A stretch of DNA of 64,000 nt. Source: Mayamaea pseudoterrestris (Eukaryota). Each line of letters starts with the position of its first letter. The first letter of the stretch is position 1. A model generated the notes under the pieces. That model did no database searches. It was not told the DNA's origin and was given only the letters and a program-made list of their open reading frames with translations. The position numbers and the translations under genes were made by a program. Positions 1 to 64,000 of the stretch are shown one piece after another. The stretch covers positions 1,736,001 through 1,800,000 of the forward strand of contig BROI01000002.1 of the NCBI GenBank assembly GCA_027923505.1. Reading direction: 5' to 3'.

Positions 1-469
1 AAAGGTTCGAAGCGACTCGCGGAGTGCCTTGTGCTCCTCGGTTGGATTCCAAAGGCTCGACAGCGATGCCGATGCATTGCGGATGCTGCTGCATCGTGGA
101 AGGGATCGAGTCAAGCCTCTGCATCTTGACAATGAATACGAAACGCGAGCTGCCATGGTCCTTTGATAGTGTTGTTTGCAGCGCCACTAGCAAGCCTTCT
201 TGTTCTGTGTTGTCAAGCGCGGAATCGCGATGTCATGGCGCAGCGTTTCGAAAGAACTTGACGCGCGACTCAAAATGTATCAATGCGTTGATGCGCGACT
301 AAAAAAGAACCCCTTGAAGTCCCGTTGCGTCGAGCCGTCGCCCGCGCCATTGGCGCGCGTAACCATTGCTTCGTACATACCGTACATTATTCTTCGACCA
401 AGGCAAGCGATTGCATTGACTTATACTATATAAAAACTTTGGCAACGCCCATACAATATACAAACTACA

Positions 470-754
470 ATGTCAGCAGCAGAACAAGCATTGACATGTA
501 CAACAGCTCCAGGCCACTTGTTTGCAAGTCGCATTGAACTCGCCAACCACTACAAGTCGGACTGGCACGCCTACAATCTCAAGCGTCGTCAGGTTGGCTT
601 GCAGCTACTCACGCATGTGGAGTTCATGGCGCGACTGCAGGCGGCGCAGGCGGCCCGGCGGGAGCAGGAACTGTCGAAGCAAACGCAACGAAAGAGTCAT
701 TTGAAGAATAAAACCGTGAAAAAGAATAAATGCAACAAGCAGCGGCTAGTGAAT

Positions 755-811
<57 letters not shown>

Positions 812-1921
812 GAGGAGGAGTCTTCGGCATCAAACAAAATGGAGGAGGAGGAGAGCAAGGACGAACAAACTACAGTAGCAGTCGACCAAGCCTCTGACCA
901 AGAACCAGCAGCGGAACCAATGAACGTTACCATTGACCCATGCCAGTCCTTATATGATTCCCACGTGTCACCCAGCATCCAGGAGAACGTGGACTACATG
1001 CGCCGCAAATACGACTGGTTCATTCCCGACGCGGAATACTTGCACGACTTGGAAGGCTTGCTGGGCTACTGCCACGAAAAAATCACGTTGGGTCGCATGT
1101 GTTTGCAGTGCCACCAAACCTTTTGTTCGTCGAACGCCTGTCGCATGCACATGATATCCAAGCAGCATACGCAGTTGGCGTATTTGGTGCAGGACGATCA
1201 GGAGGAGTTGGCAGTCTTTTACGACTTTGCGCCGGCGAATCAGGAATTCATGAGTGGAAGAATGACAAAGTTGAATGCAGCAAACGGCGGCAGTAACAAC
1301 ATTGACGAGGAAGACGATGATTGGGAGGATGTTTCGGACAATGAAGACATGAAGGAAGGCGACGACAATGAAAATATGCAAGACGACGACGACGACTTGT
1401 ACTCCGGATACGCCGACCACGTTGCAAAACTGGGTTTTTCCGTCACGGAACTCGGCGAGCTCGTCTTTCCCGACGGCCGCATCGTTGGACATCGCTCATT
1501 GAACAGATACTACAAGCAGCGCCCCAAGGTATCGCGCGACAGTCCGGCCGTCGTGGCGGCGCGGATCGCGGCCGGCGAGCGCCTGCATCAGGGACGCGTC
1601 TACAATATGAACACGGCGCTCGTCACGTATCGCAACGACACTTCATCCAGCGCTTTGAACGCACGCGCACTGGCCAAGCTTGGCGTTTCGTCCGGCATGG
1701 CGGCGGGTCGCGCCAGCAGGGGTATTTTGGTGCCGTCCCGTTTGGATGGAACCTTTTCGCAGCTTTCCGTCTATCGCTACCGCGCGGCAGTCTTGAAGCA
1801 ACGCCGCGGCCTTGAGAATGGGCAGCGACTCCATCAGCGAACCGCGATGAACATGAATCGCATGGGCAAGAAGGATAACAGACTCATGAATGGTGTGAGT
1901 GTGGCGCATGCCAAGCGATAA
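470..1921 (+). CDS. REI1: Cytoplasmic pre-60S maturation factor REI1/ZNF622-like C2H2 zinc-finger protein (483 aa)
   Basis: N-terminal HYKSDWHAYNLKRR finger, central YMRRKYDWFIPDAEYLHDLEGLLGY and CLQC...HMISKQH fingers, C-terminal GELVFPDGRIVGHRSLNRYYKQ; all typical of the family. Confidence 0.92.
758..808 (+). repeat. (CAG)17 microsatellite encoding polyQ inside REI1
   Basis: Uninterrupted CAG run followed by GAG repeats; Q17 in the translation. Confidence 0.95.
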
Positions 1922-2237
1922 ATGAATAATGATTGATTGATGGCTATCGAAAGCGTGCGAATCGTCGCTGCTAATGTCGCAATAGCTTGCCTGTTGTAGG
2001 TAATAATATTTATCGCAATACTATATGTTTATTAACATTGCGGTGACTTTACACTGGACGAAAGCAACTTACTTTGATTCGCTAGCTGTAGTAAGTATGA
2101 ATATGAAACGCGTGGAGCGCTGCCGTTGACAATCGTAGCGGTACTCAATTCTGTCACGCAATTGACGACCATCGATCAAATTTGGATCGCTCGTTTCATA
2201 TTTCGTCACAACCATTGTCTGTGCCTAGTATTGAACC

Positions 2238-3044
2238 ATGAAGATTTCCTCCACCTTTGTCTCACGCGCAGTTGGCCGCGTCGTTGCTCCAAGAGTAGTC
2301 TCGGCTCGCGTAGTCATTCCGCGCGCATCATCATCATGCTCGTCGCTTGCCTTTCGTCACGCCACAATTTCACCTGCCGCTTCATCAATTCGCTCCTTCT
2401 CCAGCAGCAGCAGTCCATCGGATGACTTGCTTGCATTACTGCAGCGCGAGTACGACGAGGAAGTCGAGCACAATTCCACCGCCATGCCCAAGGAACTAGC
2501 AAATCTACAGGCCGAACTGGAAGCAGCTGGCTGGAAGATTGTTGCAAACAGCGCCACCACCAAGCTCATGCGAACGCTGCCAAGCAACAATGCTAAAATT
2601 CAAGTCAGTTTTCATGTACAAGATACAGTCGTTGATGAAACTAGTTTCATGGAGGAACTCGAGGACCAGGACGAGGATCAAGACATTGAACCATCGGCGC
2701 GAGCGCGCTTCACCGTCGCTTTGACCAAGCCGGGAGGCAAGCACATGGTGTTCACCTGCATTGCGGAAGATGCGCAGGCGGCGATTGAAAGTGTCGCCAT
2801 TAGCAGCAGCGCCACAACGTCTGTCGATGATATTTTAAAGGCGGGGAGTGTGGACGATGAGCAATACCAGGGCCCAGAGTTTGGAGAACTTGCAGAAGAC
2901 TTGCAGGAGAGCTTTCAGGAATATTTGCAGGAGGAAGTTGGCATTAACGAAAGCGTTGCTTCATTCATTACCATGTATGCCGACTATCGCGAGCAGGCTG
3001 AGTATGTGGAGTTTTTAAAGGAGGCGCAGGAAGTGTTGAAGTAA
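2238..3044 (+). CDS. Mitochondrial acidic matrix glycoprotein, MAM33/p32 family (268 aa)
   Basis: Arg/Ser-rich mitochondrial presequence; LLALLQREYDEE; C-terminal YQGPEFGELAEDLQESFQEYL..GIN....F...Y..YREQAEYVEFL signature. Confidence 0.88.
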   Translation: MKISSTFVSRAVGRVVAPRVVSARVVIPRASSSCSSLAFRHATISPAASSIRSFSSSSSPSDDLLALLQREYDEEVEHNSTAMPKELANLQAELEAAGWKIVANSATTKLMRTLPSNNAKIQVSFHVQDTVVDETSFMEELEDQDEDQDIEPSARARFTVALTKPGGKHMVFTCIAEDAQAAIESVAISSSATTSVDDILKAGSVDDEQYQGPEFGELAEDLQESFQEYLQEEVGINESVASFITMYADYREQAEYVEFLKEAQEVLK

Positions 3045-3132
3045 ATTGATTATGCAATACAAAATAAAAACATTCATCGATTCTTGATATAATTTTATAA
3101 TAATATGCTTGTTATGCTCCTCGTTCAAGAAT

Positions 3133-6100
3133 TTAAAAGGAGATGGATCTAGCCTTCCAGCTCGTTGGCGATGACCCGTCCCCTCCGACAAGCCGCCCAC
3201 CGCGTCCAGCATACTTGACGGAACCTTTACGAATCAACTGATCCCGTTTCTTCTTTTGGTAATCCACCTTGACGGCACAACCACTCAAACTAATCACATT
3301 GTAGACGGCAGACTTGTAGACCTTGCCTCCCGATTCCGCCGGCACGGCGCGGTAGGCAAGCATGGCGTTGCCTCCCAGCGATGCCACGTGCGCTCGCGCA
3401 ATGGCGTTGCACTCGGTCACGAACCGGTGAAACTCGTTGGCTTCGAGTCCGCGCGACTCGCGGATAAAGTGCATGGAGACGCAGCCCAAGTACTCGGTTA
3501 TTAAACCGCCTGGTATGTAATGTAAATTAGTCAGCTCAACGGGGACTTCCTCCACATTCATTCCCCAAATGGCACCACTCGGTTGTGGCCGCAGACTCAT
3601 TGAAAAGACGGGGTCAAGGGAGGGCTGCGCCCTGAGTGGTGGTTCGGGTAGATTAAAGGGTACGACTGATCCCTCGCTACGGTGTCGCGCACGTGGGGAC
3701 TGCGCCGGGGATAGCCACAGCAGAGAGGTCAGTGGACTTGCATTTGAAACACCTCCGAGTTCGGGTGATGATTGTTTGCCGTCCGTTTCATGCTCGGGTA
3801 TGATTGCAATCGCGCGGTCAGTGCTGTCGGCGGTAAATTTGAGGTGAGCCTTCTTCATTGGGTCGCTCAGCTCGTCCACAATGACCGTCGACAAGTTGTG
3901 TCCAATCTTGGGCTCCGCGTGAAAGAGGGAGTCAATGCTGCACTCAATGTCGCGCCGCAGCGAACGCATTTCCGTCTCTTCCGATTTTAGTATCTGTATT
4001 TCCTTGTCTTTTTCACTATCATGATGTGACTCTGATTCGAGAATTGGAATGACATCGTCCAACGGACGCTCCAGTATGAGCTTTCCGTAAAATACAAGCT
4101 CGATCTCGTCATCCGGGGTAACATTTACCTGAGTGCGAGCGCCACAAATTACTGCCGGCTTAAACATGTCAATCTTGGCACAGAGCTGGGCAAAGAGCTC
4201 CTGAAACAAGCTTGAAAAAAGCAAGTTGCTTCTTGTCCCTCGAATATTAGGATTCCATTTCCACCGCAGCATTGCCATCACAAGCTGGCCGTTCATCAAA
4301 CATGAATCATAACCCACGAGCCCACCTTCAAAACCAGGCATGCGGCCAGTAGTGCACATGCGGATGCCTTCTGGAAGTTGCTTGTCAAGCAAGACACTCA
4401 AAAAGTCTTCGTCAGTCTCGTCGTCAATCTCCAACACGAATGGCGTCTTGTCGTCGCGATAGATTTTCTTTTTGCGTCGACGGACAGCCTTACCTTCCTT
4501 GGACACCAAGTCCTTTGACTTGAGGCTGTCATCCTTCATTATTTCGTCTTCCAGCTCATCCAGCTCGGACACAGCTGACACAATAGACTTGTTACCTTCT
4601 TGCTCACTTCCATCCGATGTATTTTCTGGTCCGGACCGGTACGTGTCGTGCAAATCCAAATCATCAAGGTCCGAATCATCGGCCACACTCGCAGCTCGCG
4701 AAGGTGAGCCAATCTGATCCACAACCGACTCTATTGTTTCCGGCAGTGGCACATCGCTCGCCTTCGTGTCTTCGTCGTCAAGCGTTGTATGAACAGTATC
4801 GGATTCGGAACTGCTTGAAGACGAACTGGATGACGACGAGTCGCTGTCTGATTCCATGCTGGAAATAGAGCCACCGTCTCCTTCTCTCGTGACATGCTGC
4901 CCAGCGTTATCATTGGTTATAACGCTGCCGTGCATGTTGAAATTGGTGCTACCAAGCGACGAACTGTACTCCGGTTCCTGCATCAAGTCTGCAAAATCAG
5001 TCGACGGATCGTCGTCAAGGCTTTTTTCCGTGATATCTGACTTTCGCTTGCTTAAGTTTCTGTTACTCATTGCTTCCTTCTTCATCCGCTGTGTGCGCGC
5101 AATCGCACGACGCGCCTGTGCCCTTTCAAGTTTCAGTGATTGCCGTTGCTTGACTCTACCACTGTGACGAATCTGTGCATCATGCAGCCACTGCCTGTTC
5201 TTAGTAGACACTATTTCTAGCCGCTTTTGAAGCTTGACTATCTGTTCGTCTTCTTCATCTTGAATGGCAATCGTTCGTGCAATGCGTAAGATGCGAGGAC
5301 TCGGCAAGGCGGTGCAATACACTGCCGTGCCCGTCGCAGTGGAAACAATAAGCTGGCGGCCTACATCAATCTCTGTCTTGAGGTGAAAGACTGCGTTCCG
5401 CCCCATGACTTTAAGCTTGAGCATGAGCTGACGCGTCAAGTCGTATTCCAGAAATGGAAGCGCCTCGCTTACGGCCAGTGCATCCGTTTCGCCCGTCGCC
5501 TTGGGCCGTGAGCGGCATACCCTTGCCTGAATAAATGTTCCTGGCCCACGCACAGGGAGTCGTCTGGGAGGCTCCGTGGTGGCAAATATACATTCTGGAA
5601 CCCACTTCTTGCCGCAAATTAAACACGGAACCAGCTTTAAATTCGAAAACGGAGCATGTCTATGCGAATACGGTACATGGACGGCAGAGCATGGCTTGGC
5701 GCGCCGGCGCCGAAATATTTGCGGGAAGTCCCCCTTTGGTGTCGACTTTGGACTTTTTGGAGTATCATCGACGAGCTCACTGTTGCTGTCATCGATGGCT
5801 CGCTGCGACCGTGCAGTATTGTTTCGTGCGGTGCTTCCCCGGCGTTCCGTTGCAACATCCGAATGGTCTGCCGCATCGCCAGACTCTCCATCGTTGGATC
5901 GATTGTTGTTATTGTGACTATACCGATCCATCCACCTTCGCTGCGGCGACGCCAAATCTGGCAGGCCTCGCACTGTCGCTGCCGTTCCTGTGATGGAAAG
6001 TACGGCCACATCATCATGAATCGTCGACGCCTCCTGGTAGGCAATCACGTGCGAGCAGCAGAGTACCTTGGCGTGCGAACGAATTTCGTCGCGGAGCTCG

Positions 6101-7437
6101 GACCACCAACTGTCGCGAGTCTCCTGATCCGACAACTTGGATGCCAAGTTCCCCAGGTACTTGACCGAGCGCGCCGTCACCAAGCCTCCGTATCGGACGC
6201 GGACCGAGGGATCAAAGTCGCTGAGTGTCAGTAGCTGAACTTCGTCATCGTCAGTGTTATCGCGGTGACGCGCTGCAACTTGAATGGCTCCGTCCGAAAG
6301 GAGGAAGCGCGAGGCCGCTCTATTATGACCCAGCGAAGTCGGTGTTTCCGCTTTACTGACGGGCGAATCTAGCAAATGACGATGATCCAAAGACGATCGC
6401 TTGGCCGGCGAATCCTGATTGCTAATGCCGCTCGCTTCCAAGTTGGAAACGTGACCCTTGGATCCACTGCCACCAACTCCACTACCGCCACTAGCAAGCG
6501 TGTCAAACATTGATCGCTTTCGCTCCAAGTACACACACGTTCCATATGTTCGCGCCACAATACCCGAGTCTCCTTCCACGTCAAAGTTTTGATGATATCC
6601 CAAGACTGCATTGCCGCCCATTTCAAGCACCGTCTTGCACATGCGGCGCCGCACGCTGGCATCCAGTAAATACAACAACGTTTGCCTCGTCTCATGACTG
6701 ACTCGAGCCCTCCGATAGTTTTCGCTCCATCGATACTCTGGATCATCCGCTACAACTAGTTCCTCGACGAAACCAAAAATATGCTTGACTGAAAATCCAG
6801 AAGCCTCGTCAATGGTTGAAAACGGCAGCAGCCGGACTCCGGCACTCGAGTCGCGGAAAGGATTCACGTCGCCAATGAAATTGAGTTTAATACTCAAATA
6901 TAATTCACCGCGAACTCCAGATAGTGTATCATACAATGGAAACCATCCATCAATACCTGGATCAGCGGAATGATTGTTGTAACTCATATCTGCTTGCGCA
7001 GTCAGTAGCGGATTCAAATCAATATAAACCAATCCAATGGTTTCATCCGCCATGGTGGACAGCGCCGAGTCACAGACTCTAAAAATAAGCGGCTCATCCT
7101 GCAGTATAGTATCATCGCTAACATCGAACCGAAAGTCTTCCAGCCACACTGGATGGAGCGAGCGACGAATGATCTTCGTCTTGGCCGTGTAGCCGGGCGC
7201 GTTGGAGACGCGGCGGACCATTTCCTGCTCCTCCGTCGAGGCCAAGCTACCGGAATGACCGCCAAGACTCATGACCACGTAGGGGTCGCGGCATTGTAAC
7301 GATGATGAACTTGATGGTGACAGTAGCGACAATGGAGTTGCATTGTTGGTGGCAGCAGCAGCCGGAGGATTGCGAATTCCTTCTGGCAATGGTAGATTGC
7401 GGGCGGCCTTGACACGGACTTTGACGGTGGATGGCAT
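3133..7437 (-). CDS. C2CD5: C2 domain-containing protein 5-like (N-terminal C2 domain plus repeated YbjQ-like modules); probable start ATG 7437
   Basis: VKVRVKAARNLP...LQDEPLIFRV...GWFPLYDTL.GVRGEL C2 domain; GFVEELVVADDPEY, VTARSVKYL, ETRDSWWSELRDEIRSHA, SEALPFLEYDL, RAHVASLGGNAML motifs. Confidence 0.85.
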   Translation of the reverse strand: MPSTVKVRVKAARNLPLPEGIRNPPAAAATNNATPLSLLSPSSSSSLQCRDPYVVMSLGGHSGSLASTEEQEMVRRVSNAPGYTAKTKIIRRSLHPVWLEDFRFDVSDDTILQDEPLIFRVCDSALSTMADETIGLVYIDLNPLLTAQADMSYNNHSADPGIDGWFPLYDTLSGVRGELYLSIKLNFIGDVNPFRDSSAGVRLLPFSTIDEASGFSVKHIFGFVEELVVADDPEYRWSENYRRARVSHETRQTLLYLLDASVRRRMCKTVLEMGGNAVLGYHQNFDVEGDSGIVARTYGTCVYLERKRSMFDTLASGGSGVGGSGSKGHVSNLEASGISNQDSPAKRSSLDHRHLLDSPVSKAETPTSLGHNRAASRFLLSDGAIQVAARHRDNTDDDEVQLLTLSDFDPSVRVRYGGLVTARSVKYLGNLASKLSDQETRDSWWSELRDEIRSHAKVLCCSHVIAYQEASTIHDDVAVLSITGTAATVRGLPDLASPQRRWMDRYSHNNNNRSNDGESGDAADHSDVATERRGSTARNNTARSQRAIDDSNSELVDDTPKSPKSTPKGDFPQIFRRRRAKPCSAVHVPYSHRHAPFSNLKLVPCLICGKKWVPECIFATTEPPRRLPVRGPGTFIQARVCRSRPKATGETDALAVSEALPFLEYDLTRQLMLKLKVMGRNAVFHLKTEIDVGRQLIVSTATGTAVYCTALPSPRILRIARTIAIQDEEDEQIVKLQKRLEIVSTKNRQWLHDAQIRHSGRVKQRQSLKLERAQARRAIARTQRMKKEAMSNRNLSKRKSDITEKSLDDDPSTDFADLMQEPEYSSSLGSTNFNMHGSVITNDNAGQHVTREGDGGSISSMESDSDSSSSSSSSSSSESDTVHTTLDDEDTKASDVPLPETIESVVDQIGSPSRAASVADDSDLDDLDLHDTYRSGPENTSDGSEQEGNKSIVSAVSELDELEDEIMKDDSLKSKDLVSKEGKAVRRRKKKIYRDDKTPFVLEIDDETDEDFLSVLLDKQLPEGIRMCTTGRMPGFEGGLVGYDSCLMNGQLVMAMLRWKWNPNIRGTRSNLLFSSLFQELFAQLCAKIDMFKPAVICGARTQVNVTPDDEIELVFYGKLILERPLDDVIPILESESHHDSEKDKEIQILKSEETEMRSLRRDIECSIDSLFHAEPKIGHNLSTVIVDELSDPMKKAHLKFTADSTDRAIAIIPEHETDGKQSSPELGGVSNASPLTSLLWLSPAQSPRARHRSEGSVVPFNLPEPPLRAQPSLDPVFSMSLRPQPSGAIWGMNVEEVPVELTNLHYIPGGLITEYLGCVSMHFIRESRGLEANEFHRFVTECNAIARAHVASLGGNAMLAYRAVPAESGGKVYKSAVYNVISLSGCAVKVDYQKKKRDQLIRKGSVKYAGRGGRLVGGDGSSPTSWKARSISF

Positions 7438-7802
7438 GTATTTTGAAAGCTGATTTGTGTAATGCAATTAAATATCGAAGATTGCTGGCTATGCCGCGAG
7501 GATAGACCCACCGGATGATGAATGAACAGGAAATCCCATGGTCTGCGATCTTGGTAATGTCGCAATGAGTACCGGAACGCCTTATTTCGCCGAACCTCGA
7601 AGAACGTGAGAACCGGATTCTATGTTGACGACGCCACTATGAAAGATAAAGTACACTTGCATCGACACGCATCATGACATTTTGCCATGAAGATTTGCAG
7701 CACAAGCCGCTTGATTCCTTCAACCAGAACAACAAGGATTTGCACTCATAGAGTCTGGAGACTGTCAAATAGCATCATACAAGTGTATAGTGTCTTGCAG
7801 TC

Positions 7803-9368
7803 ATGAAATCGCATTGTCAAATTCTCTGGAAAAGCGCTGCTTTGCTCTGCCTCGTCCGTTCATGTCAATCCTTTGCAGGCGTCGAGACTGCATCTTTATT
7901 CATTGCGAATCTTAGAGACACTCCATCCATATTTTCGAATGAAGGACATCCATGCAGAACCAAATGCATGTTTACTCTTTCCATGACTGCTACTTCGAAT
8001 AACAAGAGTAGCAGCCGGACGAAACGCCAGCAATCCAAACCATCTCGATCAGCTGCAGCAGCATCAAATGACATTAGTACTACAGCTCAAAACAATAACA
8101 ACAATGACTACATTCTCCAAGACGAGCATGGAAGCATTAATCGCGAACTCGCGGAGCAGTTTTACGTTTGGGAGCAAGCCAAGCGACGGCGCAACCACTT
8201 GGAGCCGTTGGATTTTAGCATGCGATCGGGACTGCGATGGGTGCAGGAGGCAGCCATGAAGGAAATAGCGGGCGCGACGAGCATTAGCAGTAATAGTAGA
8301 ATGCAACAAAAGAATCATCAGCAGCAGCAGCAGCAGCAGCAGCAATCATCGTCACTGTACTCTGACTTGGTGCAGGAAGGCTTGAGTGCATTGCTCCAAG
8401 CCATGTCAACTTACGACACAAGTCATGAACAAACATCCTGGGAGCACTACGCCAAGGCGCACATTCGTAAAGCAATGACCAAGTCGCTCGAGCAGGAGCA
8501 GCACTTGATTTGGATTCCGCAAGCCGTGCAAAGGGTGGTGCAGCAGGCCCGCATGGTGCACAAGGCGCTACTGCGAAAGCTAGAGTCGACGCAGAAACAA
8601 GACGAATCAACTAGCAAGCCGGTTGTTGTTACATTGGAAATGGTCGCCAAGCGCCTCAACATGAATGTCAACGAGCTTCAGGACTACTTGCAGTGGTACA
8701 GTCGGTACGCAAACACCAAGAGTCGGTCAGTGGTGTCGCTCGAAAGTACAGTTGAAATTTCGCATCCGACATTGGACGACTCGGATCCGCACTTTGTGGA
8801 TATAGACGACTGGGAATGGAAGCAAGGGTATCATCGAGATATACTACATGATGTCAATGGCAAATCACGGAGTGCCAAGTCTGGGAAACGCTCCAAAAGT
8901 GAGAATGACGATGAAAAGGATGATGCCATGGATATATTGGAATATCTGGACGACTATCGAGAGACAGAGGGAGACGATGATGCTTGGATACAGGAGCATG
9001 AGCAAGTTGCTGGGTTACTTCAGGACGTCATTCCCGATAAGGAAGAGCAAAACGATTCAGTGCTGGAAGGGTCCACCTCGTTGGACGATGATGTTTTGGC
9101 GGAAGTCATTCGAGAAAACCTTGGCTCTTTCCTTCAAACCAATCTTTCGCCAGACGAGCTAACGATTGTCCAAATGACCTTTGGATTGGAGGGACGACAG
9201 CCAGCATCGTTTCGGCAAATGGCGTCGGAGCTCAAGCTTCAAGACAAGGCGGACGCGGTGCAATTACTCGAACGAGCGCTGGACAAGTTGCGGACGGCCT
9301 TTCGACTACGATATTTGGAGCCCCAGGATGACTCGGACGATGACGACTTGTGGACGGAAAGTGTTTAA
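7803..9368 (+). CDS. Nucleus-encoded, probably plastid-targeted sigma-70-like factor (divergent, 521 aa)
   Basis: Signal peptide ending CQS-F; region 2-like SDLVQEGLSALLQAMSTYD...YAKAHIRKAM...IWIP; region 3-like TLEMVAKRLNM; region 4-like LSPDELTIVQMTFGL...ERALDKLR. Confidence 0.75.
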   Translation: MKSHCQILWKSAALLCLVRSCQSFAGVETASLFIANLRDTPSIFSNEGHPCRTKCMFTLSMTATSNNKSSSRTKRQQSKPSRSAAAASNDISTTAQNNNNNDYILQDEHGSINRELAEQFYVWEQAKRRRNHLEPLDFSMRSGLRWVQEAAMKEIAGATSISSNSRMQQKNHQQQQQQQQQSSSLYSDLVQEGLSALLQAMSTYDTSHEQTSWEHYAKAHIRKAMTKSLEQEQHLIWIPQAVQRVVQQARMVHKALLRKLESTQKQDESTSKPVVVTLEMVAKRLNMNVNELQDYLQWYSRYANTKSRSVVSLESTVEISHPTLDDSDPHFVDIDDWEWKQGYHRDILHDVNGKSRSAKSGKRSKSENDDEKDDAMDILEYLDDYRETEGDDDAWIQEHEQVAGLLQDVIPDKEEQNDSVLEGSTSLDDDVLAEVIRENLGSFLQTNLSPDELTIVQMTFGLEGRQPASFRQMASELKLQDKADAVQLLERALDKLRTAFRLRYLEPQDDSDDDDLWTESV

Positions 9369-9566
9369 TTTCACCATGTCGTTCGTTGAATATAGAAGCT
9401 TTATTTATATACATTCGCATTACGTTACGAATGTCGTTTGCATGATGTTGTAGTTTTCCAGATAAGTTACGACACATCAACCTCTGCCACTGCATCTACA
9501 CACACAATACAGGTAAAAAGTGGAGATACAGCCGCGATATAACTATACGAGACGTTATGTAATCAT

Positions 9567-11542
9567 TTACGAAGCAGGAGAGAATCCACTGGTAAACGAC
9601 TCCGCAATCTCGTGCATCTTCTTCTCAATGTCTTCCGACAAGACGTATCCTCCATCCACAATCGCCTTCAGCACGGAAGCATGAGCTCCCTTGACGTGAG
9701 CCAAGAAGGCATGCTCGAATTCCTGAATGTGTTCAACGTCAATGCGATCGCAGTATCCCTTGACACCGATAAAGAGTGAAGCGACAACCTCTTCTGGTTC
9801 ATATGGGTTGTACTGTCCTTGCTTGAGGAGCTCATAAAGACGAATACCTCTGTTCAGCTGTTGCTGAGTGGACGCATCCAAATCAGATCCAAACTTGGCA
9901 AAGGCAGCAACCTCACGGTATTGCGCAAGCTCAAGCTTCATCGTACCAGCAACCGCCTTGGTAGCCTTGTACTGAGCGGCGGAACCGACGCGACTGACCG
10001 ACAAACCGACAGAGATAGCTGGGCGCTGACCTTGGTAAAAGAGCTCAGACTCCAAAAAGATCTGTCCATCGGTAATGGAAATCACGTTGGTGGGAATGTA
10101 GGCCGACACATCACCAGCTTGCGTCTCAATCACAGGCAAGGCGGTCAAGGAACCTCCCCCCAAGTTGCGGTGCATCTTGGCGGCACGCTCGAGAAGACGG
10201 GAATGCAGATAAAAGACATCACCAGGGTAAGCCTCGCGACCAGGAGGACGACGGAGTAGGAGCGACATTTGACGGTAGGCCACGGCTTGCTTAGAGAGAT
10301 CATCGTAAAAGATCACAGCGTGCTTTCCATTGTCACGAAAGTACTCTCCCATGGCGGCACCAGTATAGGGGGCCAAGAATTGCAGAGGAGCAGAGTCCGA
10401 TGCTGTAGCGGCGACAATGATGGTATTTGCCATGGCGCCCTTTTCTTCGAGCTGACCGACAAGTTGGGCAATGGTGGATCGCTTCTGTCCAACACCAACG
10501 TAGATGCAAGCAAGTGGTTCCGCCTTGGTCTTTTGGTTGATAATGGTATCAATAGCAATAGCAGTCTTTCCCGTCTGACGATCACCAATGATCAACTCAC
10601 GCTGACCACGGCCAATGGGAATGAGGGCGTCGACAGCCTTCAATCCGGTAAGCATTGGCTCAGACACTGACTCGCGGGGGATGATGCCTGGTGCCTTGAC
10701 TTCAGCACGAGAGCGCTTGCACTTGTCCAAACTGGCACCTCCATCAATAGGCTGGCCAATGCCGTCAACGACGCGTCCCAAAAGCTCAGGACCCACGGGA
10801 ACATCCACAATCGCGCCCGTTCGCTTGACAGTGTCGCCTTCAAGGATGTCACGATCGTCGCCGAAAATGACCACACCCACATTGTCCTCCTCCAAGTTGA
10901 GTGCCATACCCCGAAGACCGCAGGAGAAGACAACCATCTCTCCGGCTTGGACCTTCAAGAGGCCGTAGACACGGGCGATACCATCTCCGACGGAAATGAC
11001 CGCACCAGTTTCGGCATACTTCTTTTCAGTGTCTTCACTGCCAGTCAAGTCGCCGATCTTCTGCTCCAAGTAGGTGGATAGTTCAAGCGTCTGACTAGCC
11101 ATGCCACGCTTGGCAATGGTAGGGGCGTGGCGAGCAGCCTATAGGTTAGAAGAAAGGAAGCGGTTAGCGAAAAGTCGGATTCCTAAGATTGCGGCTACAT
11201 CCGGTGGAATCTGGAATCTCGGTAAATCGTATCTTGGAACTGCCGAGCGCCGATGACCATGAACCTTTCATCGCGGGTCCTAGGCCTTCTTTCGGTGCAA
11301 AATACCATTTCAGCAAATCTTCTATACTATTAAATAATTCGTGACGCTCGCTCCGATTGTTTGCACTTCAAACAAGTGTTTGAAGCCATACTATTTGACC
11401 TCTTGGCTGCCGCAGCGGCATGAGGTTCAACTGGCTTCCTCGCTCGCAAATCTATTCCTTCCACAGCCTTTATAATACTCACCTGAGCCGCAGTCACCGC
11501 CGATAGTCGACGACCAGCCGTAACAAGCGCTTTGCGAAACAT
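9567..11542 (-). CDS. ATP1: Mitochondrial F1 ATP synthase alpha subunit; exons 11483-11542 and 9567-11138
   Basis: GDRQTGKT P-loop and [32 protein letters not shown] donor and CTAAC..TAG acceptor join the presequence [35 protein letters not shown] in frame. Confidence 0.97.
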
Positions 11543-11870
11543 GATCAAGTTGTTCAAGACCCAATATGAATTGGAATCAATCGACGGTGGGAGAAAGCCG
11601 CAATGGCGACTGTTGGATGCGGAGAAAGCAATAGATTCTTAGGGCTAAGGATACTTGTGACGCGTCATGGATTAACGCGTTGCGACGCAGTCTACGTAGC
11701 GTTTGGTACCGTAACAAAGTAGTTGTAGCCTGACCTGCATTTTGCTATATACCCTAAGACAACTGAGTAAATGGATGACTAACAAAACTAGTAACCCTAT
11801 TTCTGCATAACAATGCAGACACAAGAATATGTATGAAGTACAGAAGGCAAGAGCCCAGTCAAGTCGGCGA

Positions 11871-13902
11871 TCAGAAGAAATGCATATTTGGATCAAATGG
11901 CTTTGACTCGTTGACCAACGACGACAAAAGCTCGTCAGCGGATGCATGCGCCTCATTCTCATCTGCTTGCTCGTCTTCCGTCACATACGGATCCTCGGAA
12001 AGCGCAGATCCATCATCTGGCCCATTTTCGGCAGCCTCGTTAAATCCCCTATCCAACACTTCATCTTCGTCGGCGGTTGATGACGGCTGCATCGGCTTGC
12101 TGTTGTCTCCCGTCGACCAAAATGAGACTCTCGTAGGTTCCGTCCGCTCCGTAATGGCGTCATCCGATGGTGTGGCAGCTGTCAACTTTGCTGCGCGCTC
12201 GGCTTTTTTCACCTCCAATTCGTCAAGCTCTGCCTCATCGTCAATCGCTCCATCGCGAAAGGCGTCACCAAACGTTTGAAAGATATTTCGGTGCCCTGCT
12301 GGTGCTAGCGGTGTCGCAGGCTTTGGAGATCCTTCCGCGTCCGAGCTCCGCGTGCTACTAAACCACCGCGAGTTATTCGTCGACTCTCCGGCCTGTCCCA
12401 TGCGCTTCATCTCATCTTTCCGGTACTGGAGGTAGCGAGGACGAAGATAGACAAATGCTGCATCAAAGAAAAAGAGCGATTACGTCAAAAGCAATTCTTT
12501 AATGCGCTGAATATGACAACAGGCAAACTCACCATTCCAGAATCCCTGCAACGGAACCAAGAGACAGATCGTGTAAAGCATCTCCCAGTGAACGAATCCA
12601 GTGACTGCCTCGTTGATGCGAGCCGTGACAACAGGAATGTAAGTCACATAGAGCGCTCCAACCTGAATAGTTATAACGAAGGAGTACGCGTAAGCCACGG
12701 CTCTGCCTTTTCATTCACTCGTCACTCACAAAACGATCAACTTACATAAAAATATGACTGACGCGCAAGCCGCTGCGCCACACTGAGCTTGATGACCTGC
12801 GACGGCCGACGCGCCTGCGATGGTCGGCGAATGGAACGTCTTGCTGGTTTTCCATCTCCATCCTCGTTGCTATCGGTGTCAGCAGCATACTCGCTCTCCC
12901 TTCGAGCCGCCATGGATCCCATGGAGAATCGCAGCGTCTGCTTCTCTTGCTGATAGATCGAGTACCAGGTCAAGTACATGTTGATAGTAACAATGAAGAT
13001 GCTCATCAACTTGGGGATGGTGTCGAATCCCCACTGATAGAGCTCAATGTTGTCACCTCGGGTGCAAGTTCCTGGATTATCTTCCGTCGCCTTGTAGGAT
13101 GACACGCAGCCCTCTGTTTTCGAAAAGGGGAGAGGTAAGAGATTTGCGACAGGAGTAACGATCACAAACCTATTGAAGAATGCTCTCAACTTACGAGGAA
13201 ACGGCGCCAACCAGCACTCGAAGAGGCCCGAGTTTAAAAGCTTGAGCGCGAGTGAAGCAATCACGACGGAAATGCCCCAAATCCAGGGAATGCCGTGCAA
13301 CCACTTTTCAACGTTTTGAAGCTGCGACTGGGTCCAACCGTTGCGAATGCGCAGCAAGTAGTAAATGCTGAGACTTCCATTGTACAAGGTTGGTGTCACT
13401 CCAAATAGATTGAACATTCTGTAATGTAATGAGACAGAATGAGTGTCAGCGAGGCATTACAATAGTCGGTCATATTGCTTCGTTTCGAAGAAATTCGATC
13501 TAAGCGTATTCAACATCAAACGACTTCCACCACACCAAAACCGATCGCAACGCCAATTACAACATCTCGTACTCGGACTTACCCTGAAAACGTGCAGCTC
13601 TGAGTGTTTCCAATGTTACCCCACATGTTTGGAGTGTCCTTTGGTGCCAAGAGGGTGCTGAGGACAAAACCAAAGGACATGATCATGTCTGAAATGGACA
13701 TGCCAATCATGAGCCGCTGGTAAATGTGACCCGAGCTTGTCGTGACGGTTCCTCCGCGGCCTCGCTCTCCAGACTTGAGCTGGCGGAGGCAATCGCGGAC
13801 AATGTAACCTGATCCCAGCATGCTGAGCAAGCCAGAAATCTTGGGGGTAATTGCCATGGCAACCATTTGCGCTTGCGTCGGGTTTCCTGTAAACGGAGCC
13901 AT
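11871..13902 (-). CDS. Seven-transmembrane GPCR-like protein; exons 13583-13902, 13195-13418, 12746-13113, 12533-12662, 11871-12457
   Basis: Four GT-AG introns splice in frame; TM motifs SGLLSMLGSGYIV, YQRLMIGMSISD, GNTQSCTFSG, YNGSLSIYYLLRI, EKWLHGIPW, PLQGFWNAFVYLRPR resemble cAMP-receptor/Git3-like GPCRs of diatoms. Confidence 0.85.
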
Positions 13903-14850
13903 GGTTTGTTGCACTTGTTGCTAATCAATTGTAGTAGAGTACTTGTCAACAAGCTTGATTGAGACTGTCGGGCAATTGGGCACAAGGTTGATGCGGGGCC
14001 TCGGTGTTTTTCTTCTGAATGGTGATCCTCCGCTCGTTTGGCTTGTGTGTGATGGCGTCGTCGACACCTTCTCTGCTTGAGCGCCAGTCATTTGAAAGGT
14101 CTTTGCGAGGGTCCAAATGACCGGCGCAATTGAGACGGCACTTCACTGGCATAGCAGAACTGTTGAAGCATGACCGGCGCATAAGTGAAGTCAAATGACT
14201 CGAATCAGGCTTGAATCTTGTTGGTTCGCCAGAATGTCGCGATGTGGAGTCTGAAAAAGTACACTCTACTTTACACTGGCTTTCTATTCCTTTCTTTAAT
14301 CATTGGCTCGAGTTCTTGTCAGGCAATGAGTACCGCGTCATAAACTTCGTGGTAGGAGTCGCACCTTCTACTACTATGCCCCTGCGTCAGACCATGGCTA
14401 ACATCTTCTACTCGAGCTTTGCATTATACTGGTCGATGATGGTAATAGTAGCATAAATGGCAACTGCAACGTTCAATATGGCTCCCGTCTTGTCCAATGT
14501 GTACTTGGAAAAAGCGTTTCGTCCGTTGGAGTCTCGGTACGACGCCCAGAAATTTCATACGGCGGGGCGCGCGCCCGCGCCGTCGCGGACAGTCACCATG
14601 ACTGCGCGCAACAACAACTTCGATGAGGATGGCCCATCGGGACCAAACGAAACGACTATAGCATATCTAACCTTGTCAAGAGACGAAAAGACAAAAGACT
14701 ATAAGAGAGACACTAAATTGCTAGGCAAAATCTGTCGGGATTCTGAATTAGCTGCTCGATTACTGCGCCTGCGCCGACAAGGATCGTTTCGCCGATTGAA
14801 GCAGAATCCATCACGCACAAAGATTTTCGATCCATCAACACGCCCACACC

Positions 14851-17800
14851 ATGCCACTTTGCTCCGTATGCCGTCGCGAAAACCTCAAAAAGTCAGACTT
14901 TTCAACCTCCCAATTAAAGAAAAAGGCGCATGAACGAATCTGCAAACGTTGTCGCACCAACCAAGGCGAGGCACGTGAGGGTCCGCCGGCCGAAACTGCT
15001 CTAGGTTTTGAGGAGGAGCAACAACAAGTATCGCCAAATATATCGCCAAGTCTAGTTGGCATCGATGGTGATGATGATATAGCAATTAGCAAGGAGCTTG
15101 AGGTTGCGGAGATGAGAATTGCAGACGGAGGAGAGTCCATGGCGACTGACAACGATGAGCATTTTGATGCGCTGGTCAAGTCATCGTCGTTTGCCCAGCA
15201 GGCACTCGAAGAAATGCTGGACGACCTGCATGACGATTTCACGCGAGACATTGAACGACAAGAATCTATAGACGAGCAAGAAATGACTGCTGTCGTAGAC
15301 GATATGACGCTGCAGTACGAGGACGAGGAGTTGGAGGCGGACGGCTCGCCAGCGCCACATTTGGACGACGATGATGAAAGTGACGACTCAGTCGAGTCGA
15401 CTGCAGATGCGCAGCATTCAATGGCGGAAGATCTTGATGATGATGATTTTGTTTCCGTGGAAATTCTGACGGCCAAGCATCCAATCATTACACTCAACAA
15501 TCCACTTTCGACTGCTCCGTACGTGCTGCTGCTTTTGGAATCGACAAGAGCTGCTGATCAGTCAATGTTCACGTTAGAAGAGGTGCCTACGACTGCAACT
15601 CTATTGGAAGCGAATCGCATTGAATATGCGACTCTCGGCAAGACTGTGGATTCAGCGACTGCCAAGAGGCTCATGGCCGGCCACAGGAAACGTCAATATC
15701 CACTCTTGTTTTGCCAAGTTGGGCAATACGTGCAGTACGTTTGCGATGCCAGCCAAGTGCAACAACTTTGTGAACGAAACAAGCTAAGCGACATTTTGTT
15801 TGAACGGCGGGAAGCCTTGGCAGACTATGTTGAAACGATCGAAACTGCTGCTACCGAGGATGAGCAAGACGAGGCGTGTCAGTCTCCGAAGAATGTTTGG
15901 GACAGTTTTAGCGAATCCTTGTCATCCGTCGGCCGCGCCGCAAGTCCCGTGCAGCATTTAGTGCCAAATGAACTCGATGCGAATGCAAACATGGAGGTGC
16001 TTGGCGAAGAAGGCTTGGCAGCACAGAGTGGTAATGTTGATGAAGGTGATCTCGGAGTTGTGGAAATGTCGACGACATTACAAGCAGCTGCGGCCGAACC
16101 ATCAACTGCTCTTGCATCATCGTATTCGACAAAGATGAATCGTGAGTCGAACGATGGAGAGGAAAAGGCTGTTGACACTTCCATGGAGTCGTTCATGACG
16201 GCTAACGAAAGCGAACAAACAGTAGCGTCGGAGCACGAGAGGCCTAGCGAATTTACCACTCTGGACGAAGCGGACAATGATGGATCCGCTGTAGCTATGT
16301 CGTCCAACGTCTCCCAGATAGAACTTGGTTCGGATATGGCCATTTTGGAGACGTTGCAGGTCGCGAACCTGAATACACCTACATCTAGCACCATGCTCAT
16401 GGCAGATTCTCGCACTGACGTCGACGGCAGCATCAGCGAGGTGAACGAAGCGGGAGAGGAAGATGCCACGCATGTGCCTAGCTTTTCGGAAACACCAGTC
16501 AGCAAGCTAGTAGCGGGAGACCAGAGCTTTTCCAGTTTCATTGCTAAGAACAACAATGAACTGCCTGTCGAGCAAATCGGCCAAGGAAGCGCAATCACGG
16601 GCAGTTTACATGTTATTGACCGCGACGGCAGCGCTTCAGTGCATGAAGAGCCAGGGAACTTGATGGATATGTCAAGCGAATTGCGTGAAAAGGCTGAGTC
16701 GTCCTTGACGCAACTAGCAACTGGTGCGAAAAGTGCGAGCCACGATGGAAGCACAAGCCTGCCCACCGTAATCAATGATTTTAATGACTCTGGTCATGTT
16801 GTGCATAATCTTGTAAATGGCGCACCTCGTGATACAGAAATCGAACGAACGAGCATTCGAGACATGAAAACTACCAGCGCGGATAGTTCTACTTGCCCCC
16901 TTGAAGCTGAGCAACAACTGGGATCGCCTGTCGATTTCAAAGTCAGCTTGCTTCCGATACATGATACCGATGACAGTCAAGAAGTATCTGCAATATCCGA
17001 GCTCAAGCAGACTCCCACGCTTATCGATTCATCAGTTCAAGAACAATTTGCAGTTGTAGAACAGGCTCATAAGGTCGGCTTTAATTCTGCTTCTGGAGAC
17101 AAGAGAACGATAAACATTTCCGACGCAAGTGGTGTCGAACTACCAGCCAATGAGCCCCTGATCGGGCTAATGACTGTTGAGGAAAGAGCGGCTGGTTTCA
17201 GCCCCCCACAATCCTCCATGGCAGCGATTGAATCAACTGGAGCGCTAGCGATTGACGATGCGGAAGACGAGAGACCTCCACAAGGCAACAAAGCGACTGA
17301 TCTAACTCGAGTTGATCTACCGGTAGAAGGGACATTTTTATCTAATCGAATGCAAAATGTAGACGGATTGGAAGAATCGAGTGTTATGCACTCCATGCTC
17401 GATGGGGAAGATGGATCTTTTGTCGAATATGATTCTCCAACAGCGGCGCCCTTTTCTAGTGTCGAGGACGGCGTTGCAATGGACAAAAAGCGTGAGAATG
17501 GAGTACGCAATGTTACACCTGACTCATCCTTCTTATTTGAAACAGAAACGAAGGACTCGTCGGCGTCGTCAGTCAATGTCGATCGTTCGGAAACTTTGTC
17601 GAGGGCATCAGTGATTGTCGGTGATGGGACCGTATCTACACAAGAGACCGAAAACTATGAGCTGATAAGGGAACGCGTCTCTCCGACTGTCGGATCAGGC
17701 CTTCCTATTGCATTAACGCATGAACCAGGATTAAAAGAATCAAGTGACCTGGGTTTATCAAAACCAAAGCTGAATGCGTACCTTGATGCAGCTTCAAAAT

Positions 17801-20800
17801 CCACTTCGGTTCCTGTAAAGTCAAATGGGAAGCCAATAGAACTCGGTACTAGCGCATCTAAATTGCGGATGATGTACTTGAACGCTGTTAGTCACGAAGA
17901 CGAGGACACAAAGCCAAATGTGAAAACTGTTAGTCTTGATATCGATATCAAAGCTCAAAAGGAGAAATACAATAATTCTTTGACGCGAAAGCACGAAAAT
18001 ACGAAAAAAGTCGATGGTCTGGAGTTAGGTGGCATCTCCAAGTCAAAGGAAGCGTACTTGGCTCGGGCGAGGAAGGACTACGACCCAGCATCAGTCCTTA
18101 TGCCGGAGCGTGAGCCTGTTTTGTCCAGAAATTGGAAAGAAAGTAGAAAAAGAAAGGACTCCGCTGACGTGGGAAGCGTTTTGAAAGAGATCGACGTAGT
18201 AGACCCGGCGCATCCGTTAGAGGAGACGAAACGAAGCAGACTATCTATTGTGTTGACACCGGACGATTTGAAAGAAAAGGCTCGACTTGAGGCTGAAGAA
18301 AAAGAAAGGTTCGAAGCTCTTGAGCGAGAGCGGAAGCAAGTTGAAGAACAAGCCCGTCGAAATGCGGAAGAAAAGGATCGACTGGTTCACGAAGAACGAT
18401 TAAGACTGGCAGCAGAGGCTAGGTCAAGGCGAGAAGCTGAAGAAAAGGAGCGTTTGGAAGCTATTGAGACTATCCGTCGCAATATTGACGAACGAGCAAG
18501 AACCGACGCAGAAAGGCGAGCGTGGCATGAAACGCGAGTTAGAGAGAAAAGAAAAGCAGAAGAGGAAGAGTTTCGTCTGACAGAAGAAGCTCAGCGTCAG
18601 CTTGCTGAAGAGATGAGCCGAATAGCTGCCGAGCAACGCGCACGCTTTGAAGCTGACGATCAGCTACGACGAAAGGCTGTAGCTAAGGATCGAGATATAG
18701 AGCGGCTACAAACAGAAATTGAGGCCATTGAATCAAAGCTTACAGAAAGAAATGCAGAGGCAGCGCATGCACGGAAAAAGAGAGTTAGAATGCGGAAGAG
18801 ATGGATCCAGAAGTCCTCGGTCCCTGCGAATGATGAGAAAGTTGTTTCCGAGGTTCTGTCAGAAAATGCGTTGGCTGATTCGCAAGCGGAGGACGATAAA
18901 GCTACAAATGACGTGTTCGGGCAGCAAGAGTCGTCACCATTAGGAGCGAAATTGAAGGAAGAGAGTTTGTTTCAGGCCAACGACGCCGTAGTAGACGACA
19001 TGCCCGAACAGCTCGAACTCCGTGCAGGTTTTGCGCTCGTGCACCAGATATGTGATGAGCAGTCAAACGATCTCCAGAATGATAACCAACGCATAAGAAG
19101 CCCGCCTCGCAAGGACAAGGTACCCGAAAATTTAGCGCCCGCTCTCGAAGAAGATTTATTTGGCGACGATCATGAATTGCATGCATATGAAACGCCTCTC
19201 TGTGCGGGCGACGAGCGAGGTACCGGTATGTTGGAAGACGAGCAATCTAAACAATATGAAGACGAAGGTAGTGAAGCTAAAGATGATGGAAATGCTCGCG
19301 CTCGAATGAACGACTGGGATGAACAGGAATACGTTCGACCGGCATCCTCGACATCAAATGCCATCCCGTCCGCGCAAAGTTCTGTTTCCACTGAATTGGT
19401 GTCAAATGTCGTTCGAAAGCACCAAACATTTACGCCATCTGATGATTTGTCCGGTGTGAGCGACTTAGCAGTTATGATGTCGGACGAGTTGTCTGATGAT
19501 AGCGACCTTGAATTAGACGATGCCATGACAGAACTATCTGAACATCTGGCGGCGGAGCATTTCTCTGAAAAACAAAGTCCTACAGAAATTGAGCCAACGA
19601 AATTTTTAATTGATTCCGCGGCTCTTAGCCAGTCAATCCCTCGCATGTCCCATAATCTAGAACGATTTCGCGTTGTGCAGCCTGGTGGTATGCAGAAAGG
19701 GCAACCTGTGTCTCCTGTTCCTCCCTACAAAGAAGACGAGATGAAAGGACCCTTATCCCGAGCCCCAATTTCCGCGGCTTCTTCCATTTCCGGAGTAGAC
19801 CTTGACCAAATGTCGCCAGAGAGTATTCTTCGTGACATCGAAGAAGGCATTAATACTGAATCAATCCAATCGGTTGATGATTTCGCTGTTAAGGAAGTCT
19901 ATACGGATGCGAACTCGAAACGAATGAGTTGCGGAAACCGAACAAAGCTACTTTTGTGCATCTTGCTTGCATTAATTGTCCTTATGATCGGTCTGCTGGT
20001 GGGTCTTGGAAGGCGCAACAACCAGTTTGACAGTACTTCGGTGGCGTCCACGACGGTGCCATCGACTATGCTGCCTACAAACTCTCCGACGATGTCTAGG
20101 TTGAGCGACATAGAAGCCTTTCGAGCAAGCCTGCCTGCTTATACTGTCACATCCATCGCCGTGTCGGGCACACCTCAAAAGCTAGCATACGACTGGATTA
20201 CGTCTGAGCCATCCTTCACGAGATATTCTCCCCAGCAACGACTATCTCGTTTTGCCTTATCAACATTCTATTACGCAACGGGTGGTGATGATTGGTACAA
20301 CAACAGTGGCTGGCTGACTGAATTGAGCGAATGCGACTGGTACACGGAGAATAAAAGCAACTGCATCGAAAGTGATGTCACTTACCTACAATTAGGCAAC
20401 AACAACCTCGTTGGCTCATTGCCGGAGGAGATCGGATTGCTCTCCACCCTGTTGGCATTTCAAGCGGATGGCAATACAAACCTGAAGGGTACCTTGCCGA
20501 CAAACATTGGGTACCTCCAGCAGCTTTACTGGCTTGGTTTAAACGGCAATGGTCTCACAGGCGTAAGTTTACGATTCACATGCACATTGCCAAAAAGCGT
20601 TCCCTACCTTTCTCACACCTTTTAACGATCGATTATGCATTACGTAGTCGCTGCCGTCACAATTGGGATCACTAAGTGCGCTGCTGATTCTCGATTTGGA
20701 ACAAAATTCGTTTCGTGGAACCATTCCGTCCGAGTTGAGCAAATTATCGCAACTAGACAAGCTCTTTCTAAACGAGAATGCCCTATCCGGCAATCTCCCA

Positions 20801-21274
20801 ACGGCAGTCGGCGAGCTAGCCGCATTGCGATATCTGGATCTTGGGCAAAATTTGCTGCAAGGGTCATTTTCCAATTCATTTATCAAGCAAACAGAAGGGT
20901 TTGTCTTGTTTTCGGTCGAGGAGAACATTCTTATTGGAGGCTTGTCACAGGATAAGCTATGGAAAAGTTTGGCGCTTGCTGAAACGATTCATCTAGGGTC
21001 GAACCAATTTGCTGGCACAATTCCTGGGCTTTTAATGAGCAAATACTTGCAGAATGTCGTCGATTTGGATTTTTACGGAAACGAGCTGACTGGCACTGTG
21101 CCTTCTGAGCTAGGGTTGCTTCCAAAGACTTTGGAGAATTTATCGCTGGGACGCAACAAACTTGTTGGGAGTGTGCCTCGGGAACTTTGTCGACTCATCA
21201 AAAAGCGAGGAGTCGTGGTCACCATCGACTGCGAGACGGTCAAATGTGATTGTGGATGCGCATGTGCCCTGTAG
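14851..21274 (+). CDS. Large single-pass membrane protein: N-terminal Cys4 finger, long acidic region, coiled coil, TM helix, C-terminal leucine-rich repeats; intron 20563-20647
   Basis: 1924-aa ORF joined through a GTAAGT..TAG intron (GLTG|SLPSQLG) to the LRR ORF; TM LLLCILLALIVLMIGLLVGLG; LRR N-cap RFALSTFYYATGGDDW..ECDW; LxLxxNxLxGxIPxELG repeats; CDCGCAC end. Confidence 0.88.
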
Positions 21275-21381
21275 ACGCATTTTATTATAGTGTATTTCTA
21301 TATGTATTAATGCATGTGGTTATTAGTATGACTATCAAAAGTGTGAAGTCTCCACATTATTCCGCGAATACGCACGCCGAT

Positions 21382-22860
21382 TCAAACAGACGCAGTTGGA
21401 AAGGACAGACTATCATATTCACCTTCGTAATCTTGCTGTTCAAGCGGCTTGGTCTGGTACAGCAAAAGCCCTTCTGGTTGCAGCTGCTGCTGCGCAAACG
21501 TAAGTTGCGCTTGCTGGTTTAATTCTTCATCCGTGAGCTGCTGCTGCTGCTGCTGTTGTTGTTGTTGCTGAAACGACGTCAATGGTTCTGTCGTTGTCAT
21601 TTTCCCATGCAACTGCTGCTGCAACGATGCGCGGGCTTGCTCCGCGTCTCGCAAGGCTTTGGCAAGTGCCGAGTCGGTTGGCCAAGCGATTCCTTGTTGC
21701 TGCTGCTGCTGCTGCTGCATTGGTGTCGTTGGCCATGTTTTAGCTTGTTGCACTAGTTGCTGCTGCTGCTGCTGCTGCTGCTGATACAATACTTCTGTCG
21801 TCGTCGGCAATGGTTGATGGTTCTGCACTAGTTGCTGGTGCAAGTGTTGCATCTGCTTTTGTTCTTGATCAACCTTGAACTGCGCCATGGCCAAATCGGC
21901 TTGCGTTTGCAAAGTATTTGGCGCCAATCGCGTTGGAGTCAATCTTGATGGCAGCTTTGAATTCATTCGTCGCTTCTTGTTCAATGGCTGCGGCTCGTCG
22001 CATGCTGCTGGCGCCGCTGTTGGCTGCTGCTGCTCCAGCCACTTTGACGCGGCGCAAACGCGCTCACGCTCCCGCTGGCCACGTTCCAGTAGCTCGCGCA
22101 CGTTGCAGCAAGCACTTGGCGCCGTGTAGAGTGGCGTCGTTTCTGGTTTCTTGCCGCGGCCCAGCTGCTTAGCGGCGGCAGTTGTGTCGTGATTGTCGTT
22201 TGGAGAGGCTACTGCGGCGCGAGCTGCAGCTGATTCCACTTGCCGCAGCGCTGAATGACCAGTCGCCGCGGGGGATGATCCTGTAGCAGCGGCTGCTCCT
22301 GCTGCACTACCAGTTTCCATGGATACACTAGCACTATCGCTATTTGCGTCTGCTGGCTGCTCCTCCACTGTTACCTGCTTTTCATCATTATTCAGTTGCT
22401 GCAGTTTTGTCGCATGCGAAACATCCAGTCGCTTTCCAATCGGCACGAGGCGCGAGTGCAGCAGCCACAGATACGTGGACGCCAGTTGCAGTCGCCCCAG
22501 TTGCTGCGCCTCCATGGCTGCCTGCAGGAGCGTTTCGCACTCGGCCAAGATGCAGTCGTAGGTATTGGTGGTGGCCAACAGGCCGGAGGGAATACTGGCG
22601 GCGGCAGCCTTGGAGGAGCGGAGTAAATCTGATGTTAGTAAGCTACTGGAGACTTGCGTGACTGTACTCTTGGGAGTTGGCTTGTGAATTCTCTTCTTTT
22701 TCGTTCTTGTTGTAGCTGCTGTTGTTGCGGCAATGGGTGAACTCGACGCATGAGCCGGCAGTGGCGGCGGTAACGGATTTGCTGCACTTGTATAAGCGGC
22801 ATTGGTAGCATTCGCTGATGATCTGTTTGGTTGCTGCATTGAAAGAGGTAAAGAAGACAT
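21382..22860 (-). CDS. Hypothetical Gln/Ala-rich protein with several polyQ tracts; probable start ATG 22860
   Basis: Long ORF with a structured-looking core YDCILAECETLLQAAMEAQQLGRLQLASTYLWLLHSRLV; function not recognised. Confidence 0.7.
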   Translation of the reverse strand: MSSLPLSMQQPNRSSANATNAAYTSAANPLPPPLPAHASSSPIAATTAATTRTKKKRIHKPTPKSTVTQVSSSLLTSDLLRSSKAAAASIPSGLLATTNTYDCILAECETLLQAAMEAQQLGRLQLASTYLWLLHSRLVPIGKRLDVSHATKLQQLNNDEKQVTVEEQPADANSDSASVSMETGSAAGAAAATGSSPAATGHSALRQVESAAARAAVASPNDNHDTTAAAKQLGRGKKPETTPLYTAPSACCNVRELLERGQRERERVCAASKWLEQQQPTAAPAACDEPQPLNKKRRMNSKLPSRLTPTRLAPNTLQTQADLAMAQFKVDQEQKQMQHLHQQLVQNHQPLPTTTEVLYQQQQQQQQQLVQQAKTWPTTPMQQQQQQQQGIAWPTDSALAKALRDAEQARASLQQQLHGKMTTTEPLTSFQQQQQQQQQQQLTDEELNQQAQLTFAQQQLQPEGLLLYQTKPLEQQDYEGEYDSLSFPTASV

Positions 22861-23151
22861 GATGGATTGTAGAATGAGCTTGTAAAGTTTGAACGACGAA
22901 GCGGCGATTTCTCCATGGCCGACGACGCAAACCGCGTTGTCGCGGTCGAGTCGACAGTGTATGTCGTACCGGTGGAAATTACTGTGTACTGTTTGATCCA
23001 CAGTGCCAATAACTTTGAAAATCAAAGGTTTTGGTACTACTATATGAAGCATAGTCTTGGATTTCAAAGTTTTTGGCAGTACATTCTGGAAGATAGTAAA
23101 AAGGCGCCATGCTCGTGATCACTTCGAGCCTCACTTCTTTGACAATCCACC

Positions 23152-24849
23152 ATGGGAAGGATCTTTAACAGCCAAAGCCTTTGGGTGGCAACCCTTTTAC
23201 ACTCGCTACTGGTTATCAATTCCTTCTCACCTTTAACTTTATTGCCTGTACGAAATTCTGGCGCTCGAGCAGTAACGACATCATGTCGAATCAGCCCGCA
23301 AAAACATTCACCCTTGGCAGCATTGACAACCTCTATACACATCCATGCGACAAGGCAGCCTTCTAGACTTCAATTGAGCGCGCAACAAGATGCTTTTTCA
23401 TCTACTTCAACTACTTCAGCATTGAAATTCCAACTAGAAGACTCCCAAGTTGACTTTTGCAGAGGCTACTTGAACAAGCACCATGCCGACTTTTTACTCA
23501 AGATTGTCGAATTCTTTTCGCCACTGGGAGCCGAAATGGCAAACGCCAATGTTTGGAGCGGAAGCAGCTACATTTTGGAGGATGCGAAGATTATAGACTT
23601 GTCGTGTGATCAAATGCACCTGCAGGTGAATATTGTGAGGCGAAACAAGGAGCGAACGACGGAAACGGTGCTGATTGACATGAATGCCGATCCGATTCCT
23701 CAAAAGATGCGATCCATCTCCCAACTACTTCCGCCTGTACCAGACTACGCGAATCAGCTGCCCATTGACGTTTGGACGCGACGCCTGGTCCGCTTTTGCT
23801 GGATGCTTCCGTCGCAGTATGCGCCAGTCACTGGCAAAATCCTGCAACTGGCCCTGCAGCTCGGTGGATCACACTTGCACAAGCTCCGGGAAAACTTGTA
23901 CTTGAATCAGGTTCCACACAATGTGTATGTGAGACAATACTTTTACGACATGGCCAAGGATGCCGTCGTTGAAGCAGTCTTGTCGGTGCGAGCCAAATAT
24001 AAGGCAACTAGTGACAATGCAAACATTGACGCAACGTCAGCAACAAACGTTCCATTCTACTTTTCCTCCAACCGCCTCTTGGTCACGTGTCAGTTTCCCG
24101 AACTCAACACATCCATGGACTCGTACCGGATTGGCACCTTGCTCGAGCTGGTGCGCACCATGGCACTCGCGCTCGCGACGCAGCATGGGTTGCGGGTGCG
24201 CGTCTGCGTGCAGGGCAGCATGGGGGTTGGCATTTTCACGGGAACGCCAAAGTCGCTGAGTGGCGTCCAAATGCTGCTGCAGCGCATGGATTGGCAGAGT
24301 CTACAAGGTGAAACGCATGAAGGTATTGTTGGAACGTTAATCAACTTTGGAGGCGTCGGGCCGGAGCATGTAGTTGATGAATTGGTGGATCCAAAGGATG
24401 GAACTGTGTTGCAGCATGCCGATGACGTTTTTATTCTCTTGTGTCCGCAAAGCATGGTGGGCATTGACTGTAGCATTACGCCGCTATTGGAGCAAATGGT
24501 GAATAAGGCTGGAGATCGACCCGTCATATTAGTGAATCCGGACTTGGTGGACAAGCCATCGTCGGCTGGCCAGCAGAGTGTGCGAGGTCGCCAGGCGCGC
24601 CTTGATTTTGCGTCGTCGTTTGAAACAGCATTTTGCTTTCAAAATGTATACATTTCCGGAACATCATACTTTCCAATCCTTGGCGCAGTGACCAAGCTGC
24701 ACCCGGCGGAGCCTTGGATTGCGCATCAGCGGCGAGACTACTTGGAGAATGATGCTGACGATGACAGCAAAGGAGAAGTGTACGTTCCAGTTTTGGCGAG
24801 CGAGACGAGACCGACGGGAGAAGCAATCCTGGAAGCTTTTGGACGATGA
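23152..24849 (+). CDS. Probably plastid-targeted DUF1995-like protein (565 aa)
   Basis: Signal peptide ending VINS-F; FPELNTSMDSYRIGTLLELVR, VRVCVQGSMGVGIFTG.PKSL.GV, RPVILVNPDLVD.PS motifs. Confidence 0.75.
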   Translation: MGRIFNSQSLWVATLLHSLLVINSFSPLTLLPVRNSGARAVTTSCRISPQKHSPLAALTTSIHIHATRQPSRLQLSAQQDAFSSTSTTSALKFQLEDSQVDFCRGYLNKHHADFLLKIVEFFSPLGAEMANANVWSGSSYILEDAKIIDLSCDQMHLQVNIVRRNKERTTETVLIDMNADPIPQKMRSISQLLPPVPDYANQLPIDVWTRRLVRFCWMLPSQYAPVTGKILQLALQLGGSHLHKLRENLYLNQVPHNVYVRQYFYDMAKDAVVEAVLSVRAKYKATSDNANIDATSATNVPFYFSSNRLLVTCQFPELNTSMDSYRIGTLLELVRTMALALATQHGLRVRVCVQGSMGVGIFTGTPKSLSGVQMLLQRMDWQSLQGETHEGIVGTLINFGGVGPEHVVDELVDPKDGTVLQHADDVFILLCPQSMVGIDCSITPLLEQMVNKAGDRPVILVNPDLVDKPSSAGQQSVRGRQARLDFASSFETAFCFQNVYISGTSYFPILGAVTKLHPAEPWIAHQRRDYLENDADDDSKGEVYVPVLASETRPTGEAILEAFGR

Positions 24850-25065
24850 TAGTCTATAAAAAGCTACAGACGTTCAGATGAGAAACGACAAAGTATATAT
24901 AATTGTTTTTCTCTACATGAATAATGCAAGTACATGTTACATTTGGGGCTGAATTTGTCCATGTGCCCAAACACTCTCTATCATATGCATCTCCCGCGCC
25001 AATTTCCATCAAAGTCGGCAGGCCACCATTCTTCATTTCCCTTGCTTTCGCTCTCAGTGCGCAGA

Positions 25066-25869
25066 CTACTCGGCACGCGCAGCAGTGGGCGAGGTAAATA
25101 CCGAGTAGACACTCTCCAAGCCATCGTAGTCTCCCGTTCCACCATCGCGTCCGCCTCCACCACCACGCCCGAGCAAGAAGCGTTGATAGGCGAGCCAATC
25201 CTCCAGCTTGCTCCAGGAGCGGCGAATCGACTTGATCAAGCGACGAATGGCGGGAGTTTTGGCACTTTCGGCGGTGGGAGCAGCCGATTCTGGAGTGGTT
25301 TCACCAGCAGCATTCGAGCCAATGCCCACGGCCGACTCTGGTAACGTGGCGGGAGTCTCATTAGTTGCATTCTTGCCCGCCGAATTGTGATGTTTCTTCC
25401 AAAACATCAACTTGCCGCGGAGCTTGGCCTTGTTTGCATCGCCTTGATTGGTCATGTTTGACCACTTGTCCTCCGACAAGGCGTATCCAGAGGACCGAGC
25501 CGCCTGCTCGGCCGAGATTGGTTTAGCAGCGCGGCGGGACACTGGTTTGGTCACTTTGGGCGCGGAGGTTGTCATTTCCTCCGTCGAAAAGAGTGCCTCC
25601 GGATTGTCGTCGCTGTCAAACGTCATGGACACTTCGGGATCGTAGATTGTTGCTCGAGGCGCCAAGAGGTTCATAAAGCTTTCGTTCAATCCGTTGCCCA
25701 ACAGTCCCGAGCCACGACGAGGCGATGATTCCTTCTTGATATCGTCTGGATGGTCCGGCACCTTGAATGTTTTTTCGCCAGCAAGCGACGGACGACGAGC
25801 GTATGACGGTGACTGATCGACGAGCGACGGAGCACGGAGGAGGCTTGGAATGGACGGGCGACGAAGCAT
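25066..25869 (-). CDS. Hypothetical protein with repeated RRPS/RRGS motifs; probable start ATG 25869
   Basis: Long ORF with protein-like composition; no recognisable domain. Confidence 0.6.
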   Translation of the reverse strand: MLRRPSIPSLLRAPSLVDQSPSYARRPSLAGEKTFKVPDHPDDIKKESSPRRGSGLLGNGLNESFMNLLAPRATIYDPEVSMTFDSDDNPEALFSTEEMTTSAPKVTKPVSRRAAKPISAEQAARSSGYALSEDKWSNMTNQGDANKAKLRGKLMFWKKHHNSAGKNATNETPATLPESAVGIGSNAAGETTPESAAPTAESAKTPAIRRLIKSIRRSWSKLEDWLAYQRFLLGRGGGGGRDGGTGDYDGLESVYSVFTSPTAARAE

Positions 25870-26229
25870 GATGCGAGTAATCGATGATATTGGTCGAAAT
25901 TGTGAAGAGTTGGAGAAAAATGTGAGACGAAAATGGGAATGAAAGGGTTGCAATCTTGCTTGTGCCCGAGAAACTGTGATTCGAAAGGAACCAGAGTCAT
26001 CGCGATGAAACTGTCATTGATGTCAGCGTCCCTCCGGTATTCATGCTACCGCAAGTGCATGAGACTAAAAATCCATTACGCCGGCAAATAGGCGCAAACT
26101 GCTACATAATGTATCATATACAAGTTTACTGGCATTTGAAGAACATATATGCGCGCCTTATAGGTTAAAAATCAGAGTTGCGTCGATGTACAAAAGGGCG
26201 CGGGACAGAAACATAAGCCTACGTCCATG

Positions 26230-26793
26230 AGGCTCTCATTCGTTCGGATCCAGCCACGTCCATTTAATGTGATATACATTGATGCACTTTACTACATAGG
26301 TGATCATAACAGATGAGACGCTCTATGTCATTGACATTGGCACAAGCAGTCACTTGTAATCCTCAAAACAAGAACACGGCGCGCGTTGGTAAAAGAAGCG
26401 GCAAATGTTTCGCAGACAGGTCAAGTCGCTCAATGCCAGGTCCGTCGTTTGACACGCCTTGTTTAAGCTCGCAGTCGAGTAGGCTTCCTCAATGTGCAAC
26501 ACCACCATGGCCAAGTTCAACAGCTGCGACGGTGTCGCCTTGCTGGAAACGACAACACTGTCTCGTGGTTTCACCATGTTGAGAACGAACGATACAAGCA
26601 AGCCGTGCAGAGTACTATCCATGAGTTTCCAGCTGCGAGACGCTTCCTCCATCATTTGCATCTCGAGAAGAGGATCAGTCACATCCAGTCGGCTGGTTCG
26701 AATGATGCGTTTCAAGAGGCACTTGTATCGATTGGCTGCATCATTTGCGTCATTTCTAGTGTAGCCATGGTCGCAATTAGAGTCCATTGGCAT
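26230..26793 (-). pseudogene. Probable decayed member of a diatom MYND-finger-associated family
   Basis: ORF from MPMDSNCDHG to ICRFFYQRAPCSCFEDYK-stop; a shifted frame downstream reads CANV...LCSKVHQ, like a broken MYND finger. Confidence 0.4.
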
Positions 26794-27189
26794 GATTGTA
26801 GGAGTGTTTAAGCTGGTTATGACGAGGAAAGAAGAGCAAGTCATGCGATAATGGAGTGATAGTGCACTCGTCGCTCGCATGTTTCGAAAAACCGGAAGAC
26901 AAACCAGTGTGCTTGGAAGCGCGCGCTGGCACAGCTGTGACACGCTCATGAGCAAATAAAGTCGCACCACCACTCTTTCAAATCAAGCGGCGCGCCACGA
27001 CTTGCGATCCATTTTCGTGCCTTCCGACCAGGATCGTTTCGTCCAACAGACTTTCTATAAGGAGCAATGAGATAGATGTATAGCATAGATTTAAGAGATA
27101 TCTTTGTGTTAAAGAGCAATCAGTGGAAGTTTGCAGTGGGAGCTACAGGCTGAGGGCTGCGCCAACCGCCAATCATCCATCACTCATCG

Positions 27190-30100
27190 CCATGCCGCAT
27201 CTCATTGTCTTGGGCCGGTCGCGCTCGCTGATTCAGATACAGACACTGCATCACACCGTCACAAAATTGCTTCGCTTCGCTCAACATGACAGGATTTTCC
27301 GATATCTGAAACAAGTGACTGGCTGCCGGAGTAGCTGCCGTTCCATCCATGTCGTCTGGCGCATGATGCAGGATGTTCTTCACATAGTCAACCATGTTGA
27401 TTGCTACTTCAGGCTTAGTATAGTCCAATACCATGCTGAGGTAGTCGCACTTTTCCGCGTGACTTATTCATTGAGTCTCCTTACAACTCTCATCCATCTG
27501 CGCGATGAACTCATCCACTACGCCTCACGTCGACGTGCGAAATCTCTAAATCGTCCACGTGCCATCCCACATTTGCTTCCCATTGACAATCTTGCTGCAC
27601 ACACACGGATCGCAATGGGTTCTTCTCGAAGCCCCACTCGCCAATTTTGCGGACAACTCTCCCAGAATAGTCGCGCTGCTCGAAGCGTACCATAAAGCGC
27701 CAAGTGAGTAATTCAACATACACTTTCGCCATTCTCCATTGTGACGCAAGGCTCGTACATCCTCGCGATCAATTTCCCAACAGTAGCTCCACCATCTTCC
27801 CAGTGAAACGAACCACCAACTCTCATCCATTTCGCCTGCATGAAAGCACCCGGTACATCAACCACAGCAACCTCGCGCCCTTCCATAGCGTCAATGATAG
27901 CTGTCAGAAAGATGGCCTCTGTCGCTATCTGTCGGAGATGCCGCGTCTTCTCCTTTGCAGTGCGCTCGTTGCTTGCGTCCATGCGCATCCGCGTCCCTTC
28001 ACAGTCCCGCATCTCTTGCGCTTGAGAAACATCAAAACGCCGAGAGCGGTCCTGAGCTGCGGGAGTCAGAGAGCGCATTGGGGACCGCCTTCATGACGCC
28101 TGTCGCAGACTGCTGCATCTCCCTGCGCACCGCCTCCACTCCAGCATCGCCAAAAGTCTTTAAACCTCCTTGTCGCACATTCATTCGTGCCGGGACGAGT
28201 GGCTCCGACACTTCCTCTGCAGCGTCGAGCGTAACAAATGAGCGAACGAGCAGGTTTGCGCGCACGTGCGCCATACCGACCGTGCGTGCGGCCATAGCGC
28301 GCATCGAAATCCTCTCGCCCGCAGCAGCCGGCACCCCACTTTCGCACCGGGCACTCCTTCAATTTCGCCATCATCCACGGCTGGCTCGTCGTTCGCCGTC
28401 AATGGCCCTCACCATCCTCGTCGTTCGGCACCCCTCCGATTGCGCCGTCAGCACCATCGTCGTCGTCGTCGTCGTCATCGGTCGCATTTCACTCTTCGCT
28501 TCCGCCGGCAGAGTCGTCGTCACCGCGAGAAGCGTCGTCATCATAATCAGTCATCATCATCATCCTCGGCGTCATCTTCGTGCCACATGACTGGCCCAGC
28601 AGCCCCGCAGTGGCGGTCCATGAACACGATGCCCTCGGATTGGCTCTTTCTGTTGACGAGCGAGACGATGCCGCGCTCAATGACATCAGGCATGGGCAAA
28701 GGCGTAGCGTGCCCATCGATCCAGAACTGCCCGAAGACAAACTGAGGAAATAAAACCCACCCGTGCATACCAGCGGGCGAGAGCCAGCGGCACCGATCGT
28801 GCGCGCCTGCATGTCATTGAGCAGTGCACTCATGCGCTGGCACAGACCCCGACCAAATTCATACTTGCAAGCGATTAAAGTCAACCGTCTGACCAGCACA
28901 ATAGTGGACTGAGATCCTTCGAAATGCCACGCTCGTTCGGAAACGCATTCAACCAAAACACGGCAGACTTCGTCAATTCGATAACCGGGCGTGCCGGCAC
29001 GGCTTAAATGGCAACGTGTGTAGCGTCGCGCGCACCCGTTCTTTCACGACACGGAAAAACGTTCACCTTCGCCAACGTGTTCATCCTCAGATGTCGCAGA
29101 GCGCCACCTGAGATCAGCCAACGCGCCAGCACTGGAGCGAACTCCCCCATCCATCAGAGCCGCGACGACACGGAAACCCACCGCGTGCGTAAATCTTCAA
29201 CACAGACTCGATTGCCTTCAACACAACCGGAAGCGTACGGTTTTGAATCACCTCAACCGTAGCAAAACGAATGCTGCGGGAGAACGTCACCAACATAGGG
29301 ACTTTGTTGATATACATGATGTCAGCACAAAGAGTAACGTCTCGATAGCGACTACGATAGCCGGTGGAAGCTGCTCAACAATCGCAGGACTTCACCAGAC
29401 GCGACGCGCGACGCGTCGTCTTTCCTTTTAACAGAGCCAACATCTGGTCCAAAGATGTGCTCAGCAGCCAGGATGTCGGCCTTCGTCACAGGACAGTTCG
29501 GCAACTGATTGCTAGTAACGATGCGAGGTAACCTCGGGGCTTGGCCGTCCAATTTGATTTGCAGTTCCCAGCTCTAACAGCGCGCAAATAGTCATCATTG
29601 GTGTAGTTAGTACGGTTACGGTCTACCGTAGTCGACCGCCACCCATCCTTGACATCGCTGCGCTTGCCCTTCGAAAAGCTCTCGCAAACATACAGCCCAG
29701 AGTCAGTCTCGACAAACTCGCTGCTTACCATCCGGCTTCTCCACAACGAACATTGACGATCCACGCCGGGCATGAGATACTCCACGGAAACTTTTTGCGA
29801 CTTGCGCCAAACTCAAAATGTTCGCCAGTCCCTGCGGATACCACCACACCGGACCATAGCCCCCAGGTCGCCCATCATGTTCGTCCCTACTGTACCAGCG
29901 TTGCACTGATCACCATCCACGTTGGCACCGGGCGAATGTTCGTCAGCACCTTGGCGTTGCAGAACAGATCCACTGTCGACTGATTGTCCAAGAGCACAGC
30001 CTTCTTCGAGATGTTCACCTTCGGCGGCTGCGCGAACATGTATCCGAACCTCATCGTCGTCATCGCTTTCTTTCCTCGCTACCCAGCGCGAAGTGCTGCG

Positions 30101-31339
30101 CCCCACTAGCCCTGCAGCCGGCGCACTCTCCGTAGACTCCGTTCTCGTAGGACAGTCTCCGCTGCACATGACCAACCTGTTGACAGGTCCAGCATCTGGG
30201 AGGGTCACGCGCTACCAGTCGTGTGAAAACGCCACGCCCTCGTTCGTTGGCAACGTGGCTTCTCCACCGCATGCTCACGACGCTGCATGAGTTGTATGCA
30301 TCGGGATCGTCAACGGAAGTTGTCGTGCCCGTCGAGGTAGCAGTTGCGCAAGTGCGCAATACCCAGCGTATTCGCCCGTTGCGCCACGCACGAAAAGCAT
30401 CGCAAGCTCGAGCTCTCCGGCGGCCTTGATATCCTCCTTGTTCGCCTTGTTACCGATTGTCATCCTTGGCAATGTTCAACGCCACAATCTCGTTGTGCAT
30501 CGTGACGCCAACCGCCTTCGCCACGTCTGCCAGCGTGACCATGCTTTCGTAATATTTCTGCAGGCTTTCGCGCGCCTTGAGTACGTCCGAACAACTCAGC
30601 TTGAATGTCCACGACTTGATCCACAAGTTTGCAGCGCCCTTCGTACGTATGCGAGATCTCCTTGATAATCGCCAGCAACTTAATTCCGTCCGTGTCCTCC
30701 CGGCGTCTCGAACTTGGCGTGCGACTTGACACGATCCTTCATACGCTCCGTGCATTGTCCATGCAACACGGCGTAGAAACCAGCGAGAATCGGAGTATAC
30801 ACGCACGCGCTCGACATGCTCTTTCTTGTCGGCCTTGTATTCCTCGAGCATTATGGACCAGTCCGAGTCCGTCGTGTCGGCATCCTTCGTTGGACGTGCA
30901 GGCTCGTCAGGAATCTCCAGTTCCACGTTGCGCAGGCCCTTGAGCACCTCCCGGTATATTTTCAGGAGCGCCCGACGAAAGTGATGATCTCGTTCGTCGT
31001 ACGGATGAATCCATCGGGATCGCGCGAACCGTTATAGTCGTAGATGAATCCAGCGAGCGTCGGCTCGCTTCCTTGGAAATTTCCACTCGGCGCACGACTC
31101 GGTCCGTTGAGTTCTCGTTTGGAGAAAATGTTGGATCTAGAATATATCTTGCGCGCCCTTGAAGCGACACTAATGATTAAGCAGAACAGAGTCAATAAAA
31201 CCACTTTACTTATTTTCTCCAAGAAGTGATCGTCCTCGATCCACTCCTTCGGTTGCCGCTTACCGCGCTTACTTAAATGTGACCGTCTTCGTGACGTCAC
31301 CGCTGCCGCTTCGGTTTGGGTTCTCATCCATGCTCAACA
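27190..31339 (-). mobile_element. Ty1/copia (CoDi-like) LTR retrotransposon relic, heavily frameshifted and 3'-truncated (no RNase H or 3' LTR seen)
   Basis: In copia order on the minus strand: gag FQGSEPTLAGFIYD, zinc knuckle CWTCQQVGH, protease VLLDNQSTVDLFCN, ANILSLAQV, integrase AEHIFGPDVGS and MYINKVPMLVTFSRSIRF, RT IDAMEGREVAVVDVPGAFMQA, ALYGTLRAARLFW, WHVDDL. Confidence 0.93.
31129..31339 (-). repeat. Candidate 5' LTR (211 bp) of the copia relic
   Basis: Bounded by TGTTG...CAACA inverted termini, upstream of gag, with its outer end at the point where the HAD-like reading frame begins; no second copy in the window. Confidence 0.6.
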
Positions 31340-32045
31340 CAAGCTGGCGCAAACCAAAGGCTTCTTTTCGCACTTGCCGTGGATGTCGGACGGCAAGCAA
31401 CTATGGAAGACGTTGCTGCAAACAATTCAGAAACCAGTTGAAAAGGAAGAGACGAAAGCATCATCATTTCAATCGACCATGCAGCTTCGCATTCTGACTG
31501 GTTGTCCCATGTTCCACGCCGCCGCGCACGACAAGTACCAATGGTGCACGCGCGAGCTTGGCTTCGCCACCCTGCACATACCAAAAACTGGCCCCAAGCA
31601 TCAGCAGCGCGACCCTTTGAAACAATGTCTCAACAAGATTCAAATTGTCACCTGTCGATCCAAGGAGAAGCATCTGCAGAGTGGAAGGAATTGGTGCGTT
31701 TATTGTAATTCGAATGAGTGTAATATTGCTCTTGGTATCTTCGCTCGATACGCATCCTTAAATCATTACTCATACTTTTTCTCTCTGCTCAGTATATTGA
31801 TTGACGACCGACTCGATCTCCAAGCTGCATGGGAGCAAAAAGGCGGCATTTTCATACATCATACCAGCACGGCAACGACCCTGCAGCAGTTGCAAGACAA
31901 GGGAATCTTGACGGCGGAAACGCTTGCCAAGATGAATGAGAATAAAAATGGAGACGAAAATGCCAGACCAAGTGCAACGGAGCAAAAGCCTGTCGTCATG
32001 TATCCAGAGGACGAAGAACCTGGAACGGACGACGAAGAATACTAG
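31340..32045 (+). pseudogene. 5'-truncated HAD-superfamily (5'-nucleotidase-like) gene; intron 31694-31792
   Basis: FFSHLPWMSDGKQLW...ILTGCP...KYQWCTRELG...C|ILIDDR...WEQKGGIFIHH; no ATG or DxD motif I upstream in frame (stop at 31227). Confidence 0.7.
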
Positions 32046-32134
32046 CTGTAGATGATAGTACCTTGTACCGGTACTTTGTACATAATACAGACGAATAGAA
32101 CGCAACAATTGATAAATAAATGCAAATAGCTTGT

Positions 32135-33142
32135 CTATTTCCTTGCTCCTCGTTCTCGTCCAGTTCCAAAGTCTAGAGACTTGAAAACAAACTTGAGCCA
32201 TTCCGGTTGATTGGCATCGTCACTGTCGTCGCCGTCCTGCGTCGCAAAGGCGAATCCATAACTTGCCGCCAACACGGCAAGGTTCAACGCCCAAATAATT
32301 TCGGTATCTCGTGTCAGCACTGGCGCCAGCAAGCTAATGAGCGGCGTGCCCAAAAACGCAATATCTAGCGCCTTCTTTTCAAATCCCTTGGGCCGCCGAC
32401 TCCGCAACGACGGCACGACAAAAAGCCACCACCACCAGTAGCCAAGCACCTTGATGGAAATATCCATGTTATACGAGTAAAACCATCCAAAGCCACCGAA
32501 CAGTGATTCCGGATGCGTCGCCATGACATAGGAAAGACCAAAGCTTGCCACGGCTTGAAACAGAAATACATTCTTGAGCCAGCCTCGAAAGACGGATCTT
32601 CGCTCCATGAGCAAGTCGCCTTCCTTCTTTTGAATCTTTTTGCGCAAAACGTCAGCATCCGAGCCGCCGCCACCGGCGTCGCATTGCGCCGTTGTGAGAA
32701 AGGAAATGCTTAATTCATCGTTACCGCTGGACGCAGCGGCACCAATAACTTTTGCTCCCGTCAGCTGCGCCAACTGACTCCGCATCGAATACAAGTCCCG
32801 CTCCAAGTTGACCACCTTGGCCGGATTCAGCAGCTCATCCAGTGATACTCCAAAGTCTCGCTGAATGCCTTGATCAATGGCAACCACAAAGGGATCGTCC
32901 GAGGTCAAATCGCCCTCCTGCGGCAAGCTCCATCCAACGTTGGACAAGGCTGATTCTGTTTCGGCGCGCACTTGGTTCTGTTGCATCTCTTGGTCTGTTG
33001 GTGACATGTATAGTGGTTGTTTTGACTTTAAATTATGCCGTGCTTGATGAAAATTTCTGTAGGATATTGATTGTCTCGCTGGAGCAAATGCACCGACATG
33101 ATGCGTAATACATGCAACTGCTGCAAGTATTAGCAAATTCAT
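32135..33142 (-). CDS. Conserved-looking, probably plastid-targeted multi-pass membrane protein; probable start ATG 33142
   Basis: MNLLILAAVACITHHVGA-FAP bipartite-type signal; hydrophobic segments including LGYWWWWLFVVPSLRSRRP. Confidence 0.75.
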   Translation of the reverse strand: MNLLILAAVACITHHVGAFAPARQSISYRNFHQARHNLKSKQPLYMSPTDQEMQQNQVRAETESALSNVGWSLPQEGDLTSDDPFVVAIDQGIQRDFGVSLDELLNPAKVVNLERDLYSMRSQLAQLTGAKVIGAAASSGNDELSISFLTTAQCDAGGGGSDADVLRKKIQKKEGDLLMERRSVFRGWLKNVFLFQAVASFGLSYVMATHPESLFGGFGWFYSYNMDISIKVLGYWWWWLFVVPSLRSRRPKGFEKKALDIAFLGTPLISLLAPVLTRDTEIIWALNLAVLAASYGFAFATQDGDDSDDANQPEWLKFVFKSLDFGTGRERGARK

Positions 33143-33454
33143 TCTGAATACAATATACAACCAAAATATGGAGCCTTGATGTCTTTGGCTTGTCTCTCTT
33201 GACTCGAGTTGAAGAAGAATGCAAGAATGCCATGGTGTCGCGCTCATTTTCGTTGTCGACTGACGCACAAAACGATTACCGCTACGACGTTTGTAGATAC
33301 GCAGTGCGACATGATCGTGACAAGCAACGATGACGTTTCTCGCGGCGCCCGCGAACTCCACCCTTCAACCTCCGTTCACTTATTTCCATCATCGTCCATC
33401 ATTCGGACGACGATTGACGACGTAGCATTCGTCTGCTAGACTACATTAACAATA

Positions 33455-34414
33455 ATGAGACTGCTTCGTCCGACACTGATGCTCTTCTTGGGCTCATCAA
33501 GGGCCTTTCAACCAGCCATTGCAAACAGGTGCTTGTCTCGCGCAGCTACTTCCTCCCTTTCTGCCTTTACACATTTCAAAACACTTCGAAACATGTCGAC
33601 GGAATCAACCGAAACGGATACTCCCGTCGAAAGTAGCAATAGCAATAGCAACATTGTTCCATTCACGAAACCGGAACGCGTCATTCACTCCGACTTGCCC
33701 GTCGTCTACGTCTACGACCACTGCCCCTTTTGCGTCCGCGTGCGACTGGCGCTCGGCCTCAAGAACATCAAGCACACGGCACTCTTTCTCGCCAATGACG
33801 ATGTCAAGACACCAACCGCACTCATTGGCAAAAAGATTGCTCCCATTTTCGAGTGGAAGGAAGCCAACATTGTCATGCCAGAGTCAATGGATATCATCAA
33901 GCTCATTGACAGCGACGAACGATTCGGAGCGCCCCACTTGATCAAGCCTTCCTCGGGCCGCACCGACCTCAAAGACTGGCAGTCGAGCACGCGCGACTTG
34001 CTGCGCGTGCTGCAGCGACCGCGCTACGTGGCGACTGGCTTGCTTCCAGAGTTTCAGCAGCTGGATGGCCGTCACGCGTTCATCTTCAAGCATGAAATGC
34101 CTCCCTACAATAAGGAGTCATGGAAGGAACTACCAATGAAGGAGAAGCTTGCTATATACGCCGAAGCCATGTCCAAGGACCCGGCCGATGACATTGAGGA
34201 GTTGAACCGCAAGTTGGTGGAACTGAACGATATTGTCACGTGCGAGCATCACTGCTCGCCGGGTGGACTATGTTTGGATGACATTGATTTATTTTCGCGT
34301 CTGCGAAGTATTACCATTATACGAGGCGTGGAATGGCCGAGCAAGCTGCGAAAGTATATGAATCATTTGAGTGAAATTGCGGACGTGCCATTGTACGATG
34401 AAATGGCGTTGTAA
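33455..34414 (+). CDS. grxB: Glutaredoxin 2 (GrxB-type, GST-fold) with N-terminal targeting peptide
   Basis: YVYDHCPFCVRVRLALGLKN...LANDDVKTPTALIGKK...MPESMDII...DDIDLFSRLRSITII.GVEWP; signal ending SRA-F. Confidence 0.9.
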   Translation: MRLLRPTLMLFLGSSRAFQPAIANRCLSRAATSSLSAFTHFKTLRNMSTESTETDTPVESSNSNSNIVPFTKPERVIHSDLPVVYVYDHCPFCVRVRLALGLKNIKHTALFLANDDVKTPTALIGKKIAPIFEWKEANIVMPESMDIIKLIDSDERFGAPHLIKPSSGRTDLKDWQSSTRDLLRVLQRPRYVATGLLPEFQQLDGRHAFIFKHEMPPYNKESWKELPMKEKLAIYAEAMSKDPADDIEELNRKLVELNDIVTCEHHCSPGGLCLDDIDLFSRLRSITIIRGVEWPSKLRKYMNHLSEIADVPLYDEMAL

Positions 34415-34758
34415 AATTGTAGGCGGCCATGTTGATGTATCACTATAGCTTGAGTCTTTTTTCACTGTTACGTTTAACAAGCGGGTCGTTTTCATGTGCT
34501 GATGTATTTATACATGGTTGGCTGTAGCTGCATGACTAATGTGGCAAGGCAGCGTGGGTTGACTGCAAATCATGCATATCCGCAAACCTTTTACAACTTT
34601 GACATGCACCACTTTTGACGATACAAAAATGTTTCATAAAGTGTAGATATTAACTTGTAAACGAGATATATATCGACCAGTAATAAGTTAACGCGTCGGA
34701 GAACTCATTTGCAAAGCTACCCATTGATATACTCGCTCACTTGCTGCTCCCTTTTAAA

Positions 34759-35358
34759 TTAATGATTCGAATCGTCCATGTCCGTCATGAACCTTCTCGA
34801 ATGAGCATTGTCTCCGCTTCCGCCTCCTTGTCCATTGGGCTGGCGACAATCCAAATCGGCCCAAGCGTTTCTGACTCGCTCCAAAAGTCCGTTGAATTTG
34901 GGCAGTCGAATGCTTCGTGGCAATCGCAGTCGATTAGTATTTCCGTAGCGTTTACTCTTTCGACTCTTATGATGATGACTGCTTTCATTGGCACTATCCG
35001 ACGAGCAAGCGGATGTGGATGGATCGTTGCTATTGTTGTTGTACTCATTGTTGGAGCGAAAGGGCAGCAAGTTTTCAAAGGACGCGTTGGAATCTTGACG
35101 AGACGGCGCTGCTGCCATCGAGTTGAATCTGTGAGTATCATCATGATTGCTTTCGCTTGGATCGTCGAGAAAGATTGGACGTTTGCGGGGTGCCTGCTTG
35201 GCTGCTACTGGCGCTGATGCCGACTCGCTTGACCTGGGCTCGCGTTGCTTCTTGCTGTTGAGCTTTGGCCCCGCGACGGAGTCGTTGCGAATCTTGGCGC
35301 GCAGCTCCTTCGAAACGTTATCGTCGCACTTGATTCCGGTTTGAGCAAATGCTACCAT
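34759..35358 (-). CDS. Hypothetical low-complexity protein, possibly the last exon of a spliced gene
   Basis: 199-aa ORF; a CTAAT..CAG acceptor-like sequence lies just upstream (~35370). Confidence 0.45.
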   Translation of the reverse strand: MVAFAQTGIKCDDNVSKELRAKIRNDSVAGPKLNSKKQREPRSSESASAPVAAKQAPRKRPIFLDDPSESNHDDTHRFNSMAAAPSRQDSNASFENLLPFRSNNEYNNNSNDPSTSACSSDSANESSHHHKSRKSKRYGNTNRLRLPRSIRLPKFNGLLERVRNAWADLDCRQPNGQGGGSGDNAHSRRFMTDMDDSNH

Positions 35359-36025
35359 GGTATCGTTATTCTGAGATTAGAGAAAGAGATGCAGCAACGT
35401 CCATGGAGAGTCGGATGAAAATGAGATGCACATCATTCGATCCATTGGCACCGCGCCGCTTCAAGACCGCAGTCGTGCGCAAGGACGAATGACCCAATGG
35501 AAACGTCCGGGGGCGTATCAGGCCCAATCAATCTTGTAACGCCCCCTGCCTAATGACCGTACGGAGTATCTTTTCAAATGTCACACTTTTCATTCGCGCT
35601 TTCGTGCCGGTTTCGCCAGATTTTGCGATCTTTCGTTTCTTCGATGCATTCGCCATCCGCCATACACTTGCCTCAACACCATGTCGTCGTCAAGCGCTTC
35701 CTTCCATCGCAAGGTGCTCTGCTCCAGTCTAGGTGTAGTGCTTGGAGCATGGGCCTTTTACATGACGCAAAAACTCATTGTTGAACCAGAGTTTGTCTCC
35801 ATTGGCAAAACATGCAGCAACCACGGAGCAGATTCCGACGTTGACGACGATCAACTCCACGCTTACGAGCCACTCCTTGGATTCAAAGTGCTGGAACCCT
35901 TTGTGTGCCTCATGACGCAGTTCATGCACCAGTTAGTCGAGTCACATCCAGCCGGTTTGTTGACGTGGGGCACCACCATGATGATCGCCTTGCCAGCAAT
36001 TTGTCTCATGCTAGTGGAGGCGGGG

Positions 36026-36186
36026 TGACATACCGTACAGGTTTGATCAAAGAGTGAAATTATGATAGAAGTGCTTATGCTACTTTTGGTGCAGAAAGGT
36101 GTGATGTGGCCTCTCGAAGGCTACTCTTCAAGTTCCACGGGGAACCTATCACCCGGTATTCCAGGCGGCACTTCCACGTCATGGCA
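36026..36186 (-). repeat. 3' LTR (161 bp)
   Basis: Identical by eye to 39111-39271; preceded on the minus strand by purine-rich GGGAAGCGAA (PPT-like). Confidence 0.95.
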
Positions 36187-39110
36187 TTCGCTTCCCGATT
36201 GGAGCTGTTAAGATTGATAAGGAGAGATGTATCTGCTATGAACCTTCTGGCAGATGATACCCTTGATGATTTTGACGGTGCCAATCGCATCAACTTTGTC
36301 GACACGGTAAGGGCCGCCTCGAGGTGCGTTAAAGAGACATTTAAATCCAGTTCCGTTGAGTAACACTTGGTTATGCGTGTAGGACTTGATTGCGTACATG
36401 AGCTCAAAGCTTGGCTCTGCTGTTGCCTTGCGTTTTGCCAAGGACTTTAAACCCTCCGATAAGAGGATTGGCCATTGTAAGCGTATTTAAGCTTGTGTAT
36501 TGTATGCCGTCTGTATTGACGGTGGTCCAACCAAATCCACATAGACGCATTGCTATGGGTGGTCGTCAATTGCTGGCTCAAGCAGAGATGCTTGGCGAAT
36601 GGCTGCATCCTGAGCGTTTACTCACCAGGACGGCGCAAATTGTTATCGCTCGCAATGAGCGCAGATCACTCAAAATGAGTGTCGAACACTCGCAATGAGC
36701 ATGAAATGAAGGTCTTCCCTTTGAAACGATAAGCTCAAAGTCTTCAAAAATGTCTTTTGGGAATGCGTTGGATGAAGATGAACAATCGCGAGAACTCTGT
36801 CTCTATTGAGTGGTTCTTTGGCAATCGTCTGCGGCCGCATAAGGAAACAAGTAGATTCAAGTTCCATAATTCATCCAAGAGCAAGCATTGCGCTGCTACT
36901 CGCACGAAACATCCTTTCGTCGTGTTGCGACAATAAGTCAGTTTCTAAAATGGCTGCATATTTGCCATGCGACACGATTCAGTGTGTCTGGAGCTCAGAA
37001 GGATGCTGTTCCTTGAGACTCAGTTTTGATAACTCAAACAACTCAAAGCATCAGCCACTTGGTTGTAGAAACACTGGGCCAGGCATCGTCATCCATGGAT
37101 GCGCTTGAAACCTGCTTGGTCGTTGGTTGGTTGCGTGGTCGTAAATTCGACATTTGGCTTTGTGCATTGCACGCCCCAAGAGGACGCCCAAAGTGGAAAT
37201 TTATATACACTCGTTGCGGGCTTGTCGCTCTGTTCTCCCCCATGAAAATTTCCGCGGGGTTGGAATTTGTTGTTGGTAACGTTGCGAGCTGAAAGCTGCA
37301 AGGCGAAAATTCGCTTCCATTTTATAGGATGTGAGATGCTCAAAGGGTTCGAGCTTTGTGGCCAAAGGCACTTGTTGTATGAAGATGAATGCGCAGCCAG
37401 CGCAAGATTGAAATAAGAGACTGTTTCAGTCGTTTGGGTGCCGAGTTGTACCGGCGACACAACGATGTTGTGGTTGAAAGAGCAAGCGCACTGCTCACTG
37501 CTCAGTGACTCAGCTGCGCGCTTCGCGCTGCTGTCATATGTTCCATTATGGAAGTATGTTGCATTGCCTATTAGATTGGCAGTAGAATGGGTGTAGCGCA
37601 TCAGTCGCTTCCATGAGTAGCTTTCCGTTTGGAAGAGCTTGTTGATGGACGTTCAAACTTGGAACGATCGTCGGCTCGTCGGCTGGCTTTAAGCTAGCGT
37701 TTGCATGAGGAACAGTCAAATTGTTCCATTGAGTGGCTTTATAACCATAGAGATTGAGCATTTTCAATGCTGCCGTTAGATCCCGCTTGTAGCGGAGGTT
37801 TGTTTTATACATTGCGCGAGGCGCGTCGTCGTTTGCTTGGGTTTGCTCAAGGCGAAGGCGTTCAGAATTCCGAGTTTGAATTCCAGATTCCAAATTCTTA
37901 TGGAAGGTGAAACTCCAGTTAGGTTAGAGTTCATGCAATTTGCTGCGACGAAACGTCGTCGTTTGTTTGCCAAAGAGGCTTTCCCTTGGTTGTATTGATC
38001 ATATAGATCATTTAGAATGTATGTGTATACACGTCGCTATTGCACGACAAGAAGCCTGTATTCAGGATATGTAAAGAGCTTCATTGGCTCGGAGCTACTA
38101 ACGTCTTAAATCGCTACCTTAATAGGTCGATGTGCAATGTGCTTCGTTTGTTAGTGCTGATTGCAAGTCTCCATATGGGACAGCAAGTAACGCATGATTT
38201 TAGCGTGGTCAAAAGCGCAATATTTAGCGCGGTTCAAAAGGGTTTGAAAAACCTGTTGAAAATGCTTGGCGTAGCGTATAGCGTAGCGCCTTCTTTGTAA
38301 AAGCGTGTCGTCCAATTTGGTACGAACAAGATCTGAGTCCTTCCATCGGGTACTCATTGTCTTTGAAAATATGACGGACTCATTGCGATTCCCATTGGTA
38401 GGCGCAAGTATTCAAAGTCCTTGAGTTTGCATTGCCGCTTGCTGTACTTGGCAGTCGTTGACTGAAGAATTTGCTTGGACTGACGATGGATTGTTAATAT
38501 GTCGTCGTCGTCGTCGTCATGATTGAGACTTTTGGGGTTTTCAGCGATGGAATTTCATTCGCATTCAGTGGAGCTGCCACTTAAAGTGTGCTTTGCTTCT
38601 TGAAACTTAGCATTAGTCGTATTGAATTGACTGGAATGCAGTATTTGTAGCCGATGAGTTGGCGTTGCGTATCGTGGAGCGCCTTGTATAAGCGTGTCGT
38701 CCAAATTGATACGAACAATATTTGAGTCCTTCTATTGGGTACTCATTGTTTTTGAAAACAGTTTGGGCTTAAGGCGATTCCCATTGGTAACCGCATGTGC
38801 TTGGAGTCGTTGACTTTAGCTTTGGCTGTCGCTTGCCGTAGTGCGTCTCCGCATGCGACGGATGACGAATCCATTCGAATAAAATCGTTCTGGATTGTTT
38901 TGTTCACGCCCGAAGGCTGCGTGTGATTGCGTTTGCAATTCACTTGCATTTTCTCTGGTGTGGTTGGAGCTCCTTTGCCAGAGGTTTCCTTTGCAGGAGG
39001 GGAATGGCGCGTTTCGCGCGTCGAATTGCTGCTCCGCGTGCCGCGCACGTCAGAGTCATCGACAGTCACTATCATTGTCAAAAATGTAGGCTCGTGAAGT
39101 GTTAACACTA

Positions 39111-39271
39111 TGACATACCGTACAGGTTTGATCAAAGAGTGAAATTATGATAGAAGTGCTTATGCTACTTTTGGTGCAGAAAGGTGTGATGTGGCCTCTC
39201 GAAGGCTACTCTTCAAGTTCCACGGGGAACCTATCACCCGGTATTCCAGGCGGCACTTCCACGTCATGGCA
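39111..39271 (-). repeat. 5' LTR (161 bp)
   Basis: Identical by eye to 36026-36186. Confidence 0.95.
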
Positions 39272-40124
39272 CGGGGCGCTCGGAAGCTTATGGAATCATC
39301 AAGTATCCCATGCTGATTGGAATCTTGTATCAAGTGCTTGGCATATAAGTCATTTTTCCACTGCTGTGGGTGCCAGCCTACTGCTTTGGACGAAACGATA
39401 GTGGTGTCGTCAGTTCCGTTCGCGCCAAGGCGAGTTTTCCGTTGAGCTTGTTCATGCTAATCTTGACGATTCTATTGTTCACCTTGGATACGAAATCATA
39501 TGCCTGGACACTGACGGCAGGAACGCTTGGTGGACCGGCAGTGGTCATGATTGCTCCAACTGTCTTGTACTGGTTGGATCCGCCATCACAAACTTCAACG
39601 ACTCCATCGCCACTGGCCCAAAAGCAAAGCTCCCAGCTGATTGCCATGGCGTACGGTGCAAGCGGAGTCGTTTCGTTGCTCGGATGGTACTTTCTCTTAT
39701 ATGTGGCGTGGACGCGCTACGAAACGAACGTTGCAGCCTTTCTATCCGACGTTTGGGGAGCAACGTCCAATCCGTTTGTTCGTTTCATGACGATTGACGC
39801 CTTGGTCTTGTGGCTGGCTGTCTTGATTCACATTGGTTTTCGCAACGTTGGGAGCGCGGTGGAAGCGGTCCTGCTGACACCTTTGTTTGGACCTGGAGCG
39901 GCATGCGCCATGGCGCTTTCGGGCGTTGAAACAATGGAGGAGCAAAAGTTGAAACGTGATTGAATTGTGTATGACGAAAGATCATTCGAATATCATTAAC
40001 AGACTGATATAGCAGATACAGTGTACACTATATATTTTATAGCTGAAGTTTAACGTCTTCAGCGAGTAGCAATGTTGTAATTGTTGCGGATGTATAGAGT
40101 AACATCATACAGGAGTTATTGTTC

Positions 40125-43100
40125 TCAGCTGGACGGCGTCTCCGATATGGCGACTGTCGAGTAGCTGTCACCAAGCTTCGAATAATCCTTGCTTTTATGA
40201 TCCATTTCTCGTGGCTGCAGTGCCAGTGACGAGCCGTCAAACGATGCAAAGCTATCACTGGACGTTGTTCGGGCAACTGGAGCTGGTGCGCGGACCATTC
40301 CAAAAAAGTGTCCCTTTGATCTCGTCGTCGAATCAGCTGGGAAGCATGGCTCGAAATCACTGGACCAATCTGCTGCATCAACAGACGCCAGACTGGACGA
40401 GCATTCCTTGGCAAAGCTCAGCTTGGCAGGAATCTTTCCAGAACCAAAGAATGAGCTACGACGACGAGGCTTGGCAATGGCTGATAGCTTTTCCGAGTTC
40501 GATTTAGTTGAAAACGGCATTTTCCCAGTGAGTATAGCATTCAAACTTAGCTGTCGAGGCGCATAAATCTCGCCAGTGATTTGTTGATCTTTCTCGTGTT
40601 CAGCAGTGATCCCCTTCGTCACAGAGGACGCGACAAAATGAGCGCCGTCATCATATGATGCAAAACTTGATTGACTTTGATCGGACATGCCTCGCACTAT
40701 GCCTTGAGCAATTGTGGACCCGACATCATCATTCGTCGCAAAGCTCGCGTTACTATGGTCAGATCTTGATCGACGTGCGTTAAATCCAATGCCCAAAAAC
40801 GATCCACGATGAGTTGCTTTCGCAGGCGTAGCCTCGCTTCCACTGTCATATGATGCAAAGCTGCTTTGTGATCCTTGTGACGATGATCGCGACACGGGTC
40901 CGAAACCAAGGAACGACCCTCTTCGCCCAGCTTTTCTTTGGCTGATTGGTGGCTGATATGATTCATTTGAACCATCAAATGACGCAAAACTGCTGTCCGA
41001 CTCAAAAATTGCACCTTGCTTGCTGCTGCCGCCCAGACCAAAGAAAGAGGCACGCCGCTGGGTTCGTTGGCCATTGTTTACCGAACGAAGCGCATCGACT
41101 CCCGAGGTTGCATGCGACTGGTTGATTCCAGTTCTTGTCGTCGTTCTACCTTCGTCGTCAGAATGTGTTAGTGCCTCCTCAGCCGATGATTCGCTACCTT
41201 TTTCACATGACGCAACAACCGAAACACGCCGAGCCGGCATTCGCAAAATATCGGTTGATGCTTTCCGGGCAAGGCGAGCATGATTGCGTTGTGCACTGTG
41301 CGGCGGTTCCAGTGAATGGCATCGCGTCGGCTTCCGTCCTGTCGCCACTGACCCACGTCTTGGAACAGGAAGAGGCGCCGAGTCGGAGGATGCACGAGGC
41401 AGTGCGTTTCCAATTGCTGAAGCAGATAGCTGTGGTTTCCGAATAACCAGATTAGAGCTCATTGCACCTTTTAATCCATGGTTGCTGCCAAAGAATGAGC
41501 TTCGTCGTCTTGCCTTTGGCGCATCAACGACGCCACTATGGAACATGGCACTATATCTTGAAGGTCGCAAAATTGATACAGGGGCAGTGTTCAGTTTTGC
41601 TGTAACAAGTCCTACTGCAGATTGTGGTCCATTCTCGGAGGTGGCGGAAGAATCCAATCGCTTACTTGGCGATTGCGGACTGCGTAACATGGAAATAGGT
41701 ACTAAATCAAGCATCGCAGAAGAGAGGGAGTCGCCGTCGTCTGCTGCTCCATCCGTGTCATCGTCATCGGAGGATGAGCTTAAAGAGATGAAATCACTGG
41801 GATCGTCGTCAGGTAATGGTAGCTTAACTGCTGGCGAGTCGTAAGTCAATGGACTCGGCACACGTGAACATGCCATGTCATCAAACCTTAAAGCCGCAGC
41901 CCATTTGCGCTGCGTTATAATTGCGGGTTTATCGACAGCCATCATCTCTTCCGAAGTAAAATCGTCACTGTCACCAGGCATGTACATGGGTTCGTACTCG
42001 AGCGCGACTCGATCTTCATCAAGAATCCGACTTCGGCGAAAAGGATTCTTAATCCCAATGCCGCTGTCTACCGATGCACTCCTTTGAAATGAAGGACGCA
42101 TCATGGAACTCCCGACAAAAGCTGAGGGAGACTCATTTGATCCACCGAAAAAGGAGCTTCGGCGACGTGCTCGTGATGTAGGGAAGGAAGGCGCAATGTC
42201 AGGGGCTAAAGCGGATTGGTTCTTGCCCATGGATACCCTCCGCGGAACCAAACTGCTTATAAAAGAATCACGCCGTTTTGACTTGCCAGTCACCGCCTGA
42301 CTAACAACTTTTTCTGTCTCAACATCGTGTATCCATCGAGATTTGGAAGGACTCGACGGCATTATTGCACTCAAAAATGACCCTCGTCGCTCTTTTCCTC
42401 GTCCAGGTGACACCACCGGCGACGCAGTAGCAAGATTACTGTCGCTGTTACCCTCTGCAATCTTGTTGCCAAACAATGACAAGCGTCGTCGTGGTCGAGG
42501 AACGTCAAGCTCCACTTTTTCTTCAGCGTCGTCGTCTTTCTTATCATCATCCAACGACACTTTTATAGTTTCCTTTGGCTTGCTGCAGGCCACAGATTTT
42601 CTTCGCTCCGGCATGCGAGGGCTCAAAGCACTGTCGGCTGAAACATTTCGTCGCAAATTAGGTTCGGGCCGTCCCATCAAATTGGGCGAGAATGTTAAAG
42701 GCTTGTCGCCATATATTGAATCGTCATCGTCCGTAAACGGCAAGCCTACTATGTTATCAAAGGTATTTCGACGATTACGATTCGCCATTGCACAAGGGAC
42801 TGGTGTATTGCTAAAACTGGATTCAGAAGTTTGCTTCTGCAAACGAGGTTCGAAACTAGCCTTGGCTAGCTCAAAGCTATCACTGCAACCAAGGCTCGGT
42901 ACCTCGCTGACGCGCGGCGGACTCGATGGCGCTGTAGCCAGTGACAACGGCTGCATGGGAGATTCGTCGTCGTGGCAATTAGTGCATTCCGTCGAAGAAG
43001 CTAGCAGTTCATCCTCCTCTCCAAATGGATCGCACTCTGCCGTGACAAAATTGGATGCTCGTCGCTGCGGCTTGGTCGGGCTTGACTCTGGCGATCTTCG

Positions 43101-43844
43101 CTTTAATTTTTCAGTAGCAGACGATGGAATGAAAGACTCTCTGCGCACCGGAATATGCAATGCATCATCGTTTAAATCTGCAGCTGCAGCACATTGATCC
43201 AATCGACAGTCGACGCTAGCCGTCCGACGAAGTGGACTACTTGCGCCACCAGAGAATCGAGATTCACCTGCTCCATCCAACGCTCTCTTTAACTCATCTT
43301 TTGGAGGCGACAATCGTCGAACCATTTTGGAGAACTTTCGTTTCGTCTTTTCAAGCTTTTCCGTGACGCCGTCCCAATTCTTGTTGGAATTGGACTTTTT
43401 GCGGTCCGTTCTCTTGCGAAAGCATTCCTTGGTAGCTTGCTCAATCTCTTCAATTGTGTATCCTTCTCGAATCAGTCTGTCGTAATATAAAGTAAATGGC
43501 AGTAATGAGTATATGTGAGCAAGGCTGTACCTCTTTGTGCGTCAAAAACTCCGCATCACCATCACGTGGCGGCGACTGCATGCATTTCTCGTCACGTACA
43601 TTTCCATTCGCAAGTTCTTGCTAATCACCAACTGCCTCGTCGTTCTCCGGGGCCCTCTCGCTTGTTCATAGGACTCCAAAGGAACGCGCTCAAAGTGCAA
43701 GGCCTCATTGGATAGCGTAATCGGCACGCCTTGGCTCACGGACGGATTGTGTCCAATGGCGGCACCAAACTCGTGGATTTCAACGTCACCAAAGGTTAAT
43801 CTAGTATGATGCAGCGGTTCATGACGCGATATCGGGTCGTCCAT
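40125..43844 (-). CDS. Large Ser/Arg-rich protein with an N-terminal diatom-type motif; exons 43600-43844 and 40125-43476
   Basis: FGDVEIHEF...IGHNPSVSQGVPITL motif; GTACGT..CAG intron 43477-43599 joins RME|ILIREGYTIEEI in frame with the 1066-aa ORF; many RRxSF motifs. Confidence 0.8.
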
Positions 43845-44140
43845 TGTTTCTTTCACTGTAAATTGTAGTGAAAAAGTACAAAATAGGTCGACGATGAAGG
43901 AGGGTCGCTTCAAGACGCTGCTCCACGATCACGCTTCGCAGTCATCCGTGCCGTGCATCCATGCGTGGGCAGCTGTACTGCATCAGTCACTCTGGCGTGA
44001 GAAACGGAGTCGTGTGACATTATTTCGCTCATGCTAAAATGTCAGTCGAGGTTGTACTATGTACTATAGCCTCCCAGTCGAGGACATCTTCCGGATAAAA
44101 TGACATCAGCATGACCCAATCGAAAGGGCTATATCGGATA

Positions 44141-44315
44141 TGACGCAGTTTTCACTGGCACTCGTTTCAAACTACAGCCTCGTGACGCAGTTATCACTGG
44201 CACTCGTTTCATATTAGTGCCTTATGACGTACTTTTCACTGGCACTCGTTTCGTATAATTGCCTCATGACGCAGTTATCACTGGCACTCGTTTCGTACTA
44301 TTGCCTTAGTGACGT
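44141..44315. repeat. Four 42-bp tandem units (28-bp conserved core + 14-15-bp variable part) in a divergent intergenic region
   Basis: TGACG(CAG/TAC)TT(T/A)TCACTGGCACTCGTTTC starts at 44141, 44183, 44225 and 44267, with a terminal TGACGT at 44310. Confidence 0.93.
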
Positions 44316-44486
44316 GGACCCCATTGGTTTACTTCTCTCGACGTGAACCCACGACCATGAGGTACTCTTGTCGACGTTTGATCGAGCATCCGGCCATTCG
44401 GAGGCTGTCGAGGACGCGTCTTGCCACAACCTTAAGGCTCTGACGGGATCAATACTGGTATTCAGCAACAGATTATAGACGACAGC

Positions 44487-45149
44487 ATGTCGCTAATTGA
44501 ACAACAACATGACGAATCCGCGACAGCGGCAGTCTTTCTCGACGCGCTGCCATACGTTGACCAAGTAGACGAAACATACGATGCCCTTGCTCAATCCTTG
44601 GTCGAAGAGGAAATGCAAACAATGCAGAAAGATGTACAGATAAACGATGACGATATCAAGCCAATCAAATATACCACGAAATTGTTTGAGCAAGAATACA
44701 ATCAGCGGAGTCGTCGCCTCGGTCCTTTGCCGGAATTGTTTAGCCATGACAAACGAAGCATCGAAATGGATCTTCATACCCTGGAGGATTATCAAGACGC
44801 TGTGAAAAGGGCTCGCACTGCATACGAAAAGGAGCGCCTGCGCGAAGTACAATTGAGCGTTGACAAGACAGAGTCGAGCTCCCTCTGGAAATTGCAAGCT
44901 GACAATGCGACGCGGCAGTTACAATCGTCCGAGCAAAGACTGGAGCATCAACGCCACATTGTTGAAAGAATTAATGCATTGCGATTGCAGGAGCAGGAAG
45001 GATTTGGTCGAGAGTTGGAGCGAGCGTCGCGTCAATTTCAAGAGTTAATTGACAAGAGGATGCAGCTGCAGCAAGCGATTGCTCAGCTTGAAGATGAACT
45101 TTCGACTGACAAAAGATCAGCAGCAGATGCTGTAGTGAACAATTCATAA
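44487..45149 (+). CDS. BCAS2: Pre-mRNA splicing factor SPF27/BCAS2-like (220 aa)
   Basis: LDALPYVD...AQSLVEEEM N-terminus; coiled-coil C-terminus with INALRLQEQ. Confidence 0.8.
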   Translation: MSLIEQQHDESATAAVFLDALPYVDQVDETYDALAQSLVEEEMQTMQKDVQINDDDIKPIKYTTKLFEQEYNQRSRRLGPLPELFSHDKRSIEMDLHTLEDYQDAVKRARTAYEKERLREVQLSVDKTESSSLWKLQADNATRQLQSSEQRLEHQRHIVERINALRLQEQEGFGRELERASRQFQELIDKRMQLQQAIAQLEDELSTDKRSAADAVVNNS

Positions 45150-45688
45150 CTGGTCAACAGTGGAAGGCTGTTCGTACCATGCGTGAGAATAGCCAAAATT
45201 TTCAAAACTAGCACTAATCGTATGCATGTGTCTCATGACTGGTGTAAAAATATGTTCACACAACTCATTCTAGCTTGCTGATGGTTGCAGCTTGCGTATG
45301 ACTAGGATTTAGCAAGCAATGTCGTTGTCATTGTAAATTCGTAACTATCTCCCTGCCAAGTCTCGCTGGAAAAAACTCACTGGTAGACTGCCGTCCTGCC
45401 AGGTCTACTCTGCTCATAAAAACCAAACTCACTGTCAGTCATGCTTGTCAAATATCCCATTGCATAGCTGTATATCTGGCATCTCAACCTCAAGCTTGAC
45501 TGTTGAAAGGATCGCCTAGCAAGCATACTTAACACAACAGTACAATCTGCTGTATAGTCATTCTGAATACTGCCTTGGCACGATTGCCGGGCCGATCCAT
45601 TTTTCTTCATGAAGGAACAGGTGGATGGTGTCTTTCAAATACAATCACTTTCTTACAACTATTGAAGCACCACTAAGCAAAGGAAGCG

Positions 45689-48600
45689 ATGAACTCGGAT
45701 CGAAGTGAAAGTCGACGAGAACCGCTCGAGTGCAAGCCGCCATCGCAAAAGAGTATTTTTGAGCGATCTTCACTTCGATACTCGCTATCATCGAGCGGAC
45801 GATCGAGGGCATCCGTCTTGGAACGTTTGTTCACAGAGCAAGAGATTGGCGATCTCAATAGAGAATATGACGCATCAAGTGACTTCTTAATTGGGAACTT
45901 GCCAAAGCTAGCGCAGGAAACGTTCGATGAGTTGCTCGAAGAACAAGCCTTGCCAAACGAGCCTCAAGGCATTCCAGTCGCAAGAAACCATGAAACAAAA
46001 GCCTTGGACGAGCTGCGCATGGTTGGTAAAGGCGCAGTTATCAAGCGAATCATTGATCCTTCAATGCATCCGCATCTATTTGGACGCGGCAAAGCAACTC
46101 GTGGAGTTGCTCGACAAGTGCAGCTTGGGCACGGCCGTTGCAATCGTTCGGGGTCCGTCTGGATGCGGCAAGACGAGCCTTTACGACGCTTTTGGAAGAC
46201 GACTAAATGTCGAGCCTCACGAGGAATGGCTCAAGTATGTTTGTAGCTTGAAGTATCGGCAGCAAAGCGAAAATGAGGTGGACGAAACGATTGAGAGTGA
46301 CTCGGAGCAAAGCATGGAACTCGATGACATCGGCAACGACGAGGACTCCTTCACAGTTGAGCGAGACTCAATTTTGAAGCGTCAAGATACTGCCATTTAT
46401 ATTTCCGGACAATTTGATTCCTCTCGGAGCAGCGTTCCGTACGCGGCCATTGTCCATGCCTTCAACGAGCTTGGGACAATGCTTTGCGAGGTGCAAAAGG
46501 AGCTTGATACAAAACGGAAGTCGAGTCGCTGGCACGATAGAAAGACCCTGAAACAGAACCGTCGCTTGTCGTATTCGGACCCTAATCCGGCGGCTGGCAT
46601 GCGACAATCACTGGCAAAATGCTTGAACGACAGCGATTTGAACACCATACTGGAGCTGTTGACCAACGAGGGCAAGATTCTCGCAAAGGTTATTCCATCT
46701 TTCAAAACGCTGGTCAAGGCGGCAGATCCCAGTCGGTTTGTGACAGATGGGTCCTGGGGGTTTAGCTCAACGAACTTTAGCTTGCAGCTTTCAAAGCGCA
46801 GCATGGGATTCGAAGACGGCAGCAAGCCAATCGTTTTGTTCGGACCATCGCCGGGACGGGCAAGAAACCGCAGCATTCTAGCAAGCATGCTCAGCAAGGG
46901 ACTTGGGATTGGCTCCTCGTCAAAATTGATATTCCAGCGTAATGGTGCCATGGGTGACTCTACGTCGAGCAACCTTGCAAGTACTTTGGGCATGAGCATG
47001 TCCACCTTGTCGGTGAAGGAGTCGGAATTTGCATCCGTTACGAATGGCACAAATGACTGCAACAGCGAGGGCGGTTTGCTTACGGAACGCTTTAATATTG
47101 GCATATCCGCATTGCTTAAGGTCTTCTGTGCGCCTCATCGCAAACTTGTCTGGTTTCTCGATGATTTTCAATGGGCCGACGAAGCATCTCAGCAATTAAT
47201 CAAGACGATTGTCGGCGATCCTACGTTTCAAAATCTGCTGGTATGTTTTGGTTACCGAAACGAAGTTGTCGAAACTGTGACGAAACCAGCATTGGAAGGC
47301 CTGCCGAAAGATCGAGTGGAGATATCGTTGGGCAATCTCGAGCGCCCTACCACTGATGCATGGCTTGCTTCGGTCTTGAAGCAGCGGCAGAGTGAGTCTG
47401 AATTTCAACTCCTTGTCGAAGTGGTGCATCGCAAGACGGATGGCAATCCGTGTTTTGTTTTGCAATACCTTGAACTGCTTCAACGCAAAGGAATGTTATA
47501 CTACTCACTTACTAAGAATATCTGGGAATGGGATTCACACCATCTGCGGGCGTTGAATAACAACGATTTGTCAACGACTAATGCTTTGCCTCTGGGTAAT
47601 AGTGACTCGATCGATCAAGTAACTTCGATGGAGAATGGGTTCCTTGCGGAATTGATCACCATCCAAATGTCCAGCACGCCCTCGTCAGTGCAGCGTTTAA
47701 TTCGAGTAGCCTCATGTCTTGGCTTTTATTTCGATGCGTCGTTACTGCGCGGTCTTTGTGAGCAATGTGATGCTCTTTTGTTGCTTGGCTTCTCGGTGGC
47801 TAACAAGGGAATCTACTACGAGGATGAGCAAATTAATGATAACGGTAGAGAAGATAATTCTATCATCGAAGAGGAAGACGCGCAATCAGAAACGATTCAT
47901 AAGCTTGCGATGGAACAGGCCGAGGCGGAAGGACTAATTGAGAGAACGCCTGACCTTCGGATCTACAAATTCGCCCATGATGATGTGCGGAAGGTGGTAA
48001 GTTTACCATACATTGTTTGCGTCCTTTTGCGATCGTCACTAACCAACATTCTTATAGATATATGAATCTATGGCGCAAGGCAAAGAGCGTATGTTGCTAC
48101 ACTTGCGAATCGGACAGTACATCATGGAACTCGGTGACGAACGATTCATTCTGGATGCAGCAGATCATTTTAATCGAGGGTCGTCACTACTTGTCTACGA
48201 GACTGAGAGGTTGGACCTTATTGAGTTAAACTTGGCGGCCAGTGCGCAAGCTGAACAGCGCGCAGGCATCTATCTGATGGCGGATTTCTTGAATCAAGCT
48301 ATCCTTTTGGTAAAGGAACGCGATTGGACAAAGTCCTACAAACTTGTTTTACAAGTGTACCATCGATCAACAGTGACAGAATATGCTCGTGGCGATTTTG
48401 CTGCTGCCCGGCGTCGCATCCAGGAGATTCTGGTGAGGGCATCAACTCTAGACGATCAATTACCAGCCCGTCTCGTTTGTATGGAAATTTTTGCATCGCA
48501 GGGAAATTATTCCACGGCCATCAGCGAATCTAGGAAGTTGTTGGCGGAGCTCGGAGAGCCCTTACCTCGAGCCGATCAGCTTAATTTTGCTCTGGAGTAT

Positions 48601-49902
48601 CGAAAGACTCGAAAGCTTGTCCAAGCTATGACAGAGGAACAATTGCTGACTTTGCCTGACGCCAACGTCAATATGCCCGTGTGGACTGCGAGGATCTTGC
48701 ATTCTGCTGCGTCCTATGGCTGGCGCTATGGCAATCAGCAATTTGCTGAGCTAGTAACCTTGAGAATGATGCGCTTCACTTTGAGTTTCGGCAGTTGTGA
48801 ATTGACGCCGTTAGCCTTTGCTGGATACGGGGTCATATCTGCTAACTACGGGAATTTAGCGGAAGGACGATATTTCGCGGAACTTGCACTCCGCCAAATA
48901 AAAACCAAGTCCTCAATTCCTGCCGTGGGGTTGCTTGTGCATTTGCATTTGTCACATTTGGTGCAACCAGCGTGGGCAAGCTTGGAGCCCCTGTTAATTT
49001 CCTACCGATCGGGGTTGGAAATCGGAGATCTCAACTTTGGTGCACTCGCCATCCAGGCCTACGCTAGCTTGTACTTGTTTTGTGGCCTTCCGCTCAACAC
49101 ATACGTTCTAGACATGCAGACATACTGTCGCCAGCTTCGGTATTGCAACCAGATAGATGCCATGACAGGCACCCTGCCACTGCTGCAAGTTGCTTTGAAC
49201 TTGACGGGCGAGACAAACGACGCGTTTGACTGTTCGTCGACAGCCTGCGCGACACAACAACCGCTTGGCAAAGATGTAGAGCTACAGCTGCAGCCCGAAA
49301 CGCTTTTACATCTTGATTACGCCCAGTTGTTCAATGCTTACGTTCTCAACTCGGTGCAAGTAATGCGTGAAACGGCCCGCCGACCGAATTGTTCTCAGTT
49401 GCAGGCCCTGCATTATATGAACATCTTCTACGTCTTAATTGATGGCCTCGTACACTTTGGTCTCTACCGAGCAGACAAACGGAAGGCTGACCTGACAGCA
49501 GCAAGGCGAGCAATGAAGCAAATTGAATGGGCTAGCAATCGGTCGGTAAATTGCCTTGGCCTCCTGCTCCTACTGCAGGCCGAGAAGACATCCATCAAAC
49601 ATTATGCTGACCAACAAATGGTCAAGCAAGTCTACCAACGCGCCATTACGGAGTTGCAGCACAGTGGCTACGTACATTTCTCCGCCATTGCCAATGAGCG
49701 GGCGGGCGAATATGCGCTTGCTTGCCGCGATCAAAGCTTGGCCGAACAATACTTTTCGTCTGCTGTCGAGCTGTACAACGAATGGGGTGCCACTGCCAAA
49801 ACCAAGTTAATGTCTAAACAGCATGCTTTTTTGAACATTGACGAGCGCGCCGACGAGTTGGTCGTCTCCTCTGACCCCGCGAGTGCTTGGTCATTTTTGT
49901 AA
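45689..49902 (+). CDS. P-loop ATPase + helical/TPR protein (COG3899-like, STAND-related); apparent frameshift at ~46091, intron 47997-48057
   Basis: LFGR, GPSGCGKTS Walker A, GQFD..VPYAAI, WFLDDFQWAD Walker B, KTDGNPCFV, FAHD; GTAAGT..CTAAC..TAG intron; C-terminal AIANERAG...YNEWGATAK. Confidence 0.82.
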
Positions 49903-50084
49903 AAAGACTCAGCTCTATGAGGTATGACACGATCCGTAAACAGTGATAACAAACACATTCTTTATCTATAATTGGTTTTTAACTCGTCTATAACCGAACG
50001 TGTTGACAGTGAGTGCAACCGCTGGCTCGCGCTTCTTCTCATGAACCTCGGCAACAAAATCCGTCATGATGTGTGTATATATAT

Positions 50085-51219
50085 CTAAATAAACTCTCGA
50101 TCCGGTCCTCGAATATCCATGGACAGTGGATCCGACGCGTCGCGAAAACCCTTGGGCGACGTTCGCTTACGTCCATACTCCGCGTGCAGGTCGAGCTCGT
50201 GGCGGCCCGTGAGCAGCTGACCAAACGACCGACCGCTCTGCACCTTGACAACCAAAACGACGACAAGACCAGTGACTAGCAGCACGCCCATGGCGACTCC
50301 GAATTTGCTCTTGCCGCTGGAGAGTGCGTCGTTGCTGCTAGTACTCGCTGGTTCAGCAAGCTTAGGAGCATGGTAGCCGGTATTTTCGTACGGATTGTAC
50401 ATGGTCGTTGGAGACTGCTCACTGCTTTGTTCGACGTTTGCCCTCGTCGGTATCATTGTTGGAAATGCAGTAGTCGTTGGTTGGCTTGACGGGGTTGTGA
50501 CTTGATGTTGCTCATCATGCTTCGATAATGGCGACGGAGAAATTGACGGCTGTTTCGATGGCAGCAATGGCTTCCTATATTCATCATTTGTTACTGCGGA
50601 CGGCTGCGCTGAAATAGTAGGAGCCTGATTGGCTAGTGTATTCGCGGATGGTCGAAGCGTGCTGGTCGGAGATAAGGTCATTGTCGGTGAATATGATGGA
50701 TTATTAGCCTCATTTTTCAATGGCGAAGGAGCCGGAGTCGGATACCTGCGTGAAGGAAGGGGCATGAAGCGATTACATGACCATGTGAGGAATAAAACGA
50801 ATACAGCTCGTAGAGGATGACTTGGGATTTGCAGAAACGTACCTACCGGTAGTGGCTGCTGGAGTATTGTGAATTGTTGGAGGACTCGTCGTGGTCGTTG
50901 ATTCTCCTTGGAAAGGAGACGGCTCACTCGGCGACGGCGCTCGCGTCGCATACGGCGCGCTTGCGGTCGGAGTAGCCGGCACATCCAAAACATCCACGTC
51001 GGTATTGAAATTGTAAGCGTCTTGTTGCTGCTGCTTATCGTTTCCTTGGTCATTCCTTGGAGGTGCCGTAAAGGTGACATCCTCCATCATTCGATGCCTC
51101 GTCGACGATGATGTATCGCTCGTCGTCGAAGGATCCACTGCAGGCGGATCCTGCAAGGTAAATGAGCTTCCATGCTTCACTATGATTAGGAGAGTTGAAA
51201 GAGTTTGTAGCCTCATCAT
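50085..51219 (-). CDS. Mucin-like Ser/Thr/Pro-rich type I membrane protein; exons 50843-51219 and 50085-50745
   Basis: Signal peptide MMRLQTLSTLLIIVKHGSS; GTACGT..CAG intron 50746-50842 joins TTGR|YPTPAPS; TM FGVAMGVLLVTGLVVVLVV. Confidence 0.78.
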
Positions 51220-51637
51220 GATGGAGTGTCTGTTTGTTACACTTGCTTGCTCGATGGCTTTGTTTGTTGTGATGAACGGAATGAATTTCAAAATCGACGA
51301 AAAGAAACGGTCTCCCGCGCGAGCCTACCTCGCGCCAGCCGCGTCTCGGTTTCGCTGCGACAATTATGCGACATTTTGCTCCCACCACGAAAATGCGCCT
51401 TCACAAATTCCGTCGTTCATTCCATCATCCATTCGAGCTGCGAGCAAAAGCTATTTTACTCCATCTATACTAAAAGTCAGAAGACATCTTACTGGACAAG
51501 AATCGTGGTTAATTTGCAGGTAGACTGCGAAGAAGGTCCCGGAAAAGCTAGTCGTTAACTGACAAGTGCAGTGTTCATTTCGCTCGGTCTCGCACGTCGC
51601 ACGTTGCTTCACAACCTTCTTTATAACAACAATAACA

Positions 51638-54600
51638 ATGTCAAGCAGCAACAAGCTGCATGCAATTTACGCGGCACTCGACAATTATCATTACGCCAAA
51701 GCTATCAAACTATGTCTACAGCAGCCTCCAAGCAACCTGTTGGTGCGAGTGTTGATGGCGCATGCCTTGGCCAAGTCGGGGCAGCGCTACAAATCTCTGC
51801 AAGTCGTCGCAGCCTTGCTGGAGGAACAGTTACAATACTTTTCAGAGCTCCAATTGGAACTAGTGTATGCGCAGTCACAGGAAGACTTGGATGCCAATGC
51901 GGCAACTGCTGCTGCTGCGTCGTTGGCGGCTCAACAATCACAGCAAATACAGTCAGTCGCGAAGAAGGGCAAGGCCAAGGGCAAGAAAAAGGCTACATCT
52001 GCAACTGCATCTCCAATAGAACCATGCTCAACAGCAGCAACTCCAGTGAAGCATTTGGACTGGATTGACCGACTGGATCATCCGCCGCGTCTACCGCAAG
52101 ATTGGGATCGCGTTCCACCGCCATTATCCGATTGGCCACTGTTTCACGACGAACATACGCTAGCTACATTGACGACGCTCATGTACCGACATTTGCGACT
52201 ACCATTGACTGCCTTTATGCTATACAAATGGGCAGTTGCATCATTTACAACACCGAGTCAAACGCTTTTGCGCAAGGCCTTCTTGTCGGGCTTGCCGGTG
52301 CTTGTGGCGCCGCAGTATGCAAAATCACAACAGCAGCCATCAAATGTCACACACGTCATCCTTCAAAGCATGCAAGCCGTGGCACTTCAGCTGGCTGGAC
52401 GTGTGCAAGGAACGGAATCGGTCTTGGCGCTCCAGTGGGCGGCGCAAGCCTGCACGTGGCAAATCGATTTGATGGAACGTCATGCGAATGAGGATGCAGC
52501 AATGACAACAAGCACCATGGCTCGACTCACCGAATTGCTAGTGGCGCGGGCTCTTGACAGCTGCAGCGATAGTGGCCAAGCATTAATGACAATGGACAGT
52601 GCCATTGCGAAGGATGAATCATCCGATTTTTTGCTGCAGTCAGAATGCTTCCTGCTGTATATAGATGCGCTGGATCGACAAGGCAAACTTGAGGAGAAAC
52701 TTCACGCTATTGTTGAACGTTTAAAAGGCAGCGCCACAGAAGAAAGTAATGAGAACAATAGGAATCGTGACAATCAACAACGCGGACAAGATCAGCAGCT
52801 TGTCTACCCACCCCGTCGTACATTGCTCGACTTGCAGGCGCAAACGCTCCAAACCATGGGCCGATTCGAAGAGGCGCTGGTGATTCTGACGTCGCAGCTG
52901 CAGCTATATCCTGACAATTGGTCCTTTTGGAAGCGACATGCCGAATGCGCGGCAAAGTTAGAGTCAGGCACTCAAGTTACTAGTGCATTTGCTTTTGAAA
53001 TGTTACAACAATCTGAAACAACTTGTTCCAGTGGCTTGCTGCTGCGTGGGCCTTGCTTAATTCGAGTCGAGCTGGCATATCAAAGTTGCTTACTCCAGCA
53101 ACCTGGATCGAATGACCAATTATTGGTCGCGAAATTAGTGGATGAAATTATTGTCTACAGCAGCCAGGTTGCGCCGCGTGCGCTGTGTTGCTATTCGGAT
53201 GTGGAGCCATATCTCAACTATATTTTGACGACGACATCTCATCCAACTCGCGAGATGGCTTCGCGTCGCCTCTTGGACTGGCTTCTGGACTTTCGATTGC
53301 CGCCAGTATCAGAGGATGGCAAGGAGCGACGCAGTGAGTTACGAAAGTACATTGTCGCCATTCAATTGACCCATAAAGTTGTTTCACACATGGAAAGAAC
53401 ATGTCAATTTGAGTGTTTGCCTGATTGGAAGGAGTATCTCAAAACTTGGGAAGAGTTCAAGGCGTACGACATTATACACGTGGATGACCCAAAGGAAAAC
53501 CGACCGGCCGACGAACTAATTCTTCTCGCCGTGCAGCAATTGCTCTTACAAGACTCAAGCGATGATGCGAATCTTGTATTAATCTCATTGATATTGGAGG
53601 CCGGTATGGAATATTCACCCTACAATGCCAGTCTCAAGATTGCAGCGCTGCGTGTGTATGGACTGCTCCATGCCGCCACACGAGCATACGACTTGTATCA
53701 ATGCCTCTTCATCAAGCACATTCAGTATGAGTCATGCGCCTACCTCATTCTCCCAATTCTGAGAGACAACGGGTTGTATGAAGAAACACTGGACGTCTGT
53801 AAGCAGGTCATGCGATTGCAGCGGATTTCGTTGAATGAAGCGGCAGACTATTCCGGCAGGGCCATGGAGAATGGTGCGCGGAGCAAGGCCGACGAGTTTG
53901 TTCAGTTTCAGCGCAGGCAATTGAGTCATAGCTTGACAGCGCTGGAAGCAAGAGGCTTGGTTCTTGACGCTGCACCAATGTTTGGACAAGCGGACAGCAA
54001 CTGGGTACCAGGTGCTTTTCATGGAATAATTGGGAGTGACATGGATTATGATCGAGCCACGGAAATGATTACGGAGGCGCACGACCCTCTGGGGGCGTTT
54101 GCCATTCTACAAGCCCAGAGGAATAGTGACAAAAACTATTGTCAATGGAGTGACAATCGTGATTTGGAAGTCTTGCCTCATGAGATTTTGTCACGCCGCA
54201 AGGTAGAATCGACCGAGGACATTGTGAGAGACGCTAGGCAGCGAGGACACGTACATGGCTTACTACTACGAGCGACTCTCTGTATTGCATCTTCGAAAGG
54301 TTTGAAGAAGGGCAAAGTTGTCGAACCAAGCGACGAAGCGAAAAGTCGTTGCGCGTGCCTACTAGCGGCCATTGAGGCATTTTCAAATGACTGTTGCGTA
54401 AGCGCCCCTTTGCACAAAGACCTGGTCAAGGCGTTGCTTTGTAGCTGCCGTGTGATTGCTGGATTGGATACGGGTGTGTTTCATGCCACCGATCAAACCA
54501 CTGTAACATCCCTTGCTGAGAAAGAATCAACGATCGTGAAGATACTTGAGGAGCAGCAGCTCGCATTGGAGTCGGCGATGAAGGAGCTATCGAGAATGGA

Positions 54601-54991
54601 AGGAGACGTGGTTTCTTTTGTGAGCCGACTACTACCAGAATGTGTCGTTCCAGTCTTTGCCTTGTGCCAAATAGTTTCAAAGCTGTTCAACCTTTATGGA
54701 TGGGGTAGAAGGAAGCGAAGCACAAAGCCATGCGCTGCGGCTCTTGCAAATGTCGCGAGCGCACTCGCTGCTCTGCTAGTTGTTGCCAGCAAGTCAGTTG
54801 CTGGCCTTCCCAAGGCTCACGAAGTGCCTGTTAACCTCGCACAAGGCGTCATAGCAGATATCATTAGCGTCAAAGTTTGTCGCGAAACAATATCGAGCAT
54901 TCGCCACTCGCAGGAGGTGACGTATGAACGTATTACAAGTTTGTGTCAGGAAATGAAAAAGAGTCTTGAAAGCTTCAACGTTCAAGAGTAG
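51638..54991 (+). CDS. NAA25: NatB N-acetyltransferase auxiliary subunit (NAA25/MDM20-like); probable start ATG 51638
   Basis: IYAALDNYHYAKAIKLC, PDNWSFW, LRGPCL, CCYSDVEPYL, PADELILLAV, SPYNASLKI, IKHIQYES motifs. Confidence 0.87.
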   Translation: MSSSNKLHAIYAALDNYHYAKAIKLCLQQPPSNLLVRVLMAHALAKSGQRYKSLQVVAALLEEQLQYFSELQLELVYAQSQEDLDANAATAAAASLAAQQSQQIQSVAKKGKAKGKKKATSATASPIEPCSTAATPVKHLDWIDRLDHPPRLPQDWDRVPPPLSDWPLFHDEHTLATLTTLMYRHLRLPLTAFMLYKWAVASFTTPSQTLLRKAFLSGLPVLVAPQYAKSQQQPSNVTHVILQSMQAVALQLAGRVQGTESVLALQWAAQACTWQIDLMERHANEDAAMTTSTMARLTELLVARALDSCSDSGQALMTMDSAIAKDESSDFLLQSECFLLYIDALDRQGKLEEKLHAIVERLKGSATEESNENNRNRDNQQRGQDQQLVYPPRRTLLDLQAQTLQTMGRFEEALVILTSQLQLYPDNWSFWKRHAECAAKLESGTQVTSAFAFEMLQQSETTCSSGLLLRGPCLIRVELAYQSCLLQQPGSNDQLLVAKLVDEIIVYSSQVAPRALCCYSDVEPYLNYILTTTSHPTREMASRRLLDWLLDFRLPPVSEDGKERRSELRKYIVAIQLTHKVVSHMERTCQFECLPDWKEYLKTWEEFKAYDIIHVDDPKENRPADELILLAVQQLLLQDSSDDANLVLISLILEAGMEYSPYNASLKIAALRVYGLLHAATRAYDLYQCLFIKHIQYESCAYLILPILRDNGLYEETLDVCKQVMRLQRISLNEAADYSGRAMENGARSKADEFVQFQRRQLSHSLTALEARGLVLDAAPMFGQADSNWVPGAFHGIIGSDMDYDRATEMITEAHDPLGAFAILQAQRNSDKNYCQWSDNRDLEVLPHEILSRRKVESTEDIVRDARQRGHVHGLLLRATLCIASSKGLKKGKVVEPSDEAKSRCACLLAAIEAFSNDCCVSAPLHKDLVKALLCSCRVIAGLDTGVFHATDQTTVTSLAEKESTIVKILEEQQLALESAMKELSRMEGDVVSFVSRLLPECVVPVFALCQIVSKLFNLYGWGRRKRSTKPCAAALANVASALAALLVVASKSVAGLPKAHEVPVNLAQGVIADIISVKVCRETISSIRHSQEVTYERITSLCQEMKKSLESFNVQE

Positions 54992-55047
54992 CCCGGCCAT
55001 GCACTCTGGTGTCATTTGTTGGCGATACTGAACTGCCTCTGCCACAT

Positions 55048-57142
55048 AGACTGCCATAATGGCCTGGAGACCCCAGAATATAAAAACATATATACATAGG
55101 AAAGAATTGAACCAATAGTCTTGTCAGTTGTGGTGTGGAACCCAGCATTGCGCCACGAGACTCCGCACATTCAACAAAGGGTTGAATGTGCTAACAGTGC
55201 ACCATGTTAGGCTACAGGATCATCAGTGGCACATCCAGCAACTTGTTGGATCTGCAAGCAGTGCACCTCAAGTGGCAAGCCAGACTGCTGGAATGGCCCA
55301 CAGAGACTAGAATACAACTAACATGAAGTTTAATAGAGAATGGGACTGCTAGTCTTGTCGTTTTGGGTGTGGAACCCATCACCGTGCCAGGAGACTCCGC
55401 ACATTCAACAAATGGTTGAATGTGCCAGCAGTGCACCCTTTTTGGCTACAGGGATCATCAGCATTGCCTGCTGAGCCCTCCAATTCCTTTCCATTCATGT
55501 TTGTTGACATGATGGGCTAGGCATTTTGACACATGCACCTCATTATCCATCACCATGGATGCTATTGGTGATACTTGGCAAATCCAGCAACTTGTTGGAT
55601 CTGCGAGCAGTGCACCTCAAGAGGCAAGCCAGACTGCCAGAATGGCCCACAGAGCCTAGCATACTACTAACATGAAGTTTAATAGTGAATGGGACTGATA
55701 GTCTTGTCGTTTTGGGTGTGGAACCCATCACCATGCCAGGAAACTCCGCACATTCAACAAATGGATGAATGTGCCAGCGGTGCACCCTTTTTGGCTACAG
55801 GGATCATCAGCATTGCCTGCTGAGCCCTCCAATTCCTTTCCATTCATGTTTGTTGACATGATGGGCTAGGCATTTTGACACATGCACCTCATTATCCACA
55901 CCATGGATGCTATTGGTGATACTTGGCAGATCCAACAACTTGTTGGATCTGCGAGCAGTGCACCTCAAGAGGCAAGCCAGACTGCCGGAATGACCCACAG
56001 AGCCTACAATACAACAAACATGAAGTTTAATAGTGAATGGGACTGATAGTCTTGTCGTTTTGGGTGTGCAACCCATCACCATGCCAGGAAACTCCACACA
56101 TTCAACCAATGGTTGAATGTGCCAGCAGTGCACCCTTTTTGGCTACAGGGATCATCAGCATTGCCTGCTGAGCCCTCCAATCCCTTTCCATTCATGTTTG
56201 TTGACATGATGGGCTAGGCATTTTGACACATGCACCTCATTATCCACACCATGGATGCTATTGGTGATACTTGGCAGATCCAGCAACTTGTTGGATCTGC
56301 GAGCAGTGCACCTCAAGAGGCAAGCCAGACTGCCGGAATGGCCCACAGAGCCTAGAATACAACTAACATGAAGTTTAATAGTGAATGGGACTGATAGGCT
56401 TGTCATTTGGGTGTGGAACCCATCACCATGCCAGGAAACTCCGCACATTCAACAAATGGTTGAATGTGCCAGCAGTGCACCCTTTTTGGCTACAGGGATC
56501 ATCAGCATTGCCTGCTGAGCCCTCCAATTCCTTTCCATTCATGTTTGTTGACATGATGGGCTAGGCATTTTGACACATGCACCTCATTATCCACACCATG
56601 GATGCTATTGGTGATACTTGGCAGATCCAGCAACTTGTTGGATCTGCGAGCAGTGCACCTCAAGAGGCAAGCCAGACTGCCAGAATGGCCCACAAAGCCT
56701 AGAATACAACTAACATGAAGTTTAATAGTGAATAGGACTTATAGTCTTGTTGTTTTGGGTGTGGAACCCATCACCGTGCCAGGAAACTCCGCACATTCAA
56801 CAAATGGTTGAATGTGCCAGCAGTGCACCCTTTTTGGCTACAGGGATCATCAGCATTGCCTGCTGAGCCCTCCAATCCCTTTCCATTCATGTTTGTTGAC
56901 ATGATGGGCTAGGCATTTTGACACATGCACCTCATTATCCACACCATGGATGCTATAGGTGATACTTGGCAAATCCAGCAACTTGTTGGATCTGCGAGCA
57001 GTGCACCTCAAGAGGCAAGCCAGACTGCCAGAATGGCCCACAGAGCCTAGCATACTACTAACATGAAGTTTAATAGTGAATAGGACTTATAGTCTTGTCG
57101 TTTTGGGTGTGGAACCCATCACCGTGCCAGGAAACTCCGCAC
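55048..57142. repeat. ~348-bp tandem satellite, block 1 (about 6 units; first unit degenerate and internally deleted)
   Basis: Unit GGATCATCAGCATTGCCTGCTGAGCCC...GGCTACAG recurs with a ~347-349-bp period. Confidence 0.97.
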
Positions 57143-58027
57143 TTTGCCATTCTACAAGCCCAGAGGAATAGTGACAAAAACTATTGTCAATGGAGTGACA
57201 ATCGTGATTTGGAAGTCTTGCCTCATGAGATTTTGTCACGCCGCAAGGTAGAATCGACCGAGGACATTGTGAGAGACGCTAGGCAGCGAGGACACGTACA
57301 TGGCTTACTACTACGAGCGACTCTCTGTATTGCATCTTCGAAAGGTTTGAAGAAGGGCAAAGTTGTCGAACCAAGCGAGAAGCGAAAAGTCGTTGCGGTG
57401 CCTACTAGCGGCCATTGAGGCATTTTCAAATGACTGTTGCGGAAGCGGCCCTTTGCACAAAGACCTGGTCAGGGCGTTGCTGCCGTGTGTTGCAGGTCCG
57501 TGTGGCTGATTGGATACGGGTGTGTTTCATTGCCACCGATGTAACATCCGCTGAGAAACAATCAACGAATCGTGAAGATACTTGAGGAGCAGCAGCTCGC
57601 ATTGGAGTCGGCAATGAAGGAGCTATCGAGAATGGAAGGAGACGTGGTTTCTTTTGTGAGCCGACTACTACCAGAATGTGTCGTTCCAGTCTTTGCCTTG
57701 TGCCAAATAGTTTCAAAGCTGTTCAACCTTTATGGATGGGGTAGAAGGAAGCGAAGCACAAAGCCATGCGCTGCGGCTCTTGCAAATGTCGCGAGCGCAC
57801 TCGCTGCTCTGCTAGTTGTTGCCAGCAAGTCAGTTGCTGGCCTTCCCAAGGCTCACGAAGTGCCTGTTAACCTCGCACAAGGCGTCATAGCAGATATCAT
57901 TAGCGTCAAAGTTTGTCGCGAAACAATATCGAGCATTCGCCGCTCGCAGGAGGTGACGTATGAACGTATTACAAGTTTGTGTCAGGAAATGAATAAGAGT
58001 CTTGAAAGCTTCAATGTTCAAGAGTAG
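57143..58027 (+). pseudogene. Duplicated 3' fragment of NAA25 (copy of 54098-54991) with clustered indels
   Basis: Near-identical to 54098 onward; frameshifting indels at ~57378-57570 and a few substitutions afterwards. Confidence 0.93.
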
Positions 58028-58083
58028 CCCGGCTATGCACTCTGGTATCATTTGTTGGCGATACTGAACTGCCTCTGCCACAT

Positions 58084-61000
58084 AGAATGCCATAATGGCC
58101 TGGAGACCCCAGAATTTAAAAACATATATACATAGGAAAGAATTGAACCAATAGTCTTGTCAGTTGTGGTGTGGAACCCAGCATTGCGCCACGAGACTCC
58201 GCACATTCAACAAAGGGTTGAATGTGCTAACAGTGCACCATGTTAGGCTACAGGATCATCAGTGGCACATCCAGCAACTTGTTGGATCTGCAAGCAGTGC
58301 ACCTCAAGTGGCAAGCCAGACTGCTGGAATGGCCCACAGAGACTAGAATACAACTAACATGAAGTTTAATAGAGAATGGGACTGCTAGTCTTGTCGTTTT
58401 GGGTGTGGAACCCATCACCGTGCCAGGAGACTCCGCACATTCAACAAATGGTTGAATGTGCCAGCAGTGCACCCTTTTTGGCTACAGGGATCATCAGCAT
58501 TGCCTGCTGAGCCCTCCAATCCCTTTCCATTCATGTTTGTTGACATGATGGGCTAGGCATTTTGACACATGCACCTCATTATCCATCACCATGGATGCTA
58601 TTGGTGATACTTGGCAGATCCAGCAACTTGTTGGATCTGCGAGCAGTGCACCTCAAGAGGCAAGCCAGACTGCCAGAATGGCCCACAGAGCCTAGCATAC
58701 TACTAACATGAAGTTTAATAGTGAATGGGACTGATAGTCTTGTCGTTTTGGGTGTGGAACCCATCACCATGCCAGGAAACTCCGCACATTCAACAAATGG
58801 ATGAATGTGCCAGCGGTGCACCCTTTTTGGCTACAGGGATCATCAGCATTGCCTGCTGAGCCCTCCAATTCCTTTCCATTCATGTTTGTTGACATGATGG
58901 GCTAGGCATTTTGACACATGCACCTCATTATCCATCACCATGGATGCTATTGGTGATACTTGGCAGATCCAGCAACTTGTTGGATCTGCGAGCAATGCAC
59001 CTCAAGAGGCAAGCCAGACTCCGGATTGCCCACAGAGCCTAGAATACAACTAACATGAAGTTTAATAGTGAATGGGACTGATAGTCTTGTCGTTTTGGGT
59101 GTGCAACCCATCACCATGCCAGGAAACTCCACACATTCAACCAATGGTTGAATGTGCCAGCAGTGCACCCTTTTTGGCTACAGGGATCATCAGCATTGCC
59201 TGCTGAGCCCTCCAATCCCTTTCCATTCATGTTTGTTGACATGATGGGCTAGGCATTTTGACACATGCACCTCATTATCCACACCATGGATGCTATTGGT
59301 GATACTTGGCAGATCCAGCAACTTCTTGGATCTGCGAGCAGTGCACCTCAAGAGACAAGCCAGACAGCCAGAATGGCCCACAGACCCTAGAATACAACAA
59401 TCATGGATTTTAACATGGACAGGGATTGGTAGTCCTGTCATTTTGGGTGTGGAACCCATCACCATGCCAGGAGACTCCGCACATTCAACAAATGGTTGAA
59501 TGTGCCAGCAGTGCACCCTTTTTGGCTACAGGGATCATCAGCATTGCCTGCTGAGCCCTCCAATCCCTTTTCATTCATGTTTGTTGACATGATGGGCTAG
59601 GCATTTTGACACATGCACCTCATTATCCACACCATGGATGCTATTGGTGATACTTGGCAGATCCAGCACCTTGTTGGATCTGTGAGCAGTGCACCTCAAG
59701 AGGCAAGCCAGACTGCCAGAATGGCCCACAGAGCCTAGAATACAACTTACATGACGTATAATAGTGAATGGGACTGCTAGTCTTATCGTTTAGGGTGTGG
59801 AACCCATCATCATGCCAGGGAACTCCGCACATTCAACAAATGGTTGAATGTGCCAGCAGTGCACCCTTTTTGGCTACAGGGATCATCAGCATTGCCTGCT
59901 GAGCCCTCCAATCCCTTTCCATTCATGTTTGTTGACATGATGGGCTAGGCATTTTGACACATGCACCTCATTATCCACACCATGGATGCTATTGGTGATA
60001 CTTGGCAGATCCAGCAACTTGTTGGATCTGCGAGCAGTGCACCTCAAGAGGCAAGCCAGACTCCGGATTGCCCACAGAGCCTAGAATACTACTAACATGA
60101 AGTTTAATAGTGAATAGGACTTATAGTCTTGTCGTTTTGGGTGTGGAACCCATCACCGTGCCAGGAAACTCCGCACATTCAACAAATGGTTGAATGTGCC
60201 AGCAGTGCACCCTGTTTGGCTACAGGGATCATCAGCATTGCCTGCTCAGCCCTCCAATCCCTTTCCATTCATGTTTGTTGACATGATGGGCTAGGCATTT
60301 TGACACATGCACCTCATTATCCACACCATGGATGCTATTGGTGATACCTGGCAGATCCAGCAACTTGTTGGATCTGCGAGCCGTGCACCTCAAGAGGCAA
60401 GCCAGACTGCCGGAATGGCCCACAGAGCCTAGAATACAACTAACATGAAGTTTAATAGTGAATAGGACTGATAGTCTTGTCATTTGGGTGTGGAACCCAT
60501 CACCATGCCAGGAAACTCTGCACATTCAACCAATGGTTAAATGTGCCAGCAGTGCACCCTTTTTGGCTACAGGGATCATCAGCATTGCCTGTTGAGCCCT
60601 CCAATTCCTTTCCATTCATGTTTGTTGACATGATGGGCTAGGCATTTTGATACATGCACCTTATTATCCACACCATGGATTCTATTGGTGATACTTGGCA
60701 GATCCAGCAACTTGTTGGATCTTCAAGCAGTGCACCTCAAGAGGCAAGCCAGACTCCGGATTGCCCACAGAGCCTAGAATACAACAAACATGAAGTTTAA
60801 TAGTGAATGGGATTGATAGTCTTGTCGTTTTGGGTGTGGAACCCATCACCATGCCAGGAGACTCCCCACATTCAACAAATGGTTGAATGTGCCAGCAGTG
60901 CACCCTTTTTGGCTACAGGGATCATCAGCATTGCCTGCTGAGCCCTCCAATCCCTTTCCATTCATGTTTGTTGACATGATGGGCTAGGCATTTTGACACA

Positions 61001-64000
61001 TGCACCTCATTATCCATCACCATGGATGCTATTGGTGATACTTGGCAGATCCAGCACCTTGCTGGATCTGCGAGCAGTGCACCTCAAGAGGCAAGCCAGA
61101 CTGCCGGAATGTCCCACAGAGCCTAGAATACAACTAACATGAAGTTTAATAGTGAATGTGACTGATAGTCTTGTCGTTTTGGGTGTGGAACCCATCATCA
61201 TGCCAGGAGACTCTGCACATTCCACAAATGGTTGAATGTGCCAGCAGTGCACCCTGTTTGGCTACAGGGATCATCAGCATTGCCTGCTCAGCCCTCCAAT
61301 TCCTTTCCATTCATGTTTGTTGACAAGATGGGCTAGGCATTTTGACACATGCACCTCATTATCCACACCATGGATGCTATTGGTGATACTTGGCAGATCC
61401 AGCAACTTGTTGGATCTGCGAGCAGTGCACCTCAAGAGGCAAGCCAGACTGCCGGAATGGCCCACAGAGCCTAGAATACAACTAACATGAAGTTTAATAG
61501 TGAATGGGACTGATAGTCTTGTCGTTTTGGGTGTGGAACCCATTACCATGCCAGGAGACTCCGCACATTCAACAAATGGCTGAATGTGCCAGCAGTGCAC
61601 CCTTTTTGGCTACAGGGATCATCAGCATTGCCTGCTGAGCCCTCCAATCCCTTTCCATTCATGTTTGTTGACATGATGGGCTAGGCATTTTGACACATGC
61701 ACCTCATCATCCACACCATGGATGCTATAGGTGATACTTGGCAGATCCAGCAACTTGTTGGATCTGCAAGCAGTGCACCTCAAGAGGCAAGCCAGACTGC
61801 CAGAATGGCCCACAGAGCCTAGAATACAACTAACATGAAGTTTAATAGTGAATGGGACTGATAGTCTTGTCGTTTTGGGTGTGGAACCCATCACCATGCC
61901 AGGAGTTTCCGCACATTCAACAAATGGCTGAATGTGCCAGCAGTGCACCCTTTTTGGCTACAGGGAGCATCAGCATTGCCTGCTGAGCCTTCCAATCCCT
62001 TTACATTCATGTTTGTTGACATGATGGGCTAGGCATTTTGATACATGCACCTTATTATCCACACCATGGATGCTATAGGTGATACTTGGCAGATCCAACA
62101 ACTTGTTGGATCTGCGAGCAGTGCACCTCAAGAGGCAAGCCAGACTGCCGGAATGACCCACAGAGCCTAGAATACAACAAACATGAAGTTTAATAGTGAA
62201 TGGGACTGCTAGTTTTGTTGTTTTGGGTGTGGAACCCATCACCGTGCCAGGAGTTTCCGCACATTCAACAAATGGTTGAATGTGCCAGCAGTGCACCCTT
62301 TTTGGCTACAGGGATCATCAGCATTGCCTGCTGAGCCCTCCAATCCCTTTCCATTCATGTTTGTTGACATGATGGGCTAGGCATTTTGACACATGCACCT
62401 CATTATCCACACCATGGATGCTATTGGTGATACTTGGCAGATCCAGCAACTTGTTGGATCTGCGAGCAGTGCACCTCAAGAGGCAAGCCAGACTGCCGGA
62501 ATGGCCCACAGAGCCTAGAATACAACTAACATGAAGTTTAATAGTGAATGGGACTGATTGTCTTGTTGTTTTGGGTGTGGAACCCATCACCATGCCAGGA
62601 AACTCTGCACATTCAACCTATGGTTGAATGTGCCAGCAGTGCACCCTTTTTGGCTACAGGGATCATCAGCATTGCCTGCTGAGCCCTCCAATCCATTTCC
62701 ACTCATGTTTGTTGACATGATGGGCTAGGCATTTTGACACATGCACCTCATTATCCACACCATGGATGCTATTGGTGATACTTGGCAGATCCAGCAACTT
62801 GTTGGATCTGCGAGCAGTGCACCTCAAGAGGCAAGCCAGACTGCCGGAATGGCCCACAGAGCCTAGAATACAACTAACATGAAGTTTAATAGTGAATGGG
62901 ACTGCTAGTCTTGTCGTTTTGGGTGTGGAACCCATCACCATGCCAGGAAACTCCGCACATTCAACAAATGGTTGAATGTGCCAGCAGTGCACCCTTTTTG
63001 GCTACAGGGATCATCAGCATTGCCTGCTGAGCCCTCCAATCCCTTTCCATTCATGTATGTTGACATGATGAGCTAGGCATTTTGACACATGCACCTCATT
63101 ATCCACACCATGGATGCTATGGGTGATACTTGGCAGATCCAGCAACTTGTTGGATCTGCGAGCAGTGCACCTCAAGAGGCAAGCCAGACGGCTGGAATGG
63201 CCCACATAGCCTAGAATACAACTAACATGAAGTTTAATAGTGAATAGGACTTATAGTCTTGTCATTTTGGGTGTGGAACACATCACCATGCCAGGAAACT
63301 CTGCACATTCAACAAATGGTTGAATGTGCCAGCAGTGCACCCTTTTTGGCTACAGGGATCATCAGCATTGCCTGCTGAGCCCTCCAATCCCTTTCCATTC
63401 ATGTTTGTTGACATGATGGGCTAGGCATTTTGACACATGCACCTCATTATCCATCACCATGGATGCTATTGGTGATACTTGGCAGATCCAGCAACTTGTT
63501 GGATCTGCGAGCAGTGCACCTCAAGAGGCAAGCCAGACTGCCGGAATGGCCCACATAGCCTAGAATACAACTAACATGAAGTTTAATAGTGAATGGGACT
63601 GATAGTCTTGTCGTTTTGGGTGTGGAACCCATCACCATGCCAGGAAACTCCGCACATTCAACAAATGGTTGAATGTGCCAGCAGTGCACCCTTTTTGGCT
63701 ACAGGGATCATCAGCATTGCCTGCTGAGCCCTCCAATCCCTTTCCATTCATGTTTGTTGACATGATGGGCTAGGCATTTTGACACATGCACCTCATTATC
63801 CACACCATGGATGCTATTGGTAATACTTGGCAGATCCAGCAACATGTTGGGTCTGCGAGCAGCGCACCTCAAAAGGCAAGCCAGAATGCCGGAATGGCAC
63901 ACAGACCCTAGAATACAACTATCATGAAGTTTAATAGTGAATGGGACCAATAGTCTTGTCGTTTTGGGTGTGGAACCCATCACCATGCCAGGAAACTCCG
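58084..64000. repeat. ~348-bp tandem satellite, block 2 (about 17 units, runs off the window end)
   Basis: Same unit; ORF-track echoes at 61274, 61622, 61970, 62318, 62666 and 63014 show an exact 348 spacing. Confidence 0.98.

What the first reader, a model, noticed from the sequence alone, without database searches (positions are those of the whole stretch)
55926..64000. Satellite carries two homologous 27-bp palindromes with compensatory substitutions, each followed by AGCAGTGCACC
Seen: each 348-bp unit has hairpin A GCAGATCCAGCAACTTGTTGGATCTGC (e.g. 62437) and hairpin B, typically GCACATTCAACAAATGGTTGAATGTGC (a variant starts at 62607). They align without gaps. Position 4/24 is G:C in A and C:G in B; position 7/21 is C:G in A and T:A in B, so the sequence changed while pairing was kept. 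Both are preceded by GA(T/A)ACT and followed by N-AGCAGTGCACC. The G.T mismatch in A is resolved in two opposite ways in individual copies (A:T at 55926-55952, G:C at 61045-61071), and B has a longer-stem variant at 56097-56121. Inference: a maintained dyad element repeated every ~174 bp. It could be a cruciform or dimeric-protein binding site, a recombination/rolling-circle origin, or a stem in a structured transcript. I do not recognise it as a described element.
Basis: partly seen in the sequence, partly recalled or inferred. Interest (0 to 1): 0.82.

Follow-up and report, generated by a model that had tools for sequence, protein, structure and literature searches.

The report
Algal satellite DNA with conserved hairpin core
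This is a real 348-base tandem repeat in an alga related to diatoms; each unit carries two related 27-base palindromes whose arms change together and which are the best-kept part of a much larger repeat family, a new example of a known kind of satellite DNA whose function is untested.

Summary
A 348-bp satellite fills 55227-57142 and 58263-64000. Every unit holds two gap-free homologous 47-nt blocks, 36/47 identical, 170 and 178 bp apart, each with a 27-nt near-palindrome. The rest of the two half-units shows no similarity.

The arms co-vary. Pairs 4/24 and 7/21 are compensated between A and B (p about 0.008). In contigs of four public runs, the two mismatch positions carry the pair-closing base in 92-98% (A) and 40-57% (B) of depth.

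In those runs the palindrome blocks have about 10-80 times the summed depth of the rest of the unit. They are therefore the shared core of a much larger repeat family. Inside this array they are no better conserved than the flanks (2.2% against 2.5%).

No Rfam family, tRNA or open frame was found, and the Helitron end signature is not met.

Best reading: a satellite superfamily whose hairpin- or cruciform-forming DNA module is maintained and acts in cis. Arm homogenisation by replication template switching, without function, remains a strong rival. Expression, chromosomal location and protein binding could not be tested.

The parts
51566..54991 (+). Flanking gene: NatB auxiliary subunit (MDM20/NAA25-like) ORF; the repeat-like sequence begins about 35 bp after its stop codon
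   Evidence: ORF list; Pfam PF09797 E 9.9e-36
55029..55226 (+). Degenerate edge unit, 76-84% like the canonical unit. It lacks palindrome A and its box and carries a B-type palindrome at 55165-55191 followed by AACAGTGCACC
   Evidence: blastn; pairwise alignment
55227..57142 (+). Satellite array, first part: 5.5 units of 348 bp, ending 4 nt into a palindrome B
   Evidence: TRF; junction sequences
55229..55255 (+). Edge copy of palindrome A with C at position 4 (as in B) opposite C at 24: an uncompensated C.C state, either an intermediate or a secondary change. Its duplicate lies at 58265-58291
57143..58262 (+). Copy of 54098-55226 (gene 3' end plus edge unit). It is part of a tandem segmental duplication, 54098-57142 to 57143-60176, at 96.9% identity
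   Evidence: blastn
58263..64000 (+). Satellite array, second part: 16.5 units of 348 bp, running off the window end
   Evidence: TRF
62777..62823 (+). Block A (example): GATACT-TG, palindrome A (62785-62811), one spacer base, AGCAGTGCACC
62947..62993 (+). Block B (example): GAAACT-CC, palindrome B (62955-62981), one spacer base, AGCAGTGCACC
55926..55952 (+). Perfect 27-nt form of palindrome A (A at position 10); a second copy lies at 62089-62115. This is the majority form in the four public runs
   Evidence: (62794 G>A in 92-98% of depth)
56097..56121 (+). Form of palindrome B with C at position 12 closing pair 12/16 (a perfect 25-nt palindrome). C at this position has a 40-57% depth share in the four runs
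   Evidence: (62966 A>C)

Best explanation
This is non-coding satellite DNA of an ochrophyte alga. The 348-bp unit consists of two half-units (170 + 178 bp) that share only a module of about 47 nt (perhaps about 70 nt). The module reads GA(T/A)ACT, 2 nt, a 27-nt palindrome, 1 nt, AGCAGTGCACC. It is the conserved core of a much larger and more diverse repeat family in this organism and in close relatives.

What is kept in the palindrome is complementarity between its arms. So the relevant state is a 12-13-bp intrastrand DNA stem: a hairpin on single-stranded DNA at replication, or a cruciform extruded from duplex DNA.

Most likely mechanism (inferred): the stem, together with its asymmetric flanking boxes, is a cis-acting DNA element placed once per nucleosome-sized interval. 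A protein that reads structure plus sequence recognises it, and/or it stalls and breaks replication. Repeats that carry it therefore persist and spread, whether through chromatin or centromere-type function or through recombination-driven amplification.

Shown: the array, the paralogy of the blocks, the arm co-variation, the family-wide excess of the blocks, and the lack of coding or known RNA families. Inferred: that the stem forms in vivo, that a protein reads it, and what it does for the cell or for the repeat.
For: - Array and blocks. The blocks align gap-free at 36/47 identity. The remaining 123 and 131 nt score like shuffles (15 against 14.35 +/- 2.1; 117 of 300 shuffles do as well).
- Two sites with at least 12/13 pairs, against 4 of 5000 shuffled units that reach 12/13 at all.
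- Compensation at 4/24 (G:C or C:G) and 7/21 (C:G or T:A): p = 0.0084 under independent sites.
- On 46 blocks, 92.0% of cells pair, against 86.1 +/- 1.1 in shuffles (0 of 500 reach it) and 24-36% when the partner is slid. Four pairs show changes on both sides.
- Four runs labelled as four organisms. Summed contig depth peaks are 15,397 / 37,924 (X1), 633,969 / 965,268 (X2), 654 / 820 (X4) and 197 / 233 (X5) on blocks A / B. The X part between them reads about 1,000, about 12,000-15,000, 17-52 and 2-25.
- The only variants listed inside the arms are 62794 G>A (92, 97, 98, 94% of depth), which makes A a perfect palindrome, and 62966 A>C (47, 40, 57, 51%), which closes the mismatch of B. Listed variant places: 2 in the 54 palindrome nt against 14 in the 102 other nt of the high-depth cores (Fisher p 0.056).
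- The perfect forms of A and B differ at three arm pairs, all compensated, plus the centre. My hand arithmetic gives 286/230230 x 1/27, about 5e-5.
- The one rearrangement junction in the window (57142/57143) lies 4 nt inside palindrome B. This fits a break-prone structure, but n = 1.
Against: - Inside this array the palindromes are not better conserved than the rest. Variant cells: palindromes 2.2%, 47-nt blocks 2.5%, outside blocks 2.5%, and the Y part only 1.3% (19 monomers). Most private changes in the arms break pairs. Individual copies are therefore not under visible purifying selection.
- The deep compensated events are few (two or three), and one template-switch event could create them all at once (PMC8794818, abstract read).
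- The depth profile comes from assembled contigs laid at 80% likeness or more. It measures conservation and abundance together and is not a copy number. One search left 18 variant rows unlisted, so further arm variants may exist.
- The edge unit lacks palindrome A altogether, and a minor family variant in the runs appears to carry only the right arm of B (table 5c). The element is therefore dispensable in some copies.
- The box AGCAGTGCACC is itself polymorphic in the family (40-55% alternative letters at three places behind B).
- There are no data on chromosomal position, chromatin, protein binding or in vivo structure.
Confidence: 0.4

Rival explanations
1. Neutral by-product. The palindromes have no function. 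Their arms are kept complementary by replication-linked template switching (quasi-palindrome correction), which copies one arm from the other. Concerted evolution of the satellite then spreads the corrected forms.
For: Template switching can create perfect stems and fix the pairing of existing stems in one event, producing multibase compensatory changes (PMC8794818, abstract read; listing). All differences between the perfect A and B forms are symmetric, as one arm-copying event per lineage would give. Variants at the two mismatch places go towards pairing. There is no extra conservation of the palindromes inside the array.
Against: Template switching does not explain why the asymmetric flanks (GAWACT, AGCAGTGCACC) are conserved together with the palindrome while the remaining 123 and 131 nt of the half-units diverged beyond recognition. 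Nor does it explain why the blocks stand out 10-80-fold in four runs. Palindromes are normally deletion-prone, so long persistence in two paralogous copies needs either a high correction rate or an advantage.
Confidence: 0.25
2. Derived from a transposable element. The 47-nt block is the conserved hairpin-bearing end of a rolling-circle (Helitron-like, HUH-nuclease) or other non-autonomous element. The array is a head-to-tail multimer of two such elements that share ends but not interiors.
For: The layout matches how rolling-circle ends are built: a hairpin, then about 12 nt of conserved sequence, then unrelated interiors, with high abundance of the end module compared with the interiors. Helitrons are reported to make tandem arrays through rolling-circle replication and to end in a hairpin plus CTAG after a 5' TC (PMC12001565, passages read). 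The X part begins with TC directly behind the box.
Against: CTRR occurs behind the hairpin in only 1 of the 4 hairpin/strand combinations (B, minus strand, position 9-12), and what follows there is not TC. The Y part does not begin with TC. No solo or dispersed copy was found in the 54,990 bases of gene-rich flank (blastn and nhmmer, best E 0.22). No target-site or terminal features are seen at the array edge. No Rep/helicase gene could be looked for, because no genome is held.
Confidence: 0.15
3. Structured transcript. The array is transcribed, for example by read-through from the NatB-subunit gene that ends about 35 bp upstream, and the stems act in RNA for processing, small-RNA production or protein binding.
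For: Compensated pairs are the classical sign of an RNA stem. On the + strand the mismatch in A is G.U, which RNA tolerates, whereas it is A.C on the - strand. The + strand unit folds somewhat better than shuffles (z -2.57) while the - strand does not (z -1.18). The array lies on the sense side just 3' of a gene.
Against: There were 0 matches to 4227 Rfam families at E up to 1 on both strands, so no hammerhead or other known self-cleaving or structured family. ARAGORN found 0 tRNA-like genes. In the family at large the G.T place is A:T, so the wobble gives no strand signal. A perfect palindrome pairs equally well on both strands and as DNA. A 12-13-bp stem is short for a small-RNA precursor (my own knowledge).
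Confidence: 0.1
4. Plain duplex binding site. A homodimeric sequence-specific protein binds the 27-bp palindrome in ordinary B-form DNA, and no hairpin or cruciform is involved.
For: It is an exact dyad with a single central base, 10 of 13 half-site positions are shared by A and B, and conserved flanking boxes are present.
Against: If positions 4, 7 and 12 were free to vary for such a protein, the two half-sites should drift independently. Instead they change together and keep complementarity. One protein would also have to accept both A and B half-sites.
Confidence: 0.08

Closest known systems
[quoted passage not shown]
   Same: A tandem satellite with a nucleosome-scale spacing of a dyad element. 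The dyad is predicted to form a stable stem. It is the conserved part of otherwise fast-diverging repeats.
   Different: Those dyads are short (under 10 bp) and defined statistically. Here there is one discrete 27-nt palindrome per half-unit, with paralogous copies that show compensated changes and asymmetric conserved flanks. Centromeric location and CENH3 association are unknown here.
CENP-B-box-type conserved motifs inside satellites (as discussed in PMC5889037)
   Same: A short conserved box (AGCAGTGCACC, GAWACT) recurs at fixed positions in a satellite and is shared between diverged sub-repeats.
   Different: No protein is known and the box is polymorphic in the family. The best-kept part is a palindrome whose arms co-vary, which a CENP-B box is not.
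Helitron/Helentron-derived tandem arrays (PMC12001565, passages read; PMC8268682 and PMC12628747, search listing only)
   Same: A hairpin followed by a short conserved tail, unrelated interiors, and tandem head-to-tail organisation.
   Different: The 5' TC / 3' CTRR signature is not met. No dispersed copies lie in 55 kb of flank. No Rep-helicase could be sought.
Quasi-palindrome correction by template switching (PMC8794818, abstract read)
   Same: It explains multibase compensated differences and mismatch-closing variants in a stem without stepwise selection.
   Different: It is a mutational mechanism, not an element class. It does not account for the conserved asymmetric flanks or for the excess of the module over the rest of the unit.
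Ribozyme-bearing satellites and retrozymes (newt satellite 2 type; recalled, no paper read)
   Same: Tandem units of about 330-350 bp with conserved stems.
   Different: No hammerhead or other Rfam ribozyme was found at E up to 1 on either strand.
Oomycete satellites PpSat1 and PpSat2 of Phytophthora parasitica (PMC7290008, passages read)
   Same: They are the only stramenopile satellite families found in my literature searches, and their monomers fall in the same size range.
   Different: That text has 0 occurrences of 'palindrom', 'hairpin' or 'inverted repeat'. No sequence comparison was possible.

Membership tests
Satellite DNA (tandem repeat family) | Long head-to-tail array of a monomer of about 100-500 bp with high inter-copy identity | tested here: met
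   348-bp period, 5.5 + 16.5 copies, 95-96% matches; 19 full monomers aligned
Satellite DNA (tandem repeat family) | Non-coding | tested here: met
   At least 3 stop codons per unit in each of the six frames. No ORF of 150 aa or more lies in the array units themselves; the one ORF listed in this region (57572-58027) sits in the duplicated gene end
Satellite DNA (tandem repeat family) | High abundance in the genome and presence in relatives | tested here: inconclusive
   Contigs of four runs with four organism labels cover the unit, and 1,882, 1,917, 132 and 76 contigs were laid. Depth is not a copy number and no single-copy reference was laid
Centromeric dyad-symmetry satellites | Dyad symmetry predicted to form a stable non-B structure | tested here: met
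   Two 27-nt palindromes per unit; DNA hairpins at -10.7 and -11.6 kcal/mol, z -3.7 and -3.95
Centromeric dyad-symmetry satellites | Located at the centromere and bound by the centromeric histone | not testable with these tools
   No genome or chromatin data. The array here abuts a gene in a gene-dense region
Helitron-type rolling-circle element | 5' TC and 3' CTRR termini, with a hairpin about 10-12 nt before the 3' end | tested here: not met
   CTRR occurs behind the hairpin in 1 of 4 hairpin/strand combinations and is not followed by TC. The box ends in CACC (definition from PMC12001565)
Helitron-type rolling-circle element | Dispersed copies and a Rep-helicase-encoding autonomous partner | tested here: inconclusive
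   No copy in window 1-54990. The genome is not available for a Rep-helicase search
Self-cleaving-ribozyme satellites and retrozymes | A hammerhead or other ribozyme motif in each unit | tested here: not met
   0 Rfam matches at E up to 1 over 54000-64000, both strands
tRNA-derived SINE or tRNA-like repeat | A tRNA-like fold | tested here: not met
   ARAGORN found 0 genes; Rfam 0 matches
Higher-order (dimeric) satellite repeat | The two half-units are homologous along their whole length | tested here: not met
   Only the 47-nt block aligns (36/47). X against Y scores like shuffles, apart from an 11-nt CCA(T)CACCATG at the same offset (one real monomer was used)

The most novel reading that the evidence does not exclude
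The hairpin-plus-box module is the genetically specified recognition site of a structure-reading DNA protein, placed once per nucleosome. It would define centromeres, or else act as an origin for rolling-circle or break-induced amplification, in a lineage next to the diatoms. That would be a satellite whose function depends on an extruded DNA stem, with compensatory evolution between paralogous copies as direct evidence. Such evidence is lacking for the non-B-DNA model of centromere identity.
Probability: 0.12. Interest if true: 0.8.

Novelty: new member of a known kind. Interest (0 to 1): 0.4.

Why it matters
Satellite DNA evolves so fast that conserved parts are rare, so functional arguments usually rest on statistics of short dyads. 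This repeat offers a discrete module that can be tested. It has two paralogous 27-nt palindromes whose arms changed together, and they are the only part of the unit shared across a large repeat family and several related organisms.

If the stem is read as DNA structure, it gives a handle on how repeats are recognised or amplified in the poorly studied algae next to the diatoms. Satellites are not mentioned in the genome papers I could search for these algae. If template switching alone explains the pattern, it is a clean natural example of that mechanism keeping palindromes perfect in non-coding DNA.

Either way it is a lineage-specific satellite, not a new class of element.

Tried and rejected
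- Whole genome: none is held, so genome-wide monomers, array positions and a Rep-helicase search were impossible.
- Public collections: the pattern GTTGNATNTGCNAGCAGTGCACC gave 3 loci in metagenome contigs. All are 23-nt chance matches with no palindrome or array. It gave 0 in viral contigs.
- RNA evidence: no RNA holder was listed among the 7 runs, so expression, strand and circular or small RNAs were not tested.
- Rfam at E up to 1: 0 hits. ARAGORN: 0.
- Dispersed copies in window 1-54990: best nhmmer E 0.22, at 51132-51180. Its sequence, read, shows only a short GGATCC-type resemblance, so I rejected it.
- Earlier notes of this scan: none for this place or sequence. A word search returned only unrelated mitochondrial, viral and phage items.
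- Taxon: the Atlas search gave only 'Eukaryota', and the cluster members carry no organism names. The best named hit is Tetraparma gracilis at 88%. I did not resolve the species.
- Half-unit homology: X against Y was compared on one real monomer (62777-63124), not on the array consensus.
- Extended stem from the flanks: GGTG upstream of A pairs with the CACC of the box in the RNA fold. Block B has CCAG at that place, so I rejected it as a conserved feature.
- Pol III A/B-box resemblance of the B arm: considered by eye only and not supported by Rfam or ARAGORN.
- Dfam and Repbase: not available.
- Supplements of the papers were not opened.

Full report
WHAT IS THERE

The window is gene-dense eukaryotic DNA of about 49% G+C with long intron-free ORFs. 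Pfam finds a NatB auxiliary subunit, a C2CD5-like protein, mitochondrial ATP synthase alpha, DUF1995 and others. The best named homologue of ATP synthase alpha is from Tetraparma gracilis (88% identity over 93% of the query). Named diatom and other ochrophyte hits lie at 76-81%. The organism is therefore a photosynthetic stramenopile near the diatom/bolidophyte branch. I did not resolve it further.

Tandem Repeats Finder reports a 348-bp period at 55227-57142 (5.5 copies, 96% matches) and at 58263-64000 (16.5 copies, 95%; runs off the window). The gap between them is not foreign DNA. Segment 54098-57142, which holds the 3' end of the NatB-subunit ORF, a degenerate edge unit and 5.5 units, is repeated in tandem at 57143-60176 with 96.9% identity. 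The junction at 57142/57143 lies 4 nt inside a palindrome B.

The unit is non-coding, with at least 3 stops per unit in every frame. It has no match to any of 4227 Rfam families at E up to 1 on either strand and no tRNA-like gene.

THE OBSERVATION

- Blocks A and B align without gaps over 47 nt with 36 identities.
- Their spacing is 170 and 178 bp.
- Two sites with at least 12 of 13 pairs occur in the unit, whereas only 4 of 5000 shuffled units reach 12/13 at all.
- As single-stranded DNA the blocks fold into the expected stems (-10.7 and -11.6 kcal/mol; z -3.7 and -3.95; -13.2 kcal/mol for the perfect copy at 55926).

The corrections concern the extent of the array, the 2-nt spacer after GAWACT, and the fact that the 'repaired' copies at 61045 and 56096 each carry a new break elsewhere.

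IS THE DYAD MAINTAINED?

Three lines of evidence bear on this.

(1) Paralogy with unrelated flanks. Outside the 47-nt block, the 123-nt X part and the 131-nt Y part score no better than shuffles (15 against 14.35 +/- 2.1; 117 of 300 shuffles as good). The exception is an 11-nt CCA(T)CACCATG at the same offset upstream of both blocks (one real monomer was used, not the consensus).

(2) Co-variation of the arms.
- Of six arm differences between consensus A and B, four form two symmetric, complementary pairs. The chance of that under independent sites is 0.0084.
- On all 46 blocks, 92.0% of cells pair, against 86.1 +/- 1.1 after shuffling the 3' partners (0 of 500 reach the observed value) and 24-36% when the partner is slid by 1-3 columns. 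Four pairs show a change on both sides. These cells descend from few events, so they are not independent.

(3) The wider family. Contigs of four public runs, carrying four different organism labels from two studies, were laid on 62690-63070 at 80% likeness or more.
- Summed contig depth is sharply uneven in all four runs. Peaks on block A and on block B plus about 45 nt behind it are 15,397 and 37,924 (X1), 633,969 and 965,268 (X2), 654 and 820 (X4), and 197 and 233 (X5).
- The X part between them reads about 1,000, about 12,000-15,000, 17-52 and 2-25. The distal Y part is similarly low.
- The loose-end consensus sequences show that the less-covered parts exist in the other family members but are too diverged to be laid.
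- The blocks are therefore the conserved core of a much larger, heterogeneous repeat family.
- Among the 40 listed variant places (18 more were not listed), only two fall inside the 54 palindrome positions, and both close the mismatch of the window's consensus.
  - 62794 G>A (position 10 of A) has 92, 97, 98 and 94% of depth. The majority form of A is thus a perfect 27-nt palindrome, the form seen in the window at 55926 and 62089.
  - 62966 A>C (position 12 of B) has 47, 40, 57 and 51%, giving C:G at 12/16.
- The flanking core positions carry 14 listed variant places in 102 nt (Fisher p 0.056).
- The box is itself polymorphic. Behind A, 62816 A>G is at about 40% or more. Behind B, 62986 A>C, 62987 G>C and 62991 A>T range from 26% to 81% of depth, about 40-55% in X2 and X4.
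- The perfect forms of A and B then differ at three arm pairs, all compensated, plus the central base. My hand arithmetic gives about 5e-5 under independent sites.

EVIDENCE AGAINST SELECTION ON INDIVIDUAL COPIES

Within this array, variant cells are 2.2% in the palindromes, 2.5% in the 47-nt blocks, 2.5% outside the blocks, 3.9% in X and only 1.3% in Y (19 full monomers). Among the monomers beyond the segmental duplicate the figures are 2.2% against 2.2%. Most private arm changes break pairs.

The edge unit at 55029-55226 lacks palindrome A and its box. The first A copy, at 55229, has C at position 4 opposite C at 24. This is either an intermediate between the B-like and A-like states or a secondary change. 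A minor family variant in the runs seems to join the Y part directly to the right arm of B (table 5c).

WHAT IT MOST LIKELY IS

It is a lineage-specific satellite superfamily whose conserved core is a hairpin-forming module. Symmetric co-variation means that arm-to-arm complementarity, or arm-to-arm copying, is what persists. That argues against plain half-site reading by a homodimer on B-form DNA.

The conserved asymmetric flanks (GAWACT upstream, AGCAGTGCACC downstream) are kept in sequence, not in pairing. The GGTG...CACC pairing seen around A in the RNA fold has no counterpart around B. This suggests a directional site made of structure plus sequence.

I therefore favour, at 0.4, a cis-acting DNA stem (hairpin or cruciform) that a protein reads and/or that perturbs replication, so that repeats carrying it persist and spread. 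This is the class of explanation proposed for dyad-rich centromeric satellites (PMC5889037, passages read). The steps from 'arms co-vary and the module is conserved' to 'forms in vivo, is bound, has a role' are inference.

RIVALS

(a) Template switching at quasi-palindromes can create and repair stems in one event (PMC8794818, abstract read). It explains the symmetric differences and the mismatch-closing variants without function. It does not explain the conserved asymmetric flanks or the 10-80-fold excess of the module (0.25).

(b) Helitron-like or other transposon ends would explain a hairpin plus short conserved tail with unrelated interiors and tandem multimers (PMC12001565, passages read). 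But the TC...CTRR signature is not met, and no dispersed copy lies in 54,990 bases of flank (0.15).

(c) A structured transcript is possible. The array lies sense-side, about 35 bp behind a stop codon, and the + strand folds at z -2.57 against -1.18 for the - strand. No Rfam family fits, and no RNA run was available (0.1).

(d) A duplex-binding homodimer (0.08).

NOVELTY

Satellites with conserved dyads or boxes are a known kind, so this is a new member from a lineage where I found nothing in print. In the searches, the Parmales genome paper has 0 occurrences of 'satellite', 'centromer' or 'telomer'. 'Satellitome' has 0 occurrences in the 10 papers listed. The only stramenopile satellite paper found, on Phytophthora, has 0 mentions of palindromes or hairpins.

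The discrete paralogous palindromes with compensated changes make it a better-than-usual test case. What it does remains untested.

Noticed in passing
54098-57142 and 57143-60176: A tandem segmental duplication of 3,045 bp at 96.9% identity. It copies the last ~900 bp of the NatB-subunit ORF (leaving a truncated ORF at 57572-58027), the edge unit and 5.5 satellite units. The junction lies 4 nt inside palindrome B and shows no clear microhomology.
   Followed up: partly
55029-55270 (copy at 58065-58306): The array edge is older-looking. It has a unit without palindrome A, then a B-type block followed after only 64 bp by an A-type block; the 108-bp distal Y part is missing there. Its TCAAGTGG variant is the majority form in the public runs (62829 A>T, about 90% of depth).
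   Followed up: partly
62774-62823: Around block A only, GGTG upstream pairs with the CACC of the downstream box, and ACT pairs with AGT, extending the predicted stem to about 50 nt. Block B has no equivalent.
   Followed up: partly
62994-63040: The ~45 nt behind block B are as over-represented in the four runs as the palindrome blocks themselves.
   Followed up: no
44139-44315: A separate 42/84-bp tandem repeat (4.1 or 2.1 copies, 83-86% matches), just upstream of the ORF at 44487-45149.
   Followed up: no
756-808, 8319-8344, 21758-21783: Perfect trinucleotide runs (AGC x17.7, CAG x8.7, TGC x8.7) that fall within the coordinates of long ORFs.
   Followed up: no
window 1-54990: No copy of the satellite unit or of its hairpin module in 55 kb of gene-rich flank. 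In this stretch the family occurs only as an array, not as scattered single copies.
   Followed up: yes
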